Shown here one piece after another: positions 1 to 64,000 of a stretch of 64,000 nt of DNA. Within the stretch, counting starts at the first letter, position 1; each line of letters begins with the position of its first letter. The notes under the pieces are model-generated. The model searched no databases. It worked only from the letters and a program-made list of their open reading frames with translations, and had not been told where the DNA came from. The stretch lies in assembly GCA_030741355.1 (NCBI GenBank), contig JASLVM010000002.1, positions 51,932 through 115,931 on the forward strand, in the 5' to 3' direction. A program made the position numbers and the translations under genes. The DNA comes from Poseidonia sp. GTDB taxonomy: Archaea; Thermoplasmatota; Poseidoniia; Poseidoniales; Poseidoniaceae.

Positions 1-637
1 GGAGATGAGGGAAGAGTTGCTTGCTGAAATCAAATTTCTCGCCAACAGGAATGTGTTCAAACACCTCCGGTTCAAGGATGTACAAGCCCGCGTTGATCAC
101 GTTGCTGAAAGCCTCTTCTGGAGCGGGTTTTTCCAAAAAACGTTGAATGAATCCTTCCCGGAGACCTCCGTCAACTTCACCCCCCAAAGTCGACGACAAA
201 CCAACAATGCCAAATTCGGATGGATTGTCAACTTCCCACAAAGCCATGGTGACCTTGGCGTCATGACGTCGGTGGGCTTCGAGAAGCGAGGCGATATCAA
301 ACGAAGCCACCGCATCACCGGAACCGACAACACAGGTGGTATGAATCTCATCACGCAGAAGACCAACACTGCCAGCCGTCCCCATGGGTGAAGATTCCTG
401 ATTGATACGAGCCTTCAGTGAATCCGATGATGTTGACCACGAATCAACATGCGATTGAAGTTGCTCGCCTCGATAGCCGGTCGTGACGACGATCTCTTCG
501 ATACCTGCTTCGACCATGGCGTCTTTCACGTAGTCGATAACCGGTCGCCCAAGGACCTCAACCATCGGCTTTGGACGGGTCGCCGTGAGTGGCATCAAAC
601 GTGAGCCTTGACCCCCGGCCATGATGATGCCCAGCAT
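1..637 (-). CDS. Sugar-phosphate nucleotidyltransferase (glucose/mannose-1-phosphate NTP-transferase family); 3' end runs off the window
   Basis: My own minus-strand translation from the ATG at 637 gives MLGIIMAGGQGSRLMPLTATRPKPMVEVLGRPVIDYVKDAMVEAGIEEIVV..., which has the canonical GxGxRL...KPM N-terminal signature. It is absent from the ORF track because there is no stop codon inside the window. It begins 10 nt after the stop of the upstream gene. Confidence 0.8.
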   Translation of the reverse strand, partial: MLGIIMAGGQGSRLMPLTATRPKPMVEVLGRPVIDYVKDAMVEAGIEEIVVTTGYRGEQLQSHVDSWSTSSDSLKARINQESSPMGTAGSVGLLRDEIHTTCVVGSGDAVASFDIASLLEAHRRHDAKVTMALWEVDNPSEFGIVGLSSTLGGEVDGGLREGFIQRFLEKPAPEEAFSNVINAGLYILEPEVFEHIPVGEKFDFSKQLFPHL

Positions 638-646
638 TGCAGGACC

Positions 647-1648
647 TCAGCGTCGTCGAATGGAGCCCATGCGTCGCATGTTCTGCTTCTTGGAGGAACC
701 CGAACTTCGCTTCTTTTTGTTGTCACCGTCGTCCTTGCCAACGCCTCCGAAGACAAGTTCCCCGTCGGAGAGCAGAGACTGAACAAGCATGTCGGCGACT
801 TCATCGGACTCTGCCCCCGTCTTCATCTCAGCCTTCACGGACTTGTTGTGGTCGGTGATCCAAGATTCTCGCTCTTTGCGAGCCATGTTCAACTCGTCGC
901 GAGCCTTGTTGACGTCGACCATCATCTGGTCGATTTTCTCGTGAACACCGTTGGCCTTCTCGTGGAATTCAACGGATTCGTTGTGATGGCGGTCACCTTC
1001 GGCCTTGAGGAAATTTCGGTGGTCAAGACCCTCTTTGTATTCAGCCCACTTTTCGTCGGCTCGCTTGAGCGCCTCAACGAACAAATTGTGAGCATCGTCG
1101 GATTCTGCCTTGAGCGTAGCAATGGCCTCGTCAAGGTTGGAAAGGTCGACGGAAACCATCTCGAATTTCGCCACCTCGGGTTCCAATTCGTCGGCTCGTC
1201 GCTTCATACGCTTGATTTGCTCCATGGTTTCCTTTTCCTTCTTCGTGCTCGACGACGTGGTTTGGAATTTCTCCTCAAGATTGTTGATTTGATTCTTGAG
1301 GTGAGAGTATTCCGCCGTGGCTGATTTCTTTTCGCCATGTTCGCCTCGTCGCCCCTTCACTTGGGAGAAGAGGTCTCGAAGTTGCTGGTTGATGGCGTCT
1401 CGCTTGGCTTTGTGGGCGTTGCGCTCAGCGTGAATGGCATCCAACTCGGCCTTCATGAGGCTGAGCTTTTCTCGATGCTCTTTGTATTGGTCTTGAACAG
1501 CATTGCGTTTTTGGGCCATGGCTTTGCCTTGGTCTCGGAGAGAATTACGTGTTTCTCGTAGCCGACGAACCTTGGCCTCCATGTCCCGCAGTTCTGACAA
1601 CTTGTCAGCATCCGGGCTCTTTTCGGCGTCCTTGGGCATCCCGCGCAT
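647..1648 (-). CDS. Archaeal coiled-coil protein (COG1340-like)
   Basis: ORF 647..1663; position 1663 is a GTG and the first ATG is at 1648. The sequence is a K/E/R/L-rich heptad-like repeat throughout, with a basic C-terminal tail. Its architecture resembles the 8816..9691 protein (LEEKFQTT..KKEKETMEQIKRM versus LEREFEQG..KNERKYFKKMKEL). Confidence 0.6.
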   Translation of the reverse strand: MRGMPKDAEKSPDADKLSELRDMEAKVRRLRETRNSLRDQGKAMAQKRNAVQDQYKEHREKLSLMKAELDAIHAERNAHKAKRDAINQQLRDLFSQVKGRRGEHGEKKSATAEYSHLKNQINNLEEKFQTTSSSTKKEKETMEQIKRMKRRADELEPEVAKFEMVSVDLSNLDEAIATLKAESDDAHNLFVEALKRADEKWAEYKEGLDHRNFLKAEGDRHHNESVEFHEKANGVHEKIDQMMVDVNKARDELNMARKERESWITDHNKSVKAEMKTGAESDEVADMLVQSLLSDGELVFGGVGKDDGDNKKKRSSGSSKKQNMRRMGSIRRR

Positions 1649-1703
1649 GACCTTGTCCACCACCTACACCATTTCAAGGCTGTGGCTGACGAAATTCTTG
1701 GCC

Positions 1704-3275
1704 TTATGAGGTGAATCCACCAAAGAGTTCCAGAAGAAGTAAGATTCCTGCAAAAACCAACCCAAATCCTCCGAAGAGGTAGGCGATGTAGGTGCTGGTG
1801 CTTCTCAACCACTGACGGAACTCAGCGCGAACTCGGACGTTGATTTGTCGACCGAGAAGCAACTCGCCGTTGGTTTCTTCCAGGCGCACGGAGACCGTGG
1901 CATCTCCCGTCGTGGTGGGAATCAGTGTCTGCCATGAAACCGTACTGTCCTTGAGAAGACCTGACATCTTTCCTAAAACATCGTCGTTTCCTTCTGCAGC
2001 GAGTGGGAGAGCTTCAGCAGACCACCAATACTTCTCACCGGGTTCAAGGCGGTAAGTCAACGCCAAATCCTTGGGCTCAAAATTAGGTGTTTGTACACGG
2101 AAGACCACGGTTCTGGTTTTGTCTGAGAGGTTGTGAAAGAGGGTGAAGAGGTTGGCTTTGTCGGTTACGACGTTCTCCATGTCCACTTCAAAGATTAAAT
2201 CCGACATCGCTGGTTTTCGTCCACTCTCAAGATCTTGCTTGAGGCGATCCACCATTCGGAAAAAGGCAGGACAACGCTGGTTGATCAGGCCGAGGAGAAC
2301 GAGCCATGCCTCGAGGGTGAAGGTCTCATGGGAAAACACATGCTCCATTCCTTTCTTAGTCAGAATCTCAGCCATTTCCATCTCCAATGTTTTTCGGTCA
2401 AGACCCGTGGCATGGCGATACAGCGTCATGAGGAATTTCTCGTGGGCAAAATGCCGGTCAATCCCTCGTTTGAAACACCCTTCCAACACCTTCGTGTATT
2501 CGTCATATTGCGAGCGAAGAAGCGGGTCCATGTGCGTTTTGATGAGGTCGCTAAACACCATGTTGAGCGTTGAGGGGTGGACCGGGGGGATGTAGGCGGG
2601 AAGCAAACCCGTCTGTTCGACCATGTTGAATGGCGTCGAACGAGTTGGCAAGTGCTGGCCAAACGAAAGGAGGAGGAACGAGGCTGAAATCAACAAGAAC
2701 AGATTGCCGAAAACACTGCCTGCTCCGTACCAAAAGACACCAATGAGCATCATGGCCGCACAAATAGCGAGGACCAATGACTTGGTATGATGGTTCATTG
2801 ATGTTTGGAGTTGGTACAACAGCCCATCATAGCCGTGCAGAGATTGGACCGAACGATGTTCACTGTTTGAGGCCTCAACGCGCTCGTGGAACGTCGAAAG
2901 AGAGATGCTTACCCGATACCTGTGAAAACTCACCGCAAGAATGTACCCGAGCACGACGACAAAGGAAAGACTGGCCGTGAACGTGGCGAAACCCATCCCC
3001 AGGTTTGGCTCAATGTTTTCCTGCCAAAAGGTGGGGGAGGATTGGGAGAAGGCCCAGGTTGAGAAATACATCAGGGCTCCAAAGGCCGGCAAGAACATGA
3101 TGAGGCGGAGACCTGAACTGATGATTTGTCGGTCGATGGCGTGGACAATGGATTCTGAGAGCCTGAAGCCAAACCGCTCACCGGCCGATGATGAATGGTC
3201 TTCTTCGCCTTCCTCTTGGGAAGGGACATCTTCTGCCATGCTTCGGGATGAATTACTCTGTTCTAAAGGGTTCAC
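1704..3275 (-). CDS. Polytopic membrane protein of unknown function
   Basis: 523-aa ORF with an acidic N-terminus, several hydrophobic helices, a ~220-aa soluble middle region and a C-terminal TM (YIAYLFGGFGLVFAGILLLLELF). The GTG at 3275 overlaps the dtxR-like stop (GTGA). An alternative ATG start is at 3239. Confidence 0.55.
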   Translation of the reverse strand: MNPLEQSNSSRSMAEDVPSQEEGEEDHSSSAGERFGFRLSESIVHAIDRQIISSGLRLIMFLPAFGALMYFSTWAFSQSSPTFWQENIEPNLGMGFATFTASLSFVVVLGYILAVSFHRYRVSISLSTFHERVEASNSEHRSVQSLHGYDGLLYQLQTSMNHHTKSLVLAICAAMMLIGVFWYGAGSVFGNLFLLISASFLLLSFGQHLPTRSTPFNMVEQTGLLPAYIPPVHPSTLNMVFSDLIKTHMDPLLRSQYDEYTKVLEGCFKRGIDRHFAHEKFLMTLYRHATGLDRKTLEMEMAEILTKKGMEHVFSHETFTLEAWLVLLGLINQRCPAFFRMVDRLKQDLESGRKPAMSDLIFEVDMENVVTDKANLFTLFHNLSDKTRTVVFRVQTPNFEPKDLALTYRLEPGEKYWWSAEALPLAAEGNDDVLGKMSGLLKDSTVSWQTLIPTTTGDATVSVRLEETNGELLLGRQINVRVRAEFRQWLRSTSTYIAYLFGGFGLVFAGILLLLELFGGFTS

Positions 3276-3940
3276 ACAATATCGTTCGAGATATCAACAA
3301 AAACACCCTTCATCCAGGTTTCCGACAGTTGAGCCGTTTGACCGTTGGCTGAGAACGAATCTTCCCCGGTCCGTACGATTTGGGCCCCGACGCCAAATCC
3401 ACCCTGTTCCATGGCGGAGGTTTCCTCGACCGGCATGAACATGGCAACAACGGTCGCCGGTCTGTTCTCCTCGAGGTTGAGCAATGAAATCAACGAGGAA
3501 CGGGTGGACAATCTGGCTGCGATGTCGGGTGTTGGTTCCGGTATTTCTCGCCCACTCGGGTCTTTGGTATCGACCGTGATGAGGCGAGAAAGCGCGACTT
3601 CCATGTCATCGTCGATGGCATGCTCAAGTCGGCAGGCCGTTTCGTGATCATTACCCTCGTAGGGCAATATCGAGAGGAGAACTTCGGCCAAGCGGTGCCT
3701 TCGCTTCATCTTCTGTCCGTGGCTAAGTCCGACTTCGGTTAGGCGGGCCCCTTTGTAGGGAATGTATTCGAGGTAGCCTCGTGTAGCGAGGCGCTGGACC
3801 ATTTCCGTCGCAGATGCAGGACTGACGTCAAGTTTCGATGCAAGGTCCCCCGTACGTACGATGCCCCCGGGTTCTGCTTCGTGAAATTCATACATCATCT
3901 CGAGATATTCATCCTCAAACTCCTGAAAATGCCCAACCAT
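3272..3940 (-). CDS. DtxR/MntR/IdeR-family metal-dependent transcriptional repressor with a C-terminal FeoA/SH3-like domain
   Basis: The 222-aa product has a wHTH (DLASKLDVSPASATEMVQRLATRGYLEY), the segment GQKMKRRHRLAEVLL, the metal-site region CRLEHAIDD, and a C-terminal FeoA-like segment. Confidence 0.8.
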   Translation of the reverse strand: MVGHFQEFEDEYLEMMYEFHEAEPGGIVRTGDLASKLDVSPASATEMVQRLATRGYLEYIPYKGARLTEVGLSHGQKMKRRHRLAEVLLSILPYEGNDHETACRLEHAIDDDMEVALSRLITVDTKDPSGREIPEPTPDIAARLSTRSSLISLLNLEENRPATVVAMFMPVEETSAMEQGGFGVGAQIVRTGEDSFSANGQTAQLSETWMKGVFVDISNDIV

Positions 3941-3951
3941 CAGAAATCCCT

Positions 3952-6477
3952 CTACGTTGTCTGCTTACCTTCGTGTGCTTTGAATATTTTCGTGCAGGCT
4001 GGACACCTGACAGAACCCTCGTACGAGGAAGGAATACGGAGAGTTTGCGCACAATCTGGACATGAAATCTCAATCTTTTCACTGACCGGGGCTTTTGAAA
4101 CCGGTTGAACTTCGATGTCGAGGTCGTCGTTCTCTTCCTCGGCTGGTTCTTCGGTTCGTTCGGGTTCAACCTTGAATTTATGAGCGCAATCGGGGCACCC
4201 TACCGAACCTCCATAGTCAACAGGGACCCGAAGTCTTCGATTGCATTCGGGACAAGAGACTTCTCGCTTTTCTTGTGATGTTGAGAGAGGTTTTGGCGCC
4301 GCTTTCTCCTTGGTTGATTTTCCAGAGGGTTTCGTGTCTGATTCATCTTCTTTGCGGGCACGGATACGAAGCACAAGGGCCACGCCAGCACCCAAAGCGA
4401 GTCCCCAAAACATTGCCCCTATCGGCCATTCCTCGGAAGATTCAATCACAACCTCGCCCGAAACATAGGTGGTTTCAGCTGAAAGGACGGCGCCATCAAC
4501 ATGCCATAGCGCTTGTATGGCCACGCTACTGCCCTTTGGCCAAACGACCACCACGTCCAATGTTGCGGTCGATGCACCGTTCCAATCAGGAGAAGCGACC
4601 TTGGCAAGCCGCGTGCCGTAGGCGTCCATAAGCCAAACCTCGCCTTCCGCCTCTTGGAGAGGTCCAGTCTGTTGGAAGGTCAACCGAACGGTCGTTTCAT
4701 CACCCTCAATCGGCCGAATGGGGTCGGTCGTGGCAGAAAACTCCATCCAAAATTGGGTGTCATCGCTGGGAAGAGAGGACGTAGCAGCGAGAGGACCCGG
4801 TCCAATCAACCAGTCGAGAGGAGCGACTTGGGCGACGAGTTTGTCGGCCTCAAAATCACCAAACAAGAAGGTCAGTTCAAGTCGACCTTGCTGGAGTCGG
4901 AGATTATTTTCTTGCAGGAAGACCGTTGAGCCACCCGATTCATATCCCACTTGGAGACGAACGTCTCGCTCTTTGCCCTCGTCAAGGTCAAGATGAAGGG
5001 TCAGTGAAAGTTCAGCATCTTCGGTACGGTTTACGTCGACAAACGCGATTTGAACGGATTGTTGTTGCTTGATGACAAAGGAGGTGGAGCCGTTATCAAT
5101 GCCGTCGAAGACACCGTCGTCGCTCTCAAGTGTCCAAGTCAAGGAGGTTTCACCCGATACAAGAAATTGCAGAGAAGCAGTGATCTCGCCGGCCGCACCT
5201 TGGGCCATTTCAACCCACTCACCTTCCGAGGTGGATGTGCTGGTCGACAAGACAAGCCGAACGCGCCCATCGAGTTCTCCGATGTTGCGCAGTAACAGGT
5301 TGGCTTCGACGCTGTCCCCTTTGTGCCACGGCCCCCCGCTGTAGGATGGAGTGGTCGCCCCGGCGGATTGGAAGACAGCGGAGGGCATTTCTATGTTCAA
5401 CTGAAGAGGGGTGGAAGAGGCCTCGCTCACACGACCTTCGGAAGCATCGCATTGAATGACAAACGGTTTTGCCGAGAGCGTAAAAGACCACGTTGAATTG
5501 CTGCCAGCCTCAAGAAGAAGGGAGGATGTGTTGAACGCTTCATCGCCGTCCGCACTGCAGACGATGGAACCCGCAAAAGAAACCGAACCGTTGTTCCACA
5601 TCGAAACTGAAATCGTCAGCGTGCCTCCTGCTTGTACCTCATCTGCATTGGATTCGATAAAACCATCCAGCACAGGAAGGGGAGGGGGGCCAACATCCCA
5701 CGAACCGTCCAGGTAGTGCGTCCCGTCTTCGCTCATCGTGGTGTTGGTGAGACTGATACTCCAACCCAACACGCCTTCGGTCAACACCATGGTGGGCGTG
5801 AACGTGATGGCCTGAGAAGTGGATCCTTCAATGGACAAATTATCGAGAACGACCGTTTCGTTCAATCCATGATTGGTGAGGTGAAGTTCAACCGCTCCCG
5901 TCCAGTTGACATCGCCGTTGTTGATGATAGGGAACGCCACCTCAACCCGGTCCCCGTCGTGTAAAGTGGTGTTTCCGGTGGATTGGCCAACGGCGTCAAC
6001 AGGATTGGCCAGCACACTCGATGCTCCGCCAAGGGTGATCGCCAGCGGACGAAGCCGTTGGACGGTTCGAGTCAGGATGGACTGATGTGTGCTGGTGTTG
6101 GAGCCAACATCACCGTCCAAGACAAGCGAGACCGTGCTGAACCCAAAGGGAAGGCCCATGAAGGTCCCCGACACGTTTCGCTGTTCAAAGGCCAGGAATT
6201 CATTCAAGCCAAGACTGGAATTTGAGAGCAGGCTGCCCTCAAGAGTCTCAACCAACAAGGAGAGGGTGGCGTTTGATGCCCCTCCACTCTGTTCATGAAT
6301 TTCCACTGTAAAGGAAAGGTTCTCTCCCTCAAACGAGGCATAGTCGGCGATGCTGAACGACGCCTCCTCGAGGAGAACTTCTCCTGCTTGGGCTTGAACC
6401 CCAGGAAAGAGAGAGAATACAAAGAGCATCACAAGGAGGAAAGTGACGCCCCGCTGTGAACGGCGTTCGCCCTCCAT
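3952..6477 (-). CDS. Type-I surface protein with a cytoplasmic tail carrying two zinc ribbons
   Basis: The most plausible start is the ATG at 6477, which gives MEGERRSQRGVTFLLVMLFVFSLFPGVQAQA (a signal peptide). This is followed by a ~650-aa S/T/N-rich ectodomain, a TM (GAMFWGLALGAGVALVL), and then CPECNRRLRVP..CPDCAHKF and CPDCAQTLRIP..CPACTKIF. Confidence 0.65.
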   Translation of the reverse strand: MEGERRSQRGVTFLLVMLFVFSLFPGVQAQAGEVLLEEASFSIADYASFEGENLSFTVEIHEQSGGASNATLSLLVETLEGSLLSNSSLGLNEFLAFEQRNVSGTFMGLPFGFSTVSLVLDGDVGSNTSTHQSILTRTVQRLRPLAITLGGASSVLANPVDAVGQSTGNTTLHDGDRVEVAFPIINNGDVNWTGAVELHLTNHGLNETVVLDNLSIEGSTSQAITFTPTMVLTEGVLGWSISLTNTTMSEDGTHYLDGSWDVGPPPLPVLDGFIESNADEVQAGGTLTISVSMWNNGSVSFAGSIVCSADGDEAFNTSSLLLEAGSNSTWSFTLSAKPFVIQCDASEGRVSEASSTPLQLNIEMPSAVFQSAGATTPSYSGGPWHKGDSVEANLLLRNIGELDGRVRLVLSTSTSTSEGEWVEMAQGAAGEITASLQFLVSGETSLTWTLESDDGVFDGIDNGSTSFVIKQQQSVQIAFVDVNRTEDAELSLTLHLDLDEGKERDVRLQVGYESGGSTVFLQENNLRLQQGRLELTFLFGDFEADKLVAQVAPLDWLIGPGPLAATSSLPSDDTQFWMEFSATTDPIRPIEGDETTVRLTFQQTGPLQEAEGEVWLMDAYGTRLAKVASPDWNGASTATLDVVVVWPKGSSVAIQALWHVDGAVLSAETTYVSGEVVIESSEEWPIGAMFWGLALGAGVALVLRIRARKEDESDTKPSGKSTKEKAAPKPLSTSQEKREVSCPECNRRLRVPVDYGGSVGCPDCAHKFKVEPERTEEPAEEENDDLDIEVQPVSKAPVSEKIEISCPDCAQTLRIPSSYEGSVRCPACTKIFKAHEGKQTT

Positions 6478-6640
6478 GGTAAGGCGTGAATCCCGTGGTT
6501 CTTCACCTTCGCGGCGAAAGAAAGCGGAAGCGGTTGTTTCTTTTACATTGAACCAACCCCCAAAATCCATGCAGGCACGGGAGTTGTTGTCCGTTTTACC
6601 TGCAGACCTCATCAAGTCCATACTGGTACGTCGACAAAAG

Positions 6641-7018
6641 ATGGCAGACCAACTCCCAAAAGAATTGAAGTCGCGCCAAGAAGAAAACAACCGCGCCTTC
6701 CAACTTGCCAAAGCTTCACGAGAGGAGCTTCAAGCCATCCAAGACACGGATGAAGCCTCAGCAAGCCACGAGGAACGTCTTCTCCAGGCCCAACAAATCT
6801 ACGACGAGCATGAACAATTTCGCCGACGAACTTCATCACGCCTCCAGACCATCAAAAACAACATCCAGGACTGCCAAGAAGCCATCGATTTTTGGGAGAA
6901 GTTAGCCGACGGCGGCTGGGGCCACCTCCTTGAAGATGCAGAACGTGTTCGGTCTGGCGGAGCCTCAAGTTATGCAGAAGCGAAGCGGCATACAGCAGAC
7001 AAAGAGGGTGAGTCATGA
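6641..7018 (+). CDS. Small coiled-coil protein
   Basis: The ATG at 6641 gives MADQLPKELKSRQEENNRAF.... The longer ORF starting at 6443 overlaps the divergent gene and looks non-coding. The stop overlaps the next start (ATGA at 7015). Confidence 0.45.
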   Translation: MADQLPKELKSRQEENNRAFQLAKASREELQAIQDTDEASASHEERLLQAQQIYDEHEQFRRRTSSRLQTIKNNIQDCQEAIDFWEKLADGGWGHLLEDAERVRSGGASSYAEAKRHTADKEGES

Positions 7019-7872
7019 CTTCAAAATCCTCTTCTCTGTTTGCAGATTTGCGGCAAAAGGAGACATCGGAAATTGAAGCGATGTACGAAACGGCATTGGC
7101 CCAACTTTCAACCACGGAAAACCAACTTCTTGACTTGTACAGGAAAAAGAAGATTCATTCAGAAACCATCAAATTCGCTGTAAGCAAAACAACACAAATA
7201 CCGAACATGAAGGGACAAACAGAAGATGCACTCGTTGAACTGGCCATTGAGCAAAAAGAAGACTTTGACCTCCACCTTGCTCGACGGGACGCTCTGGTCG
7301 AACGATTGCTCGTCCCCCGTCATCGCGTCGTTCATGCCATGGGAGAATTCCATGAGAAATTGACCACCCCGCTAAACCCGACTGAATCCATCAGTTTGGC
7401 GACCGAGATGGAACACTTTGCTCGCTTCTTTGAACTTCAAGCCATGCTTCAAATCTACAGCGAGGAACAGGATGTTCAAACCTCACTCCATCGGGCCAGA
7501 AGCAATCTTCTCGAGACCATCAAAGCCGTGAACAAGAACGACCGAAGGCTCGCTCAACTCATCAACCAACATCGGTCAAACGCCAAAAAACAGCGAACAG
7601 AGGCCGGGCGTCTCAAAGCCTATCTCGAAAAGATCAACGCTTCACCCGTCATTCCGGTACCGGAACCAAGTCCAGAGGTCAACGAGCGATTGCTGGCAGG
7701 CCAAGCGCTCACCATGGAAGAATTTGCATCCATGCTTGAACACGGTGGATTGACCGAACTTGATTCCAAGAAGGTACCCTCAAACAAGCCGAAGCAACGC
7801 AATAAGAAGTCCAACCGAGGAACAAAGCCTCGTCGTAGCCAACGGCAGACTCCATCACGAAAGCGAGATTGA
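7015..7872 (+). CDS. Coiled-coil protein with a highly basic C-terminal tail
   Basis: The 285-aa product is heptad-rich and ends in KPKQRNKKSNRGTKPRRSQRQTPSRKRD. It is translationally coupled to the upstream gene. Confidence 0.55.
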   Translation: MTSKSSSLFADLRQKETSEIEAMYETALAQLSTTENQLLDLYRKKKIHSETIKFAVSKTTQIPNMKGQTEDALVELAIEQKEDFDLHLARRDALVERLLVPRHRVVHAMGEFHEKLTTPLNPTESISLATEMEHFARFFELQAMLQIYSEEQDVQTSLHRARSNLLETIKAVNKNDRRLAQLINQHRSNAKKQRTEAGRLKAYLEKINASPVIPVPEPSPEVNERLLAGQALTMEEFASMLEHGGLTELDSKKVPSNKPKQRNKKSNRGTKPRRSQRQTPSRKRD

Positions 7873-7877
7873 TCGGT

Positions 7878-8366
7878 ATGCCGAGAATGGCTTGGATACC
7901 CGGACAACGCCCGTTGGATTTTCCAGAAGCCGCTGTGCAAGACGTCATCAGGCTCTTTCAACAAGAAACCGGCGAGGTTTATGCTGAAGCCTCTGTGCGA
8001 CATCTGCCCATCCCCGTATGGGATGCAAACCTTTTGCTGGTCGACCTCGAAGAAGCCCTTCCTTACACCGTGCAAGGCGTTCTCTGGGCCACACCGTTCA
8101 AAGATGATATTGTGCGGGTCGCTGCCTTTGTCCTCTTTTCGGAACATCAAGGGAAGGCATTGGGTTCGGAAGCCTGGGACAGGTTCGTCGACGAAGCCTG
8201 GGCCAAAGGTTTCCGGCATGTCCAACTTGAAGTCAAGGCCGAAAATGTGGATGCGCAACGATTCTACATGCGTCGAGGATTAACGGTTCAACGAGAATTG
8301 GAAGGCTATTACAAATCGGGATTGGGGTACATGATGCGTGGCCCCCTCAGCCCTCCACAGGATTGA
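7878..8366 (+). CDS. GNAT-family N-acetyltransferase
   Basis: It contains an acetyl-CoA motif-A-like region (VLFSEHQGKALGSEAWDRFVDEAWAKGFRHVQLEV...NVDAQRFYMRRGL). The track start at 7869 is a TTG; the first ATG is at 7878. Confidence 0.7.
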   Translation: MPRMAWIPGQRPLDFPEAAVQDVIRLFQQETGEVYAEASVRHLPIPVWDANLLLVDLEEALPYTVQGVLWATPFKDDIVRVAAFVLFSEHQGKALGSEAWDRFVDEAWAKGFRHVQLEVKAENVDAQRFYMRRGLTVQRELEGYYKSGLGYMMRGPLSPPQD

Positions 8367-8400
8367 GAAGGATTATTCACCTTGGTTACCAGTTGAGTTC

Positions 8401-8706
8401 ATGATTGAAGGTGTACTTCGAGGTTTGACCGACCTTGAAGGCGTTCGGGTCGTGCTTCTTGTTGAACAGGATGGCTTTGTGGTCCATGCTCAACCCACAC
8501 CCTATGGCATCGATTCGTCGGTGATTGAATCGTGGAATAGCTTGGCCAAAAAAGCACCAAGTGATGCCCTCTCAACCGTGGTCATGGAAGGGGGATACCT
8601 CGTGCTCAAACCCATGCAACAACGGGTTCTCATGACGGTATGTGAGCGCTCATGCAACCTCGGAAACGTGCGCAGGGCCTTGCAAAATCTCGAGTGGCCA
8701 TCGTGA
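8401..8706 (+). CDS. Roadblock/LC7 (MglB-like) domain protein
   Basis: MIEGVLRGLTDLEGVRVVLLVEQDGFVVHAQ...VVMEGGYLVLKPM...CNLGNVRRAL fits the Roadblock pattern and length (~100 aa). The track start at 8338 is a GTG. Confidence 0.6.
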   Translation: MIEGVLRGLTDLEGVRVVLLVEQDGFVVHAQPTPYGIDSSVIESWNSLAKKAPSDALSTVVMEGGYLVLKPMQQRVLMTVCERSCNLGNVRRALQNLEWPS

Positions 8707-8815
8707 TGCCCGAGAGGAAAGGGCGCAAGACCCGCCCGTGAAGGATTAAATGGGGGTGGTTGGTCGCCAACTTGCGGGAGGGTGGGAATCCTCCCCAGAC
8801 CAGGTGAGATGAAGA

Positions 8816-9691
8816 ATGGCAGAACTCAAAGATCTTCTTGACGAGCGACGAAAAATGGTTGACAAAAAGGCAACGCAACATCGCGAAGTACGAGACGATT
8901 GGAATGAGAAAACCAAGACCTTTACCTCCACACGAAACGAACTCAACAACGAAGTTCGTGAACTCATTGTTCAGGTTCGTGAACAACGTGATTTGCGCGA
9001 CCAAATGAACGAAATGGTCCGAGAGAAGAAAAAAGAGCGAGAAGAGGCCAACAAGTCTGTTCGAGATGCCAAAGATGCCATGCGTGACGGTCAACCCGAA
9101 CAACCGCAACAATTTGACCGCCGTGGCCGACCCATTCGTCCAGACACCGTCCAATCCCTGACTCGAACCATGGAACGCCTTGAGCGGGAATTCGAGCAAG
9201 GAAAGCACCAAGGTAAGAATGAGCGTAAATACTTCAAGAAAATGAAGGAATTGAACGCCAAGCGAAAGGCCCTCAAAGCGGCTCAAGTCGCTACTGAAAG
9301 CGCCGAAGGAAACACCGAGCTCCGTGAGGCCATGGCCCTTCAAGAAGCCGCACACAACGCCGTCAAAGAAGCCGCTGAAGCAGCACAAAGCGCTCACGAC
9401 AACATGCTTCAATGGAACGCAGAAGTCGACCGTCAACGGGAGAAGGCCGAGGCGGCCCACAGGAAGCTTCGAACTTCGAAGAAAGAGGCGGACAAAGAAC
9501 ACAGTTTGTACATCGTTTCCCTCCGATGTTTGCATTCCATCCAAGATATTCTTCGTGCCATGCGAGGCGCAAGTGCAGGCCAAGGTCAGCGCCCAGCAGC
9601 GAGCGACGAAACGCAGGATTTGATGGCCAAGTTGCTTGCTGGTGAAACACTTTCCACCGAGGAATTGATGCAACTCCAGCGTTTTGACTGA
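8816..9691 (+). CDS. Archaeal coiled-coil protein (COG1340-like)
   Basis: The 291-aa product begins MAELKDLLDERRKMVDKKATQHREVRDDWNEKTK... and is a long charged coiled coil. It appears to be a paralogue of 647..1648. Confidence 0.6.
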   Translation: MAELKDLLDERRKMVDKKATQHREVRDDWNEKTKTFTSTRNELNNEVRELIVQVREQRDLRDQMNEMVREKKKEREEANKSVRDAKDAMRDGQPEQPQQFDRRGRPIRPDTVQSLTRTMERLEREFEQGKHQGKNERKYFKKMKELNAKRKALKAAQVATESAEGNTELREAMALQEAAHNAVKEAAEAAQSAHDNMLQWNAEVDRQREKAEAAHRKLRTSKKEADKEHSLYIVSLRCLHSIQDILRAMRGASAGQGQRPAASDETQDLMAKLLAGETLSTEELMQLQRFD

Positions 9692-9752
9692 ACCAAACCG
9701 TGCGGATACATCAAAAACCTCCAACCATGGAGAGTAAACGGACGTGGTTTGA

Positions 9753-10910
9753 ATGATTGGTCAATCTGACATCGCAGAAATCGTCGAAGAGTATGACCGA
9801 TTGAAGTTGCGGATCGGAATGACCGCTTCCCATTCAGCGTTGGATATCTGTGATGGAGCCATCGAGGAAGGGTTTCCGACCGTCGCCTACTGCAAGGAAG
9901 GACGCCACAAAACCTACGCCAACTATTTCAAAACCCAGCGAAGTTCCTCCGGCCGTGTTCTACGGGGCATGGTCGACAAAGCCATCGTGATGGACGACTT
10001 CAACGACGTTCTCGCCCCAGAGATGCAAGCTGAAATGCGCAAGCGGAACGTCATTTACATCCCCAACCGTTCCTTTACCTCCTATTCATCCATCAGTGAT
10101 ATTGAGGACAACTTCCGTGTGCCCATGTTTGGCTCTCGTAACATGCTCCGTATGGAGGAGCGAACCGAGGATCAAGACTACTATTGGATCCTGGAGAAGG
10201 CCGGCCTTCCCTATCCAGAGAAGATTGACAACCCCGAAGACATTGATTGTTTGGTCATCGTCAAGCTTCACCACGCTCAAAAGAAACTTGAGCGCGGCTT
10301 CTTTACCTGCGCTTCCTTCAAAGAATACCAAGAGAAATCCGCAGCGCTCCTCGCTGAAGGCGTCATTGACCAAGCCTCGCTTGACGGCGCTCGTATCGAA
10401 AGATATGTCATTGGCCCTGTGTTCAACTTGAACTTCTTTTACAGCCCGCTTGCTGATGAAGGAGAGCGATTGGAACTGCTCGGCGTCGACTGGCGATTTG
10501 AATCCTCACTCGACGGGCATGTTCGCCTTCCGGCACCTCAGCAAATGACCATGCCGATTCACCAGCAAATTCCCGAGATGACCGTGGTTGGCCACAACAC
10601 CGCCACCATCCGAGAATCCCTGCTTGAGAAAGCGTTTGAACTCGGTGAAAAGTTCATCACGGCCAGCAAGGAACATTACGACCCTGGCATCATCGGGCCG
10701 TTTTGTCTCCAAACCTGCATTGACAAGGACATGAACTACTACATCTACGATGTCGCCCCTCGTCTCGGTGGTGGCACGAATGTTCACGTCAGTGTTGGCC
10801 ACCCCTACGGCAACGCCACATGGCGAAAGCCCATGTCAAGCGGTCGTCGTATCGCTATGGAATTGCGAATGGCGGCCGAGCAAGACCGTCTACTCGAAGT
10901 CCTCACGTGA
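9753..10910 (+). CDS. purP: 5-formaminoimidazole-4-carboxamide ribonucleotide (FAICAR) synthetase, PurP
   Basis: The 385-aa product shows an ATP-grasp-like archaeal PurP pattern: ASHSALDICDGAIEEGF, IPNRSFTSY, VIGPVFNLNFFYSP, VVGHNTATIRESLL, GPFCLQT, YIYDVAPRLGGGTN. Confidence 0.85.
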   Translation: MIGQSDIAEIVEEYDRLKLRIGMTASHSALDICDGAIEEGFPTVAYCKEGRHKTYANYFKTQRSSSGRVLRGMVDKAIVMDDFNDVLAPEMQAEMRKRNVIYIPNRSFTSYSSISDIEDNFRVPMFGSRNMLRMEERTEDQDYYWILEKAGLPYPEKIDNPEDIDCLVIVKLHHAQKKLERGFFTCASFKEYQEKSAALLAEGVIDQASLDGARIERYVIGPVFNLNFFYSPLADEGERLELLGVDWRFESSLDGHVRLPAPQQMTMPIHQQIPEMTVVGHNTATIRESLLEKAFELGEKFITASKEHYDPGIIGPFCLQTCIDKDMNYYIYDVAPRLGGGTNVHVSVGHPYGNATWRKPMSSGRRIAMELRMAAEQDRLLEVLT

Positions 10911-10919
10911 TTTTTTACG

Positions 10920-12779
10920 TCATTCTTCAACGTCGTAGAAAGCCTCATCGGTGATTTCGTACCAAGGATTCACACCGATGTCGCTTGAGCCCTCATAGTA
11001 GGCGGTTGATTCCACGAAATAATAGGTCAGGTTGGCCTTTGCCCCCACGCCGTTGATGCTCCAACCTTCGTGGTTGTCCAAAGCGACAACCGGCCAAGCA
11101 TGGCCGCCCCATTCATCGTCCTCGGTCGCCTTCACACTGCCCAACATTAAGCCGGCATCGTAGCCAAGAGCCTCGACCAAACTGATGAACAGGGCGCTCG
11201 AATCTTCACAATCACCGCTGCGGTCGTAAAGCATCTCCAAGGGGTATTTCGGATACTCGGAAAAGTTGGTGGTGTCAATGTCGTAAGCGTACTGGATTTT
11301 CCCAACAAAGCCATAGATATACCGTAGAATGTCAATGTCCGATGTATAACCTTTGGAGATGGCATCTGCCCGGAGTTGGTCAGCCGTGGCTTTGACCGTG
11401 CCATCGTTGGGTGTTGAAAACGCTGCATACTGAGAGATAATGTCCGCGTTTGTATAGGCGTTCGACCAATCGATGGCGTGGTTCATGTTTCGGTACATGA
11501 GATAGTCTGCATGGGTGCTGGTGATCTGAATGCCGTGGGTTTGGCCACCGAAGTTCCAATAATATTCGACCCGAGTCATCCCAAGATAGTCCAGCGGTTC
11601 AAGAGAAAACTCCAGAGACCCTGCATCGCCATCTCCGCTCCCGTTGGCCACGAAGGAGAGGTTCTGCTCAGTGGCGAGGCTGTCATAGACCGCAGAATAC
11701 GTGAGGACGCCCTCATCGGGATGAATGTCCACATCATCATCAAAGAGGGGGTCCCAATCAATGACGGAGATGTTGATGTAATGATAACGAGTTGATTCAG
11801 GCAGATTGTAGGAAGAATTGATGCCGACATCCCGCCTCTCCCCAATGTAAAAAGCGGATTCGTACGGGCTCATGCATCCGTTGTACCCATCGTTTACGGA
11901 AATACAAAATCGAATATCTCCCCTGTCTGAAAACAGATCAACGGCATCGAAGAGCGTGAAATTTTCGAGGCGTACCATGACACCGATGTCCTTGCCAAGA
12001 TGAAGGTCGTCCTCATCCAAGGTCCCGTCGTTGTCGTCATCAGGGTCGGTGTTGTCTCCCAACCCATCACCGTCTGCATCGGCCCACTCAGCAACGTTCC
12101 AAGGAAACACATCGCTGTTATCGCCCCAGCCGTCGCCGTCGGTGTCCAACTGTTCGAATGGGTCCTCTGGGAAAGCGTCGCCGTTATCGCCGACACCGTC
12201 ATGGTCCGTATCCTGCCACTCGCTGGCATCCAAAGGAAAGACATCGAGCAAGTCTGAAACATTGTCGTTGTCGTCATCGTCGTCCTCCATGAAATCATGA
12301 CAGCCATCGCCGTCATGGTCCGTTTCTGCCGTCGGAAGCCAATCTATGCTTCCTGTTGGACAGGCGTCTGTATCGTCAGGAACTGTATCGTTATCGTCGT
12401 CGCCATCTTCCTCGCCATCGTGGCAACCGTCGCCATCGTGGTCCAGTGATTCGTCGTAAGTCCATTCAGCAAAGCCGTCAAAACAGTCATCCAGACCGTT
12501 GGCTAAGCCGTCTCCATCGATGTCGTTGGGATCATAATCTGAAAAGTTCCAAATCACCACGGCAACCAATGAGGACAGGAGAAGAATCCCAACCAACACG
12601 ATGCCCACAACAAGTCCTGGCGAGCCAACCGAAGCACGCTGGGCGGTTGCTTCCACCTGAACCGATTGTTCCTCGTACTCAGCCCGTTCACTTGGCACTT
12701 GCTCTAGAGGTGGTGCTTCCGCTTGTTCATCATCGGGCAGGTCTTGGGCTAGACTCCAGAACTCGCCTTGACCCACCAT
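10920..12779 (-). CDS. Type-II membrane-anchored protein with TSP3-type calcium-binding repeats and a C-terminal transglutaminase-like core
   Basis: It has an N-terminal TM (GLVVGIVLVGILLLSSLVAVVIW) and repeated DxDGDGxxDxxD motifs (DHDGDGCHD, DTDHDGVGDN, DADGDGLGDN). The transglutaminase Cys/His core is present: DRSGDCEDSSALFISLVEALGY...GGHAWPVV. Confidence 0.75.
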   Translation of the reverse strand: MVGQGEFWSLAQDLPDDEQAEAPPLEQVPSERAEYEEQSVQVEATAQRASVGSPGLVVGIVLVGILLLSSLVAVVIWNFSDYDPNDIDGDGLANGLDDCFDGFAEWTYDESLDHDGDGCHDGEEDGDDDNDTVPDDTDACPTGSIDWLPTAETDHDGDGCHDFMEDDDDDNDNVSDLLDVFPLDASEWQDTDHDGVGDNGDAFPEDPFEQLDTDGDGWGDNSDVFPWNVAEWADADGDGLGDNTDPDDDNDGTLDEDDLHLGKDIGVMVRLENFTLFDAVDLFSDRGDIRFCISVNDGYNGCMSPYESAFYIGERRDVGINSSYNLPESTRYHYINISVIDWDPLFDDDVDIHPDEGVLTYSAVYDSLATEQNLSFVANGSGDGDAGSLEFSLEPLDYLGMTRVEYYWNFGGQTHGIQITSTHADYLMYRNMNHAIDWSNAYTNADIISQYAAFSTPNDGTVKATADQLRADAISKGYTSDIDILRYIYGFVGKIQYAYDIDTTNFSEYPKYPLEMLYDRSGDCEDSSALFISLVEALGYDAGLMLGSVKATEDDEWGGHAWPVVALDNHEGWSINGVGAKANLTYYFVESTAYYEGSSDIGVNPWYEITDEAFYDVEE

Positions 12780-12833
12780 GGTAGGAAAGACAGCACCTCG
12801 GTCCTATAGCGCTTATGCCGGCGGAAAACAAAC

Positions 12834-15800
12834 TCAACCTTGGTAGGCAACCCACTGACCGGATGGGGCATCGTAGTAGGAAAGGTTTCCATTTTCATCC
12901 CTTGACCAGTGCACACCGTTTTCTTCCCATTGTTGTGGAGCGTCGGCTTGAAGAGAGGGGAGGTCTTTTGATTCAGCACCCATGTTTTGCTCCGTTGCTG
13001 CGTCCATGGAATCCATCGCATCCCCAAACGGACTGACTGCAAGCTCCGGCTTGCGGGTGTAGAAGTATCCTCCACCACCGAGTAGCCCGACCAAGAGAAG
13101 AGCAATAATGGCGTACAGGAGGCCGTTGCCTGATTCCTCCACAGCTGCTTGTGAACGTGTTGGATCTTCAGGGTAGGCATCCCAGCGGTCAGCCACCCCG
13201 TCGTTGTCCGAATCAACGGATTCATTGGCGTCGAATTTGAAGGCGTCTTCGGCGTCAACCACACCATCACCATCGGTGTCTCGCTGAGAATCAGCGCAAC
13301 CGACAACATCGATCAACTCGCCTTGAGGGGTGTTTTGACATTCATCAATGTGGTTCTTGATGCCATCGCCGTCGTCATCTTTCTGCTGCTCTGAGCAACC
13401 GTCAAGGTCAACGGGTTGTGTCACCGGTGTATCAGGACAAAGGTCCATGTTGTTCATGATATCGTCAAGGTCCTCATCCTTTTGAGACTGGGAACAACCA
13501 GCAGCGTCAACTTGCTCACCATCAGGGGTTACAGGGCAGGTGTCGTCTGCATCGGAGATGCCGTCGTTGTCTGCATCACGTTGGTTGGTAGCGCAACCGA
13601 GCATGTCCACGGTCAAGCCGTTCCCGGTTCCTGGACAATTGTCGATGTCGTCGGTGATTTCGTCTCCATCGCTGTCTTTTTGCGAGGGTGCGCAGCCTTG
13701 GGCGTCAGCGTTTTCCGAAAACGGTGTGTTGTCGCAAATATCGCTCGCATCCATCACGCCGTCCTGGTCGGTGTCTCGTTCGGAGGCAGCGCAGCCCACA
13801 CCGTTAACCGGTTCACCTGCCGAGGTGGTCGGGCATTGGTCTCGGTCATCCGTGATGGTGTCACCGTCCGTGTCGAGTTGACTGGTCGCACATCCTGCTG
13901 CATCCACCACAGCGCCCAGAGGGGTATTGGGGCAAGCATCGAAGGCATCCATGACACCGTCGTTGTCTCCGTCCTCTTGACTGCTGGAACAGCCGACATT
14001 GTCAACCGTCTCACCGGCAGGCGTGTTGGGGCAGGCATCGTTTGCATCGCTGACACCGTCCATGTCGCTATCGATTTGAGAGAGTGAACAACCGTTCCCA
14101 TCAACCGCTTCACCGGCCGGCGTATCCAGACACAAGTCCGGGTTGTTGCCGTTGGCATTGTCGCCGTAGCCATCACCGTCTGCATCTCGCCATTGCGTGG
14201 CGTCGTTGGGGAAAGCGTCAGCGTTCAAACCAGCGGCGTTATCGCCGTAGCCGTCACCATCGGTATCCACCCATTGGGTTGAATCGGTTGGGAAAGCATC
14301 CGGTGTTGTGCCTGCTTGGTTATCACCGTAGCCATCACCATCGACGTCGGACCACTGGCTGGCGTCGTCAGGGAAGGCGTCGGCATTGTTGCCTTGGGGA
14401 TTGTCGCCGTAGCCGTCGCCATCGCCGTCTTCCCATTGGGTGCTGTCGGCAGGGAAGACGTCAGGCGTGGTACCGTTGGGGTTGTCGCCGTAGCCATCGC
14501 CGTCAGCGTCGGACCATTGACTCGCATCGTTGGGGAAGGCATCACCGTTGGTGCCCGTTGGGTTGTCTCCAAAGCCATCGCCGTCGCTGTCTTTCCATTG
14601 GCTGCTATCGGATGGCCACTCATCGGGGTTGTTTCCGCTGGCGTTGTCGCCGTACCCGTCGCCGTCAGCGTCAGACCACTGCGTTGGGTCGGTCGGGAAG
14701 GCGTCAGGGTAGTTTCCGTTGGCGTTATCGCCGTAGCCATCGCCGTCAGCGTCGGACCACTGGGTTCCATCGGTAGGGAAGGCATCGGCCATGTTTCCGC
14801 TGGCGTTGTCGCCGTAGCCGTCGCTGTCCATATCCGACCACTGGGTTCCATCGGTGGGGAAGGCATCAACATCGTCGTTGTACCCGTCATTGTCCGTGTC
14901 CTTTTGAGAGAGAGCGCAACCGTTCAGATCCACGATCGCACCGGTGGCGGTGTTTGGACATGCATCGGATTCATTGGGCACGCCGTCGTTATCATCGTCT
15001 TGGACCAAAGTGAAACAATCTGAATCGCCGATGAGTTGCACGGAGACATCGGAATACAAATCGATGTGAACACAATAGGTTCCAGAAGCATTCGGCGTGT
15101 TGTAAGTGAATGTTGGCATACTTTGGTTTTGAGCGGTCGCGGTGAAGGAGGTCATGGTGGACGTGACGAGATTCGCCCCGGATGCGTCGGTCACGCGATA
15201 CTGGTACTGGTAGCTATCACCAACCACCAAGTCCAGTCCTTCGGCCTGGACATTGTTGGTAGTCGCAGTTGAACTCGCCGAGTAAGAAGCAATGGTCAAT
15301 GTGGGCAGTTGTGGAATGAATTCGTAGAAATGAAGTCCGGTTAGATTGTCGTTATCACTCAAATTGACGGTGGTGCCGTTTTGTGAAATGTGGGCGAGGA
15401 ACAGGTGGTCGTTCATCGTCGTAGGCCCCGTCCACGTGATCTGATAGGTCATGGAAGAGGTGGTCGGCATGAGGTACCACATGTCGGAATCGATCATCGA
15501 ATCGTTGATCGCTGCGTTAACATCGTTTGAAACCGTGAAATTGTTGAGCCATTCGTCGTAATCGAGAACAATCCATTCTACCACATAATCGCCACCAACC
15601 GTCAAGTTGGTCAGTTCAATGTCGCCGGTCGTTGACGAAGTAGCTTCAATTTCAACCATCTCGATGTAGAGCGCATCCGTATCGGTGTTGAGGGCGGCAT
15701 TGTTGGCGTTGAACAATGTTGAGGTCACGACGAAGGTCGATTCGTTATTCGTCGCCATGGTCGTGATGTTGACGCTGTGGGTGGTGCCGTTGGCGGTGAA

Positions 15801-16916
15801 GTTACCGTTGGTTGATGGGCCCCAGTCTTCATCGCCGTCGAGATGAACTTGACCGTACGTGTGGTTGTAGTTGTATGTCGTGCCGCTGGTCAATCCGGAG
15901 AACGAGAGCGTGGAGTGGGTGGTGTTGGAGATGGCGACATCCACCGTCTCAAAGGCTTGACCGCCACCGGGGTTGTCCGTGGTGATTTCAATATCGTAAG
16001 TGTTGGTTGCACTCGAATAGCCGTAAACATGGACGTAGGTGGACTGGTTTGTTGTGGCCAACACTTGCATCGATTCGAGGTTACCTGTTGAACCGGAACT
16101 GTCGAGATAACCGCCGGTTGAAGAGACCCATTCCGTGTCGATGTCTCCTAAGAACCCGTTGAAGGAGACGTTCACATAATACGAAACGCCGGTGATCATG
16201 TCGACCTCAAAGTAGTCGGAATCGGTGGTGGTGTGAATGGACAAACCGGTGCAAGAAAGGGGAAGGAGCGAAGCTGAGGTGGCTGCTGAAGTGGAGTCAT
16301 TGGGTTCGAGGATGTCAGAGGTCAGGGTGCCTGCTCCGGTGCAGTTGCTCACTGAGGAGTTACCGCCGCCACCGCCGCCGGTGCTTCCAACGGTAAATTT
16401 GTGGAGGGTAAGGTTCCATGTCCCAACACCGCTGTAGCGTAGAATGTTGATGTAAACCATGCCACCGTGCGCACCGGTAGTCGTGTTGGTCGAGAGGCTT
16501 TCTGGATTTGACATCCATGAACTTCCAATCATGGTCAAGTTCGCATCGTAGAAGATGAGGTCAAAATCATTGGTGACGCTCGTCCCGTTAGGAAAGGTGG
16601 TACTCGACGGGAACGAAAGCGTAGCTGAGAGCCCTTCATTGGCATTCAAAGCGACACGCAAGTAGTCGTTGTCATCACCATAATCCAACTCACCCGAACC
16701 GGTGTAGCTTCCCGTGAAGATGTAGTTGGTGATGTTTACGCTGGTGTTATCGGGCAAATCCCCACCGGAATTGAGATCGTTTTGGTTTGGCCCAACGGCT
16801 TGAACCGCAGGTGTTAGGCCAACGAGGATGGTGGAGAGAACCAACATTAACGAGAGCAGGGCGGAGGTGGTCTTGTTGTTACGGACACGCGCTTCGTTCA
16901 TGAACCAGCCAAGCAT
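12834..16916 (-). CDS. Giant surface protein with PPC-like N-terminal domains, a long TSP3-type repeat array and a C-terminal TM
   Basis: The signal sequence is MLGWFMNEARVRNNKTTSALLSLMLVLSTILVGLTPAVQA (ATG at 16916 or 16901). PPC-like motifs are present (EPNDSTSAA...DSDYFEV). There are dozens of DxDxDGxxDxxD motifs, then a TM (LLYAIIALLLVGLLGGGGYFY) and a ~70-aa cytoplasmic tail. Confidence 0.8.
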   Translation of the reverse strand: MLGWFMNEARVRNNKTTSALLSLMLVLSTILVGLTPAVQAVGPNQNDLNSGGDLPDNTSVNITNYIFTGSYTGSGELDYGDDNDYLRVALNANEGLSATLSFPSSTTFPNGTSVTNDFDLIFYDANLTMIGSSWMSNPESLSTNTTTGAHGGMVYINILRYSGVGTWNLTLHKFTVGSTGGGGGGNSSVSNCTGAGTLTSDILEPNDSTSAATSASLLPLSCTGLSIHTTTDSDYFEVDMITGVSYYVNVSFNGFLGDIDTEWVSSTGGYLDSSGSTGNLESMQVLATTNQSTYVHVYGYSSATNTYDIEITTDNPGGGQAFETVDVAISNTTHSTLSFSGLTSGTTYNYNHTYGQVHLDGDEDWGPSTNGNFTANGTTHSVNITTMATNNESTFVVTSTLFNANNAALNTDTDALYIEMVEIEATSSTTGDIELTNLTVGGDYVVEWIVLDYDEWLNNFTVSNDVNAAINDSMIDSDMWYLMPTTSSMTYQITWTGPTTMNDHLFLAHISQNGTTVNLSDNDNLTGLHFYEFIPQLPTLTIASYSASSTATTNNVQAEGLDLVVGDSYQYQYRVTDASGANLVTSTMTSFTATAQNQSMPTFTYNTPNASGTYCVHIDLYSDVSVQLIGDSDCFTLVQDDDNDGVPNESDACPNTATGAIVDLNGCALSQKDTDNDGYNDDVDAFPTDGTQWSDMDSDGYGDNASGNMADAFPTDGTQWSDADGDGYGDNANGNYPDAFPTDPTQWSDADGDGYGDNASGNNPDEWPSDSSQWKDSDGDGFGDNPTGTNGDAFPNDASQWSDADGDGYGDNPNGTTPDVFPADSTQWEDGDGDGYGDNPQGNNADAFPDDASQWSDVDGDGYGDNQAGTTPDAFPTDSTQWVDTDGDGYGDNAAGLNADAFPNDATQWRDADGDGYGDNANGNNPDLCLDTPAGEAVDGNGCSLSQIDSDMDGVSDANDACPNTPAGETVDNVGCSSSQEDGDNDGVMDAFDACPNTPLGAVVDAAGCATSQLDTDGDTITDDRDQCPTTSAGEPVNGVGCAASERDTDQDGVMDASDICDNTPFSENADAQGCAPSQKDSDGDEITDDIDNCPGTGNGLTVDMLGCATNQRDADNDGISDADDTCPVTPDGEQVDAAGCSQSQKDEDLDDIMNNMDLCPDTPVTQPVDLDGCSEQQKDDDGDGIKNHIDECQNTPQGELIDVVGCADSQRDTDGDGVVDAEDAFKFDANESVDSDNDGVADRWDAYPEDPTRSQAAVEESGNGLLYAIIALLLVGLLGGGGYFYTRKPELAVSPFGDAMDSMDAATEQNMGAESKDLPSLQADAPQQWEENGVHWSRDENGNLSYYDAPSGQWVAYQG
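14150..14890 (-). repeat. About nine tandem 81-bp (27-aa) repeats inside the giant surface-protein gene
   Basis: The protein repeat unit is AFP(T/N)D.(T/S)QW.D.DGDGYGDN..G...D. At the DNA level the + strand shows recurring gccgtagcc(a/g)tc(a/g)ccgtc...ccattg/ccactg units every 81 nt. Confidence 0.85.
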
Positions 16917-16950
16917 TGGAAGTATATCACGCCTGCCCCGTTGGCGAACG

Positions 16951-17190
16951 TCAAATGGCGGTGGGAGCGACGTGCCCGTCGCCTTTGTCATCGGGTTGAC
17001 GAACACGCGACCAAACACCGCCCATCAATTCGTCGTGGTGACCTTGACAGTAATGGAAACGGCGGTAGGCCTCACGGAAGGAATAGGCTTTCTTGCCCGT
17101 GGCGACCAAGTAGCCCTCCGGCGAAAGACGCGAGACGATGGTGCCAACTTCTTGGCATCCTGGGAAGTCGCACACCGGTTCACCGTCCAT
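16951..17190 (-). CDS. Small Cys/His-rich protein (putative metal-binding), last gene of the carboxylase cluster
   Basis: 79 aa with an ATG start: MDGEPVCDFPGCQEVG...FHYCQGHHDEL. It fits exactly between the BCCP gene and the next gene. I did not recognise a family. Confidence 0.4.
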   Translation of the reverse strand: MDGEPVCDFPGCQEVGTIVSRLSPEGYLVATGKKAYSFREAYRRFHYCQGHHDELMGGVWSRVRQPDDKGDGHVAPTAI

Positions 17191-17243
17191 GTTCTCAACT
17201 CACCTTGATGCTACATTAACTCTTGCTCACATCAAGAGATTCT

Positions 17244-17651
17244 TCAGTCCTCGTCCTCTGTAGCGACGGGTTCAATCACGACCAAAGGCACGTTGGCCTC
17301 GATGGCTTCACCCTCTGTGCAGTGAACCGATAGAACGGTTCCCGAAACAGGAGCTTGGATTTCGTTTTGCATTTTCATGGCCTCAAGAATCAAAATGACT
17401 TGCCCCTCACTCACCTCTTGGCCTTCCTCAACCTCCACGGTGACGACCTTGCCGGGAATATTGGCGGAAACCGTTCCGGATTTCTTCTTCTTACGCCCAC
17501 CCGAACGTCGGGGTTTGGCAGAGACCGCTGCTTCGGGCATCTCAATGTCGAAGGTTTGCCCTCCAACAGTAGCCTTCCACATGGTGCCTTCGCCGTCGAG
17601 TTCAACTTCGTATTCCGTCCCGTTCACGATGACTTTTCGTGTTTCTGACAT
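17244..17651 (-). CDS. Biotin carboxyl carrier protein (biotinyl domain)
   Basis: The C-terminus is GQVILILEAMKMQNEIQAPVSGTVLSV, which has the canonical (A/V)MKM biotinylation motif. A basic linker (RRSGGRKKKKSG) precedes it. Confidence 0.85.
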   Translation of the reverse strand: MSETRKVIVNGTEYEVELDGEGTMWKATVGGQTFDIEMPEAAVSAKPRRSGGRKKKKSGTVSANIPGKVVTVEVEEGQEVSEGQVILILEAMKMQNEIQAPVSGTVLSVHCTEGEAIEANVPLVVIEPVATEDED

Positions 17652-17655
17652 GTTT

Positions 17656-17847
17656 TTACCTCCATGGGGAGCGCCCCGAGCGGGCGTTCATCAGTGATGT
17701 CTTTCCGGTCATTTGACGGCGGTGATCTTGTGACCAAGCCGAGCCAGGCTGGCGAGCGATTTGAGCCGGGTCGTCCCCGTCGGCTTGCGTTTCGGCGAGA
17801 ACCGCAGCGATAGCGGCCATCATCAATTCGGAGATTTCATCTGCCAT
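17656..17847 (-). CDS. Small subunit, possibly acyl-CoA carboxylase epsilon-like
   Basis: 63 aa, lying between pccB and the BCCP gene with gaps of 10 nt or less. The pattern ELMMAAIAAVLAE...SAW...SPWR loosely resembles the ELAAL...W...W pattern of ACC epsilon subunits. Confidence 0.35.
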   Translation of the reverse strand: MADEISELMMAAIAAVLAETQADGDDPAQIARQPGSAWSQDHRRQMTGKTSLMNARSGRSPWR

Positions 17848-17856
17848 TCCATCACC

Positions 17857-19410
17857 TCAAAGTGGGATATTGCCGTGCTTTCGAGCCGGTCGAAGTTCTT
17901 CCTTATCCATCAACATCTCAAGCGCTCTGCTCAGACGTTGGCGCGTCTGGTTAGGCTCAATGACATCGTCAAGATACCCAAGGGCTGCAGCCTTGTACGG
18001 GTTGGCAAATGTTTCTTTGAAGTCCTCTGTAAGTCGCTCTCGTTCTTGCTCTGGGTTTCGAGCGTGGGCGATGCGTCGGCGGTGAATGATTTCCACCGCA
18101 CCGTCGGCCCCCATCACGGCCAGCTCTGCCGAAGGCCACGCTACGTTGTAATCGCCACGGATGTGCTTGCTCGACATGACGTCGTAAGCGCCGCCGTAGG
18201 CTTTGCGGAGGATGACGGTCAACTTCGGCACGGTAGCCTCGGCAAAGGCGTAGAGGAGTTTGGCACCGTGACGGATGATGCCACCCCATTCTTGGTTGGT
18301 TCCTGGAAGGAAACCGGGGACGTCCTCGAAGGTCAAGATGGGGATGTTGAAGGCATCACAGAACCGAACAAAGCGAGCGGCTTTGTCGCTGGCGTCAATA
18401 TCAAGGCAACCTGCGAGAATCTTGGGTTGGTTGGCGACCACGCCGACCGTATGCCCACCAAGGTGGCCAAAGCCGACCACGATGTTTTGAGCCCATTCCG
18501 CTTGAACTTCCATGAAACCACCGTCGTCCAACACCTCGGTGATGACGTCAAGGACATCGTAGGGTTTGGCCGGGTCATCGGGAATGATGCTGTCAAGGCC
18601 GTCGCAGGAACGGTCCTTGCTGTCCGAGGTCTTCTTCATCGGCGGTCGCTCAAGGTTGTTGGGAGGCAACATATCGCAGAGGTCTCGAGCCATCTGAATG
18701 GCGTGTTCGTCGTCGCTGGCGGTAAAGTGCGATACACCCGACTTCGAGCCGTGCGTGGCTGCACCACCGAGGTCTTCGAAACTGACCACTTCGTTGGTGA
18801 CCGTCTTGATGACCTCCGGGCCGGTGATGAACATGTGGGCCGTCTGGTCGACCATGATGACAAAGTCCGTGATGGCCGGGGAATAGACAGCCCCGCCCGC
18901 ACACGGGCCCATGATGACCGAGATTTGCGGAACGACGCCCGAGGCTCGCACGTTGCGGAAGAAAATCTCGGCGTAGGAACCAAGCGAAGCCACGCCTTCT
19001 TGGATACGTGCGCCGCCGGAGTCGTTCATCCCGATGACAGGACGGCCGGTCTTGAGCGCCATGTCCAGCACCTTGCAAATCTTGAGGCCGTGCATCTCAC
19101 CCAGCGAACCACCGTAGACGGTGAAGTCCTGAGCGAACGCAAACACTTCTCGCCCGTTGATGGTCCCGTGGCCGGTGACCACGCCGTCACCAGGAATGAC
19201 GTTCTTATCCATGTCAAAGTCGCGGCATCGGTGTTCAACCAGCGCATCGATCTCCTGGAAACTGCCTTCATCGAGCAACAATTCAAGTCGCTCACGGGCC
19301 GTCATCTTCCCACGGTTGTGTTGGGCTTCAACACGGGCTTGGCCTCCGCCGGCCTCGCTGCGTGCCTTGCGATTTCGTAGGTCCTTGAGTCGCTCTTCGG
19401 TGCCTGACAT
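17857..19410 (-). CDS. pccB: Acyl-CoA (propionyl-CoA) carboxylase carboxyltransferase beta subunit / methylmalonyl-CoA carboxyltransferase
   Basis: Motifs seen: [92 protein letters not shown]. Position 19413 is a TTG; the ATG is at 19410. Confidence 0.9.
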
Positions 19411-19563
19411 CAACTTCCCCGTACCTTTGTCGGCCTAAGCCGCCCTTATTGCTTGCTCTTCAGCAGATTGACGAAAGGCGAATTCCACGGCCAGCGGTGA
19501 AAGAGAACTCAAGCCGAGCGGAAACAGGGTTGTGTTGATAGGGAAGCGACCCCTCCTCATACC

Positions 19564-20010
19564 ATGGACCAGCCCCTTCGCATCGTGGTCGCCAAGCCGG
19601 GTCTCGACGGTCATGACCGAGGTGCAAAGGTGGTGGCTCGCGTTCTTCGAGATGCTGGGCACGAGGTCATATACACCGGATTGCGCCGAACTTCTCAACA
19701 AATCGTGGACACCGTCAGGGACGAGGATGCACGATTCCTCGGCCTCTCCTCGTTGTCAGGCGCTCACGCTCACTTGTTCCCTCAAGTCTGCGAGAAACTT
19801 CGTGAGGCTGGCCTTGATGACGTGATCGTGTTTGGTGGCGGTATCATCCCGCAGGAAGACCGCCCTGCCCTGCATGAAGTGGGCATTCGTGCCGTCTTCG
19901 GCCCAGGAACCCCCACAGCAGAAATTCTCGAGTTCATCACAGAGGCAGCCAACCGTGATGACGCCGGAGTTGGGCAAGCCAACGATTGGCATTGGGAATC
20001 ATCGGCCTGA
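19564..20010 (+). CDS. Methylmalonyl-CoA mutase, small B12-binding subunit
   Basis: IVVAKPGLDGHDRGAKVVARVLRDAGHEVIYTG contains the DxHxxG cobalamin-binding motif, followed by the SSLSGAH segment. The 148-aa size matches the split archaeal enzyme. Confidence 0.85.
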   Translation: MDQPLRIVVAKPGLDGHDRGAKVVARVLRDAGHEVIYTGLRRTSQQIVDTVRDEDARFLGLSSLSGAHAHLFPQVCEKLREAGLDDVIVFGGGIIPQEDRPALHEVGIRAVFGPGTPTAEILEFITEAANRDDAGVGQANDWHWESSA

Positions 20011-20024
20011 AGGTGGCAACAGGG

Positions 20025-20933
20025 ATGACCGATGAATTGGAGCAAGCGATGGGCGGTGACCGTCGCGCCATGGCCCGCATGCTTTCAAACATTGAGAACG
20101 GGTTCGTTTCCCTTTCCGACATCCTCTCCGAGCGCCAATCTATAGAATCTGATTCATGGTCAACCATGGCCATCACCGGCGCCCCAGGCGTTGGAAAATC
20201 GGTGCTGGTGGACGCCTTGATGACCCGGTGGGCAAACCAGGGATTGAGCGTGGCGCTCCTGGCCGTTGACCCGAGTTCTCCACGAACCGGTGGTGCCCTC
20301 CTTGGCGACCGTGTCCGAATGACGTCCGTGGACAATCCAGACATCAACGAGCGAGTCTATGTTCGTTCCATTGCCACACGTTCCTCTTCAGGAAGCGTGC
20401 CCCTCATCGTTGAGGACATGGCTATGTTTCTGCTCGCTTGTGGATGGCAGCGCGTCCTGATTGAAACGGTGGGGTCCGGTCAAGCCGAATTGCGATGTGC
20501 AGCCGTTGCCGACCGTATCGTGGTGGTCGAAGGCCCCGCCCGTGGCGATGGTATTCAAGCGGAAAAAGCAGGGTTGCTCGAACTGGCCGATATCGTTCTC
20601 GTCAACAAAGCGGATTTGGACGGTGCTGAACGCCACGCAGGTGAACTTCGTGAATCCTATGCACTGGATGGTGAAGACGCCCCGGACGTCATGTTGACTT
20701 CGGGACTCAAGAACATCGGGATTGAAGAAGCCGCTACCGCACTGTTGGAATTGAAGAGTACAGGTCGAGCGCTGCGAGCTAGGATGCGGGAACGCCTCCT
20801 TGGAAGGCACGAGCGCCGGCTGGTCTTGCATCCCTCCTACAATGCGGTTCTGAACCAGCTTTGTGAGGGCATTCTTGATATTGATGAAGCCTTATCAAAC
20901 CTCCAAGGGGATACAGATGAGTGGACAAGTTGA
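20025..20933 (+). CDS. meaB: MeaB/ArgK-type G-protein chaperone of methylmalonyl-CoA mutase
   Basis: GDRRAMARMLSNIENG, a P-loop (ITGAPGVGKSVLVDAL) and NKADL are present. The track start at 19986 is a TTG; the first ATG after the upstream stop is at 20025. Confidence 0.8.
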   Translation: MTDELEQAMGGDRRAMARMLSNIENGFVSLSDILSERQSIESDSWSTMAITGAPGVGKSVLVDALMTRWANQGLSVALLAVDPSSPRTGGALLGDRVRMTSVDNPDINERVYVRSIATRSSSGSVPLIVEDMAMFLLACGWQRVLIETVGSGQAELRCAAVADRIVVVEGPARGDGIQAEKAGLLELADIVLVNKADLDGAERHAGELRESYALDGEDAPDVMLTSGLKNIGIEEAATALLELKSTGRALRARMRERLLGRHERRLVLHPSYNAVLNQLCEGILDIDEALSNLQGDTDEWTS

Positions 20934-21543
20934 ACTCACCAATCCGGTCGACACATCGGTTGGTGGCATGCGCGGGCACCTCCTTCGAAGAGGGATTCAT
21001 CTTTCGATGATTGGAATTCCGTACCTGTATTTTTCTCACGGAGAAAGTGTAGCCGAAGCCATTGGCGTTTCTCTGCCACAAGTGGTCGCTGGGGTGGTTC
21101 TCATCGCTTTGCTGCTCGAAGGCGTCCGTCTCAAAATTGGGTTGACCGTTTTTGGACAGCGAGACTACGAGGCCAATCAGGTCTCTGCCTTGGCTTGGGG
21201 AGCTGTAGGCATTGGTTTCGTGTTGCTTCTTGTCCCCGAAGAAGCCTATGCGTGGCCGCTCATCGCTTCCCTCGCCCTTGGCGACCCGTTGATGGGTGAA
21301 CTTCGAAGAAAGGAGATTCCCGATCGGCAGGTCATGATTTACGCCACGCTCCTCATTCTGGCCATTTGGCTTGTGGCCGTGGTTCAATTTGGAACACCGA
21401 TTTGGTTGGCCATCCTTCTCGCACCTGTCTGCATGATTTCTGAATGGCCTCGTCTGACGTACATCGACGACAACGCCACCATGTTGCTCATCCCGCTTGC
21501 GTTGGTTCTTCTGCTCGAACCCTTTGCTTTGATGATGGCCTAA
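20917..21543 (+). CDS. Polytopic membrane protein, dolichol/polyprenol kinase-like (COG0170-like, tentative)
   Basis: About six TM helices. The motifs LALGDPLMGELRRK and EW..LTYIDDNATMLLIPL resemble the GD..A..G and DN..iPl motifs of this family. The ATG at 20917 overlaps the end of meaB by 17 nt. Confidence 0.4.
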   Translation: MSGQVELTNPVDTSVGGMRGHLLRRGIHLSMIGIPYLYFSHGESVAEAIGVSLPQVVAGVVLIALLLEGVRLKIGLTVFGQRDYEANQVSALAWGAVGIGFVLLLVPEEAYAWPLIASLALGDPLMGELRRKEIPDRQVMIYATLLILAIWLVAVVQFGTPIWLAILLAPVCMISEWPRLTYIDDNATMLLIPLALVLLLEPFALMMA

Positions 21544-21615
21544 GCAGGCCATTTTCAGCACTCTCGTTCAATATGTTGAAATGGGGGTTTTCTGTCGTTG
21601 GGGTTAGTGAAGGAC

Positions 21616-21726
21616 ATGGCCGACGACAACACCAATTCGGACCCCCCCCAAATTGCCTACCAAGTGGGCTTTGCTTTGACCATGATTCTCCTTGCCATCA
21701 CGATGGTCCGCTACCCTCTTTGGTAA
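21616..21726 (+). CDS. Candidate 36-aa single-TM micro-protein (below the ORF-track cutoff)
   Basis: My own translation gives MADDNTNSDPPQIAYQVGFALTMILLAITMVRYPLW*. It is preceded by GTGAAGGAC (Shine-Dalgarno-like) and lies in an otherwise empty 239-bp gap. Confidence 0.2.
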   Translation: MADDNTNSDPPQIAYQVGFALTMILLAITMVRYPLW

Positions 21727-21782
21727 TCATTGGTAGATGATTTTGAACATCTCTTGAAAAGGGACCCCCTCTTACTGGATTC

Positions 21783-23570
21783 ATGTGCGGCATCGCAGGC
21801 GTTCTTGGCCATCCCGATGCCACCGTTTTGCAACGGATGAATCAACTTCAACAACACCGTGGCCCTGATGAAAATGACGTGTGGATGGACGAGGCGGTCG
21901 GGTTTGCTCACGCCCGTTTATCCATTCTGGACCTCGTTTCAAGCCAACAACCAATGAGTGACCACGACGGTGCCGTCATGGTCTTGAACGGCGAGATCTA
22001 CAATCATCGAGAACTCCGTTTACTCCATCCATCCTATGGATTCACGACCTCAGGCGATACAGAAGCCGTATTGGCGGTTCATCGGTCCATGAGAAGCAAA
22101 ACGAAAAGGCCGCTTACGGCCAAAGAGCACGCAACTTGGTTATCGTCGCTTGACGGCATGTATGCCCTCTCGTTGTGGAACCCAACGGACGGTCAATTGA
22201 TCCTTGCTCGAGACCCAATGGGCATCAAACCGTTGGTGCGCACAATGATTGACGGAACCATGTTGTTCGCCAGCGAAGTCAAAGCGTTTCAAGCCCACGA
22301 AGGCCATCAACCAGAAATTGACGAATTGGCGTTGGCTGCGAGATTGGTGTGGGAATATCCACTTGACGCCACGACACTTCTGAAAGGCGTCCACCAAGTC
22401 AGGCCGGGAACGGTCGAGCGATGGACCCTTGATGAACATGGACAAGCAACCTTGCTTGACATCGCCGACATCGAACGTCAACACCTCAATCCCATGCCCA
22501 CATGGGACCCTAACATGAACGCAGGCGAACTGTTGGAAACCTTCGTTGAGGGTGTTCAGCAACGGCTGCTCGCCGACGTACCGGTGGGCATCGTGCTTTC
22601 AGGAGGGCTGGACTCCAGTCTTGTCGCTGCGGTCGCTCATGAGGCGGCCGAGCGAGCAGGACAAGACGTTCCTGCTTGCTGGACGGTGGCGGAAAGCGAA
22701 GAGAACCCCGATTGGGTCGCCGCCGAGCAAGTGGCTGCACACCATGACCTCACGCACCATCAACACCTGTTGGAAGCAGACGCCTTTGAGAAGCGACTAC
22801 CCGACTTGGCCTGGCACGGCGAAGATGCCGATGTGACGGTCATGTTCTTCCATCCGCTGTTTGAGCACATGTCAAATCATGTAAAAGTCGGATTATGCGG
22901 CCAAGGCGCCGATGAATTGCATGCCGGTTATCCAAGATACGGCCACTTGGACGGCCACAAGGCGGTGCTGAATCAGCGTATGGCTGCTCTGCCCGAGGCC
23001 CACCAACGCGCATTGCTGAAAGGAGGCCTTTCCCCAAGGGACGGTTGGTACCAAGCCACCCACGACCCGTCTGAAGTGACCGCTGATTTGCAAAACATGC
23101 TCAACTTCGAACTTGAGCACGGCCAGCTCAGTAACTTTCAACTTCGCTTGGTTGACCGCCATTCGATGGCACATTCCCTTGAGGTTCGTGTCCCCTTCCT
23201 TGGCCGGGCCCATCGTAGAGCTTCTTACGCCCTCCCAATGGATTGGAAACGCAGCACACAACGAGAGGAAAAGGCAGCCCTTCGTCGAGCTGCCGACCGA
23301 ACCAACCTTCCCAAGGACATCGTACGGCGACCAAAACTTCCAGCCGGGCGAGCGACCGCTCCAACCATGCTCCAAACATTCCTTGACGACCGGGGTAGCC
23401 AAATCGAGGAATTGATGACGCACTACAATCAGTGGAGTGCCGTACTCAAAGGGCAAGAAGAATTGGCCATCGGTTTGGGTCTGTTCGAGGCTCTGCATCT
23501 ACGTCAAGACGGCCATAAGCACGCCGGACGCTCCATTGATGCATTGTTGAATGAGGTGATTTCAGGATGA
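21783..23570 (+). CDS. asnB: Asparagine synthase B-type glutamine amidotransferase
   Basis: The N-terminus is MCGIAGVLG (Ntn Cys2). It also has NGEIYNH..LR and the PP-loop GIVLSGGLDSSLVAA. Confidence 0.85.
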   Translation: MCGIAGVLGHPDATVLQRMNQLQQHRGPDENDVWMDEAVGFAHARLSILDLVSSQQPMSDHDGAVMVLNGEIYNHRELRLLHPSYGFTTSGDTEAVLAVHRSMRSKTKRPLTAKEHATWLSSLDGMYALSLWNPTDGQLILARDPMGIKPLVRTMIDGTMLFASEVKAFQAHEGHQPEIDELALAARLVWEYPLDATTLLKGVHQVRPGTVERWTLDEHGQATLLDIADIERQHLNPMPTWDPNMNAGELLETFVEGVQQRLLADVPVGIVLSGGLDSSLVAAVAHEAAERAGQDVPACWTVAESEENPDWVAAEQVAAHHDLTHHQHLLEADAFEKRLPDLAWHGEDADVTVMFFHPLFEHMSNHVKVGLCGQGADELHAGYPRYGHLDGHKAVLNQRMAALPEAHQRALLKGGLSPRDGWYQATHDPSEVTADLQNMLNFELEHGQLSNFQLRLVDRHSMAHSLEVRVPFLGRAHRRASYALPMDWKRSTQREEKAALRRAADRTNLPKDIVRRPKLPAGRATAPTMLQTFLDDRGSQIEELMTHYNQWSAVLKGQEELAIGLGLFEALHLRQDGHKHAGRSIDALLNEVISG

Positions 23571-24769
23571 ATCTAAGAGACCAAAACCAACTTTTGGAAG
23601 ACAAGCGCGCAGAGATCACCGCTTGGATGAAAAAGAAACGTTCGGAAGTGCCCATCCCCATCTACGGCAGCGTTGATGTTCGTGATGCAGGTTGGAAAAT
23701 TGGAGTGGTCGATGCCAATCACTTTCCCGCTGGTTTCAACAACGTCTCCAAAGAAAACCTCATGGAACTTGCCGACTTGTTCAAAGAGCATGTTCACCGG
23801 TCGCATCCATCGTGCAAGTGGGTCCACATCTATCCAGAAAGCCATACCAGAAACCCCGGTTATGTCGAAAACATCGCCAGCATCAAGTCCATGATTGAGC
23901 AAGCAGGTTTCTCCTGTACGGTCGGTTCACCCGACCTTAACGAATTTGGTGCTCTCAACGGATTATCCGGCCCCTTGTTGTTGCAATCTGTCCGTGTGGA
24001 TGAGACGGGTGAACTCGAAGTGGACGGCGCCCCTCCTGACTTGATTCTGCTCAACAACGATTTGACCGATGGAGCGATTCCAGGCGTCCAAAGCACGAAC
24101 ATCACCCCCCCGCCCCACATGGGTTGGTTCCGACGGCGTAAATCACACCATTACGAGATGCTCAAACCCTATGTTGACGAGATGGCAGCGCTCTTGTCGA
24201 TCGACGCGTGGCATTTGATGCCCGATTGGTTTGTTTCACAAAACAAGTGCTTGACGGAAGAAGCCTGCAAAATCAAACTTGCTGAAGAAATTGACGAATT
24301 TCTTGACGGCCTTCGTGAGAAGTACGCCACGCTCGGCATCGACCGAGAACCGACCGTCGTGATGAAGAACGACAGCGGCACGTACGGCCTTGGCATCATG
24401 ATGCTGACCGCAGGTGAGCAAATCCTGAACCTCTCCAATCGAAAGGCGAACAAACTCCGCTACGCCAAGGGAGGGGCAGAGGTTGAAAATTTCCTCATCC
24501 AAGAGGGCATACCGACGGCGTTAGCCACCGAAACCGGCGAGACATTGGAACCCGTGGTCTACCTCGTGGACGGGGAAGCAGCCTCGTGGTTTTACCGAAT
24601 CAATGCGAAGAAATCCGACATGGACAACCTCAACTCGCCCAGTGCACGTTTCGAGAACTACGAAGACGCTGAAAACCCGCACATTCGGGAGGCACATGGC
24701 TGGCATGCCTTGGTCGCAGAACTGAGCATGCTCGCCATGGGAGCCGAAGCCGAAGTCTGGTCGAGTTAA
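23567..24769 (+). CDS. ATP-grasp-like ligase resembling the rare GshA-type glutamate-cysteine ligase family (tentative)
   Basis: 400 aa. IPIYGSVDVRDAGWKIGVVDANHFPAGFNNV matches my recollection of the N-terminal signature of the Acidithiobacillus-type GshA family. VVMKNDSGTYGLGIMM and ENFLIQEGIPT are ATP-grasp-like. The start overlaps the asnB stop (ATGA). Confidence 0.5.
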   Translation: MNLRDQNQLLEDKRAEITAWMKKKRSEVPIPIYGSVDVRDAGWKIGVVDANHFPAGFNNVSKENLMELADLFKEHVHRSHPSCKWVHIYPESHTRNPGYVENIASIKSMIEQAGFSCTVGSPDLNEFGALNGLSGPLLLQSVRVDETGELEVDGAPPDLILLNNDLTDGAIPGVQSTNITPPPHMGWFRRRKSHHYEMLKPYVDEMAALLSIDAWHLMPDWFVSQNKCLTEEACKIKLAEEIDEFLDGLREKYATLGIDREPTVVMKNDSGTYGLGIMMLTAGEQILNLSNRKANKLRYAKGGAEVENFLIQEGIPTALATETGETLEPVVYLVDGEAASWFYRINAKKSDMDNLNSPSARFENYEDAENPHIREAHGWHALVAELSMLAMGAEAEVWSS

Positions 24770-24806
24770 TCCAACAGGATGAAAACCAACATTTCCTCGC
24801 ACCATC

Positions 24807-25484
24807 ATGAGCCAGCGCGTGTGGTTGTACATTGGAACCATCGCCATCGGGCTTTGGATTTCCGCCACGGCCGCTGGAGGTGTCCTCCCGGATGCCTGGG
24901 CGGAATGGCCAGTAAACATCTGGTGTTGGGGTGTTTTTGCGTTCATCTACCGCCACGCCGACCGCAAAGAGCGGATTGAAATGATCGCCGTTGTGGCTTT
25001 GGCCACACCGATGGAACTCTTCTTTTCGGAGGTTTGGCTTGTGTATGAATATCAGCGCGAATTCATGCCACTCTTTGTCCCGGCAGGGCATTATTTCCTC
25101 TTTGATTTGGGCCGAAGAGCTGCTTCACGGATGCGAACCGAGATGGCGCTGCCGCTCCTCCTGCCCTTTGTTCCCATGGTAGCCTATGGGGCATGGACGG
25201 GTGGAGACACCTCTGGCGTGTTCATGCTGATCCTGGTGTTGGCCTTCACCAAGTGGGGGCCTCAACCCCGATTGTACGCCGCCATGGCATGGGCCGCATT
25301 GGCCATGGAATTATGGGGCACCTACCTTCAAAATTGGGAATGGGCCAGAGAGGTCCCATGGACTGGATTAACCGCATGGAATCCCCCCCTTCTGGTGGGA
25401 GCGTTCTACTGTTTTGGTGATGTTTTGGTTAACCTGTGCGTTGCCAAGTTTCAAGGGGAACCTACCACCGAGGGGATACCATGA
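24807..25484 (+). CDS. Polytopic membrane protein of unknown function
   Basis: 225 aa, W-rich, with about 6-7 hydrophobic helices. Its stop overlaps the ferredoxin start (ATGA). Confidence 0.55.
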   Translation: MSQRVWLYIGTIAIGLWISATAAGGVLPDAWAEWPVNIWCWGVFAFIYRHADRKERIEMIAVVALATPMELFFSEVWLVYEYQREFMPLFVPAGHYFLFDLGRRAASRMRTEMALPLLLPFVPMVAYGAWTGGDTSGVFMLILVLAFTKWGPQPRLYAAMAWAALAMELWGTYLQNWEWAREVPWTGLTAWNPPLLVGAFYCFGDVLVNLCVAKFQGEPTTEGIP

Positions 25485-25813
25485 CTGGCGCTGACGAGTT
25501 GCGTAAGCGCCGAGAGCAAGAGGCGCTTCGTATTCGAACAGCCTTGAATCGCCAGCGTGGGGAACAACGGGCCAACACCAAGGGTGGAGAGGGCACCGTG
25601 GCCTTTGTCGAGGAACGCAAATGCATTGGTTGCGACCAGTGCACCATCGTTTGCGATGACGACGCCATTGAATTGTACTTCGTAGATGTTCGTAGCCCGC
25701 TGATGTCGGTGGAAAGCAACCGCAAGGCGAAGATTATTCGAGACGCTTGCACAGGGTGCAGGCTGTGTGTTTTGGCGTGTCCAACCGACGCCATCACGAT
25801 GATTGACCGATGA
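25481..25813 (+). CDS. 2x[4Fe-4S] ferredoxin with a basic N-terminal extension
   Basis: The cluster motifs are CIGCDQCTIVCDDDAI and CTGCRLCVLACPTDAI. The ATG at 25481 is coupled to the upstream gene. Confidence 0.8.
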   Translation: MTGADELRKRREQEALRIRTALNRQRGEQRANTKGGEGTVAFVEERKCIGCDQCTIVCDDDAIELYFVDVRSPLMSVESNRKAKIIRDACTGCRLCVLACPTDAITMIDR

Positions 25814-25823
25814 GGTGAACCCA

Positions 25824-26108
25824 ATGTCAAAGAAAGGAAAGGATGCAACGGCTCAACGCTTTGGAGGAGAATTTGGACCCTACCGAAAGCCGGGGACCGA
25901 AGGTGTCTCGCTTTCCACGTTCAAGAACCTCGTTTGGACCTCAAACATCGGCGGTCTCCTTCTTGTTGTGCTCGCTCTGGAGTTGCTCTTTGTGCAGCAG
26001 CGATTTATGTGGGGTTTCCTGTCCTTGGTGGCCGGTGTGGCCATCGCCCTGTTCCCATCCAACTACGAAATCGTGGGGATGAGCGATGATGAAGAGGAGA
26101 TGGATTAA
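25824..26108 (+). CDS. Small two-TM membrane protein
   Basis: The ATG at 25824 is preceded by GAGGTGA (Shine-Dalgarno-like). The sequence MSKKGKDATAQRFGG... is followed by two hydrophobic helices and an acidic tail (DDEEEMD). Confidence 0.45.
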   Translation: MSKKGKDATAQRFGGEFGPYRKPGTEGVSLSTFKNLVWTSNIGGLLLVVLALELLFVQQRFMWGFLSLVAGVAIALFPSNYEIVGMSDDEEEMD

Positions 26109-26119
26109 TCCAGATTGGT

Positions 26120-26518
26120 TTAGAGCCCGGCGAAAACCAACAAGAGGCACAACAGTGCTGAGATAGCGAACGCCACGCTTGCACCGATCCACAGAAGGTT
26201 CCGCCCGTTCATGTAGCCGTAAATCACCATCCCAAGGGCCAAGATTGGGCAAAGTAAGATGGAAAGAAAAGCCCAAAGAAGAACATCCCAGGTATCACCC
26301 ACAAGAATGACGGAGAGCACTAAACCGCAACACGTCGCTAGAAACGGAACGAGCAAACCAATCCAGAAGTCCCTTGGCTGAATCATTGGGTCATGGGCCT
26401 GGCGGTCTAGGTTATCCCACTCAAACTCTTCATCGCAATGCGGGCATTCAAACAAACCCTCAGCCGTGTCAGGAAGTTCCATGCCTTCGTCACAATGAGG
26501 ACATGCGACAACGACCAT
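26120..26518 (-). CDS. Zinc-ribbon membrane protein, last gene of the Rieske/cyt b operon
   Basis: The ATG at 26518 gives MVVVACPHCDEGMELPDTAEGLFECPHCDEEF (CxxC...CxxC), followed by 3-4 TM helices. The longer track ORF (to 26722) overlaps the upstream gene. Confidence 0.55.
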   Translation of the reverse strand: MVVVACPHCDEGMELPDTAEGLFECPHCDEEFEWDNLDRQAHDPMIQPRDFWIGLLVPFLATCCGLVLSVILVGDTWDVLLWAFLSILLCPILALGMVIYGYMNGRNLLWIGASVAFAISALLCLLLVFAGL

Positions 26519-26567
26519 GTGCGTATCTACCAACTGTCGTGGAATAAAGGTTGAGCCGTAGACCGAC

Positions 26568-29378
26568 TCAAGCCTCGACGTTCTCAACGGCGCTGGGCTC
26601 GGAAGCCAGGGTGCTCTTCTGCTCGTTGACTTGACGAGCGAGGAAGGAAACGACGTCCAAGATTTCGATGTCAGCATAGGCTTCGTCGCCCTCGAACTTG
26701 AGGCACTCAAAGTGAGAGACACACTTTGGACACGAGGTCAACATGGTCTCAGCACCGGTCGCACGAACTTCTTCCATTCGGGTGACACGGAGGGAACGAG
26801 CGTTCTCGTTGCATGACATCATGCTCGAAACACCGCAGCACATGGCGTCTTCGCCGCTGTGCTCCATCTCAACGATTTCAACGCCTTCGACGGCGTTGAT
26901 GAGTTCACGAGGTTCGTCGTAAATGCCCATTTGTCGGCCGAGTCGGCACGGGTCGTGGTAGGTGACGGTGGTGTCGTCGGTCTTGAGGTTCATGTCAAAG
27001 CCTTGCTCGATGAGGTATTCTGTGGTGTGCATGACCTTGACGTCTTCCAGTTCATAGTCACGGGCGAAGGTTCGGAAACACTCAGCACAGGACGAGACCA
27101 AGGTATCAATACCGGATTCGTTGATCTTGCGCTGATTGTACGCCTTGAGCTTCTCAAAGACTTCGTCCAAACCTTGCCACTTCTGGTCGTGGCCACAGCA
27201 CTTGAGGAAGTCTCGGCCGAGGTAGGCCACATCGGTGCCCATTTCCTCGAAGAGGGTGAACGCCGCCGTCGTGGTGTCGCCAAGGTTCATCGTTCCTTCG
27301 TTGACGTGCGAGAAGACCATTTCCTGGTCGAGGTAGTCAACGCATCCAGGATAGTAGCCCACATTGGAGGTGATGGGGTAGTCTTCCGTGGCGATGAAAT
27401 CGTCATCGGCTGCTTCCTCGGCTTCAGCGTTCAAGACCGCTTGAAGCACGGTGTGGGGAATCTCTGCTTGCGGCCCGCCAACGATGAGCGAACGGCGAAT
27501 GTCGACGTACGAGTCATAGTTCACGAGTTGCGGGCAAGCGTTGGTGCACGCCGTACAGGTCAAACAAGAATACAACGGCACACCGTCATCTTCGTTGTTC
27601 CACGAATTGTAGATGATGTTGAGTTTATCACCGCCGTTGAAGAGACGAACTGGACAGGCATCGTCGCACAGGTCGCAGCCGTAGCACTTGTTCATCTCGA
27701 ATTCGTAGCCACGGGCCATGTAGCGCAACAAGACGAACACGAGGGCTCCGAAGGTGATACAGGGAATGAACATGGCATAGGTGAGTTTTGCGTCCAATGA
27801 CTTGGGGTTTTGGTGGTACGTCGGGTTCTCAATGTAAGAGAAACTCGAGCCGCCAAGGGCCATTTCCTCACTGTTGGAGAGGTTGACCGTGTAGCCAGCC
27901 AAACCAGCAGGGGCGTTTTCGTCCCACACCAAGAGCGGTTGATAGCTGGCGATGCTGAAGGAGGTCTCGGTCGTGATGCTGTCGTTCAAGGCGAGGGCTC
28001 CACTGATCACCACATCGTAGGTGTAGTCGTAGGTGCCCACGGCCATTTCCACCGTAGCGCCTTCACAATCGGCGAAAGAAACCATCTCTTTGCCAGATGC
28101 ATCGGTCACCGTAAGCGTGGTGGCGACCATGGTTTGTGTGGACACATCGTTGATCTTTCGCTCGCTGGAGCGGAATTCGCACGTCAAGTCCGTGGTGAGG
28201 GTGGTGACCTCTTCAGGGTGGCCTTCTGGGAACAACGTGGTGTCTTCAGTGATGGTGAAAGAACCGCTCACACTGTACCCCTCGCCACCGTTGAAGGTGG
28301 TACCCGCAGCCGCAGCGTTGATGCCGTTTTCAGCATCTTGATGCCCGTTCGCATCGTTGAAGTCCGTGATGATGTAGCGGGCGGGTTGGTAAATGTTCCA
28401 ATTCAGCCACGCCGTGGTTGGTACAACACCGGTTCCTGACCAGCCTCGGTCGTCTGTGAATTCGTTCACATCGTGAACATGAACATCGGCAGGTTGTGTT
28501 CGCATGGCTTCCAATTCACCATAATCCTTGATGGTGAGCAAACCTTTGGCATCCCAGAACCCTTTGTCGTAGGTGTCGAAGGTGGCCACGGTTGCGGCCG
28601 AGGAAAGAATGAGGGCACCGACGATGAGTTGGCGGCTCTTGGCGACGGTGAAACCGGCGCCCCATGCCCGAATCAACAGACCACGACCGATAAAGTAGAC
28701 ACAAATCCACATCAACACACCGGTCATGACCCACGGTATTGCATTGAACACCTCCGCAATCCACGGTTCACGTGTTCCACAAAGGAGATCGCCGTGCGAG
28801 TCGAGTTTACAGAAATCCGATCTGTTTTTCCCGTATAATTCAAGGAAGATGTTGATGGAAAACACCGAGATGAACCAAATGTGAGCGAGGTAAACGGCAC
28901 CCGCTGCTGCAAACCATGGGTCTTCAACAGGTCGCTTCTCACGGCCACCCAAGAAAGGAGGAAGAGCGAGAATACCGACGGGAATACCGGTGAGCGCAGC
29001 GCCCCACCAAGCAGCGTTCCAAGGGAACATCGGTTGGCCGACGATATCGCCGATGAATCCGGTAGGAACCACGAACTGCGGAAGGTATTCGCCCCAACGA
29101 AGGTAACCGTACGAGAACAACACATACCAGTCAGGAAACACGAACCCTGCTTGAGCATACGGGTCGGCTGCACCGTGAAGTGGAGGCGGAATCAACCAAG
29201 CGTAGAAGAGAAGAATGGAAAGCATGGAGGCGAAAATGATGCTGTCACGCAACACTTCGTGCGGCCAAAAGCCGTGACCGGTTCGCGTTCGCTTTCGCTT
29301 TTCCTCTGCTTTCTGCAGCTGCTCTTTTTCCTCCATGTACATGGAGGCGACTCGTCCAAAATTGTCAATCAGTCCCAT
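26568..29378 (-). CDS. Fusion protein: cytochrome b C-terminal half (subunit IV-like) + extra TM helices + extracytoplasmic domain + TM + HdrD/GlcF-type Fe-S/CCG module
   Basis: Residues ~35-100 are FWPHEVLRDSIIF...PDWYVLFSYGYLRW (the PEWY motif). Residues 565-616 hold CYGCDLCDDACP and CLTCTACTNACP. The two CCG domains are YYPGC..KCCGHD..SSCAEC and YHDPC..MCCGVS..TSCPKC. Confidence 0.8.
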   Translation of the reverse strand: MGLIDNFGRVASMYMEEKEQLQKAEEKRKRTRTGHGFWPHEVLRDSIIFASMLSILLFYAWLIPPPLHGAADPYAQAGFVFPDWYVLFSYGYLRWGEYLPQFVVPTGFIGDIVGQPMFPWNAAWWGAALTGIPVGILALPPFLGGREKRPVEDPWFAAAGAVYLAHIWFISVFSINIFLELYGKNRSDFCKLDSHGDLLCGTREPWIAEVFNAIPWVMTGVLMWICVYFIGRGLLIRAWGAGFTVAKSRQLIVGALILSSAATVATFDTYDKGFWDAKGLLTIKDYGELEAMRTQPADVHVHDVNEFTDDRGWSGTGVVPTTAWLNWNIYQPARYIITDFNDANGHQDAENGINAAAAGTTFNGGEGYSVSGSFTITEDTTLFPEGHPEEVTTLTTDLTCEFRSSERKINDVSTQTMVATTLTVTDASGKEMVSFADCEGATVEMAVGTYDYTYDVVISGALALNDSITTETSFSIASYQPLLVWDENAPAGLAGYTVNLSNSEEMALGGSSFSYIENPTYHQNPKSLDAKLTYAMFIPCITFGALVFVLLRYMARGYEFEMNKCYGCDLCDDACPVRLFNGGDKLNIIYNSWNNEDDGVPLYSCLTCTACTNACPQLVNYDSYVDIRRSLIVGGPQAEIPHTVLQAVLNAEAEEAADDDFIATEDYPITSNVGYYPGCVDYLDQEMVFSHVNEGTMNLGDTTTAAFTLFEEMGTDVAYLGRDFLKCCGHDQKWQGLDEVFEKLKAYNQRKINESGIDTLVSSCAECFRTFARDYELEDVKVMHTTEYLIEQGFDMNLKTDDTTVTYHDPCRLGRQMGIYDEPRELINAVEGVEIVEMEHSGEDAMCCGVSSMMSCNENARSLRVTRMEEVRATGAETMLTSCPKCVSHFECLKFEGDEAYADIEILDVVSFLARQVNEQKSTLASEPSAVENVEA

Positions 29379-29393
29379 TTTCTTCCCTCCGTA

Positions 29394-30260
29394 TCAATGC
29401 GGCTCCGCGATACCTTGTACCCATACGATGAACAGATGTATGATGATGAGCGTGGTGACGATGACAGGGAGAATGAACACGTGAATGAAGTACATTCGAG
29501 TGACCGTCAGCGGGGTGAGTTCAGAGCCAGAGAACAGCAAGGTGGCGATGTACTTGCCAACCAAGGGACTTGAGTTGGCCAGGTTGATGCCGATGATGGC
29601 CGCACCGTAAGCTAGACTGTCCCAAGGCAGAAGGTAGCCTGAGTAGCCGAACACGATGGTGAGGGCCATCAAAGCGACACCGATGAGCCAGTTCAATTCA
29701 CGTGGGTTGCGGTAAGCACCGGTGAAGTAGACACGGCACATGTGCAAGAACACGCTCGCCACCATGAAGTGTGTCGTCCAGTGGTGAACAGCACGCAAGA
29801 TGTAGCCAAAGGGCAACTCGGTCATGATGTACTGCATGCTTGCATAAGCAGGAGAAGGATCACCTTCACCGCCGGGGACGTAGTAGATACCAAGAACCGT
29901 TCCCGTGATCACCAAGATGATGAAGGAAAGGAAGGAAATGCCACCAAGACAGTACAGAGGATACCAGTACCAAATGATGCGGAGTTTGTATTTCTCTGCG
30001 TGAGTCAACGGCATTTGTCGATGCATGTTGTAGTAGGCACCTTTGGACATGTTCCAGTAGTCCTGAAGACGGAAACGGGTGTCAAGCCAAGAGAACACCC
30101 AAAGGAACGATCGTTCAGCAACCCCCATCTTACCGGAGGATTCAACCGCTCGCAGAATGTCTCGACGAGGCATTTCTTCGTTCTCCTTGCGCAGCGTAAA
30201 GGCTACGAGCAGAACGAGGAAGGCGATGAAAAACCACAGAATCCAAAACATCGTTGTCAT
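29394..30260 (-). CDS. Cytochrome b, N-terminal di-haem half (cyt b6-like)
   Basis: Motifs seen: LRAVHHWTTHFMVASVFLHMCRVYFTGAYRNPRELNWLIGV, GYSGYLLPWD, and RMYFIHVFILPVIVTTLIIIHL. The four His haem ligands are in the canonical spacing. Confidence 0.85.
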   Translation of the reverse strand: MTTMFWILWFFIAFLVLLVAFTLRKENEEMPRRDILRAVESSGKMGVAERSFLWVFSWLDTRFRLQDYWNMSKGAYYNMHRQMPLTHAEKYKLRIIWYWYPLYCLGGISFLSFIILVITGTVLGIYYVPGGEGDPSPAYASMQYIMTELPFGYILRAVHHWTTHFMVASVFLHMCRVYFTGAYRNPRELNWLIGVALMALTIVFGYSGYLLPWDSLAYGAAIIGINLANSSPLVGKYIATLLFSGSELTPLTVTRMYFIHVFILPVIVTTLIIIHLFIVWVQGIAEPH

Positions 30261-30269
30261 GTCTACACC

Positions 30270-31115
30270 TCAATCGCAGTACGTGTACCAATCCACGTAG
30301 TCAGTCAGGCCCTCGATGACCCCGCCGTTCAGTTGAATGGGAATGATGGGGAGGCCCACAGGAGCAGGACCGCCGGCTCGGCGGATACCTGCGTAGTTGA
30401 ACGTTGCACCGTTGGAACGGTTTCGGTTGGTGTTCATCTCGAGCGCCGTCGGGTCAAAGCGAGAAGAGTGACAGATGCAGAACATCTTCGTGCCACCGTC
30501 ATCGCCACCACCGGGCGTCCAGGAGTCTTCCGTGAATGAGTTGGACACAAGTTGCCATCCGGGGATGCAGCACAAGTGAGTGCATCGGCCAAACACCATC
30601 ACGAGGTCATCGGATGGCATCAACCGAGGGTCGGCTTCGGCGAGGTCTTCGAAATGACCGACATACTTGCCGGTTTCATCGTAGCCTTCCATGAATTGGA
30701 AACGAGCCTTGCCGTTGGATTCCGGGGTGCCTGCATATTTGGAGTGAGCGACGTAGTTGACGACCACGGGGACGCCGTTCCAAACGCCAGCAGCACCGGC
30801 GGTTCCGGTCGATGAACTGGCGGCTTCAGCTTCAAAGTCGGCTTTCGTCATGGGCTGCAAGTGCTTGGCACCGTACCATGCTTCGTCTTCACGTCCTTTG
30901 GCCCAAAATTGGACGGCCAAATCACCGCCGCCGCCACCGCCAGGTGGCAAGAGGATGGCGGCAAAGCCGAGCATGCCGAGGGAGGCCGTCAGCACACCAG
31001 CAGCGGTATTGAAACCGTATCGAAGGAATTGACGACGATTGATGGAAGTGGTCGAGAGACCAAGAGCGTCATCGCCGTCGGAGGGGGCGGGTTTGAGTTC
31101 GTATTCACGCGCCAT
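30270..31115 (-). CDS. Rieske [2Fe-2S] protein with a Tat signal
   Basis: It has the twin-arginine motif INRRQFLRYG followed by a TM. The Rieske boxes are CTHLCC and CICHSS. Confidence 0.85.
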   Translation of the reverse strand: MAREYELKPAPSDGDDALGLSTTSINRRQFLRYGFNTAAGVLTASLGMLGFAAILLPPGGGGGGDLAVQFWAKGREDEAWYGAKHLQPMTKADFEAEAASSSTGTAGAAGVWNGVPVVVNYVAHSKYAGTPESNGKARFQFMEGYDETGKYVGHFEDLAEADPRLMPSDDLVMVFGRCTHLCCIPGWQLVSNSFTEDSWTPGGGDDGGTKMFCICHSSRFDPTALEMNTNRNRSNGATFNYAGIRRAGGPAPVGLPIIPIQLNGGVIEGLTDYVDWYTYCD

Positions 31116-31121
31116 GTTGCA

Positions 31122-31568
31122 TCACCACTTGTACTCCCGCCAGTCTTTCTGGTGCTCTGGAATGAATTTGTTTTGAGCATGCTTGACAATGATGGTGTCA
31201 GGCAAAATGAATTTCAAGTAAATGATGCCGATCATGATGAGCGTGGTCATGGTCATGGCCAAGTGGAATGAAAGCTGCTGTTGGTCCCATCCTTTGGCGA
31301 GACCGTAAATCATGGAGAAGCTCCAGTAGCAAATCCAAAACAAGCCCCAGGCCAAGAAAAACATGGTGAGGTAAGATGCGCCGGACGGAGCGAGGGAAGC
31401 ACTGACAATCGTTCCCGGCTCGGCGATGTTGAACACTCCGTGGTCGATTGCGCTCGACATCTCTTCCTCGGTCAATTCAGCACCCTCAAGCGCCGTTCGA
31501 GCATCGTCTACGCTGATGCTACCGTCGGCAACACCTCTGAGCAAGGTCGTGATTGTGTCGTCCATCAT
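31122..31568 (-). CDS. Small membrane protein (2-3 TM) of the Rieske/cyt b operon
   Basis: 148 aa. Its start overlaps the upstream stop (ATGATGA), and it ends 6 nt before the Rieske start. Confidence 0.5.
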   Translation of the reverse strand: MMDDTITTLLRGVADGSISVDDARTALEGAELTEEEMSSAIDHGVFNIAEPGTIVSASLAPSGASYLTMFFLAWGLFWICYWSFSMIYGLAKGWDQQQLSFHLAMTMTTLIMIGIIYLKFILPDTIIVKHAQNKFIPEHQKDWREYKW

Positions 31569-32410
31569 TGATCACCTCGGCGCATGAGTTTGTATCGCAA
31601 TCGGAGTTGGTTGCTTCGGCCTTTGTACGACGTTGAGAAACCGTAGCGAAGGAGTAAGCCGGCAAAGACCACAACGCCAATGACCGCCCCGAAGCCCAGA
31701 AGTCCGAGCCAATGCGCTCGGAGCTTTGCACCCATGTGGTGCAGGTCAACACCGTGGTGGGCAGGTTCTGGAGGACTGACGTTGCCATCACCAGCGAAGA
31801 GCGTTCTCGTACCCATGGCGGCCGAGGCTTCATCGCCTTCATTGAGGGCGAAGTTGAGTTGATTCCATCGATCCTCAACGCCTGGCACTTGGTCGCCGTT
31901 CACCGAATTTCCGACAATCCAAAAGTTAACCGTTCCAGCACCAGAGTCGGCAGGAGCGGTCCACTCGAAGACCCAGGCACGGTCTTCGTTGGCGGAAGAG
32001 GCCTCGGTGTGGGTGAGGGTCTGCTCGTCCACCGCACCGTCAATCTCCCAATTTTGTGCTACATCGCTGGCCAAGGTGCCAAGCGAGACTCGCATGGAGA
32101 AACCGGCGGTGTATGTCCCGGTAGCAGGTGGGCCGCCGATGAGTTGGAGATGAAGCGTGTAGGTTTCGCCTGCGACCCAAGCATAGGGCACGTCATCAAG
32201 AATCACCTGGACGGCGTTGTCGGCGACTTCGTTGTGGCAAAGGCAACCTGATTTGGCAACATCGTCAATGTCGACTTGGCCGGTGGAGCCTTGGTGCGAC
32301 TGAGACCCGCCAATGCCCCCGTGATAGGATGAGGCGAGGGCAGGAACGAGGAGCAAAACCCCAACCAGCGTGAGCAGGCTGGTGCGGTACGCGAGAGAAG
32401 TTTTGAGCAT
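31565..32410 (-). CDS. Secreted, C-terminally anchored protein; candidate redox partner, first gene of the operon
   Basis: It has a signal peptide (LLTLVGVLLLVPALASS), a single Cys pair followed by His (SGCLCHN), a beta-rich ~200-aa domain, a His-rich juxtamembrane segment (PAHHGVDLHHMGAKLRAHW), a TM and a basic tail. Confidence 0.5.
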   Translation of the reverse strand: MLKTSLAYRTSLLTLVGVLLLVPALASSYHGGIGGSQSHQGSTGQVDIDDVAKSGCLCHNEVADNAVQVILDDVPYAWVAGETYTLHLQLIGGPPATGTYTAGFSMRVSLGTLASDVAQNWEIDGAVDEQTLTHTEASSANEDRAWVFEWTAPADSGAGTVNFWIVGNSVNGDQVPGVEDRWNQLNFALNEGDEASAAMGTRTLFAGDGNVSPPEPAHHGVDLHHMGAKLRAHWLGLLGFGAVIGVVVFAGLLLRYGFSTSYKGRSNQLRLRYKLMRRGDQ

Positions 32411-32591
32411 AGCCTCACCCTTACGATTTAACCGACCTGTAAGGACTCCTTAAACATTGCCAGCAAATCACCACTTTAGGTGCGGCGCAGTGTAGCGTTT
32501 TTTGAGAGATTTTGGAGACCCTATCTATCACTGTTATTTCCTGCCAAAAAAAAAGAGGAAGAGTTCATGAAATCTCACCATCTCCGAAGGC

Positions 32592-32900
32592 ATGAGGACC
32601 ATGGGAAACTACACCTTCGACAACACCTACAACCTGTCCGACAACCAACTCCAACAATTGGATGAGGCCGAAGAGTTGATGCTCAAAGGAGCGCTTGGGG
32701 CAGCGGAATCCATGCTTTTGAGCATGCTGAAAGGCGACGAAGAATGCATCCCCGTTCTGTCAAATTTAGGCCACCTCTACGGCCGCCACCTCTCTGAATT
32801 TGCAACCGCCGTCGAATACTATGACCGCGTGCTCGCCCTCGAGCCCGACAACGCTTGGGCGAGGGACGCACGCCGACGCTACCTTCGCTACCTGGACTGA
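32592..32900 (+). CDS. Small TPR-repeat protein
   Basis: LSNLGHLYGRHLSEFATAVEYYDRVLALEPDNAWARDARRRY is a TPR consensus. Confidence 0.6.
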   Translation: MRTMGNYTFDNTYNLSDNQLQQLDEAEELMLKGALGAAESMLLSMLKGDEECIPVLSNLGHLYGRHLSEFATAVEYYDRVLALEPDNAWARDARRRYLRYLD

Positions 32901-32917
32901 TTTGGACACCAAAGTTC

Positions 32918-33859
32918 ATGGGGAAGCCATGCACCGTGGAGGTCATGGACCCCTCCACCATTCTGGTTGCTGGAGTGGGGGGCATTGGATGTTCTTGGGC
33001 CCAGCAAGCCCATGCAAAATGTCACGGAGGAGCCCATCTGGTGCTCATCGACGCCGACGAATCCAGTTTCAAAACCGGTGACGACATCCATGTTCTCAGG
33101 CTCGGCCACGCCTTGGACAGCGTGGGATGTGCTGCGCTCCCACCGCTGGCAGAACAACGGATGAGGGGGCTCAGCACATTGACGAATCAATTGCTTCAAA
33201 ACACGGAACTGGTCATCCTGCTCACTGGATTGGGCGGGGGTGTTGGCACGGGTGCTGCACACGAATTTGCTCGCCAAGCCCGTCAATCCGGCGCAGTGGT
33301 ATTAGCGGTCGCCGGCCTGCCTTTTGAAAGTCAACCAACGCGAATGGAAATCGCCCAAGAAGGCTTGGAACGCCTCGAGAAAACAGCCCATGTCACGGTC
33401 CGGCTCTCCCTCGATCGATTGGCTCGCCAAGCCAGAGAAAAAGGACAACTGTGGCAAATGGGAGCCGAATGGATTGAAGATTTGGTTGACGGTTTGGTTC
33501 GAACCTTGATGCGTATGGGCCTCATCAACCTCGACCTGATGGACCTCCGAGCCATTGTTGACCAAACCGGAGAGGCGACCCTGTTGGTAGGCGTGGGCCG
33601 CCCAGACGACCCGAAAGGCATCCTCGAAGCCGCCCTCAAGGCACCGCTTGCCGCCATGGACGTCGGTGGAGCAAAAGGATGTCTCATCCAAGTCGAGGGT
33701 GGATTGGGCATGACCATCGGCCAGGTTGATGCCGTCGCCGACCTGTTTACGAGTGCGTTGGATAACGATGCACAGGTCATTCTTGGAGCCCGGGTCAGCG
33801 AGGACCTGAACGATACCATCCGAGTGGTCACGCTGCTCTCTGGCATACGCCCTGCCTAA
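32918..33859 (+). CDS. Divergent FtsZ/tubulin-superfamily protein
   Basis: ILVAGVGGIGCSWA (G-box 1) and ELVILLTGLGGGVGTGAAHEFA (the tubulin signature GGGTG(S/T)G, here as GGGVGTG) are followed by VLAVAGLPFESQPTRMEIAQEGLERL, which aligns to the FtsZ pattern PFxFEGxxRxxxAxxGixxL. The first ATG is at 32918; the track start at 32855 is a TTG. Confidence 0.65.
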   Translation: MGKPCTVEVMDPSTILVAGVGGIGCSWAQQAHAKCHGGAHLVLIDADESSFKTGDDIHVLRLGHALDSVGCAALPPLAEQRMRGLSTLTNQLLQNTELVILLTGLGGGVGTGAAHEFARQARQSGAVVLAVAGLPFESQPTRMEIAQEGLERLEKTAHVTVRLSLDRLARQAREKGQLWQMGAEWIEDLVDGLVRTLMRMGLINLDLMDLRAIVDQTGEATLLVGVGRPDDPKGILEAALKAPLAAMDVGGAKGCLIQVEGGLGMTIGQVDAVADLFTSALDNDAQVILGARVSEDLNDTIRVVTLLSGIRPA

Positions 33860-35313
33860 TCGAGCAATTCGATCTCATCGTCCCACTCAACTTCGTTGGC
33901 CAGCACATCGGGTTCTTTCCATTCAACCTCTTCGCCAATGTCCTCGACGCCGTCTTCGGATTCGACCGAAACCTCAAGCGTTGGTTCAGATTCCACTTGT
34001 TGAATTGATGAAGGTTGATCCGAGGTGAGTGAAGCTTCGTTTGAGGGTTCAGGGGCGACCACCGCCTCATCGACCACCCGTTTGATGTGTTCGGCCGATT
34101 CAACATGGCCAATGGTACGGTCCAAAATGCGAGGTTGCATCCAAAGGAAGGTCAAAGCGACCACCAAGTGGCCGGCCATCATGACGTTTCGAACATCCTG
34201 CAAAACGGTGGTCAACATGGCCACGCTGCCTGCGTAGGCGTAACCAAAAGCAAGGCCCATTGGCAAAGCGTTCTTTGTGGTTACCAACTTGAGCGGGGAG
34301 CGGAAGGAACGAGAGGTGAGCCCCCATATGGCCATGAGAATGGTGAACGCCATCAGCGCCACCTCTTCTGCCACAATCAGAGCCGTAGCGGGCGTGATGA
34401 ACTGGTGGCGCCAAACGGTCAAGAGATGCCAAGTAATCATCAACTGACTCAAGAACATCCAACGGCCACCAAAGCGATGGAAATCAACCCGAGAGGAGGC
34501 CCTCAAGCGCACCTCACGAGAACGTCGCCAGGCGAGCATGAATACTGCTGAAACAATACCGAGGAAAACCAGATTACTCAGGAGGAACCCTTCCATGGTG
34601 GTGGAGGAATCAGCCAGCATTTCAAACGCATACAAGAGGACGATGGTGATCAGCATGATCACGACGAACGACGTTCCTGTTGAACGAGATGACAAACCGG
34701 GCTCTCGCTCTTTGGCATCCGGGAGTTTTGACGCTGCGATGGAACTTAACCATCGGCCGAAACCACGGCCTTGAACGATGGCCCAAATGACGAAACAAGA
34801 CGAGAGGGCCACGGGCAAGACCCCTGTCAGGTCACCGATTGCACCTTGTTCCCCGACCAAAGCGAGCAAGCAGGCAAACACCACAACGGCCATCAGGAGA
34901 GGGAAGAGACAGATGCGAAAAGAACCAAGAAGTCGTGAAAGGGCTGAACGTTCTTCATCTCCACGCTCGGGAAGTTGTATCCAACGCTGTACAGTGGTCC
35001 GAGATGCGAACAAACCGGTGAGAAAATAACCACCAGACAGAGAAAGAAAACCCAAGGCGCTGATTGTTTCAAGGTTGTTCACGGCGGCGAGTTGGAGAAC
35101 CGAGGAAAGAACGAGAATCAAGACGATGTGAGGCAGTGTTGAAACACTGAGTAAAATTCGTATGAGGGAAAACAAGGAAGCATCTTCTTGCTGAAGTTGT
35201 TCGAGATTGGTTGGTTCTGAAGACGATGCATCCAAGTCTGCGTGGTCTTCCATGATGTTTCCTGCGGGCGACCCATTTTGAGGGTATTCCTTCCAAATGA
35301 AGTCAAACATCAT
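33856..35313 (-). CDS. Large polytopic membrane protein with an acidic C-terminal tail
   Basis: At least 10 hydrophobic helices. The C-terminus is EVEWKEPDVLANEVEWDDEIELLD. The ATG pair is at 35313/35310; position 35358 is a TTG and would collide with the divergent gene. Confidence 0.55.
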   Translation of the reverse strand: MMFDFIWKEYPQNGSPAGNIMEDHADLDASSSEPTNLEQLQQEDASLFSLIRILLSVSTLPHIVLILVLSSVLQLAAVNNLETISALGFLSLSGGYFLTGLFASRTTVQRWIQLPERGDEERSALSRLLGSFRICLFPLLMAVVVFACLLALVGEQGAIGDLTGVLPVALSSCFVIWAIVQGRGFGRWLSSIAASKLPDAKEREPGLSSRSTGTSFVVIMLITIVLLYAFEMLADSSTTMEGFLLSNLVFLGIVSAVFMLAWRRSREVRLRASSRVDFHRFGGRWMFLSQLMITWHLLTVWRHQFITPATALIVAEEVALMAFTILMAIWGLTSRSFRSPLKLVTTKNALPMGLAFGYAYAGSVAMLTTVLQDVRNVMMAGHLVVALTFLWMQPRILDRTIGHVESAEHIKRVVDEAVVAPEPSNEASLTSDQPSSIQQVESEPTLEVSVESEDGVEDIGEEVEWKEPDVLANEVEWDDEIELLD

Positions 35314-35338
35314 GAAGAAGAAGCGCCCCAGACGGGGT

Positions 35339-35731
35339 ATGGCGAAGCGTTTGACCAAGGCGCTGCGTGAAAAACGTCGATGGGTCGGGGTGTTGGTTCA
35401 CCAACGACTACCAGACCGGGCCTCCGTCGAAAAAACCCTCGAACAAATCAGCCATTCACTGGATTCCAAGCCAAATCTTCGATTGATGGATTTTGTTGAC
35501 GATGCCCAGCGGAAAGGCATGGAAGGCCAAACCGACCTCTTTGACGCCACCATCGCAGGAGGTTTGGCCATCGTCCGCGCACCCCTCAGCGTCATCGTTG
35601 AACTTCGCGACCTCCTCGAAGCGGAAGCAGCCCTGGAAACCTGGGGAGTCCAGAGTTTAACCACCAGCGGAAAAATACGGCTGGTGCGGGAGCGACTCGG
35701 TTTACCGAAACCCAAGCGGCATCGCAAGTGA
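35339..35731 (+). CDS. RNase P protein component 2 (Pop5/Rpp14 family)
   Basis: LTKALREKRRWVGVLV matches the archaeal Pop5 N-terminal LPPTLREKKRY(I/V)xF pattern. The C-terminal TTSGKIRLVRERL matches the conserved SGTI(K/R) segment. An alternative ATG is at 35297. Confidence 0.55.
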   Translation: MAKRLTKALREKRRWVGVLVHQRLPDRASVEKTLEQISHSLDSKPNLRLMDFVDDAQRKGMEGQTDLFDATIAGGLAIVRAPLSVIVELRDLLEAEAALETWGVQSLTTSGKIRLVRERLGLPKPKRHRK

Positions 35732-35810
35732 GTTGCCCCCTTGGTTCGCGTTGTTGTGCTTCATCGAGCAAAGCCGCAGAAATCAAGAGCAACCCCCACG
35801 AGGGCTCGCC

Positions 35811-36302
35811 ATGGGAGGAGGAGGGACAGCGCCCGCCATGAAGATGAGCGATGTGTTCATTCTCACCGGCCTAACGATGTTGCTGGGCGGCTTGTTCATG
35901 CATGCATGGGTCACTCCAATCGAGCTCAATGGAGAGGACCCTCCTTACACAAACGGAGCGTCCATGATGAAGGGCGATGCGTTTGATTTACGGGTCACGG
36001 TTGAAGAGGAAACAACCCTCAGGATTGTGTTGAAGGACGAAAAGGGCAACATCATCAGCGCTGAATCCTTTGTTCTGGCATCTGGCCAGAAACACAGGGA
36101 AGTGATCAGCATGGACGAATCCGGTTATTTCACCTATGAAATCGACACCAAAGGTGTCAACGCGGCCGTTGAAACCTCAATCGTGAGGAAGTACATGATC
36201 GATATGCTCCCGTTCCCCCTCGGAGCGATGTTCCTGGCCTATGGTCTGTATCAGCGGCGTGAATCCGAAGACGAGGTCTTGGATGCTGAACTAGAGGATT
36301 GA
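35811..36302 (+). CDS. Bitopic membrane protein with a small outside domain
   Basis: The ATG at 35811 gives MGGGGTAPAMKMSDVFILTGLTMLLGGLFMHAW, followed by a ~110-aa beta-rich domain, a second TM and an acidic tail. Confidence 0.45.
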   Translation: MGGGGTAPAMKMSDVFILTGLTMLLGGLFMHAWVTPIELNGEDPPYTNGASMMKGDAFDLRVTVEEETTLRIVLKDEKGNIISAESFVLASGQKHREVISMDESGYFTYEIDTKGVNAAVETSIVRKYMIDMLPFPLGAMFLAYGLYQRRESEDEVLDAELED

Positions 36303-37730
36303 CCAAACCACATCGTCCGGTTCATCCACGACATCATCGACCCCATCAAGCCGGAGCGAACCCGAGGATGTGAGCCCCAGAAGTGCCGCCTTTGAATTTC
36401 TATAGATAAGAGGTCCCAGAAGAGTTGCACCGTTGATAACTTCCTGCTCCACACGATCGATGTTGACCGTTTGAGGCAATTGAGATACCTGCTGGAACAA
36501 GGACGCCACCATGGCGTGTAAAACAGGATGGAGGGCTGACGGATTGGTGAGAAGGCCGAGCTCGTGAAGGTGGGCGTGTTCCTCCCCACTTCCCTCGACA
36601 TTCAAACCAAGGCCAAGCACAACGTGATGGGCATCTCCTTGGGACACCGCCTCGAACAAGATGCCCCCGGTTTTTTTCATGCACCCATCCCCCGCACGAA
36701 GAAAGACATCGTTTGGCCACTTGAGGCACACCTCCATTGCAGAACATCCACTCATGAAACGAATCAGACGTACGAGCGCCTCCCCGACGCGCAACTGGTC
36801 GTAGGTTGAGTGAGGCCAACCCTGACCGGAATGAATCAACCAAGAGGCCATGAACGCGCCCGGGTAAGACGTCCATGTGCGACCTCGACGCCCTCGCCCT
36901 GTGGTTTGCAGGTCTGCTCGAACCGTGGCCCCCGTCGCTCCTGCCAATTTGATCACCTCATCGTTCGTGCTGATGGTGGTTTGATGATGGATGAACGGCG
37001 AGTTAGCGTAAGGTTTCCACATAGCGATAACGGACAATCGTTCGCCGTCTCCAAAAGATTTGGTGGCGATGCATCTTGCGGCGATCCCTTGAGCCCAAGC
37101 AGCCTCACAGGCGGTGTCTCCCACGCCCTTGGATGAGACGGTAAGGTAGGCAACCCCACCGCTGGAAAGAAGCGAAGTGGAGGCGAGGCGTTGGGCCATC
37201 CTCAGGAAAAGACCCACCCGGTCGGTATCTGTCAGTGCGGCCTCTTCCATCGGGCCAAGTGCCCCCTCCACCAGAGCATCTTCTCCGAGATAAGGCGTGT
37301 TCCAAACCACCACATCGTAGGTTTGGTCGCCCCCCCACTGGGCGCTTTGACCGTCGATCGAAGGACCCGGCCCTCCTTCCAACACCCTCGCTGAAAGTCC
37401 GTTTTGAGCAAAGTGTGCTCGAGTACAAGCCACGGCCATGGGGTTGATGTCACACGCAGTAACATCGCAGCCAAGACGTGCAGCATGGAGCGATAGGGCA
37501 CCCGAACCACAGCCAATTTCCAACCACCTCGTTTTTGGAGGAAGACGTTCGTAAGTCAGCACCGATGCGAGGAAATCGGTATCTTCTCGAGGAGGGTAGA
37601 CAGTGGGGGGGATGACCATGGAAAATGTCTCCCCGGTGGGGGCCCTCCAATCCAGGGCTTTTGCGGCTCGTTCGAGGCGTTCAATTTCCGCCTCCGCTTG
37701 GAGGGCGTCAAAAGATGTCTCGCCGCTCAT
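36291..37730 (-). CDS. birA: Fusion protein: class-I SAM methyltransferase (HemK/Mtq2-like) + biotin-protein ligase BirA
   Basis: The N-terminal half has VYPPREDTDFL, LEIGCGSGALSL and VVWNTPYL (an NPPY-type motif). The C-terminal half has LQTTGRGRRGRTW (GRGRxGRxW) and KWPNDVF. The ATG is at 37730; position 37757 is a TTG. Confidence 0.75.
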   Translation of the reverse strand: MSGETSFDALQAEAEIERLERAAKALDWRAPTGETFSMVIPPTVYPPREDTDFLASVLTYERLPPKTRWLEIGCGSGALSLHAARLGCDVTACDINPMAVACTRAHFAQNGLSARVLEGGPGPSIDGQSAQWGGDQTYDVVVWNTPYLGEDALVEGALGPMEEAALTDTDRVGLFLRMAQRLASTSLLSSGGVAYLTVSSKGVGDTACEAAWAQGIAARCIATKSFGDGERLSVIAMWKPYANSPFIHHQTTISTNDEVIKLAGATGATVRADLQTTGRGRRGRTWTSYPGAFMASWLIHSGQGWPHSTYDQLRVGEALVRLIRFMSGCSAMEVCLKWPNDVFLRAGDGCMKKTGGILFEAVSQGDAHHVVLGLGLNVEGSGEEHAHLHELGLLTNPSALHPVLHAMVASLFQQVSQLPQTVNIDRVEQEVINGATLLGPLIYRNSKAALLGLTSSGSLRLDGVDDVVDEPDDVVWSIL

Positions 37731-37931
37731 AAACTGCTCCAAAGCGCATCCGGTCAAGAGGCTATGCTTACGTTTTCATTCCAAAATGTGGAAATTTTGC
37801 GAATATGGGCAGATTTATGAAGGGGGCAGTCCAGCAACCTTTGCGCCTTCCTCGTGGCCCGTGTGGTCACGGCCAACACGAAACGTATAAGAAGGCCATG
37901 CAGGTCGGACAGAAAGCCCAAGTTGCTACAT

Positions 37932-38005
37932 TGGGCCTGTAGCTCAGTCAGGTAGAGCGTCGGACTTTTAATCCGATGGTCGCGGGTTCGAACCCCGTCG
38001 GGCCC
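37932..38005 (+). tRNA. tRNA-Lys (anticodon UUU)
   Basis: Hand-folded cloverleaf: acceptor GGGCCTG/CGGGCCC, D stem GCTC/GAGC, anticodon stem TCGGA/TCCGA with loop CTTTTAA, T arm GCGGG-TTCGAAC-CCCGT. Length is 74 nt. No CCA is encoded. Confidence 0.9.
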
Positions 38006-38054
38006 GCCTGAATGCGCTACCGGTCCAATGTGGAGGGCCTGACGGGGTGTCAAA

Positions 38055-38705
38055 ATGGTCGTAAAGAGTGCAACGAAAAAGCGTTTGATGGAACTGGGCG
38101 TCTCTGAAGAGTACGCTCACAAACTGGCAACCGACCGAAACATGACCGATATCAAGAACATGTCTCACGACGATGTCGCATCAACACTCGGCATTTCCAA
38201 GGACGCTGAGGAATTCATCAACACCATGCAAATCATCGCTGAGCAAGGATCTCGACGACGTGCAGCCAAAAAGAGCACGAAGATCACCATCCGTGCCAAA
38301 GCTGTCGACGACATGGATCGACCAGAAATCACGTCCCGATTCAACGCCCTTAACCACGAACTGGTCCCCCACCAAGAACTGGTTGGCCAAGCCAACATCT
38401 CTCCTGAGGAACAACTGGCCATCGAGATGGAGGAACTCGCACCCTGGAGAATGGTCCAACCCGACCCCGAGACTGGAGAAGACCGCCTTGCAAAGGAACT
38501 CCTACCAAAGATTCTCATCACGGACCCCGTTGTCCAAGTCATCAAAGAACTCGCAGAAAGCGCTGATTCAGCAGCCCACATGGCCGACCCAGACCACACC
38601 CCTCTGGCGGCCGGTTGGATTGCCGATCGTGTGCTCAAAGTCGTCCGGCAATCCCCATCAGCCGGACGGACGGTGGCTTACCGGCTCATCGTGGAGGGGA
38701 ACTGA
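38055..38705 (+). CDS. rpoH: RNA polymerase subunit H (Rpo5) with a ~95-aa N-terminal extension
   Basis: The C-terminal part (HELVPHQELV...LPKILITDPVVQVI...RVLKVVRQSPSAGRTVAYRLIV) is canonical RpoH. The total of 216 aa compares with ~80 aa for typical archaeal RpoH. Confidence 0.85.
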   Translation: MVVKSATKKRLMELGVSEEYAHKLATDRNMTDIKNMSHDDVASTLGISKDAEEFINTMQIIAEQGSRRRAAKKSTKITIRAKAVDDMDRPEITSRFNALNHELVPHQELVGQANISPEEQLAIEMEELAPWRMVQPDPETGEDRLAKELLPKILITDPVVQVIKELAESADSAAHMADPDHTPLAAGWIADRVLKVVRQSPSAGRTVAYRLIVEGN

Positions 38706-38717
38706 GGAGGAGATATC

Positions 38718-41700
38718 ATGCAGGAAATCATTCAAGCATTTTTCAAAGAGCGCAGCCTTGTCAACCACCAGTTGGCATCTTACAACGACTGTATCCCCGC
38801 CACGGAGAACACGATCTCCCGAATGGAACGAATCATCCGCAACATTCGCGTCGGTACCGACGAGGACTTCAACGACGACGAAGGAGGCTACATCAAACTC
38901 GACGTCCACGACCAAGACATCGTCATCCGACTCAAGAACGTGAAACTTGGCCAGCCAACCGTCAAAGAAGCCAACGGTGCCCTCAACCCATCTTCACCAA
39001 TGGAATGCCGACTCCGTAAACTGACCTACATGTCTCCAGTCACCATCGACTTCACCATCAAGCGAAACGGCGTACCCTCTCCTACCGAATCCGGTGTTGC
39101 CGTCGGCAACATGCCGATTATGGTCCGCTCTGAGCGATGCAACCTCCACGCCAAGCACATCGCTGGCGACCGCGTCCTCACCCCAACCACGTCCGCTGAG
39201 GACAAAGCCACATGGCACGAACTCCTTCGCAAGAAGGGCGAAGACCCCCTCGACCCCGGTGGCTACTTCATCATCAACGGAACCGAGCGCGTTCTCATCT
39301 CCATGGAAGACCTCGCCCCGAATCGAGTCACCGTTGAAATCAACAAGCGCTACGCCAAGCAGACAGAAGTCGCCAAAATTTTCTCCCAGAAAGACGGCAT
39401 GCGCAAGCCGCTGACCGTCGAAAAGCGCCGAGATGGTATGCTGATGGTCAAGATCAGCACCGCCGGTACGACGGCCATTCCGGTCGTTTTGTTGATGCGA
39501 GCCCTTGGTGTCGAAAACGACCAAAACATCTTCCAAGCCATCGCTGGAAACACGGATTCGTTCAAGTACATCGTCGCCAACATCAACGAAGTGAACGACA
39601 ACGAAGAATACAAGGTTGTCACCACCGAGGAAAGCCACCAGTGGTTGGAAAAGAAATTCGCAGCAGGCCAACAAAAGGAGTACCGAGAGGCTCGTGTCAA
39701 CCAACTCCTTGACCGAGAACTCCTCCCTCACTTGGGCGACCAGGTCGAAGACCGCGAAAAGAAAGCCATCTACCTCGGCCGAATCGTTCGTCAAGTCCTC
39801 GAAATGGCCATTGAAGGACGAGACCCCAACGACAAGGACCACTACGCCAACAAGCGAGTTCGCTTGGCTGGAGACTTGATTGAGGACCTTTTCCGCGTGT
39901 CCGCTGGTCAACTCGCTCGAGACCTCAAGTACCAACTTGAGCGACACCACAACCGAAAGCGAGAGCTGAAGATCACCTCTTGCCTTCGCCCGGATGTTCT
40001 TACGAGCAAAATCATGCACGCTCTCGCAACCGGCAACTGGGTCGGTGGACGCTCTGGCGTCAGCCAACTGCTCGACCGAACCACCTACCTTGCTGCGCTT
40101 TCTCACATGCGCCGTGTAACCTCGCCTTTGGTGCGTAGCCAGCCTCACTTCGAAGCTCGAGATTTGCACCCTACTCAATGGGGACGCTTGTGCCCCAACG
40201 AGACCCCTGAAGGACAGAACTGCGGTCTCGTGAAGAACGCTGCACAGATGATCGACATTTCCGAGGACATCAACGAGATTGAAATCCGTGAACGCCTTGA
40301 CGAACTCGACGTTTACCAACCCGATGACTGGACCGACGGTGACCGAATTCACGTCAACGGCGACATCTACGGCATCCACAAGCGAGGAAAGAAACTCGTG
40401 GACCACTTCAAGTCATCTCGTCGCCGAGGCGTGATTCCTTCCGAAGTCTCCATCCGTCACGATGTTGAGAACAAAGACATCTTCATCAACACCGACAAAG
40501 GACGAATCCTTCGACCCCTTCTCATCCTTTACGACGGTGCCCCTCGCCTCACACAAGAGCATTTGACCAAACTGTCAAGCGGCGAAATCAACTTCCGCTC
40601 CCTCATCATTGAAGGCGTTGTGGAATGGGTTGACGCTGAAGAGGAAGAAGACCTCTACATCGCCCCTCGTCCGTTCGTTCTGCCAGAAACCATCCCAGAA
40701 GGCGACAGTGCCGGTTTGGCCGGTCGTGTCGTCAAGTACGAAGACGTACAGTGGATGAACTTGGGCGAACCACGCACAGAAGTCGCACACCTCAAGGCCA
40801 ACGTGTCCATGCCAAACGGGGAAATCTCCACCACGGAATTCGATGTGCCGCTGCTCTACACCGCCGAACACACGCACTGCGAAATTGACCCGCAACTCGT
40901 TCTCGGTGTTTGTGCGTCTCTCATCCCTTACCCAGAGCACAACTCGACACCCCGTGTCACCGGTGGAACGGCGATGGTGAAGCAGTCCCTCGGACTGCCA
41001 AGCGCCAACTACCGTATGCGCCCCGACACTCGAGCCCACATCTTGCACTACCCTCAGCGCTCCATCACCCGTACACGAGCCATGGAAACCACGAACTTCG
41101 ATGACCGCCCCGGCGGCCAGAACTTCATCGTGGCCATCATGTCGCTGCATGGATACAACATGCAAGACGCTGTCATCATGAACAAGGGCTCGATTGACCG
41201 AGCCCTCGGCCGTTCGACGTTCAACCGCACCTACAACGCAGAACGCCGCCGATTCCCTGGCGGACAAGTTGAGGAGATTGAGAAGCCCGGAACTTCCAAG
41301 CAGGAAATCAAGGGCCTCAAGGCGCCCGAGTCCTACATCCATTTGGAAGCTGACGGCCTGCCCGTTCCAGAAACCGCTCTGGAAGGTGGCAACGTTCTGG
41401 TCGGCAAGACCAGCCCGCCTCGGTTCCTTGAGGAATCCTCCGGAGCATCTTTCCTGATGGCTCAGGAACGCCGAGAATCATCCATGCTCGTCCGACACGG
41501 CGAGAAAGGTTGGGTCGACAACGTCTACGTCACCGAGTCGCTTGACTCCGGACGCTTGGTCCGTGTCATGGTTCGAAGCCACAAAGTCCCCGAAGTCGGT
41601 GATAAGTTCGCTTCACGCCACGGACAAAAGGGTGTCATCGGACGCTTGGTTGAGCAAGAAGACATGCCGTTTACCCCCGATGGCATCGTCCCCGATCTCA

Positions 41701-42331
41701 TCATCAACCCTCACGCCATTCCATCCCGAATGACGGTCGCCCACGTTCTGGAAATGATCGGTGGCAAAGTGGGTGCTATGGAAGGGCGACGCATTGACGG
41801 TACGGCTTTCCGTGGCGAGAAAGAGTCCAGTCTCCGAGACGGGCTCGTCCGCAATGGATTGGCCCACACCGGACGTGAAATGATGATCAACGGCGAAACC
41901 GGCGAGTCCTACCCCGCCGACATCTTCGTTGGATGTATCTTCTACCAACGCCTCCACCACTTGGTGAGTTCAAAGATTCACGCCCGCTCACGTGGCCGTG
42001 TCCAAATCTTGACCCGCCAACCAACGGAAGGACGTGCCCGACAAGGTGGTCTGCGATTCGGTGAAATGGAACGTGATTGTCTGATTGCCCACGGTGCTTC
42101 GATGGTCATCAAGGACCGACTGCTGGACGAGTCCGACGGTATTGACATGTATGTTTGCGCCCAATCCGGCCACATTGCTTGGTATGACCCGAAGCGTGGC
42201 ACCTACGTCAGCCCCATCCACGGCGATGGCGCTGAAGTCTACAAGGTACAGACTTCTTATGCATTCAAACTGCTCCTAGACGAGATGAAGAGTTTAGGTG
42301 TGGCCATGCGTCTTGAACTGGAGGACCGAAG

Positions 42332-42335
<4 letters not shown>
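38718..42335 (+). CDS. rpoB: RNA polymerase subunit B (unsplit)
   Basis: 1205 aa. Motifs seen: GGYFIINGTERV, NETPEGQNCGLVKN, GDKFASRHGQKGV, GEMERDC. The start is preceded by GAGGAGG. Confidence 0.95.
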
Positions 42336-47079
<4,744 letters not shown>

Positions 47080-47123
47080 GATTCCAACCATGAGAAACAC
47101 ATGTGGAGAATGGAGGAAGAAGA

Positions 47124-47423
47124 ATGGATCTAAGCCGACAATTGAAGAACGCAATCGCAACAGGAAACCTGTTGTTTGGACAACGACAAGCCAAGGACGC
47201 CTGTGCTAACGGGAACGCCAAGATGGTCATTGTGGCAGCCAACTGCCCCGAAGACTACACGACGGACCTTCGTGCCGCCCACCCGGAAGTGAGCGTCCAC
47301 CGAGCACGTATGGTGAATCGAGAATTGGGCATTGCCTGTGGTAAGCCCTTTTCGGTCTCGACCATCACCGTCCTTGATGCTGGCGACAGCGATCTCATGA
47401 CGCTTGAAAGCAACGTTGAGTGA
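47124..47423 (+). CDS. rpl30e: Ribosomal protein eL30 (L30e)
   Basis: MDLSRQLKNAIATGNLLFGQRQAKDA..AKMVIVAANCP...ELGIACGKPFSVSTITVLDAGDSD. The ATG at 47124 is preceded by GGAGGA. The gene is in its canonical position after rpoA''. Confidence 0.85.
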   Translation: MDLSRQLKNAIATGNLLFGQRQAKDACANGNAKMVIVAANCPEDYTTDLRAAHPEVSVHRARMVNRELGIACGKPFSVSTITVLDAGDSDLMTLESNVE

Positions 47424-47475
47424 TTCTAAAACAGCGGGACAAAGGCTTGATGGCCTTTGATGAACACGGGGAATC

Positions 47476-50400
47476 ATGCGAGTGAACCATGTTGCGGTAG
47501 CGACGACTTTCACGGCCTTGATTTTGACCAGCTTTTTGATGGGTTTTGCCATCGAACAGCCTGCTGAACAACCGGTCTTGGACCACCACCCTGTTGAACA
47601 CACATCGGCTCGTTCAAGTTCAGCAGAGGTGTTTCTCGCCAGCGGCGGTTCAACTTCACACGACGAATTCTCGGGAGCTATTGTGGCTTCAGACAGTGGC
47701 TACTTCGTTGCAGGAGACGTCAACTCTTCAGCAGCCAGTTTGACTTTTGGCCCTCATTCTTATGTTCCAACCTCACCTTATAGCAATGGAAACGACTTCT
47801 TTTTGGCTTCATTGGACAACAACGGAGGTTGGAATTTCTTGGTGGGTGCTGACCACACGCAGGGTGGCGTCTCCTTCATGTCTGACGTGGCCTCTCATGC
47901 AGGCAACGCCATCGTAGCAGGCTACATGTACGGCCCCGTAGATTTCGGACAAACATCCCTCTCTTCAGCCGTTCAGTTTGATGCCTTCGTCGCCCAAACG
48001 GATGCGGCGGGCAACTGGATGTGGGCGAAGGGGTTCCAGACCCTTCCCAATTCATCAAGCGATTCCAGCATCCCACAAGCCCTCGCAGTTGACCAATTAG
48101 GAGACATCATCGTGGCCGGTTATTTCTCTGGAGAGACCGACTTTGGCGGAACCACCTTCAACGTGTCCAACCCAGAGATTTTCATCGCTAAACTTGACGG
48201 GGCTAACGGTGCACTCAAGTGGGTCGTCAAGGGAAGCGGCCCCGGAAACCAGGAGGTTACCGATGTCGTTGTTGATTCAAACGGTAACATTCATGTTTCT
48301 GGCGTCACGCAAAACAACGTTCTTTTTGGAACACAAAATTACGCCACGGTAGGGACCACCGATTCCTTTGTTGTCAAACTCTCAAGTAGCGGGGCCATCC
48401 AATCCATCACCGGCTACGGCATCCCCAATCAGGCCGTATCGCTCACCAACATGGCCGTCGACAATGCAGGCGACCTGTATGTAGGTGGTTCGTTTGAAGG
48501 TACAATGGCGAAGAACGGTTGGTCCATCACCGCCAACAAAGGTGGCGCAGACTTGTTCTTCATCAAAGAAGGCACGACATCGAACAACCAGTGGGCCGTC
48601 ACTGGAGGAAGCAATGCTGCCGATAGCTTGAGTGGCATGGAAGTCACCTCTCGAGGCGAATTGATCTTTACCACCTTTTTCGCCAGTTCCACGTTTACGG
48701 GGGGTACCAAGGGCGCTACACCCACCACCAGCAGTTGGACCACCATCAACGCTGATGCCCTCATGGGTGGATTAACCAATACCGGCGGTTGGTCGTGGTT
48801 GGACGTTACGGCCAGCAACGCTCTGGAACTCGGGTGGGGTATCGCCGTAAATTCAAGCGATATTGCGGCTGTGATGGGCTCGTATGCAGGTCCTTCTGGA
48901 AGCAACACCATCACGAAGGGAACCAACAGCGTATCAAGCACAGGTGGTTGGGACAACTTCGTTTGGGCACTTGACCCCTCAATGAAGGCTGACAGCGATA
49001 ACGATGGGGTGCCGGATGTATCCGACAACTGCCCCAATGACGTCAACCCGCTTCAAGGAAACACCGACGGTGACGCAAAGGGCGATGCTTGCGATCCCGA
49101 CGATGACAACGATGGCATCACGGACAACGCCCCCGATAACTGCCCCCGTGGAGGTGCAGCCAACTGGGGGTCGACACAGAACTTTGACGACCCAGCAAAC
49201 TCCACTGACTGGGACCGAGACGGCTGCAAAGACGATGTCGAGGACAACGACATGGACAACGACGGCATTGACAACGTCGACGACCAATGCCCTCGTTCCA
49301 CCTACCAACCGCCGCGTCCAAACTGGGTTTCTGATGAAATCACCGATGTTGATGGGGATGGATGTCGAGATATCGACGAAGATACCGATGATGACGGTGA
49401 TGGAGTTCCAGATTCCAGAGACGATTGCCCCACCGTGGTTGGAGACTCAACCCTCGGAGAGGAAGGTTGTCTGGACACCGACGGTGACGGATGGTCAGAC
49501 AATTTCGACGACTGCCCCACCGAATACGGAAATTCCACCTTGGCTGGCAAAAACGCCTGCCCCGATATGGATGGGGACGGTTGGGCCGATGTTGATGACG
49601 CCTTTGACGAAGACCCAACCCAATGGGCGGACGCAGATGGCGACGGTTACGGCGACAACACCGCCGGTAGCACACCGGATGAATGTCCATCGGTGGCAGG
49701 TACCTCCACCGCCGACCGACTTGGCTGTCTCGATACAGACGGGGATGGTTATTCCGACCCAGACAGTCAGTGGAACACCGAGTACGGCGCTGATGCCTTT
49801 ATCGACGATGCCACTCAATGGTCTGATTTCGACGGCGATGGTTATGGTGACAACTACGCCAACACCTCCTGGGACGACCGAAATCCATCCTGGCCGGGTG
49901 TATACCGAGAGGACGTTGTTCTGCAAGATGCTTGTCCGACCAAAGAGGGCACTTCTTGGCAAAACGGCCTGATCGGTTGTCCCGACCAAGACGGAGATGG
50001 TTGGTACAACCTCCAAGATGCATTCCCGAACGACGCCACACAATGGTCCGATATGGACGGCGACGGATACGGCGACAACATCTCTGGAAACGATGCTGAC
50101 CGGTGCCCGGAAATTGCTGGAACCTCCACCCTCGACCGGTTGGGTTGTGTTGACACCGATGACGATGGCTACTCCGACCCCGACATCACGTGGACGCCAG
50201 AACAAGGCGCTGATGCATTCATGGCCGACCCAACCCAATGGGCCGACCAAGACAAGGATTTCTTTGGCGACAACCCCGCAGGGGACCGAGCAGACGACTG
50301 TCCAACCGTTCGCGGAACCTCGTTCATTGACCGCTTTGGTTGTGAAGACAGCGACGGCGACGGCATTTCTGACGCCACCGCCGAATGGACACTGGAACAA

Positions 50401-50958
50401 GGCGCTGATGCATGCCCGCTTGCGTACGGCAACTCAAGCGCTGACCGCATCGGCTGCGTCGACACCGACGGAGACAACTACTCCGACCCAACACCTGAAT
50501 GGCGAGCAGCAGAGGGTGCTGACGCATATCCTGAAGACCCAACACGATGGATCCTCGAACCTGAAAGCGACGGAGCCCTCTTCGCATCCACCAATGTGCT
50601 CATCGGTGGTGGCGTCGGGCTCGTGGTCGTTCTCGCACTTGTTGGCCTATTCATGAGAGGTCGACGACCAAAGGCCGACAATTCGGCTTGGGAAGTTCCT
50701 CCCAACGTGGGCATGCCTAATTTCAACGCTCAACCCGCCGCAGGTGTTCAGCCAGGATATGCCGCACCGGTTTCGATGCCAAATTTCAACGCACAGCCTG
50801 CTGCCGTGGCTCAGCCAGCCTATGCCGCACCCGTTGCTGCACCCGTGGCTCAACCTGACCCTGCAAGGGAGTACTACAACAGCCTCCTCGCCCAGGGGTA
50901 TCCCCACGAAGATGCCGTACGGTACACACAGCAATACTTCAGCCAATTCCACGGATGA
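47476..50958 (+). CDS. Giant surface protein with SBBP-type beta-propeller repeats, TSP3-type repeats, a TM and a repeat-containing cytoplasmic tail
   Basis: It has an N-terminal hydrophobic anchor or signal. Repeated G(D/N)xxVAGY..G..DFG and DxF(V/I)xKLxxxG blocks are present, along with many DxDGDGxxD motifs. A TM (LIGGGVGLVVVLALVGLF) is followed by the tail. Confidence 0.8.
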   Translation: MRVNHVAVATTFTALILTSFLMGFAIEQPAEQPVLDHHPVEHTSARSSSAEVFLASGGSTSHDEFSGAIVASDSGYFVAGDVNSSAASLTFGPHSYVPTSPYSNGNDFFLASLDNNGGWNFLVGADHTQGGVSFMSDVASHAGNAIVAGYMYGPVDFGQTSLSSAVQFDAFVAQTDAAGNWMWAKGFQTLPNSSSDSSIPQALAVDQLGDIIVAGYFSGETDFGGTTFNVSNPEIFIAKLDGANGALKWVVKGSGPGNQEVTDVVVDSNGNIHVSGVTQNNVLFGTQNYATVGTTDSFVVKLSSSGAIQSITGYGIPNQAVSLTNMAVDNAGDLYVGGSFEGTMAKNGWSITANKGGADLFFIKEGTTSNNQWAVTGGSNAADSLSGMEVTSRGELIFTTFFASSTFTGGTKGATPTTSSWTTINADALMGGLTNTGGWSWLDVTASNALELGWGIAVNSSDIAAVMGSYAGPSGSNTITKGTNSVSSTGGWDNFVWALDPSMKADSDNDGVPDVSDNCPNDVNPLQGNTDGDAKGDACDPDDDNDGITDNAPDNCPRGGAANWGSTQNFDDPANSTDWDRDGCKDDVEDNDMDNDGIDNVDDQCPRSTYQPPRPNWVSDEITDVDGDGCRDIDEDTDDDGDGVPDSRDDCPTVVGDSTLGEEGCLDTDGDGWSDNFDDCPTEYGNSTLAGKNACPDMDGDGWADVDDAFDEDPTQWADADGDGYGDNTAGSTPDECPSVAGTSTADRLGCLDTDGDGYSDPDSQWNTEYGADAFIDDATQWSDFDGDGYGDNYANTSWDDRNPSWPGVYREDVVLQDACPTKEGTSWQNGLIGCPDQDGDGWYNLQDAFPNDATQWSDMDGDGYGDNISGNDADRCPEIAGTSTLDRLGCVDTDDDGYSDPDITWTPEQGADAFMADPTQWADQDKDFFGDNPAGDRADDCPTVRGTSFIDRFGCEDSDGDGISDATAEWTLEQGADACPLAYGNSSADRIGCVDTDGDNYSDPTPEWRAAEGADAYPEDPTRWILEPESDGALFASTNVLIGGGVGLVVVLALVGLFMRGRRPKADNSAWEVPPNVGMPNFNAQPAAGVQPGYAAPVSMPNFNAQPAAVAQPAYAAPVAAPVAQPDPAREYYNSLLAQGYPHEDAVRYTQQYFSQFHG
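50713..50832 (+). repeat. Two tandem 60-bp (20-aa) repeats in the cytoplasmic tail
   Basis: MPNFNAQPAAGVQPGYAAPVS is followed directly by MPNFNAQPAAVAQPAYAAPVA. Confidence 0.8.
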
Positions 50959-50976
50959 GTCGGGGGGACGGACCAG

Positions 50977-52604
<1,628 letters not shown>

Positions 52605-52705
52605 TCACACCTCTTGGTGTGTTGGCCTCCCCTAACAAAGTCCCTTTCTAATGGTTGTCCCTCTTTCATCTCCCCAACCATGGATTGAGAGGAGGAAGAA
52701 GGCGC

Positions 52706-53149
52706 TCAAAAGGAGCAAACGGTCAGGTATCGCTCCAGCCGTTCAACGCGACGTTGGCCGTTGTCATCGACTTCACTCATGGCCCGAATTGATTCTTCGA
52801 TCAGTGCATGCTGATCTTCTTGCAAACCGATAATTCGACGAAGGTGGTCCAACATGGCCCACTCGTCTTCACTGATGACATCGTCGTCAAGAGCGGCGAT
52901 GAGAGCTGATTGGTACGTGGTGGCGTCTCCCATGTGGTGACCTCCGTATTCACTGTCCTCATCAAACGGCCATGCTCCGTCCCCGGCAACAATCGCACGG
53001 CATTCGGCCGTGTCGGCCGGCGCCACACCGAGAGCTTGAGCAAGGATGCGAAGAATTTGCGCTTCGTCGTCGGTAACAATGGCGTCGTCAAAGGCGATAC
53101 GAAGGGTTTCGAGATAGAGATAGAGTCCTCGGGTAGGGTGCAGTGCCAT
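52706..53149 (-). CDS. TerB/DjlA-N-like two-repeat acidic protein (tentative)
   Basis: Two internal repeats are present: DDAIVTDDEAQILRILAQALGV and DDDVISEDEWAMLDHLRRIIGL. The ATG is at 53149; position 53179 is a TTG. Confidence 0.4.
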   Translation of the reverse strand: MALHPTRGLYLYLETLRIAFDDAIVTDDEAQILRILAQALGVAPADTAECRAIVAGDGAWPFDEDSEYGGHHMGDATTYQSALIAALDDDVISEDEWAMLDHLRRIIGLQEDQHALIEESIRAMSEVDDNGQRRVERLERYLTVCSF

Positions 53150-53257
53150 GATTTCACGTAGAGATGGCTCGTCTTTCAAACTTCGCTCTCGAGAGAGAAG
53201 AGGAAGTCAAACACTATGTAAGACAGATAATTACAGATTGTCATCATTTGCAACACA

Positions 53258-53264
53258 TTTATAT
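53258..53264 (+). promoter_or_regulatory. TATA-box-like element upstream of the RHH regulator gene
   Basis: TTTATAT sits in the only AT-rich patch of the divergent intergenic region, about 38 nt upstream of the ATG at 53302. Confidence 0.3.
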
Positions 53265-53301
53265 GCCCGCCGCCATAGTCTCATCTCACGAGGCAACCAA
53301 G

Positions 53302-53673
53302 ATGACCCAGCCAACCAGCGCCGTTTCCCTCCGAATCACGGAGGATGACCTCGCCTTGCTGGACGCACGTATTGGGATGGACGGCGCTCGAAGCCGTTCT
53401 GATGTTGTGCGTCTTGCCATCCAAGAATTCCTTCACAATCAACCCCTCTTGCAGGGCATGAAATCCGTTCGCATTCCACTTGGTCGAAACGACCAGGTCC
53501 AACTTGGCAAATTGTACGAACTCCAAGGCACCACTCCGGAGATCGCCGCCCAAGAAGGACTCAAATTGTACATTGAACAAGCGATTGACAAGATCGTTAG
53601 AGAAAACAAACTCGATGATGTTCTGGAGGCGTCCAGAGCAGCAACGACACCACGCAACGAATACCAAGAATGA
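53302..53673 (+). CDS. Ribbon-helix-helix (CopG/MetJ-like) DNA-binding protein
   Basis: VSLRITEDDLALLDARIG...RSRSDVVRLAIQEFL follows the RHH beta-strand/helix/helix pattern. The ATG at 53302 lies downstream of the AT-rich putative promoter. Confidence 0.55.
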   Translation: MTQPTSAVSLRITEDDLALLDARIGMDGARSRSDVVRLAIQEFLHNQPLLQGMKSVRIPLGRNDQVQLGKLYELQGTTPEIAAQEGLKLYIEQAIDKIVRENKLDDVLEASRAATTPRNEYQE

Positions 53674-53751
53674 ATTGGTGAGAGACTGGAGGGGATGGGA
53701 TGAATTGGCAAAACTCGGGCTACAACCTAAGTGATGCCACCCTTGGAGTGA

Positions 53752-53942
53752 TGCAGGACCGGCCTGTCCTGCAGAGCTTTGTCTCGTTGTGTGAGCGTGC
53801 CCGTCGTGCACGCCTTGGCCTTGGTTCCCAAAACCAAACACCCCCACACACCTCCCTGGACGACGGCCAGGGAGGCTCAGATTCCACCCCCGTCAGTTGA
53901 CGTGGTGGTTCCCCCGTGCCCAGCCCCCACACTTCTGGGCAC
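53752..53942. ncRNA. Candidate structured RNA or palindrome array (six consecutive hairpins); family unknown, strand undetermined
   Basis: Perfect stems are TGCAGGAC/GTCCTGCA, GCGTGC/GCACGC, TTGGTT/AACCAA, CCTCCCTGG/CCAGGGAGG and GTGCCCAG/CTGGGCAC, plus one imperfect stem. The loops CCGTCGT and ACGACGG are exact complements. Confidence 0.3.
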
Positions 53943-54004
53943 ATTGATTTCCATCGGTCAAGCCTGTGACCTTCATGCGAATCCTTTAGGAGGGTCGCCG
54001 CAGG

Positions 54005-56125
54005 ATGGCGGATATGAACGAGGGAGAAGAACTGGTGGATTCCTCCACCTACCCATTCCTTGCTCATGCCAAACCCCGACCCGGCCAGTTGGAGATGATT
54101 CAAGACGGCATCAAGGCTCTCGAAAAGGGAGGATACCATTTGGCAGCGGCCCCGACGGGGATTGGGAAAACGGCGGCCTCCTTGGCTGCTGCCCTTGAAG
54201 TGGCCAGCCAATCTCCTCAGAAGAAAACCGTGTTTTTCTTGACCTCTCGCCAAACACAGCATCGAATTGTCGTGGACACTGTTCGCCGCATCAATCAACG
54301 ACGAAAGGGCATGATGCCGGTTCGTTTGGTGGACATGGTTGGCCAAGCAGGCATGTGCATCCAGCCTTTTGCCAAGGAGTCGCCGTTGGTGTTCTCCCTT
54401 CTCTGCAGTCAGGCGAGAAAAACGAGGTCCTGTAAACCATGGATCACATCAGCCCCTGGACTCAAAGAACGCATTTTGTCCTCACCGCTTCACGTCGATG
54501 AATTGGTGGAGATTGCCAGAACCCACACGGCGAACGGTGAAGCGGCCCAGACCTGCCCTTGGAAAGCGGCAAGAGAAGCAGTAAGTGGCGCTGATGTTTT
54601 TGTTGGCGATTACAATCATCTCTTTGACGACGGCGTCAGGGAATCCAGCCTCAAAGCCATGGACCTCTCCTTGGAGGACATCATCATCGTGGTGGACGAA
54701 GCTCACAATCTCCCCGACCGTATTCGAATGACGCTTGAAAAACGACTGACGAGAACGATGATTCGCAACTCGCAAATGGAATTGGAAGAATACGCTGGGA
54801 TGCTGGCACAGGCGATGAATGCGCCAGGCGGAGAGGCTCTTTCCATGAGTCATGGTCTCGCCATGTGGGCTTTTGAGGTGGTCAAGGCCTCACGGGTTGG
54901 TTTTGATGCTCTCTTTTCCCAGTACCTTCGAAACCTCTCCGGAAGGGATGAGGAAGCTGAGGTTGCCATAGAGGACATCCTCAATGTCTTTCATCGAGCG
55001 TGCGATACCGTCGAGGGAAAAGCCGGACAACAACAACTCGATGCACCTTCCACATCGAAGCATCCGGTGGTTGATGCCGCTGTCCGTATCCACCAACTTC
55101 GGGACATTCTCTCCAGTGTCGATGTCGACATGGAAGCTGGCGACGACGGGAATCCGATGGAACCCAACGCCCACCGTGTGGCTGAGATTCTGGATTGCAT
55201 GCTCAAATTTGGGTCCACTCCAGCCTTGACCATGGTCTACGATACCAAAGGCAAAGACGGTCGAATTACAACCCATCTCCTCGACCCAGGGTTGGTCTCC
55301 AAGCCCGTGTTTGAACAATCCGCAGGTGCGATGTTGATGTCAGGAACGCTCTATCCCCCCAGCATGTACGCCAATATTCTGGCGCTCCCGCCCTCCTCAA
55401 CCACATCGGTGGCTTACCCGTCGCCCTTTGCAGCCATGAGAAGGCCGGTGCTCGTTGCAAAGAATGTCACCACGAAATACACCGAACGAAGCCCCGAAAA
55501 TACCCGAGCCATCCGGACCCATATCCAAGCCCTGATCGACGCGTCCCCTGGAAACGTGGCGGTGTTTGCACCGTCCTATGCCATGCTGAACGAGGTGGTC
55601 CTCGAAGGGCATTTCAACGGTGTTCGAGTGATGGCTGAAAGTCGTGAATGGACCAAACAAGACCTCGACCAGGTGGTTGACACCCTTCTGGAAGAGAAGC
55701 GTCATGGACGGAAGATTTTGCTGGCGGGTGTTTTTGGAGCCCGACTTTCAGAAGGCGTTGACTATCACAGTGGAGCGTTGGATGCGGTGGCCTGCATCGG
55801 CATCCCGAACTCGCCGCCTTCCGTCCTCTCAAAAGCACTCAAAACCTACGCAGAAGAGCGTTTTGGCCGGAATTTAGCATGGCGTTACACGGTTTCACAG
55901 CCGGCGATAAACGCCATCTTGCAAGCCATGGGTCGGCCGATTCGGTCCATAGGTGACCGAGCGCTCATCCTTCTCTTGGACCGAAGGGTCACCGACCGGA
56001 CATACGCCGGTTGTTTCCCATCAGACCTGCGCATGAACGACGCCAGCGATCATGATTCAACCCATCGGTTTGCTCGAAGATTTTTCGCCAAAGTACATCC
56101 CGACCGCTCCCTTGAGAAGGAATAG
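54005..56125 (+). CDS. XPD/Rad3/DinG-family Fe-S DNA helicase
   Basis: It has Walker A (AAPTGIGKT) and a DEAH box (VVDEAHNL). Four Cys lie between them (GMCIQP, LLCSQA, RSCKPW, QTCPW). The C-terminal motifs are QAMGRPIRS and R..DR. Confidence 0.8.
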   Translation: MADMNEGEELVDSSTYPFLAHAKPRPGQLEMIQDGIKALEKGGYHLAAAPTGIGKTAASLAAALEVASQSPQKKTVFFLTSRQTQHRIVVDTVRRINQRRKGMMPVRLVDMVGQAGMCIQPFAKESPLVFSLLCSQARKTRSCKPWITSAPGLKERILSSPLHVDELVEIARTHTANGEAAQTCPWKAAREAVSGADVFVGDYNHLFDDGVRESSLKAMDLSLEDIIIVVDEAHNLPDRIRMTLEKRLTRTMIRNSQMELEEYAGMLAQAMNAPGGEALSMSHGLAMWAFEVVKASRVGFDALFSQYLRNLSGRDEEAEVAIEDILNVFHRACDTVEGKAGQQQLDAPSTSKHPVVDAAVRIHQLRDILSSVDVDMEAGDDGNPMEPNAHRVAEILDCMLKFGSTPALTMVYDTKGKDGRITTHLLDPGLVSKPVFEQSAGAMLMSGTLYPPSMYANILALPPSSTTSVAYPSPFAAMRRPVLVAKNVTTKYTERSPENTRAIRTHIQALIDASPGNVAVFAPSYAMLNEVVLEGHFNGVRVMAESREWTKQDLDQVVDTLLEEKRHGRKILLAGVFGARLSEGVDYHSGALDAVACIGIPNSPPSVLSKALKTYAEERFGRNLAWRYTVSQPAINAILQAMGRPIRSIGDRALILLLDRRVTDRTYAGCFPSDLRMNDASDHDSTHRFARRFFAKVHPDRSLEKE

Positions 56126-56142
56126 ACCTCGTCCGAAGGTTC

Positions 56143-56637
56143 ATGTGGGCTCGTCAATTCCAAAAGCCCATGGACGAATGGCAACCGCTCGACATGACGA
56201 CCGAAGACATGCCTTCCACGCCACTTGAGCCGGTGATTGATGGCCTCTCCACAGACGCAGCAAATCTTCAGGCAGCCTTTGAGATGGCGAACACCCATCT
56301 GGACGAAGTTCGTGCTCGACATACGGAAGTCTTGGTGACCGCAGGCATGCTTCCAGAGACGGGTCTATCGGACCGACATCCTGAACGTGCCTTGGCTTGG
56401 ATTGTGGAGGGGATCAACGGACGCGTGGACCCTGATGGACTCAGCATTCCCCTTCTCGGCACCCACGAAGAAGCGATTCAACTTCACGTAAAAACCACGG
56501 AAGACGCCACGCTGGTCAAACTTGACATCCACGACCCTAATGGAGACCCACTTGTTCGAGAACTTCCCCTGCCTGCCGATGCAAACGCGACGCTTCAAGC
56601 CACCTTTTCAGAAGGTCGTCTTCATCTGCGCTGGTGA
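56143..56637 (+). CDS. Hypothetical protein, possibly with an HSP20/alpha-crystallin-like C-terminal segment
   Basis: 164 aa, starting 17 nt after the helicase stop. The C-terminus VKLDIHDPNGDPLVRELPLPADANATLQATFSEGRLHLRW weakly resembles the last strands of an ACD. Confidence 0.3.
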   Translation: MWARQFQKPMDEWQPLDMTTEDMPSTPLEPVIDGLSTDAANLQAAFEMANTHLDEVRARHTEVLVTAGMLPETGLSDRHPERALAWIVEGINGRVDPDGLSIPLLGTHEEAIQLHVKTTEDATLVKLDIHDPNGDPLVRELPLPADANATLQATFSEGRLHLRW

Positions 56638-56641
56638 AACA

Positions 56642-59600
56642 TCAACGCGGTGGAACCTTTTGGATTTGGGCGATCTCACCGCTCATTCGGTTCAACGCTT
56701 GAGCAGCGACATCCTGGTGTTGCGAACCCATCTCTTCACGACTGTAGCGAGCCATCTCGAAGGTGTTGTCGAGCGCAGTCAAAGCGTCCTCTGAGACACC
56801 TTGCAAGGCCTGACGGATGGCAAATTCGAATTCACGCACGGTTTCAAAGTCCCTCCGTAGGAATCCACGTTGCTGCAAGAGACCGCACAAGTCCTGGTAG
56901 CACGTGAAAATTGCTTCCCGTGTTGCATCGCCAGCGGCCAAAAGTTCGGCGGTGTAAGCAAAGACTTCAGCAGCATCTTTGAGCAAGTCATCGGCCAATT
57001 GCTTTCGTCGATACATGACCACGCCGCCGGCGACGAGGGCCGCCAATGCAAGCACGAGGAGGTACGACCACCATGGTGTTTCAGCCTGCGCTTCAGTAAA
57101 TTCATACTGCACCGCGAAGCCTTCACTTCGGAGTGTTTCGAAGCCTTGGATGCTTTGAGCAGAGAGCCGTGGGTCATTCACGATGATGTCCATGGTCAAT
57201 TCACCCCAAACATCAGCATCACCGTAAGGCGGGTCTGCCTCAAACACGAACGTAGCAACACCGTTTTCATCGGTCTTTGAACCACGGTTGGCAAGTTGAG
57301 ACTGGTTTTCATCGTAGAGGTACACCAAGACATCGATGACAGGTACGCCTGCACCCGTGTCTTCAGCGATCACGGTGAGTGAACCACCGACATTTTCCTT
57401 CTCACCCTCAACCACCTCAAGGAGGTTAACGGTGATCACCGCATCAACTTGCACGAAGACCGTCTGGCTGATGCTCGCAGCATTGAGGTAGAAGGTGTCG
57501 TTTCGTGCAACGTCGAGGAAGAAGTATTGCGAGCCCACGTCCAACCAGTACGGAGCCGTAGCGCTGAGCGAGAAATTCCCGTTCGACCACACGACTGCGT
57601 TTTCAGAGAAGCAACGAGCTCCTTCTCGACCGCTGGAACATTCGGAGCCGTTTCCAATGGTCAGCACGAGGTTTTCGAACACCTCACCCGAGCCACCGAC
57701 TTCCTGCACAGAACCGGAATAGAAGATTGGCTGGAAGACGCTGTCAGAACGAGTCACGACGTTGGTGTTTGAACCAGCATCCACCTGGATGATGACGTCA
57801 GACCAAACACGGACACCGCTTTCCGCATCGGCGGCAAGGTGGGCCTGCGTACCTTCAAACACCACCGAGATGGTGTGTTCTCCACGCTCCAAATCCATGG
57901 TTGCGGGCACCGTTGCACTCCACTCACCGTCGGCTCCGGTCGTGGTGGCAAAGAGGGTGTTGCCGTCGAGTTTGACAAGGAGTTCAAAGCCAACCAAACC
58001 ATCACGGTCCACGGTATCAAAGTCGTAGAGACGACCGCTCAATTCCCATGTATCACCGCGGGTGGCATCAATGCCGTCCTCAAACACCAGCGTGACCCAA
58101 GAGCGATGGGAGAGGAAGAACGTCGCGTTGCCTTCTCCTCCTCGATAGTAGCCTTGAGGTGGAGATTCGGCTACCAAGGTCCGATTGCCGAAATCAAAGA
58201 TATCCGGCACGACCCAATCAAAGGCGAATGCTCCTGTTTCATCGGTGGTTAGCGTGGCGATAACAATGCCTTCAACCACCAATTGAACCTCGTGGTTCGG
58301 TACGCCAACAAGCTGGTTGTCAACAACCGAACCGGTGATGGCCACCGTTTGATTCACCGCAACAGGCGATGAGATGTCCACCGTGACCAAGACGGGGCTG
58401 AAGATTTCCCACAGGCCACTGGCGTTGCTCGGGAGATAGGCCACTGTTCCAGTGAACCGAGTTTCCAAGACAACCGGGCCGAGCGGTGCATCGGCAGGCA
58501 CAGGATGCACGGCTGAGAATTCACCGAGTTCGTCCGTGGTCGTGTTGGTGAGCCATTGGCCACCAAGCCACACTTCAATGGTCAAGTTCGGCAGCGGGTT
58601 GTCAACCAAGTCGAGGAGACGCCCTTGGATGGTGATCGTTGTCTCACGGTCAGCATCACCGGTGGCGGTGAGAAGGAGAATCTTGGTAGGCACACTGACG
58701 TTGAATTCCACCGTAGCCGAACTGGGCTGGTAGTACTCTGGATTGTTGATATCACCGTAGCCAACGGGGTCAACCCATTCACGACCGCCTCGGAATTCGA
58801 CCGTGATTTGATGAGGGCCTGCTGCCGTGTCCTCTGGCAGTACATAGGAGAAGGTGTAAGCCCCTGAGACGCTGTCGGTTTCGATGCTCGCCACAGGAAC
58901 ACCATCAATGAGCAAGTGCACCACGGCGGTTGAGGGCACACCGTTGGTTTGAAGCACCAGGCCAAGGTCATCAAGCAGCGTGCCGTTCACAACCAGCAAG
59001 TCACCGGCAACCAAGACCGTTGGTGCATCAACGATGACGACGTCGGTCTCTCCAAGCACCACGAAGAACGAACTGGCGTTGGTACCGACGATACCTGTTG
59101 TTCCTGCGATGCCGGTATAATCGGCGTGAATACCCGTTGGACCGACACTCATGTTGGCCGGAACCGTGAGATTACCCCATGCTGAGCCGTTGGAGGCCGT
59201 CAACACCGTGATTTGGACCGGTGAAGCGCCATCAAGGGTAGAGGTAAGAGATACGACGACGCTTTGGTTCGCCAACGGCAAACCTTGGTTATCCCGAAGA
59301 AGGACCGAGAATTCAACGATTTCACCCCGAACGGTTCGGTCGTTCAGCGAAGGTTGACCAATGCCATCGAGCGATGGAAGGATGAAATTCATCACCGAGA
59401 AGCCACGTGAATCGAAGGTGGTGTTGTTCTGTGAGCCAACGTAGAAGTTCACGTTGGGGATGTAGGTGGCTTCCATCAGATGACTGCCGGCTGCGAAGGT
59501 TTCAGTCAAGCGAATCGTGGCATTCCAGAAACCATCCACACCAACCGTCCCACCGGTGGCGGTGAACCCGGTGGGTTGACCATCAATGGAGAACAAAACG

Positions 59601-62600
59601 TTGGCGTTTGACAAGACGCTGTTGTCCCGCTGGACCAATCCCGAACCGTTGTCAGACGTGATCTGTCCGCTGATGTTGAAGGAGGTCCCTGCAACAGGGT
59701 TGGCGGTGATGCTATCGACGACCATGAAGGTCAACGAGCGAACGGTGATGCTCGTGAGGTTGGCACTCGTTGACAGCAGGTCGGTCGAACCGTTGAACGA
59801 CATCTGAACCACGATGAGTCCCAATGGGTGGTCGTAGGGGACGTTGAAACTGAAGTTTGCAAAGCCTTCACCGTCTGTGGTTTGAGGTGAGAGCCAAGTC
59901 TCATGGAACTGCAAGGCCACCTCATAACTTGAGAGCGGGGCAAACATGTCTGACGCTTCAACGAGTTTTGCTGACATGTTGATGTCGTTACCTCGGTTGA
60001 TGACGATGGCGTTCAACGGTTGCAGGTTCTCCAGGCGCGAAACACCCATGACTTGAATCGGGGATTGGGCCGTTGCCGTCAGGTAGAACGGCGACGATTC
60101 GTTGACGACGGTGATCACCAAGGTGTGAGGGCCACGGGTCGTGCCGTTGCCAGCGGTGTCCGTGGGCACGGTCATGTTGAAACTGCCGTTGTTGGTCGTG
60201 GCGAAGTTGCTGAGGAGCAATTCCTCAGGATTCTCCAACCAGAAGACGTTCAAGCGAACGGCGGAGATGAGTTGACGGCTCGAGTTCTCGGCGTCCTCTA
60301 CTTGTCCGACGACGTTGAAGGGAACGCCCGCCGTAACCGTACTGGGAACGGAGGTGAGGGAGATGTCGCTGGTCACCTGCACGGTGACGTTGATGATGGA
60401 CGAATTGCCGTAGCGTCGAGCATTTCCAGCGCTCAACGCCGCAGTGAGGTCGTCCTGAACAACGATTCCAACGTCGTAGTATCCCGGAGCGATGGCCGAT
60501 GGCGTGAAGGCAAACGTTGCGTTTCCTTCAGCATCCGTTGTGGCTGTGCCGAGGCTTTGGTTGGTGTTACCGTAATCCCAGATGTAGTCGACACTGGCAC
60601 CACTGATGTTGGAATTGTCAGCGATGTCCGTGATTTTGGCGTTAAACGATACCGTGTCGTTCATCTCGACAATGTACGCCGGACGTTCAGCTTCAACCAC
60701 GACTTCCGTGATGATACCGCCCAGCGTTGAGATGAGCGTCGGTGGGGCCGGAGGCAGTGATGTATCAACGAAGGTGTAGAAAGCACCACCAACGGGAGCC
60801 TGGGTGAGGAAGTCAAAGTCCACAACAAATTCGTAGGCATCCGAAGGAAGGTTGGTCGGCATCCGAATGGGGATATCGAAAGTACCCGTGCTGTTGTTCA
60901 GCGTTGACTGAGCAATATCGATGGGGCCTTGTTCGGTGAACAGGCTCACACTGATGAGCGTGGTGTTGTTGAGAACCGGGGTCAAGTAAACAGCATCAAA
61001 CACATCACCTACGAGTCGAGTCGAGTTGCCCATAAACGTCCAGTCTTGAGCGATGGAAAGGTTCCATCCGATATCAGCCATCACGCGTATGGACCCAAAG
61101 CCTGTGGAAGGTTGGTAGAAGTCCGAACCGTTGAACGAGATGCCAATCGGGTAATCACCTGAGAGCAAATTGGCGTCGAGTGGAAGAGCGATTTCGAGAA
61201 GGTCGAGTTCGGGGTCGACCGTCGTGTTGAACCACGAACCGTTGAAGGTGAAGTCGTAATTTCCAAGAATGTCTGCGCCTGCAGCGATTCCTCGATGGTC
61301 GTTGATTTGGACCGTAAGCAGCGCATCTTGACCTCGGACCTGTGCGGAGTCTTGAACCACGAACGTAAGCGAACCGCGCAAGAAATAGGGTGGATCCACC
61401 GTGAGATCTGCATCATCCGTTGCCGGAAGGGTCGAAGGGAAAAAGCGGAGACGCGTCTCTATCTCGCCCGCAGGGACCATCACGTTGGTGGGCATCAAGA
61501 ACTGAATCGAGAAGGTTCCCGTAACGCTCAGATTGAACAATTCCTCCCATTCATTACCTGAACCGTTGGCACGGATAGCGAACTGCAGGTCACCTGCCAA
61601 AGCTGTTGGCGTGGTACCCAGAGAGAGGGCGCTGCCGTTGACCCATACGTCGTCGCCCAGTAGGATGATCTTCTTGTCGGCAAGAGGACCTTCAATGGTG
61701 GCCGTGAGGTTCGGTGCTTCGGTCACGTTGAGCACGATTGAGGTGGTGGTGGGATTGAGATGGAAGGTGGAGGGCGTTGAACCCGGCACCGATGTGTCTT
61801 GCCAACCTGAAAAGCCGAGGGTCGCCGACAAATTCCCAAGGGTCTCGGCCTCGCTGAGGTTGAGTGTGAGCGTCCAAGAACCACTGGCATCGGTTTGAGC
61901 GGAGAAATTCTGAGCTCCGTCGACCGAGGAGGTGTAGGCCAACCAGATGGTTTGGTTGGGCATGTTGAAGATTTCATCCGTCGGTTCTTGAGCGAGCACC
62001 AGGCGTCCTTCAAGCACCGTGGTTGCGCCAGCACCGGCGATGGGGGCGTTGATGGCGAGCGGTGCGGTGTGATTGAGCGTGGCGTTATCGGTGAGGTTCA
62101 CGAACCCATCGAAAATGACACCGTCGTGAGAAACATAGCCCGATTGACGATGTTCAAGGACGATGTTGTGCATGCCAGGTGCCGTTGGAGCAGCCGGGAA
62201 GCCGGTGAGGGTGAAGGTGCCGTTCGCATCGGTGATGTTCTCGTCGAGGAGGCGTTCTTGAGTGGCTCCAGCACCGGGGACGAACGGAGCATCGGCAACG
62301 GGCGTGAGGTAGGAAAGAACACGAATATCCTGAATGGGTGTACCGTTGGCAACGTAGCGAAGTTGGCCGGTAACGGTGATGGTCTCGGTACCATCACGAG
62401 CCACGGTGAGGGTGGAGATGGTTTGATTGACCACCTCAACCTCTTCGGCTGGCGGACATGGGTCAAACGGAATCCATCCCAGGTCCGTGTTGCCGTTTGC
62501 ACTGTTCTGCTGAAGGCGAACTTCCGACCATGTGGTTGCATCCGTGGAATAGACCGCATATCCATCGCCGGTCCAGGTGCCACCAACATAACCGGTTACT

Positions 62601-64000
62601 TGTCGTGCTGGGAGGCCGGCGAGACGCGCCATGGTGACAAAGACCGTGTTGAATTCACGGCAAGAGCCTTCTTTGAGAGCCTCGAGAACGTTGAGGGAAA
62701 CATCAACTGGACTGGTGGTTCCAGAACCGTTGTAGTTTCGTTTGAACTCGGTCGTAGCGTTACCGTTGATGATGAAATCTTCGAGCGCAAGCGCCGTGCT
62801 GTACGCGTCGTTCGCACCGGCTTCACTGATGATGGCTGCGGTGATGTTCCCCACGTAGGAGTACTCACTGCTGGCGTTCGTAAAGCGCTCATCAACCAGC
62901 AACTCGTAAGGGAAGCCCTGGCCGGGAACGGTGGTGGAGGCCAGAGTTGACCAGTCAAAGTAGTACTCTGGCTGTTCGAAGAGGACTTGGTCAACAGCGC
63001 CATCAACCATCGACAGAATATGGGTGTCGTTGGAGCGAGAGATGTTGGCTGTCGGCTCGAAATAAAACGAGATGTTCGAGTAGGAGGCGGGTGCGGGTAT
63101 CTGTGCCGAAGTGATCGGTTGAGTGAACTGGACGTTCCATTGGACGGTTGAATTGGCAAAGGAGACCGGTGCGAGGTGAGTGAAATTGCTCATTGGCGCC
63201 GTCACCGTCTCGGAGGGATGGACACTGTCAAGATGCGCATAGGTCGTTCCGGTGTAGAAATCGTTGGTGATGGTGCGCCATCGGTGGTCAAGATCGAGGT
63301 CGACCGTACCCGAGGTGTTGTTGGCGTAAAACACGACACCGGTGTTCATCACGTCGTCGGTGGGGTCAAAGGGATCGAACGGCGACCCAGCACAGTTCAG
63401 GAACCAGAAGATGTCAGGACATTCCGCACCATCCAGCATTCCACCGCCGTCGGTATCGGGGTTGGTCCAGTCCGTTCCGGTTTGGTTTTCGACAGCATCC
63501 GGAATGCCGTCACCGTCAAAGTCGTCGGGTTGAATATCGTCTGAAGGGTCGTTTTCTGGATTCGTTCCGTCAAAGTACTCGCTTCGGTCATCAACACCAC
63601 CTTGATCCGTGTCGTATGACGTTGAGGTCGTGACCCAAACGTCCTGAGAACCGTTCGTGATGCCAATGTAAATCAAATCACAACCGGTGGTGTTCTCGAA
63701 ATAATTGTTCAAACCATCGCCGTCATCGTCCAAGAGGTTGGTGCACGGTTCGTTGGGGTCGGTGTTGTCTTGAATCTCATCGAAGTCGTTCACCCCGTCG
63801 GCGTCGCTGTCTGGAATACTGGGGTTGGAGAACCAACCAAAGGTACCCAAAAGTTCCTGCCAGTCGGCCAAACCATCACCGTCGGTGTCTTCGTAGTCGT
63901 CGTCACAGTATTGCTGGGTTGAGGAGATGGTTCCTGCGGCTATGGCAGCGGTATGGCAGAAGGAACCGTTTCGATTGGCGACATCGGTGGCGGTACCGGA
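56642..64000 (-). CDS. Giant (>2450 aa) surface protein with TSP3-type repeats, a transglutaminase-like core, many beta-sandwich repeats, a TM and a DUF4129-like cytoplasmic tail; 5' end is outside the window
   Basis: The track 'M' at 63871 is a TTG, and the frame stays open to position 64000 (my translation: ...SGTATDVANRNGSFCHTAAIAAGTISSTQQYCDDDYEDTDGDGLADW...). The transglutaminase core is EGSCREFNTVFVTMARLAGLPARQVTGY. There are at least 8 T(D/G)xxGxxxF beta-sandwich units. The TM is WWSYLLVLALAALVAGGVVMY, and the tail includes FETVREFEFAIRQAL...FEMARYS. Confidence 0.8.
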   Translation of the reverse strand, partial: SGTATDVANRNGSFCHTAAIAAGTISSTQQYCDDDYEDTDGDGLADWQELLGTFGWFSNPSIPDSDADGVNDFDEIQDNTDPNEPCTNLLDDDGDGLNNYFENTTGCDLIYIGITNGSQDVWVTTSTSYDTDQGGVDDRSEYFDGTNPENDPSDDIQPDDFDGDGIPDAVENQTGTDWTNPDTDGGGMLDGAECPDIFWFLNCAGSPFDPFDPTDDVMNTGVVFYANNTSGTVDLDLDHRWRTITNDFYTGTTYAHLDSVHPSETVTAPMSNFTHLAPVSFANSTVQWNVQFTQPITSAQIPAPASYSNISFYFEPTANISRSNDTHILSMVDGAVDQVLFEQPEYYFDWSTLASTTVPGQGFPYELLVDERFTNASSEYSYVGNITAAIISEAGANDAYSTALALEDFIINGNATTEFKRNYNGSGTTSPVDVSLNVLEALKEGSCREFNTVFVTMARLAGLPARQVTGYVGGTWTGDGYAVYSTDATTWSEVRLQQNSANGNTDLGWIPFDPCPPAEEVEVVNQTISTLTVARDGTETITVTGQLRYVANGTPIQDIRVLSYLTPVADAPFVPGAGATQERLLDENITDANGTFTLTGFPAAPTAPGMHNIVLEHRQSGYVSHDGVIFDGFVNLTDNATLNHTAPLAINAPIAGAGATTVLEGRLVLAQEPTDEIFNMPNQTIWLAYTSSVDGAQNFSAQTDASGSWTLTLNLSEAETLGNLSATLGFSGWQDTSVPGSTPSTFHLNPTTTSIVLNVTEAPNLTATIEGPLADKKIILLGDDVWVNGSALSLGTTPTALAGDLQFAIRANGSGNEWEELFNLSVTGTFSIQFLMPTNVMVPAGEIETRLRFFPSTLPATDDADLTVDPPYFLRGSLTFVVQDSAQVRGQDALLTVQINDHRGIAAGADILGNYDFTFNGSWFNTTVDPELDLLEIALPLDANLLSGDYPIGISFNGSDFYQPSTGFGSIRVMADIGWNLSIAQDWTFMGNSTRLVGDVFDAVYLTPVLNNTTLISVSLFTEQGPIDIAQSTLNNSTGTFDIPIRMPTNLPSDAYEFVVDFDFLTQAPVGGAFYTFVDTSLPPAPPTLISTLGGIITEVVVEAERPAYIVEMNDTVSFNAKITDIADNSNISGASVDYIWDYGNTNQSLGTATTDAEGNATFAFTPSAIAPGYYDVGIVVQDDLTAALSAGNARRYGNSSIINVTVQVTSDISLTSVPSTVTAGVPFNVVGQVEDAENSSRQLISAVRLNVFWLENPEELLLSNFATTNNGSFNMTVPTDTAGNGTTRGPHTLVITVVNESSPFYLTATAQSPIQVMGVSRLENLQPLNAIVINRGNDINMSAKLVEASDMFAPLSSYEVALQFHETWLSPQTTDGEGFANFSFNVPYDHPLGLIVVQMSFNGSTDLLSTSANLTSITVRSLTFMVVDSITANPVAGTSFNISGQITSDNGSGLVQRDNSVLSNANVLFSIDGQPTGFTATGGTVGVDGFWNATIRLTETFAAGSHLMEATYIPNVNFYVGSQNNTTFDSRGFSVMNFILPSLDGIGQPSLNDRTVRGEIVEFSVLLRDNQGLPLANQSVVVSLTSTLDGASPVQITVLTASNGSAWGNLTVPANMSVGPTGIHADYTGIAGTTGIVGTNASSFFVVLGETDVVIVDAPTVLVAGDLLVVNGTLLDDLGLVLQTNGVPSTAVVHLLIDGVPVASIETDSVSGAYTFSYVLPEDTAAGPHQITVEFRGGREWVDPVGYGDINNPEYYQPSSATVEFNVSVPTKILLLTATGDADRETTITIQGRLLDLVDNPLPNLTIEVWLGGQWLTNTTTDELGEFSAVHPVPADAPLGPVVLETRFTGTVAYLPSNASGLWEIFSPVLVTVDISSPVAVNQTVAITGSVVDNQLVGVPNHEVQLVVEGIVIATLTTDETGAFAFDWVVPDIFDFGNRTLVAESPPQGYYRGGEGNATFFLSHRSWVTLVFEDGIDATRGDTWELSGRLYDFDTVDRDGLVGFELLVKLDGNTLFATTTGADGEWSATVPATMDLERGEHTISVVFEGTQAHLAADAESGVRVWSDVIIQVDAGSNTNVVTRSDSVFQPIFYSGSVQEVGGSGEVFENLVLTIGNGSECSSGREGARCFSENAVVWSNGNFSLSATAPYWLDVGSQYFFLDVARNDTFYLNAASISQTVFVQVDAVITVNLLEVVEGEKENVGGSLTVIAEDTGAGVPVIDVLVYLYDENQSQLANRGSKTDENGVATFVFEADPPYGDADVWGELTMDIIVNDPRLSAQSIQGFETLRSEGFAVQYEFTEAQAETPWWSYLLVLALAALVAGGVVMYRRKQLADDLLKDAAEVFAYTAELLAAGDATREAIFTCYQDLCGLLQQRGFLRRDFETVREFEFAIRQALQGVSEDALTALDNTFEMARYSREEMGSQHQDVAAQALNRMSGEIAQIQKVPPR

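Follow-up and report, generated by a model that had tools for sequence, protein, structure and literature searches.

A minus-strand operon of a Poseidonia-type Marine Group II archaeon, contained in the 64,000-nucleotide stretch of DNA that we analysed (the window), comprises the genes g1, g2, g3, g4 and, last, g5, whose 936-residue product is a fusion of the C-terminal half of cytochrome b, or subunit IV, with a complete HdrD-type Fe-S module. Through such a fusion electrons may pass directly between the cytoplasm and the inner face of complex III. The Poseidoniales (Marine Group II) are uncultured and rank among the most abundant archaea of the surface ocean. Genome surveys had found in them a cytochrome b and a Rieske protein, no canonical complex III and an unexplained orphan RnfB (PMC6336850). 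The subunit IV that seemed to be missing does exist, as part of a fusion with a complete Fe-S module of the Hdr type, and an RnfB-like ferredoxin gene adjoins it; the two loose ends, complex III and the orphan RnfB, can be brought together in a single, testable model of how reducing power in the cytoplasm is connected to the quinone cycle. We give roughly an even chance to this explanation taken as a whole, namely that the respiratory complex III of the Poseidoniales is the product of this operon and is a Rieske/cytochrome b6-type quinol oxidase with a predicted Q-cycle, and that cytoplasmic electrons enter it through the fused module.

The original prediction listed six co-directional minus-strand ORFs, packed with a 4-nt overlap and gaps of 6-49 nt, and all of the coordinates, spacings and quoted motifs were recovered in the ORFs and their translations. 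Its reading of the locus as a Rieske/cytochrome b operon is likewise borne out by Pfam, NCBIfam and PDB matches and by the conserved ligands. The order g1-g5 is kept in all 62 informative Poseidoniales loci, and gene annotation of the window shows no mcr or methanogenesis genes. The sixth ORF, g6 (26120..26518, minus strand), a protein with a CPHC...CPHC Zn-ribbon and three TM helices, had been counted as a member of the operon and has to be removed from it. A homologue (80% amino acid identity) occurs in only one of 74 related loci, L008, and unrelated sequence fills the slot in other close relatives; g6 therefore varies between strains and lies outside the conserved unit.

The product of g4 (29394..30260, minus strand; 288 aa) is a b6-type cytochrome b with an extra N-terminal TM helix and four His haem ligands (Pfam Cytochrome_B, PF00033, E 2.7e-41). 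Its best PDB match is cytochrome b6 (1vf5_A, E 1.6e-43), to which the four His and the CxGG Cys align; conservation is 100% for H159/160, H173, H260 and H275 and 99% for C104. The CxGG motif binds haem c_n in b6f. In g4 it takes the form YCLGG in helix A, aligned to FYCLGG of b6, and is found also in the related archaeal loci L004, L086, L088, L089 and L090; from this motif we infer a covalent haem c_n in g4. The Rieske [2Fe-2S] protein is encoded by g3 (30270..31115, minus strand; 281 aa, one TM anchor; TIGR01416, E 7.1e-9) and carries the Tat motif RRQFLRY together with box I, CTHLCC, and box II, CICHSS, both of which align to 7yr9_A, with the ligand and disulfide residues C178, H180, C183, C213, C215 and H216 100% conserved in 69 orthologues. 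The g3 of the window gives no match to Pfam PF00355, whereas the orthologous positions in L004, L086 and L088 do; further orthologues are found in L087, L089 and L090.

The first gene, g1 (31565..32410, minus strand), encodes an outer-face protein of 281 aa with a signal-peptide-like N-terminus, a C-terminal TM anchor (TM segments at 10-28 and 236-254) and a 'choice-of-anchor V'/Reeler-like domain (NCBIfam choice_anch_V, E 5.5e-25). A GCxCH motif (C56, C58, H59), H233 and the TM/tail region are conserved in 63 orthologues; no relative was found among solved structures or in Pfam, nor a recognisable cofactor-binding family. No cytochrome c is encoded in the Poseidoniales operon, and in L004, L088 and L089 it is a cytochrome c that holds the slot of g1, which is a candidate functional analogue of cytochrome c1/f, taking electrons from the Rieske protein. 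The small subunit g2 (31122..31568, minus strand; 148 aa, two TM helices) is DUF7318-like (Pfam DUF7318, E 0.0026); with orthologues in L086, L087, L004 and L089, and DUF7318 annotated at the same operon position in other loci, it belongs to these archaeal Rieske/cytochrome b operons throughout the family.

As in b6f and the Firmicute b6c-type complexes, cytochrome b is split into a b6-like four-helix subunit with four His and CxGG and a subunit IV-like partner with a P(E/D)WY Qo motif, and a Tat-exported Rieske protein is encoded alongside. Unlike in b6f, subunit IV of the Poseidoniales has a fourth helix, H, two further TM helices and an outside domain and is covalently joined to an Fe-S/CCG module; cytochrome f/c1 is lacking, the Reeler-like anchored g1 being in that slot, and the DUF7318 small subunit replaces PetG/L/M/N. 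The Sulfolobus SoxLN-CbsAB and Thermoplasma-type complexes are archaeal complex III analogues that also do without cytochrome c1, and Sulfolobus-type operons begin with a C-anchored redox protein of the outer face and a small hydrophobic protein, followed by the Rieske protein and cytochrome b. The Poseidoniales operon opens in the same order, but the Sulfolobus cytochrome b is long, unsplit and without a fused Fe-S module, and Pfam and solved-structure searches detected no homology between g1 and CbsA.

Profile comparison with the PDB assigns residues 1-185 of g5 (28824..29378, minus strand) to helices E, F and G of the cytochrome b C-terminal half, or subunit IV, as had been predicted. The N-terminus of the window's g5 gives no direct match to Pfam Cytochrom_B_C (PF00032), and the assignment comes by way of distant homologues, which match PF00032 directly, and of a family-wide profile (A4) that includes g5 and matches both bc1 cytochrome b residues 231-380 (E 2.5e-14) and b6f subunit IV (E 1.9e-11); a profile built solely from Poseidoniales g5 gives in-register subunit IV matches. 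The Qo motif, PDWY at residues 82-85, is invariant in the g5 alignments and present in 22 of 22 family members examined, and the alignment shows no conserved haem His pair in this domain. There follows a Poseidoniales-specific insertion of ∼350 aa (residues 186-526; 27801..28823, minus strand), absent from the compact homologues in alignment A3, that consists of two TM helices (∼206-242 and ∼245-271) and an outside beta-sandwich domain (AF2 pLDDT 80-94) for which Foldseek returns generic beta-sandwich matches only. The insertion has conserved Cys pairs, with C190, C200, C400 and C438 invariant. Residues 527-554 (27717..27800, minus strand) form the return TM, the homologue of helix H in the compact fusions according to alignment A3, hydropathy and an AF2 helix, and standalone relatives stop directly past this helix, at GYExKLNxxYYKxR.

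Hydropathy gives six TM helices for g5 and the AF2 model shows the same ones, so that the N- and C-termini share one K/R-rich side; the HdrD-type module is thus predicted to lie on the cytoplasmic (n) side, under haem b_n, the putative haem c_n and the Qi region. A cytoplasmic module is what the original prediction had called for from a hand count, and the K/R-rich inside loops agree with it. The six TM helices and the return TM of that count also hold, but not their order: alignment with the compact homologues makes the last TM helix H, and what had been taken as one 'extra' helix is the large insertion between G and H.

Residues 555-640 (27459..27716, minus strand) constitute a 2x[4Fe-4S] ferredoxin-like domain with the motifs CYGCDLCDDACP and CLTCTACTNACP, matched by Pfam Fer4_8/9/10 with E about 3e-7 (Fer4_8, E 2.9e-07), and all eight ferredoxin-type Cys are invariant in alignments A1, A3 and A5. 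The remainder, residues 641-936 (26568..27458, minus strand), is made up of two CCG domains, recognised by Pfam (two stretches, E 2.8e-23), PDB and Foldseek comparison, followed by an acidic tail and the stop codon. The ten CCG Cys of the full HdrB/HdrD-type set are retained (C679, C727, C728, C764, C767; C811, C847, C848, C883, C886), their CC and CxxC positions aligning to HdrB, and the module is complete, as predicted; judged by sequence, this HdrB-like set is that expected for two non-cubane [4Fe-4S] clusters. All 18 Fe-S/CCG Cys are invariant in the Poseidoniales, and in a 48-sequence family alignment (A5) 17 of them remain so, with C728 at least 90% conserved. The best PDB match of g5 is EtfD (9ojn, E 4e-24), which is also the best structural match of the module in Foldseek (E 4e-14), where LutA (TM-score 0.76 over the CCG pair) and HdrB are found as well. 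The best NCBIfam match is TfrB, and Hdr/DsrK scores are far below their cut-offs (DsrK 39.9 against 400 bits).

An assembly chimera, or a frameshift joining two genes, has a negligible probability as the source of g5 and can be ruled out, with nothing found in its favour: full-length g5 is present in 80 of the 80 best GTDB species-level Poseidoniales genomes, uninterrupted ORFs of 915-942 aa are seen in hundreds of independent assemblies that include contigs of 1.5-3 Mb, and the residues at the domain junctions are conserved. Related genomes thus show one full-length gene, not separate ones, and the fusion is real. It had also been supposed to be undescribed, and our literature search indeed found no description of a Rieske-linked HdrD-type cytochrome b fusion; related bacterial fusions of cytochrome b with Fe-S modules, however, were noted in 2014. 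Kao & Hunte 2014 defined a bacterial 'PDWF-FeS' clade, a handful of sequences for which no mechanism was developed, where a whole bc-type cytochrome b is fused to 4Fe-4S and MvhD or to ferredoxin and flavin oxidoreductase modules (PMC4122944). With fusions of bc-type cytochrome b and cytoplasmic modules known in a few bacteria, the concept is not wholly new. In that clade, as in g5, a cytochrome b C-terminus, Qo motif included, carries n-side redox modules, but the clade is bacterial, has PDWF and no Rieske gene in the cluster, and no CCG/HdrD module has been reported for it; g5 cannot be placed there, given its PDWY motif, Rieske gene and Fer4 plus CCG module.

The cytochrome b-HdrD fusion belongs to a wider archaeal family and is not unique to the Poseidoniales. 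Compact g5-type fusions are found in Thermoplasmata, Geothermarchaeales and other archaea, in every case within Rieske/cytochrome b operons; HdrD, ferredoxin and FrhB appear to be exchangeable as cytoplasmic-face modules, and the operons often have HdrA/MvhD genes beside them. Subunit IV is fused to Fer4 plus CCG in L004, L086 and L087, where HdrA/MvhD/HdrBC genes lie downstream of the fusion, to Fer4 with a separate CCG protein following in L090, to Fer4 only in L089 and to FrhB in L088. In Fpo/Fqo, FrhB-type modules serve as the input that oxidises F420H2. Near the operon in L086, L087 and L090 there are dehydrogenase genes of the LutA- and GlcD/GlcF-like kinds.

To our knowledge only NarI-type cytochromes have so far been found to pair with HdrD-like subunits. 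HdrDE, DsrMK, HmeCD and TmcBC resemble the Poseidoniales complex in linking a cytoplasmic HdrD-type subunit (2x[4Fe-4S], two CCG domains, ten Cys) to a membrane dihaem cytochrome b, but theirs is NarI-type, without Rieske protein or Qo, whereas in the Poseidoniales it is bc/b6f-type with a Rieske protein; moreover, in contrast to the HdrDE and DsrMK hosts, the Poseidoniales are neither methanogens nor sulfate reducers. A classical HdrD of HdrDE was rejected as an identity for g5, the NarI/HdrE-type partner being absent, the neighbour b6-type and the scores below cut-off. Mycobacterial EtfD (Rv0338c/IspQ, 9ojn) is closer in that TM helices, 2x[4Fe-4S] and two CCG domains form one polypeptide, as in g5. 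The TM part of EtfD, however, is a five-TM HdrE/NarI-like domain that holds haem b, that of g5 a bc-type C-terminal half, and EtfD has no Rieske partner. Where g5 keeps CC (KCCGHD) and CAEC, EtfD has CT and CPHC, which give a linear [3Fe-4S] cluster and a His-capped non-catalytic cluster (PMC13083937). Identity with EtfD was accordingly rejected as well, as g5 lacks the C-T of the first CCG and the CPHC His and has a subunit IV-like N-terminal domain. In its aerobic host EtfD is an electron input to the quinone pool, with flow from ETF through CCG/Fe-S and haem b to menaquinone (PMC13083937).

The mycobacterial homologue was formerly annotated as a putative redox sensor, IspQ (cited in PMC13083937), and a corresponding role for the g5 module, regulatory, redox-sensing or structural, would have it report the thiol or ferredoxin state and gate the Q-cycle with no net flux. 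We consider this quite improbable: a four-cluster wire is conserved across phyla, the module is interchangeable with FrhB/ferredoxin and stands beside HdrA/MvhD genes, as is typical of electron-transfer chains, and for EtfD itself electron transfer proved to be the genuine enzymatic function (PMC13083937).

Adjoining g5 is a gene (25436..25813, plus strand) for an RnfB-like 2x[4Fe-4S] ferredoxin of 125 aa (Pfam Fer4_21, E 3.5e-14; NCBIfam rnfB TIGR01944, E 9.1e-14, under the family cut-off). In 66 of 68 Poseidoniales loci it adjoins the fusion, on either strand and with a median spacing of 307 bp. By itself this linkage is weak evidence, since synteny around the operon is strong in general and the TPR and FtsZ-like neighbours, too, show 100% conservation. 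This ferredoxin is the likely redox partner of the cytoplasmic g5 module, and it matches the MGII 'orphan RnfB' left unplaced by Tully 2019 (PMC6336850).

We favour an inward flow of electrons, from a cytoplasmic donor to Qi, which on our analysis is at least as likely as a disulfide-reducing outlet. The Fe-S chain of g5 would then serve as a hard-wired port through which electrons pass between carriers in the cytoplasm and the haems of the n side. The donor would most likely be reduced ferredoxin, acting via the adjoining RnfB-like protein, or perhaps a pair of thiols that the CCG site oxidises; its electrons would pass along the g5 chain to haem c_n/b_n and on to quinone at Qi, and the quinol made there would be re-oxidised at Qo of the same complex, from which one electron would travel via the Rieske cluster and g1 to a terminal oxidase, with protons released outside. 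The complex would in this way join a donor:quinone reductase, comparable to EtfD, reversed HdrDE or ferredoxin-dependent b6f cyclic flow, with a Q-cycle quinol oxidase. In cyclic flow b6f is hypothesised to take electrons from stromal ferredoxin at haem c_n, the soluble-partner counterpart of the port proposed here, and the Poseidoniales complex, if inward flow is true, would be its hard-wired analogue.

Inward flow is favoured, first, because EtfD, the closest solved relative, feeds quinone (PMC13083937). It is favoured too because sister fusions carry FrhB and ferredoxin modules, because of the LutA- and GlcD/GlcF-like genes near related operons, because the CCG site of TfrB, the best NCBIfam match, oxidises thiols, because of the adjoining RnfB-like ferredoxin, and because an aerobic heterotroph has no obvious need for low-potential reductant derived from quinol. 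Counting against it, the HdrB-type Cys set without the EtfD Thr/His substitutions fits a real disulfide/thiol active site, and classical HdrDE runs outward, from a membrane carrier to a cytoplasmic disulfide.

With outward bifurcation, quinol oxidation at Qo would deliver one electron to the Rieske/high-potential branch and the other through b_p and b_n (c_n) to the fused Fe-S chain, at whose end a cytoplasmic disulfide at the CCG site, or ferredoxin, would be reduced instead of, or besides, quinone at Qi; the disulfide could be that of a low-molecular-weight thiol or of a DsrC/lipoyl-type protein. We regard this as possible but doubtful. In HdrDE and DsrMK membrane-derived electrons do reduce a cytoplasmic disulfide, and anammox Rieske/cytochrome b complexes, proposed to feed into a cytoplasmic NAD(P) reductase subunit, offer a further precedent. 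A gene for GshA, which makes gamma-glutamylcysteine, lies ∼1.8 kb from the operon in 39 of 56 loci, and the HdrA/MvhD/HdrBC genes that come after the fusion in some relatives also speak for an outlet, as does the retention in g5 of all ten HdrB/HdrD-type Cys without the substitutions that render EtfD non-catalytic (PMC13083937). In the same vein, PDWY is associated with low-potential menaquinol systems, whose b-haem chain is more reducing (PMC4122944). Yet the Poseidoniales are described as aerobic photoheterotrophs (PMC6336850); their catabolism already yields reduced carriers, leaving a quinol-driven maker of reductant without a clear role, and outward flow would forfeit half of each quinol's electrons and run against the membrane potential. 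Catalytic non-cubane clusters that are exposed to solvent should be sensitive to oxygen (PMC13083937), the operon has no consistent linkage to a gene for a disulfide substrate or carrier, and both the FrhB sister fusions and EtfD point to input modules. A quinol-driven bifurcating enzyme throughout the Poseidoniales and the wider family, with Qo pushing electrons into a cytoplasmic Hdr-type site or, via HdrA/MvhD/FrhB, into ferredoxin/F420, seems to us rather unlikely, somewhat more so than the outlet in the Poseidoniales. Were outward flow true, quinone-based and flavin-based bifurcation would be naturally coupled in one membrane machine; either direction has a bearing on what haem c_n does, a long-debated question, and on how bc complexes evolved from modular dehydrogenases.

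The CCG subunit of type-E succinate:quinone reductases is thought to hand electrons to quinone, and CCG proteins of quinone-linked dehydrogenases, such as SdhE/SdhC, GlpC and LutA, work at the membrane surface. These precedents, together with the Foldseek match to LutA, would fit a g5 module that is itself an n-side quinone-reducing or membrane-surface site, replacing or supplementing Qi and exchanging nothing with soluble carriers. We judge this highly improbable, since g4 retains what a working Qi pocket typically has, the CxGG and the haem ligands of the n side, and since the FrhB/ferredoxin sister fusions and the adjacent HdrA/MvhD/ferredoxin genes would be left unexplained.

Next to the putative ferredoxin entry point of the favoured inward model is one further gene (25803..26108, plus strand), which overlaps the ferredoxin gene by 11 nt and encodes a small protein of 101 aa with two TM helices. 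It has no match to any family in Pfam or NCBIfam, is present in 68 of 71 loci and shows strongly conserved motifs across 74 orthologues, and it may anchor the RnfB-like ferredoxin at the membrane.

Translation of the window returns all six minus-strand open reading frames at the coordinates first proposed, with a 4-nt overlap between the first two genes and remaining gaps of 6, 9, 15 and 49 nt, and every motif quoted in the original prediction is present in the translations. The 288-aa product of the fourth gene matches PF00033 (Pfam, E 2.7e-41), as expected for the N-terminal half of a cytochrome b, and its best solved relative in a PDB search is cytochrome b6 (1vf5_A, E 1.6e-43). The alignment spans the four haem-ligating His residues and pairs YCLGG of the window protein with FYCLGG of b6; in this CxGG motif the Cys binds haem c_n. 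The 281-aa product of the third gene is without a match in a Pfam search and is recognized as a Rieske protein by NCBIfam (TIGR01416, E 7e-9), with its CTHLCC and CICHSS boxes lining up with the corresponding cluster boxes in a Rieske protein of known structure. In the 936-aa product of the fifth gene (26568-29378, minus strand) the CCG assignment is secured by two CCG domains (PF02754, E 2.8e-23), accompanied in the Pfam results by a 4Fe-4S dicluster domain (E 2.9e-07), while the best NCBIfam match, TfrB (E 2.9e-32), lies far under the TfrB family cut-off. The sixth reading frame (26120-26518, minus strand), a three-TM Zn-ribbon ORF (CPHC...CPHC) between the fusion gene and a ferredoxin pair, had been counted in the operon and must be removed from it: a homologue occurs in a single related locus (L008), what other close relatives have in its place is unrelated, and insertions at this point appear to vary between strains.

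At the outset the weakest link was the assignment of the N-terminus of the fusion as the C-terminal half of cytochrome b (subunit IV). A Pfam search with the window protein gives no direct PF00032 match and a direct search of the PDB yields only E 0.29-0.8, while a profile built from residues 1-270 of 14 Poseidoniales homologues matched b6f subunit IV only, marginally (E 0.03), although in register at WPxxxL, ADPFA and P[E/D]WY. An exhaustive search with the 14-homologue profile led to more distant relatives, many of which match Pfam Cytochrom_B_C directly, with E as low as 1e-12. When these were brought into a profile of the whole family, headed by the window protein, it matched residues 231-380 of bc1 cytochrome b, its C-terminal half, at E 2.5e-14 and subunit IV of b6f at E 1.9e-11, over helices E to G. 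Because of these matches, and because PDWY occurs in all 22 of the family members examined, we consider the proposed subunit IV assignment sound. Structure adds nothing here, since in a Foldseek search with the whole AF2 model the CCG module accounted for most of the matches and no bc1 or b6f chains came back for the modestly modelled TM part.

An assembly chimera or frameshift is ruled out by full-length homologues in many assemblies and by the GTDB relatives. Public proteins include hundreds of full-length homologues (915-942 aa, 61-92% identity), some named Poseidoniaceae or Thalassarchaeaceae in their source and some on contigs of 1.5-3 Mb. A scan of GTDB species representatives gave 554 relatives, and the best 80, which were kept, are all from Poseidoniales and cover the whole protein where the contig permitted; the top matches are 94-96% identical, several of them from MAGs labelled Poseidonia sp. 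The five genes, encoding an anchored outer-face protein, a small TM protein, the Rieske protein, cytochrome b and the fusion, are co-directional and in unchanged order in 62 of the 62 loci with enough upstream sequence. Conservation is complete or at least 99% for the 8 ferredoxin-type and 10 CCG Cys residues, PDWY, the Rieske ligands, the four haem His residues and the Cys of CxGG. The fusion is thus a single unbroken reading frame, as had been supposed, kept with its gene order across the Poseidoniales surveyed.

The closest solved relative of the CCG module is mycobacterial EtfD (9ojn), both in sequence (E 4e-24) and by Foldseek (E 4e-14), with LutA (TM-score 0.76) and HdrB (TM-score 0.6-0.67) also found by the latter. 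EtfD is non-catalytic, which has been explained by a Thr in place of the second Cys of the first 'CC', giving a linear [3Fe-4S] cluster, by the His of CPHC that caps the second cluster, and by shielding of the clusters from solvent (PMC13083937). The window fusion differs from EtfD and resembles HdrB in having KCCGHD and CAEC at the aligned positions, so that the full Hdr-type ligand set is kept and the description of the module as HdrD-type holds. A few compact relatives (P0148 and P0174), which do not have the Poseidoniales insertion described below, are without the second Cys in the alignment, like EtfD.

By hydropathy the fusion has six predicted TM segments (42-60, 126-144, 157-175, 207-225, 251-269 and 532-550), with K/R-rich stretches at the N-terminus and in the even-numbered loops. 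A first AF2 model based on 14 close homologues was unusable (pLDDT 52); a second, based on 48 diverse sequences, reached a mean pLDDT of 70.6, and in it the same TM helices are found, a beta-sandwich domain at ∼355-515 is well modelled and the CCG module is confident. Alignment with shorter homologues shows the Poseidoniales protein to be the compact form (helices E, F, G and H, Fer4 and two CCG domains) into which ∼350 aa, comprising two TM helices and an outside domain, are inserted after helix G and ahead of helix H. The reading as helices E to H, one extra TM, an outside domain and one return TM agrees with this in its total of six TMs; the return TM is helix H, and the extra part is to be understood as the G/H insertion. 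Standalone subunit IV-like relatives stop just past helix H at GYExKLNxxYYKxR, and it is from exactly this point that the fusions run on as GYExxxNxCYxCxxCxxxCP. The n-side location of the N-terminus of subunit IV and of cytochrome b is established from structures and, combined with six TMs, it places the Fe-S/CCG module in the cytoplasm, in agreement with what had been anticipated; this predicted location would also suit the need for cytoplasmic Fe-S assembly. Four invariant Cys residues fall in predicted outside segments and would be compatible with extracellular disulfides. Outside domains are also found in some Thermoplasmata, where cytochrome b (758-876 aa; locus L086, 5343-7973, and the contig of protein P0145) bears an N-terminal Big_5 (Ig-like) domain, whereas in Poseidoniales the outside beta-sandwich sits inside subunit IV; additions on the outer face seem to recur in the archaeal Rieske/cytochrome b family.

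The fusion extends beyond Poseidoniales. Some 40 clusters of 540-800-aa proteins have precomputed PF00032, Fer4 and PF02754 domains, with Geothermarchaeales and Thermoplasmata among their source names. One such operon (L004) encodes a multihaem cytochrome c, a small TM protein, a Rieske protein, cytochrome b (YCFGG), the fusion and HdrC-, HdrB- and HdrA-like proteins, with a FlpD (MvhD-like) gene farther downstream; a second (L086, Thermoplasmata, 2.28-Mb genome) encodes DUF7318, Rieske, Big_5 plus cytochrome b, the fusion and a Fer4 plus MvhD-like protein; and a third (L087, Geothermarchaeales) encodes DUF7318, a Rieske-like protein, cytochrome b, the fusion, an FrhB-like protein, HdrA and MvhD. 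Orthologues of the second, fourth and fifth window genes are detectable in all three. Sister forms, all within DUF7318-Rieske-cytochrome b operons, have subunit IV fused to FrhB (L088, 7001-8596), to Fer4 only (L089, a Halobacteria MAG, 7001-8011) or to Fer4, with a separate CCG protein and a further Fer4 protein encoded next (L090, 7001-10158), and CxGG is common to the cytochromes b of L004, L086, L088, L089 and L090. The fused module thus changes while the operon core stays the same, and the cytoplasmic end of subunit IV is a place where this archaeal family generally attaches soluble redox modules. HdrC/HdrB/HdrA-, MvhD (FlpD)- or FrhB-like genes directly follow the fusion in L004 (8992-12454), L086 (9794-11320) and L087 (3707-8326), from anaerobic or thermophilic lineages, which suggests that there the Rieske/cytochrome b complex is physically coupled to a flavin-based bifurcating module.

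The expectation that a Rieske operon with subunit IV fused to an HdrD module had not been described agrees with our search of the full-text literature, where we found no description; subscription journals were largely outside this search and may hold an earlier mention. What comes closest in print is the small 'PDWF-FeS' clade of bacteria (Kao & Hunte 2014, PMC4122944), in which cytochrome b is fused to 4Fe-4S plus MvhD or to ferredoxin plus a flavin oxidoreductase and there is no Rieske gene, and from which it was concluded that the whole cytochrome b subunit is able to join other complexes. The 'unusual Rieske/cytb complex' of Methanoperedens (PMC4683180) does not qualify as prior art: the Methanoperedens protein closest to the Fe-S/CCG part is HdrD-like but unfused, and its gene stands at the head of an HdrCBA-MvhD-FrhB cluster, away from any cytochrome b. 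Public annotations name the Poseidoniales fusion 'heterodisulfide reductase subunit D' or 'Fe-S oxidoreductase' and miss the cytochrome b half. None of the modules is new in itself; the novelty lies in bringing them together, in a modularity that extends across the family, and in universal occurrence within a lineage abundant worldwide.

Beside the fusion lies a gene for a 125-aa RnfB-like 2x[4Fe-4S] ferredoxin (25436-25813, plus strand; NCBIfam RnfB E 9e-14, below cut-off), which adjoins the fusion gene on either strand in 66 of 68 Poseidoniales loci and is overlapped by a gene for a conserved 101-aa two-TM protein (68 of 71 loci). The pair (25436-26108, plus strand) flanks the fusion in nearly all Poseidoniales, in either orientation. 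Tully (2019) described an 'MGII specific' complex III, of which only cytochrome b and Rieske were recognized, and an orphan RnfB without a place in the respiratory chain. The pair is probably this 'orphan RnfB', and the locus plausibly connects it with the MGII complex III.

On the outer face, the product of the first gene (31565-32410, minus strand) has an invariant GCxCH (C56, C58, H59) together with invariant H134 and H233; its C-terminal TM helix hardly varies, and neither does its basic tail, which ends in RRGDQ. The protein contains no CxxCH, and neither a profile search of the PDB nor Pfam searches with eight orthologues found a cofactor family. The gene occupies the operon position of cytochromes c in related operons, and its product may represent a novel type of electron carrier on the outer face.

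As read from its genes, the operon encodes a Rieske/b6-type complex with an Hdr-type module of four clusters attached to subunit IV, on what is predicted to be the cytoplasmic side, and we infer that this module exchanges electrons with the n-side haems. We favour input from the cytoplasm to Qi, because EtfD, the nearest characterized relative, runs inward in an aerobe, because FrhB modules serve as input modules of Fpo/Fqo, because CCG proteins of the TfrB, GlcF and LutA type collect electrons from substrates, and because quinol-derived reductant would be of no obvious gain to an aerobic heterotroph. Bifurcation at Qo with output to a cytoplasmic disulfide, the original prediction, can draw on the catalytic Cys set retained in the fusion, the HdrDE/DsrMK precedent and the PDWY/menaquinol context (PMC4122944), and strikes us as possible if rather doubtful. 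With input to Qi as the preferred direction, the fused Fe-S chain would be fed either by reduced ferredoxin, through the RnfB-like protein, or by a thiol pair, and would pass electrons on through haem c_n/b_n to quinone at Qi; oxidation of the resulting quinol at Qo would send electrons by way of Rieske and the outer-face protein to an oxidase.

Just downstream of the operon are genes for GshA (glutamate-cysteine ligase; 23567-24769, plus strand, E 2.5e-99) and an asparagine synthase-like protein (21783-23570, plus strand), syntenic in ∼70-80% of related loci, with GshA ∼1.8 kb from the fusion in 39 of 56. GshA implies a γ-glutamylcysteine-type thiol pool, and such a thiol is a conceivable candidate substrate of the CCG site. 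We give the linkage little weight because unrelated genes for a small TPR protein and a 334-aa FtsZ/tubulin-family paralogue (32592-33859, plus strand), divergent from the operon, are adjacent to it in 100% of informative Poseidoniales loci; in so strongly syntenic a region GshA and the lipoate-ligase-like neighbours were set aside as pointers to a substrate of thiol or lipoyl type. A 488-aa methyltransferase-biotin/lipoate ligase (BPL_LplA_LipB) protein is encoded at 36291-37757 (minus strand), with the same domain pair also upstream of the operon in L002 and L003; lipoate-ligase genes are found close to the subunit IV fusion of P0145, as is a GcvH gene close to that of L087. Elsewhere in the window three very large reading frames, 56642-63871 (minus strand, 2409 aa), 12834-17018 (minus strand, 1394 aa) and 47476-50958 (plus strand, 1160 aa, with thrombospondin type 3 repeats), probably encode surface or adhesion proteins.

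Follow-up and report, generated by a model that had tools for sequence, protein, structure and literature searches.

Paralogous N-terminal modules on RpoH and RpoA'' of Poseidoniales RNA polymerase, also found at the head of mobile-element proteins

The window analyzed here, a 64,000-nt (64-kb) stretch of a Poseidonia sp. contig, contains the archaeal RNA polymerase (RNAP) operon rpoH-rpoB-rpoA'-rpoA'' on the forward strand. The operon is headed by rpoH (38055-38705, 216 aa), which begins 46 nt downstream of a tRNA-Lys(UUU) gene on the same strand (37933-38008, detected with ARAGORN), a synteny that is also conserved in the diverged lineage L096. In this operon context follow an unsplit rpoB (38718-42335, 1205 aa, Pfam Rpb2 domains 1-7) and rpoA' (42332-45514, 1060 aa, Pfam Rpb1 domains 1-5), whose TGA stop codon overlaps the ATG of rpoA'' (45514-47079, 521 aa). 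A Shine-Dalgarno-like sequence, GGAGGTGA (45498-45513, forward strand), lies within the last bases of rpoA' and precedes the first codon of rpoA''.

A preliminary description of this DNA had held that RpoH, at 216 aa, carries an N-terminal extension of about 95 aa relative to a canonical form of about 80 aa, and the ORF, the position of the conserved motifs and the solved structures all agree with it. The N-terminal H-x-LVP-x-H motif of canonical RpoH is found at residues 100-110 (NHELVPHQ at 100-107) and solved RpoH chains measure 77-84 aa, which places the length of the extension at about 95 aa. The C-terminal SPxAG..xYRLV motif is represented by SPSAGRTVAYRLIV at residues 199-212, as aligned to 1hmj, 1eik and 36rp_H. 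On the forward strand, the gene thus divides into an N-terminal module (residues 1-62, 38055-38240), a basic linker (residues 63-95, 38241-38339) and the RpoH (Rpo5) core (residues 96-216 plus stop codon, 38340-38705), the last being recognized by PF01191 and by alignment to the same three structures. The rest of the extra length consists of two lineage-specific insertions in the core, of about 22 aa each. Pfam Rpb5_C (PF01191) matches residues 145-212 only, with model positions 29-73 aligned, and at 34.6 bits passes its gathering cut-off of 23.5 bits, while the 80-position RpoH model NF007129 of NCBIfam reaches 40 bits and fails its cut-off of 83 bits. We attribute this low score to the two core insertions, or to the insertions and the extension together, and to it in turn the annotation of such proteins as “hypothetical protein”; despite the NF007129 score, operon position and motifs argue that the protein is RpoH.

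In RpoA'', the match to Pfam Rpb1_5 starts at residue 96, and TIGR02389 aligns residues 154-516 with its positions 18-365, at 423.4 bits against a cut-off of 420.65 bits. The core contains the trigger-loop motif, PDB Rpo1C chains match the protein at E=3e-24, and residues 155-227 align with residues 1036-1108 of yeast Rpb1. The solved Rpo1C chains (391-397 aa) align only from about residue 112-124, and since residue 13 of S. shibatae Rpo1C pairs with residue 124, the extension of RpoA'' measures about 110 aa. It consists of a module (residues 1-62, 45514-45699), recognized by BLASTP and tblastn against that of RpoH and conserved in 52 unique orthologous N-termini, and of a basic linker with the remaining lineage-specific N-terminal segment (residues 63 to about 111, 45700-45846), as judged from net charge and the start of the Rpo1C alignment. 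The canonical Rpo1C core occupies the remainder (45847-47079); all three parts lie on the forward strand.

The two N-termini had been proposed to be homologous, and BLASTP identifies them as true paralogues (E=3e-15, 36% identity across 115 columns). Over the first 42 residues the identity is 62%, close to the 60% over some 45 residues given before. A tblastn search of the six frames of the window with either module returned only the RpoH and RpoA'' copies (E around 4e-14), with no third copy and the next match at E>0.3. The basic linker that both proteins were said to share, R(A/T)KAV, is kept in its basic character, but the string itself is found only among close relatives, L096 having MTISSRTVD and RSRSITAQP at this site. 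Likewise, a resemblance had been noted at the DNA level, and the strings quoted for it are correct (19 of 20 bases alike; 61% identity over 150 nt), but it is a by-product of protein conservation. The two paralogues share codons hardly more often within genomes (0.46) than between genomes (0.42), an absence of within-genome excess by which we ruled out gene conversion and, on the same comparison, an element of the DNA itself at the 5' ends.

We then considered whether the RpoH extension is made at all, given that Met58 is invariant and that several public gene calls start there (the 159-aa proteins P0034, P0036, P0037 and P0041). Upstream of this residue, codons 1-57 show a dN/dS of 0.048, equal to that of the linker (0.048) and below that of the core (0.067), and their variable sites are distributed as 28/13/55 over the three codon positions, with 55 of 57 third positions varying. 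Among 79 unique rpoH orthologues, from independent assemblies, the extension contains no indel, frameshift or stop. For rpoA'', the TGATG overlap with the rpoA' stop is present in 59 of 59 loci, and GGAGGTGA-like Shine-Dalgarno sequences are the commonest among the 18-mers upstream of the gene. This evolutionary constraint, together with the translational coupling, argues that the RpoH extension is translated, and on these grounds an internal start, which the preliminary description had named as a way to refute its claim, was rejected. Misassembly, betrayed by absence from relatives, was the other, and the same architecture was recovered in more than 140 independent loci. LMELGVSEEYAHK is a diagnostic tryptic peptide of the extension.

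Both fusions are universal in Poseidoniales as sampled. In a scan of a genome collection, the best 80 loci listed all belonged to Poseidoniales, and among them RpoH measured 216-217 aa in 79 of 79 loci and the module was present on RpoA'' wherever the flank was long enough. Chromosomal metagenome loci found by a DNA pattern search show the same fusions, 65 of 79 representing ordinary rpoA''. Both are also retained, with their paralogue-specific signatures (which for the RpoH type include [VI]S..AHKLATDRNM), in L096, whose RpoB is 73% identical, approximately a family-level divergence; here the RpoA'' module is 71% identical to its orthologue and the catalytic core 66%. The fusions were moreover found in a record named Thalassarchaeaceae (P0193). 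Judged from these sequences, the fusion is older than the deepest split sampled, that of RpoB at 73% identity, being present in records named Poseidoniaceae as well as Thalassarchaeaceae. Its apparent absence outside Poseidoniales rests on the lengths of canonical models, on the literature and on an exhaustive profile search that returned 203 clusters, in which all those inspected display a Poseidoniales-like signature. We found no earlier description of these RNAP modules in the literature.

The AlphaFold (AF2) model of the RpoH module is a confident one of five helices (residues 5-13, 18-24, 30-34, 38-45 and 52-70; pLDDT 83-90, with 83.7 for the domain). The preliminary description had proposed a helix-hairpin-helix (HhH) or SAP-like element followed by a basic tail; an HhH-like predicted fold and a basic tail are indeed found, but not SAP, since the SAP motif is a two-helix element of about 35 aa and the module alone had no Pfam match at E<=10, whether to SAP (PF02037), HHH_* or Rpb5_N (PF03871). 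The latter did not match full-length RpoH at E<=1 either, and these scans showed no homology to the Rpb5 jaw. With Foldseek, the highest-probability matches were the (HhH)2 domains of FANCM-FAAP24 (probability 0.96, TM 0.65, rmsd 1.8) and UvrC-C (probability 0.94), together with NusA and RAD51/RadA-N; however, all matches had E >0.6 (query-normalized TM 0.5-0.65, rmsd 1.8-2.5 Å over about 60 residues), and SAM domains, which are protein-protein modules, fit about equally well. None of the top 50 PDB matches was a bacterial alphaCTD, and a viral structure library gave nothing meaningful. A phmmer search of the PDB with the module found nothing relevant, a profile search (hmmsearch) yielded designed repeat proteins alone, all at E>5, and hhalign returned a probability of 1.5% for one XPF/ERCC4-type nuclease, itself matched weakly by HHH_5/HHH_2 of Pfam at its C-terminus. 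We describe the module as (HhH)2/SAM-like, the (HhH)2 assignment drawing on the predicted fold, with its weak Foldseek E-values, and on one motif.

This motif is the first hairpin, L14-G15-[VI]16-S17 ... A21 ... L24, in which G15, A21 and L24 are invariant and which matches the canonical HhH pattern h-x-x-h-G-h-S-x3-A-x2-h. The RpoH type alone has a second hairpin (L45-G46-I47-S48); RpoA'' has the degenerate CETDSE in its place, and the mobile-element carriers described below do not conserve it. The residues invariant across all carriers are rich in Lys and Arg (K4, K8, K9, R28 and K34), in addition to G15 of the hairpin. The N-terminal MVVKSATKK and further surface positions scarcely vary in host or mobile-element proteins while synonymous sites are saturated, a conservation beyond what is expected of a non-specific backbone binder, which hints at one specific ligand. 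In the AF2 model of full-length RpoH, whose core is poor (pLDDT 45-70), pLDDT falls below 50 over residues 68-96, and as far as residue 115, so that the module is predicted to be separate from the core, on a disordered tether. The linkers are basic (net charge +5.6 in RpoH, +5.1 in RpoA''), and the folded modules are net acidic (-1.5 and -2.9, respectively). Within the RpoH linker, the strand-like motif KITI(R/S) and DRPEIT.RFNALNH are strongly conserved, K76, T78 and I79 being invariant.

The module is not a duplication confined to RNAP, as it also heads other proteins, and this promiscuity changes the range of likely functions. Beyond the RNAP subunits, about 36 unrelated tail families in the profile search begin with the same module at residue 1, a distribution that is new here. 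These carriers are encoded on ORFan-rich contigs resembling archaeal mobile elements or viruses, and most of them bear the RpoA''-type signature K10/KW29-30. Their fusion partners include an AAA_15/21 ATPase, Zn-ribbon proteins and a TFIIB-repeat protein, and the genes nearby encode PCNA, primase, RNR, XPF, Hjc, FEN, helicase, TFB and methyltransferases; the non-RNAP partners are largely nucleic-acid proteins or lie among genes for such proteins. In P0123, the module precedes a TFIIB cyclin repeat and occupies the place of the Zn ribbon by which TFB usually binds RNAP, a fusion represented by two clusters only in an indexed protein search and to be taken as anecdotal. Magroviruses, the head-tailed viruses of Poseidoniales, combine an HK97-type capsid, portal and terminase block with an archaeal replication block. 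The carrier contigs, available as element fragments only, encode replication and nucleic-acid genes, and a PHROG scan of 120 neighboring ORFs found no capsid, portal, terminase or tail match. No confirmed match was obtained in IMG/VR by profile scan or degenerate DNA pattern, nor in GenBank phage records by tblastn with the module and a 979-aa neighbor, and the RNR and TFB neighbors brought up distant matches only. With dozens of unrelated mobile-element proteins bearing it as well, the module resembles a tag that is specific to this lineage and marks the transcription machinery.

We consider a tethered arm that binds nucleic acid or a partner at the lower-jaw/foot side of RNAP the best reading of these data. 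More specifically, we tentatively propose, with somewhat less than even confidence, that the RNAP of Poseidoniales bears two paralogous tethered accessory domains that act as mobile nucleic-acid-contacting arms and that derive from a portable domain acquired by duplication. In both subunits, a predicted five-helix module of about 60 residues is joined to the core by a strongly basic linker. Homologous structures and Pol II domain maps would place both attachment points on the “shelf”/lower-jaw side, the N-terminus of RpoA'' presumably mapping to the Rpb1 foot and that of RpoH coinciding with the point where the eukaryotic Rpb5 jaw exits and where Rpo13 docks in Sulfolobales. Archaeal Rpo5 has no Rpb5 jaw and leaves the groove beside the downstream DNA exposed; Rpo13 occupies this groove in Sulfolobales, the Rpb5 jaw does so in eukaryotes, and in Thermus it holds a beta' insertion (PMC2675907). 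Together with their basic tethers, the modules might contact nucleic acid there, most plausibly the downstream duplex DNA entering the cleft, and stabilize open or elongation complexes, much in the manner assumed for the Rpb5 jaw. Given that many DNA-transaction proteins of Poseidoniales mobile elements also begin with it, the module may best be regarded as a portable domain for targeting that is specific to this lineage, one that RNAP would have gained twice, by duplication. The basic linker and the conserved Lys and Arg residues fit such a putative nucleic-acid-binding role; against it stand the acidic folded domain, the degenerate second hairpin, the lack of a sequence tie to HhH families and the equal fit of SAM domains.

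A serious rival to the DNA arm, which we nevertheless hold to be rather unlikely, is that the module acts mainly in protein-protein contacts, as a docking tag: the RpoH and RpoA'' copies would pair with each other, or both would bind one host factor, and element proteins would plug in or compete. In ERCC1-XPF and in FANCM-FAAP24, paralogous (HhH)2 domains pair with each other; among single fold matches the best was one such heterodimerizing pair, FANCM-FAAP24, and SAM oligomerization domains matched equally well. Docking would further suit an acidic folded domain and two paralogues that are always co-present and keep their own signatures across diverged lineages. It would also fit a module that forms the very start of about 36 unrelated families, mostly with the RpoA''-type signature, with surface residues near-invariant despite saturated synonymous sites and the exclusion of gene conversion, and that in P0123 occupies the RNAP-binding position of TFB. 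However, the fusion to TFB is a tiny family, and promiscuity alone need not mean docking, since DNA enzymes commonly carry fused (HhH)2 domains as generic DNA tethers; for their part, the conserved Lys and Arg residues and the basic linker suit nucleic-acid binding. An extension of this idea, which we regard as unlikely, makes the module an address tag: by pairing with each other, or by binding a common host factor, the RpoH- and RpoA''-type copies would provide a docking platform on RNAP, and mobile elements or viruses of Poseidoniales would repeatedly have taken over the 5' end of rpoA'', less often that of rpoH, so that dozens of their proteins, thus tagged, gain access to host RNAP; if so, the TFB-like factor, the OLD/AbiEii-type ATPase and the Zn-ribbon proteins could join, redirect or compete with it.

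More doubtful is a purely structural role, in which the extensions would stabilize or chaperone a decorated RNAP, the KITI and TKVR strands and the modules packing on its surface, for instance to make up for the other lineage-specific insertions of RpoH, RpoA' and RpoB, with no external ligand. The linker is evidently not a mere spacer, given its highly conserved motifs and low dN/dS, and lineage-specific insertions also occur elsewhere in this RNAP, namely in RpoA' and the RpoH core; yet this reading leaves the identical module on dozens of unrelated non-RNAP proteins unexplained, and the AF2 model, though poor in the core, depicts the module as independent of it. Finally, an artefact of an internal start at Met58, misassembly, gene conversion or a 5' DNA element has a negligible chance and appears effectively refuted by the constraint on codons 1-57, the coupled start of rpoA'', the recurrence of the architecture and the shared-codon comparison.

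Several known systems offer a comparison. The Rpb5 jaw is likewise an extra domain N-terminal to the RpoH/Rpb5 assembly domain, with the same exit point near downstream DNA (PMC2675907), and is likewise lineage-wide and essential-looking; but the jaw has about 130 aa and is rigidly packed, while the module has about 60, is helical, sits on a disordered basic tether, lacks homology to it, has a second copy on RpoA'' and occurs on many non-RNAP carriers. Rpo13 had been described as lying next to RpoH and the clamp head, in agreement with its reported position between Rpo5/RpoH and the clamp head, close to the downstream DNA (PMC2675907). It is also a small, helical, lineage-specific element with a Lys-rich tail proposed to contact downstream DNA, known from Sulfolobales and Desulfurococcales and reported absent from Euryarchaea (PMC2675907). 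Unlike the module, Rpo13 is a separate subunit of about 100 aa with a helix-turn-helix core (predicted to have three helices) and a C-terminal basic tail; the Poseidoniales module has five predicted helices, is fused to two subunits, has its basic segment between domain and core and has no detected sequence similarity to Rpo13. The suggested analogy with Rpo13 is reasonable as one of position only.

The alphaCTD pair of bacterial RNAP may provide the closest functional picture, since there too each enzyme bears a small helical domain twice on flexible linkers, of HhH type in alphaCTD and HhH-like by prediction in Poseidoniales. The alphaCTD binds UP-element DNA and docks regulators, including the (HhH)2 AR2 domain of NusA. 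It differs in that its copies are identical and attached to the C-terminus of alpha, those of Poseidoniales being diverged paralogues at the N-termini of RpoH and RpoA''. With the (HhH)2 domains of XPF/ERCC1, FANCM-FAAP24, UvrC and RadA/RAD51-N, of which paralogous copies can heterodimerize and bind DNA non-specifically, the module shares the predicted five-helix fold and the G-h-[GS] first hairpin. These families, however, have no counterpart of the invariant N-terminal arm MVVKSATKK, and the second hairpin of the module is degenerate or absent in most carriers.

Poseidoniales (Marine Group II, MGII) count among the surface ocean's most abundant microbes. Archaeal RpoH has been stated to correspond to the C-terminal assembly domain of Rpb5 only, without N-terminal extensions (PMC3906176), a rule that an entire archaeal order breaks, and twice if the RpoA'' copy is counted. 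If the proposed position is correct, this would be a fourth independent decoration of the lower-jaw/downstream-DNA side of RNAP, in addition to the Rpb5 jaw, Rpo13 and the beta' insertion of Thermus, and its two modules would resemble the bacterial logic of two tethered alphaCTDs. On the practical side, annotation often lists this RpoH as “hypothetical” or begins it at an internal Met, and analyses of marker genes and of completeness in MGII genomes can be distorted as a result. The presence of the module on many mobile-element proteins would also offer a testable route into the interplay between virus or plasmid and host transcription in an uncultured lineage.

The subject region of the window is the archaeal RNA polymerase (RNAP) operon of a Poseidoniales (Marine Group II) archaeon, in which a tRNA-Lys(UUU) gene (37933-38008) is followed by rpoH (38055-38705, 216 aa), rpoB (38718-42335), rpoA' (42332-45514, 1060 aa), rpoA'' (45514-47079, 521 aa) and rpl30e (47103-47423). 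In solved structures, archaeal RpoH chains have 77-84 aa and Rpo1C (RpoA'') chains 391-397 aa. Pfam places Rpb5_C at residues 145-212 only of RpoH and the beginning of Rpb1 domain 5 at residue 96 of RpoA'', while the curated NCBIfam RpoH model (80 positions) aligns to residues 145-214 only and the RpoA'' model (367 positions) to residues 154-516. In addition, H-x-LVP-x-H, the motif with which canonical RpoH starts, is found at residues 100-107, and residue 124 of RpoA'' aligns with residue 13 of S. shibatae Rpo1C. Taken together, these boundaries, chain lengths and alignments indicate an N-terminal surplus of ~95 residues in RpoH, as the preliminary description had proposed, and of ~110 residues in RpoA''. 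The RpoH core (38340-38705) also contains two ~22-aa insertions relative to M. jannaschii RpoH (residues ~111-144 and ~164-191), owing to which the protein fails the NCBIfam cut-off (40 versus 83 bits). Public annotations often label RpoH as hypothetical or place its start at the internal Met58.

The two N-termini are homologous (BLASTP E=3e-15), with 62% identity over the first 42 residues, in line with the ~60% first estimated, and a six-frame search found only these two copies of the shared ~60-residue helical domain (hereafter, the module) in the window. The common R(A/T)KAV linker that had been described holds among close relatives but not beyond them, the conserved trait being the basic character of the linker (net charge +5.6 in RpoH and +5.1 in RpoA''). 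The DNA strings quoted for the likeness of the two genes were correct. Within genomes, the two modules share no surplus of synonymous codons (0.46 within versus 0.42 between genomes), which indicates that the DNA-level likeness stems from conservation of the proteins rather than from gene conversion.

Some public gene calls begin at Met58 of RpoH and yield 159-aa proteins, a start that would leave most of the extension unmade. However, in 79 unique orthologous sequences from species-representative genomes, dN/dS was 0.048 for codons 1-57, 0.048 for the linker and 0.067 for the core, the variable sites of codons 1-57 were distributed as 28/13/55 of 57 over the three codon positions, and the extension contained no indel or stop. 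These results effectively rule out the internal start and indicate that the extension is translated and under strong purifying selection. The module ATG of rpoA'' overlaps the rpoA' stop codon (TGATG) in 59/59 loci, and the commonest 18-mers upstream of this start are GGAGGTGA-like.

Among the best 80 genome loci, RpoH is 216-217 aa long in 79 of 79 and the module is present on RpoA'' wherever a locus extends to rpoA''; the chromosomal metagenome loci, 65 of which include rpoA'', give the same picture. In a lineage of approximately family-level divergence (L096; RpoB 73% and RpoA' 71% identical), both modules are retained with their paralogue-specific signatures (R10/N-M versus K10/K-W), as are the tRNA-Lys gene upstream and the divergently oriented methyltransferase-ligase gene, and one module-bearing RpoA'' is recorded under Thalassarchaeaceae. 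In the L096 comparison, the module evolves no faster than the core (71% versus 66% for A''; 51% versus 51% for H). This retention indicates that the duplication and both fusions are older than the deepest split sampled in Poseidoniales. An artefactual origin, whether through an extension that is not made, misassembly or gene conversion, is effectively excluded. The module also occurs, 100% identical to that of the window and with a full archaeal rpoH...rpoA'' operon, on a contig titled "Verrucomicrobiales bacterium ARS100" (L002, NZEQ01000081.1), evidently a mis-binned Poseidoniales contig.

Further features of the region were noted. RpoA' is ~150 aa above the usual length, and in the region of residues ~400-558 an insertion divides Pfam Rpb1 domain 2 into two stretches; with its CxxC-type motifs (CHNPEC...C, CPHCGSPF) and weak zinc-ribbon matches, it looks like a lineage-specific Zn-binding insertion. 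The tRNA-Lys lies directly 5' of rpoH (gap of 46 nt), an order kept in L096 (tRNA at L096:9873-9949) despite the RpoB divergence, so that it may be co-transcribed with the operon or mark its promoter region. The divergent neighbor (36291-37757, minus strand) encodes a class I SAM methyltransferase (PrmA/MTS-like) fused to a biotin/lipoate protein ligase domain, and its synteny with rpoH extends to L096 and to a further locus, L097. Directly after rpl30e, where the archaeal operon usually continues with nusA-rps12-rps7, a gene (47476-50958, plus strand) encodes a 1160-aa protein with a transmembrane-like N terminus, thrombospondin type 3 (DxDxDG) repeats and a Pro/Ala-rich C terminus.

An AlphaFold2 model of the module, built from a 14-sequence alignment (mean pLDDT 83.7), comprises helices at residues 5-13, 18-24, 30-34, 38-45 and 52-70; the full-length RpoH model shows the same domain, with a segment of low confidence after it (residues 68-115). 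Foldseek against the PDB gave no significant E-value, as expected at 73 residues, but the matches of highest probability were (HhH)2 domains, namely the C-terminal half of UvrC, FANCM-FAAP24 (TM 0.65, rmsd 1.8 A), NusA and the N-terminal domains of RAD51/RadA, with SAM domains scoring similarly. Hairpin 1 (L14-G15-[VI]-S17 ... A21 ... L24) is invariant and agrees with the HhH consensus, while hairpin 2 (LGIS) is found in the RpoH type only and is degenerate in RpoA''. No sequence method used linked the module to any known family, and neither Pfam-A nor NCBIfam holds a model for it. The helix-hairpin-helix-like element with a basic tail proposed at the outset is consistent with the predicted fold, hairpin 1 and linker charge but finds no support in sequence comparison, and we describe the module as (HhH)2/SAM-like by predicted fold, without filing it in either family.

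When 1.84 billion representative proteins were searched exhaustively with a profile, the module turned up in 203 clusters, nearly always at residue 1. Besides RpoH and RpoA'', it heads ~36 unrelated tail families, at least 11 of them multi-member (examples are P0103, P0111, P0084, P0157, P0093, P0140, P0138, P0229 and P0123), including a 1292-aa ORFan, an 851-aa AAA_15/AAA_21 ATPase with C2H2 fingers, Zn-ribbon proteins, a MORN-repeat protein and two further recurrent families without known function. Most carriers have the RpoA'' signature and a minority that of RpoH, among them P0084, whose linker is RpoH-like too. In these non-RNAP proteins conservation is confined to the first 35-55 residues; across all carriers, M1-K9, L11, G15, A21, H22, L24, A25 and D27 are conserved at ≥90%, and R28 and K34 at ≥60%. 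In one family of two clusters only (P0123/P0307, 193-205 aa; L095:314-895), the module is joined to just one TFIIB cyclin repeat (PF00382, 25.9 bits) and takes the place of the RNAP-binding Zn ribbon of TFB. The 547-aa P0144 (compare locus L107) has the module at 452-523, at the C-terminal end of a HEAT-like repeat protein, and the 186-aa P0102 has two copies in tandem, which could be a natural test case of module-module pairing.

The carrier genes (L084-L095, L098, L104, L128, L138, L140, L156, L160, L167, L168 and L172) lie on ORFan-dense, mostly co-directional contigs, one of 165,862 bp, that are archaeal and mobile-element or virus-like. Their neighbors encode PCNA, primase, ribonucleotide reductase, XPF/ERCC4 and Hjc nucleases, FEN, helicase, DNA methyltransferases, Mom, ParA, a Cas4-like nuclease and a TFB homologue; none of 120 neighboring ORFs matches capsid, portal, terminase or tail families, and the module was not found in IMG/VR or GenBank phage records. 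Similar to these contigs are the "group D" elements of Philosof et al. (2017), magrovirus-related scaffolds without a detected morphogenetic block in which one gene was annotated "DNA-dependent RNA polymerase A" (PMC5434244). Because the module is strongly similar to the RpoA'' N terminus, this label may derive from a module-bearing non-RNAP protein.

Poseidoniales RpoH and RpoA'' each begin with one of two paralogous helical domains, strongly constrained and, according to the models, independently folded, on basic linkers, that of RpoH (residues 63-95) being predicted to be disordered. The A'' N terminus aligns to approximately residue 1000 of Rpb1, in the foot, and Pol II domain maps assign the foot and Rpb5 to one "shelf" module. 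Both arms would therefore leave from one face of RNAP, and tethers of 30-50 residues would bring them within reach of downstream DNA or of each other. Archaeal Rpo5 (RpoH) lacks the Rpb5 jaw; the exposed groove alongside downstream DNA accommodates Rpo13 in Sulfolobales, the Rpb5 jaw in eukaryotes and a beta' insertion in Thermus (PMC2675907). Our tentative preference is to read the modules as tethered arms that contact nucleic acid, which would give them a functional kinship with the Rpb5 jaw and Rpo13 and an architectural echo of the two bacterial alphaCTDs per enzyme. The main rival, a docking tag that binds a specific protein partner, strikes us as somewhat less likely. In its favor are surface residues that are extremely conserved in host and element proteins alike, an acidic folded core, two diverged paralogues that always occur together, a likeness to heterodimerizing (HhH)2 pairs and SAM domains, and the TFB-like carrier with the module at the usual site of the Zn ribbon. 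A purely structural or assembly role is improbable, as it leaves the non-RNAP carriers unexplained.

A 2014 paper describes archaeal RpoH as without N-terminal extensions (PMC3906176). Our literature search found no description of an N-terminal domain on RpoH or RpoA'' in Poseidoniales, and a 2026 survey of how small-subunit domains evolved in archaeal RNAPs mentions neither Poseidoniales nor a Thermoplasmatota lineage. The finding is that of a lineage-specific accessory domain on a multisubunit RNAP, to which the link of the module to mobile elements adds a further and more novel aspect.

Follow-up and report, generated by a model that had tools for sequence, protein, structure and literature searches.

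A gap of 331 bp between an RHH gene and an XPD/Rad3-family helicase gene in Poseidonia sp., a Marine Group II (MGII) archaeon, probably contains a real small-protein gene whose transcript is also a conserved structured RNA. Comparison of homologous loci revealed selection on two layers, since both the reading frame with its amino-acid motifs and the base pairs with the synonymous sites are maintained. Throughout the order, the element neighbors the XPD helicase gene, and genetically it stays linked to the 3' end of the RHH gene. Judging from these patterns of conservation, the gene and its structured transcript possibly represent a dual-function RNA. A more specific version of this reading is put forward tentatively: a stable kissing-loop RNA would have a role of its own, as an RNP scaffold or a regulator and possibly as the MGIIa counterpart of Tan1, and would in addition encode a 66-aa protein acting with RHH and XPD.

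A coding sequence of 200 nt is here constrained at both the protein and the RNA level, and the RNA-level constraint includes a 7-bp contact between two loops that covary through coupled synonymous and non-synonymous changes. To our knowledge, so broad an overlap between coding sequence and RNA structure has been well documented for only a handful of RNAs from bacteria and viruses, and barely at all in archaea. MGII are the most abundant planktonic archaea, and conserved lineage-specific elements offer one of the rare ways into their biology. The interest of the element rests on the extent of the overlap between coding and structure and on how important its host lineage is ecologically; the element falls short of being categorically new. 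More generally, hairpin-bearing "non-coding" gaps can conceal small genes, and synonymous-site conservation can expose functional mRNA structure.

The locus and its homologs

The window, i.e., the whole stretch of 64,000 nucleotides that was analyzed (contig JASLVM010000002.1, positions 51,932-115,931, of assembly GCA_030741355.1), carries genes for the archaeal RNA polymerase subunits B, A' and A''. All of the features located below lie on its plus strand. The gap is flanked on its 5' side by the RHH gene (RHH_1/CopG; 53164-53673), which was recognized by a match to Pfam RHH_1 (E = 9e-6), and on its 3' side by the helicase gene (54005-56125), which has the Pfam domains DEAD_2 and Helicase_C_2 and a match to NCBIfam rad3 (E = 4e-51) that is under the curated cutoff. 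The RHH protein is conserved from approximately residue 44 onward, and its true start may therefore be an internal Met. The first-pass annotation took the gap for the largest non-coding one in the window; a crude and unreliable ORF tiling left other uncovered stretches of up to 510 nt.

Homologous loci were collected by a helicase-anchored scan with one genome per species, which yielded 53 loci. Nearly all of these are labelled Poseidonia, Poseidoniaceae or Poseidoniales (i.e., MGII), while two are plainly mis-binned and carry the labels Verrucomicrobiales and Yoonia. A motif scan of metagenomes, independent of the helicase, added at least 30 true homologs. In viral contigs, the 120 14-mer matches were all due to chance, and nhmmer confirmed none of them. 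With six exceptions, the 53 loci have a gap of approximately this length between the RHH gene and the helicase gene. Three of the exceptions (L003, L008, L030) end at a contig edge; the other three (L047, L050, L051) are too divergent for blastn and do carry the element. The nucleotide identity of the gap ranged from 67 to 97%, and was often above the expectation from the identity of the RHH protein.

A conserved small open reading frame

The first-pass annotation had described the gap as having no convincing ORF. On the contrary, a small ORF (sORF) of 66 aa (MNWQNSGYNLSDATLGVMQDRPVLQSFVSLCERARRARLGLGSQNQTPPHTSLDDGQGGSDSTPVS), led by a Shine-Dalgarno (SD) motif, occupies positions 53700-53900, is conserved in every homolog and covers hairpins H1-H5 of the RNA fold described below. 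Its UGA stop codon (53898-53900) falls at the junction between the loop and the stem of H5, and the only untranslated parts of the gap are 53674-53699 and 53901-54004 (or to 54013). When translation is begun at the AUG 3' of the invariant GAGGGGAUGGGA, the sORF is open for 60-67 codons in 67 out of 67 distinct homologs. These include the most diverged sequences, L047, L050, L060, L134 and L092, the first four of which were missed or only weakly detected by nhmmer. The two alternative frames contain stop codons in 64 of the 67 homologs. The dN/dS ratio was 0.54 in the sORF frame, a value that indicates moderate constraint only, compared with 0.94 and 0.95 in the shifted frames. Insertions and deletions in the sORF are multiples of 3, whereas those past the stop codon are of 1-2 nt. 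Common to the encoded proteins are DAT[LF], QDR and (A)LRxRARxA and, at the C-terminus, G[GD]SDSTP[VA]S, and L047 retains the (A)LRxRA(R)xA motif using different codons. Public gene callers list the sORF product as a hypothetical protein.

The sORF is preceded by a near-invariant leader, UGGUGAGAG-N3-GGAGGGGAUGGG (53676-53699). Its GAGGGGATGGGA is present without a mismatch in every homolog, L047, L050, L060 and L134 among them. An SD-like GGAGG lies at 53688-53692, 7 nt 5' of the sORF AUG; GGAGG-type motifs with spacers of 7-10 nt also precede many other genes of the window. The AUG is retained despite spacing shifts of 0-3 nt after GGGA. On the other side of the leader, the RHH stop codon is located 0-10 nt 5' of a conserved GGTGAGAG, or overlaps it. 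The leader would be either a transcribed 5' UTR or a spacer that separates the transcription start from a TATA-like box located at the stop codon of the RHH gene, and the sORF RNA would be either co-transcribed with the RHH gene or initiated from this TATA-like box.

Several candidate pairings of the leader were considered and rejected. The G-rich leader with its SD is predicted to be mostly paired, but no single partner emerged, and a specific anti-SD partner was discarded, because the predicted pairings were scattered among several C-rich tracts. A long-range helix between the leader and the 5' strand of H5, which appeared in the single-sequence minimum free energy (MFE) structure, is broken in the L032 clade, and H5 itself covaries. 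The pairing between the leader and AATCCTTTAGGAGGGTCG, a motif in front of the helicase gene, that was suggested by RNAalifold involves only invariant columns, and its 3' motif remains with the helicase in L047. Finally, a closing helix between 5' UGGUGAG and CUCGYUG has a register that differs between clades.

The sORF protein, which is found only in Poseidoniales, had no match in Pfam, NCBIfam or PADLOC. It is polar or charged throughout, with no hydrophobic stretch of approximately 18 residues, largely of low complexity, and predicted to be disordered to a large extent. The AlphaFold2 model, of low confidence (mean pLDDT of 61), has one helix, which spans residues 9-38 and is flanked by disordered tails; in this model the central helix is predicted to be basic (LRxRARxAR motif) and the disordered tails are acidic and rich in Ser/Thr. 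The probable partners of the peptide are the RHH regulator, the helicase, or both. LGLGSQNQTPPHTSLDDGQGGSDSTPVS is an Arg-limited fragment of the protein.

These data bear on the first of three explanations offered by the first-pass annotation, according to which the region encodes a novel structured sRNA. If the sRNA were purely non-coding, e.g., an MGIIa counterpart of Tan1, then the ORF would not be translated and would simply accompany the conservation of a GC-rich sequence. The strong covariation and the constrained synonymous sites described below agree with this explanation, as do the lack of a protein family match and the mostly disordered peptide, and an abundant structured ncRNA of 229 nt has been reported in MGII (PMC5069720). 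Moreover, since the synonymous sites are constrained, the persistence of the sORF in closer relatives could in part be a by-product of RNA conservation. However, H1-H5 lie inside a conserved, SD-led ORF of 66 codons, which remains open in deeply diverged homologs as well while the other frames are closed. Against a purely non-coding RNA also stand the indels in multiples of 3, the difference in dN/dS between frames, the conservation of both SD and AUG despite spacing shifts, and the amino-acid motifs that L047 keeps with different codons. We therefore consider a purely non-coding sRNA unlikely.

An RNA fold under selection

The first-pass annotation listed six consecutive hairpins, H1-H6, and reading of the sequence found all of them at the positions given there, together with a seventh, hairpin A, that was absent from the list. 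The MFE of the plus strand was -135.9 kcal/mol, compared with -118.7 +/- 5.9 kcal/mol for shuffled sequences (z = -2.9), and 1 out of 100 dinucleotide shuffles folded as well. The corresponding value for the minus strand was z = -2.45.

Covariation was counted in an alignment of 62 sequences (A2) for eight helices: hairpin A, H1-H6 and the kissing helix formed by the loops of H2 and H4. Slid controls, in which the 3' partners of each helix were moved by 1-3 columns, served as the comparison. Across the helices, conservation and covariation among these relatives were strong. In total, 87% of the pair cells were paired, compared with 35-43% in the slid controls; 47 out of 69 pairs showed changes on both sides, compared with 15-26 in the slid controls; and the covariation score was 0.274, compared with 0.06-0.09. 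None of 500 shuffles reached the observed values.

Synonymous sites gave a second, direct line of evidence. In three genome pairs, the synonymous divergence was 0.04, 0.12 and 0.34 in the sORF, 0.22, 0.41 and 0.68 in the RHH gene, and 0.40, 0.59 and 0.76 in the helicase gene, i.e., it was 2-10 times lower in the sORF than in the flanking genes. The non-synonymous divergence was similar in all three genes. Thus, the low synonymous divergence of the sORF reflects selection on the RNA itself. Comparative evidence of both kinds shows that the predicted RNA fold is under selection.

A covariance model was built from A2, with L060, L134 and L047 held out of the seed, and found exactly one copy per locus. 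For L060 the covariance model scored 99 bits, compared with 31.5 bits for a sequence-only HMM; for L134 the scores were 49 and 30.6 bits; and L047 scored 31 bits with the covariance model, while the sequence-only HMM gave no match. In L060, hairpins A, H1, H4 and H6 are recognizable despite their changed sequence.

The individual hairpins evolve in different ways. Hairpin A (53706-53739), which begins 6 nt past the AUG and consists of three stacked stems, has changes on both sides in 8 out of 11 pairs, and L047 and L060 have a hairpin of unrelated sequence at its position. H1 with its outer stem (53745-53780; inner stem 53752-53773) has such changes in 12 out of 13 pairs. It is kept by paired synonymous changes (CAG>CAA with CUG>UUG), and its stem has an entirely different sequence in the L031 clade and in L060. 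H2 (53795-53813), a covarying helix with the stem GCGUGC/GCACGC and several loop types, has the loop CCGUCGU at 53801-53807 and encodes the conserved RARRAR motif. H3 (53821-53837; UUGGUU/AACCAA) has both-sided changes in 4 out of 6 pairs and is dispensable, as it is lost by an in-frame deletion in the L031 clade; the deletion spans 12 columns in alignment A1 and 18 in A2, both of which are multiples of 3. H4 (53851-53875), with a stem of 9 bp and the loop ACGACGG at 53860-53866, has both-sided changes in 6 out of 9 pairs. The bulged H5 (53884-53908), which holds the sORF stop codon, has them in 7 out of 9, and its stem sequences differ in L020, L032, L044 and L050.

H6 (53916-53942) is a hairpin of the 3' UTR with a GC-rich stem of 8 bp. 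It was 98.8% paired, with both-sided changes in 5 out of 8 pairs; its GUGC...GCAC stem is invariant, CCCC(C)AC is always in the loop, and L060 keeps the hairpin with an altered stem. Indels inside and after H6 are of 1-2 nt, unlike those of the sORF. A hairpin-plus-U-tract terminator is a candidate role for H6; the sequence 3' of it is weakly U-rich and has short U runs only (AUUGAUUUCC here, AUUUUACAG in L060). Judged by its position and conservation, H6 is probably a 3'-end or stability element of the transcript, or else a binding site. An alternative pairing between H2 and H6 through their common GUGCCC was rejected, since H6 changes in L096 and L142 without matching changes in H2. The motif CCCCCACAC occurs twice, as had been claimed, at 53841-53849 and at 53924-53932.

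An ordinary small-protein gene whose hairpins are functionless, and arose from GC-rich codon usage and chance palindromes, would account for the coding evidence of the sORF, namely the frame open in 67/67 homologs, the frame-specific dN/dS and the SD. It would also fit the single-sequence fold, with its z-score of only -2.9. It does not explain why compensatory changes are found in 47/69 pairs, far above the 15-26 of the slid controls, nor why H1 is preserved by paired synonymous substitutions and the complementarity of the H2 and H4 loops is retained through 15 variants. The synonymous divergence 2-10 times under that of the neighbors and the stems kept by held-out lineages with unrelated sequence are likewise at odds with it, and an ordinary gene of this kind is improbable.

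A covarying contact between the loops of H2 and H4

The loops of H2 and H4 had been noted as exactly complementary, and a kissing-loop interaction had been raised as a possibility. Indeed, CCGTCGT in the loop of H2 (53801-53807) and ACGACGG in that of H4 (53860-53866) are reverse complements without a mismatch, and this complementarity covaries through 15 loop combinations. In these combinations, 102 out of 105 positions of the 7-bp kissing helix are paired, a value that was not reached in any of 20,000 permutations. In A2 the kissing helix was 97.9% paired, and three of its pairs had changes on both sides.

One of the coupled changes combines a synonymous CGU>CGC in H2 (Arg) with GAC>GGC in H4 (Asp>Gly). 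It is found in L007, in the L032 clade and in L100/L120, with L092 as a G-U intermediate; judged by eye and without a tree, these look like at least three separate lineages. Several of the changes in the predicted kissing loop are inexplicable at the protein level. The kissing loop is not universal, since the deepest lineages, L047, L060 and L134, are without it. The RNA structure and the loop complementarity to which the first-pass annotation pointed are borne out by the conservation, but none of its three explanations holds in the form in which it was stated.

Relation to known RNAs and genetic modules

A scan of the window with Rfam 15 matched tRNA-Lys only. Positions 53300-54400 had no match even at E <= 10, and the scan of five divergent homologous loci gave no match either. 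The first-pass annotation could see no signature of SRP RNA or RNase P RNA by eye, and these positions had no match to RF00373 (RNase P RNA) or RF01857 (SRP RNA) at E <= 10. The element resembles these archaeal RNAs in its size class (approximately 300 nt) and in having multiple helices with tertiary contacts, but the CR-I/CR-V and helix-8 motifs were not seen in it by eye. Both identities were rejected: no Rfam match was found, and canonical copies exist elsewhere in MGII, where a Red Sea metatranscriptome study describes canonical RNase P and SRP RNAs identified by Rfam (PMC5069720).

The same study reports Tan1 (Thalassoarchaea ncRNA 1), a highly abundant structured RNA of 229 nt from MGIIb (Hou et al. 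2016, PMC5069720). There, Tan1 is characterized as a non-coding RNA that starts from a transcription start of its own, has a complex and conserved secondary structure and belongs to no Rfam family. By description only, the element is similar to Tan1 as so portrayed in its order, its size (about 225-275 nt, compared with 229 nt) and the lack of an Rfam family, and the two may be related. Tan1 differs, as reported, in being non-coding, in coming from MGIIb and in having its own transcription start. If the RNA of the element is abundant, or is Tan1, then an orphan ncRNA would become a coding structured RNA in partnership with RHH and XPD.

Among known kinds, the element comes closest to the dual-function or small-protein-encoding RNAs, and possibly to the orphan Tan1. 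Examples of dual-function RNAs are the bacterial SgrS/SgrT, RNAIII/delta-haemolysin, SR1/SR1P and AzuCR and, among archaeal small-protein-encoding sRNAs, the spRNAs of Methanosarcina mazei (PMC12612679, PMC8915982, PMC11456600, bioRxiv 10.1101/2025.10.28.685009). Like these, the element is a short RNA (predicted here, at about 250-280 nt) that carries a small ORF and is constrained at the RNA level independently of coding. Unlike them, its structure overlaps nearly the whole ORF rather than forming a separate domain, and its ORF (66 aa) is longer than most of the class; it has no sequence or structure homology to the described members. The comparative evidence indicates that the small ORF would be genuinely translated, as in such RNAs. 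As to a function of the RNA that is independent of coding, what was observed is that both the structure and the synonymous sites are under selection.

We propose the following mechanism for a small-protein gene with a structured transcript. Seven hairpins would form in the coding region (A, H1-H5) or just past it (H6), and the contact between H2 and H4 would tie the fold together. This compact fold would stabilize the short RNA and gate access to the start region; alternatively, it would confer a second, non-coding role on the transcript. H6 would mark the 3' end of the transcript.

Other modules that combine a small ORF with RNA structure, or with an RHH gene, were rejected. In type I toxin mRNAs such as hok, a small ORF lies in an mRNA whose covarying fold is thought to control translation and stability. 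The element is similar in its small ORF and in an mRNA fold conserved by covariation, but its peptide is hydrophilic, i.e., polar and charged rather than hydrophobic, and lacks a transmembrane stretch; an antisense RNA was not found; and the locus, unlike a mobile addiction module, is a syntenic part of the core genome. For a type II toxin-antitoxin pair, an adjacent RHH gene is present, but the sORF has no toxin family and the locus is core across the order. A defense or toxin-antitoxin role in general was rejected because PADLOC, Pfam and NCBIfam gave nothing for the sORF and its RHH partner beyond the RHH domain. A programmed -1 frameshift pseudoknot would need an open alternative frame, and these are closed in 64/67 homologs; no canonical X XXY YYZ slippery site was seen by eye 5' of H2 or H4. 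Frameshifting and readthrough in general were discarded for the closed alternative frames and for the indels after the stop codon, which are not multiples of 3.

Synteny and the promoter-like motif of the helicase gene

The order RHH gene-element-helicase gene is found in 50 out of 53 helicase-anchored loci, and the remaining loci (L003, L008, L030) are cut by a contig end. Among the metagenome homologs listed, the RHH gene is directly upstream in 29 out of 30 by tblastn, the exception (L109) being cut by a contig end, and the helicase is present in 25 out of 30, the others being likewise cut by a contig end. L047 and L051 are rearranged: a joint inversion has placed the RHH gene and the element downstream of the helicase gene, while AAYCCTYWTAGRAGGGTCGC is still upstream of the helicase. 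In the window, the corresponding promoter/operator-like motif of the helicase gene, AATCCTTTAGGAGGGTCG, is located at 53980-53997. The motif is conserved in all loci, and in L047, whose RNA is located elsewhere, the similar AACCCTCATAGAGGGTCGC still precedes the helicase gene. The inversion in L047 and L051 thus argues that the RHH gene is what the element goes with, and that 53980-53997 is the helicase's own promoter/operator, which is outside the predicted structured RNA.

The inverted loci weigh heavily against a second explanation of the first-pass annotation, in which the XPD helicase gene would have a long structured 5' leader, or a riboregulator, in this region. The element is on the same strand as the helicase gene and directly upstream of it in nearly all loci, as a leader would be. 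Yet in L047 and L051 it is downstream, inverted with the RHH gene, while the helicase retains its own promoter-like motif, and H6 is separated from this motif by a variable spacer of approximately 40 nt. Such a leader is very unlikely.

The third explanation, in which the hairpins are DNA palindromes arrayed as operator sites of the neighboring RHH repressor, draws on the RHH gene being always adjacent and on the binding of RHH proteins to repeated or inverted DNA sites, but we hold it to be highly improbable, given that the eight stems are of unrelated sequence, that the covarying complementarity joins two different loops and not half-sites, and that the region is within a coding sequence; the 249 G-U cells, meaningless in duplex DNA, are a weak further argument, as 176 A-C/C-A cells exist too.

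The helicase gene itself starts at 54005 or, more likely from the alignment, at 54014. Distant clades have their start codons in register with the ATG at 54014, and the motif AATCCTTTAGGAGGGTCG lies approximately 29 nt before this ATG.

Conserved motifs within and after the small gene

The stretch GGCUCAGAUUCC (53873-53888), located between hairpins H4 and H5 of the structured mRNA, codes for Gly-Ser-Asp-Ser within the sORF, the conserved 66-aa small gene between the ribbon-helix-helix (RHH) gene and the XPD-family helicase gene. It is the same in the window and in the deeply diverged homologous locus L047, its four synonymous sites included. Across the 62-sequence alignment of homologs the stretch is conserved, not invariant, and its variants include GACUCUGAUUCC, GACUCAAAUUCC, and GACCCUGCCUCG. 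This pattern of conservation suggests that GGCUCAGAUUCC is a single-stranded RNA motif with a function of its own. The two copies of the duplicated CCCCCACAC differ in constraint: the first (53841-53849), inside the ORF and coding for Thr-Pro-Pro-His, is absent from the L031 clade, in which the H3 region is deleted in frame, whereas the second (53924-53932), in the loop of H6, retains CCCC(C)AC in almost every lineage. The partner of this H6-loop copy could be the G-rich leader that precedes the sORF or a protein.

Start and family of the helicase

Conservation of the first ATG of the helicase gene (54005) does not extend to distant clades, while the ATG at 54014 aligns in all clades. Because of this difference, the helicase may start at 54014, and its mRNA is possibly leaderless. 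Approximately 29 nt upstream of the ATG at 54014 lies a conserved, partly palindromic motif, which reads AATCCTTTAGGAGGGTCG in the window (region 53980-54016) and AACCCTCATAGAGGGTCGC in L047 (region 5925-5961). The conserved GGAGGGTCG, 3' of a TATA-like box, could serve as a putative operator. The XPD-like helicase (54014-56125) matched a PADLOC model of a type IV CRISPR-associated DinG with an E-value of 1e-84; since there are neither Csf genes nor a CRISPR context, the match is most probably due to the general similarity within the XPD/DinG family.

Divergence upstream of the small gene

Window positions 52000-57000 were compared with L001 (NZEQ01000074.1), the closest public contig. From approximately 53700 onwards (sORF, helicase, and beyond) identity was 92-100%, while upstream of this point, in the RHH gene and its neighbours, it was only 55-89%. 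This drop in identity suggests either that recombination has had a breakpoint close to the RHH/sORF junction or that the RHH region is hypervariable. In many loci, the alignment of RHH protein homologs begins only at about residue 44; therefore, the annotated N-terminal 45 residues (53164-53300) may be untranslated, and translation possibly starts instead from an internal Met near residue 47.

L001 is labelled as a Verrucomicrobiales MAG and L051 (CAXRJJ010000032.1) as a Yoonia sp. MAG. Both carry the Poseidoniales RHH-sORF-XPD locus, with helicase identities of 100% (L001) and 47% (L051), and both are almost certainly mis-binned archaeal contigs.

Elsewhere in the window, two surface proteins of very large size are predicted, one of 2409 aa (56642-63871, - strand) and one of 1160 aa (47476-50958, + strand); they contain transglutaminase, MG2/alpha-2-macroglobulin-like, Big_1, and TSP3 repeat domains.
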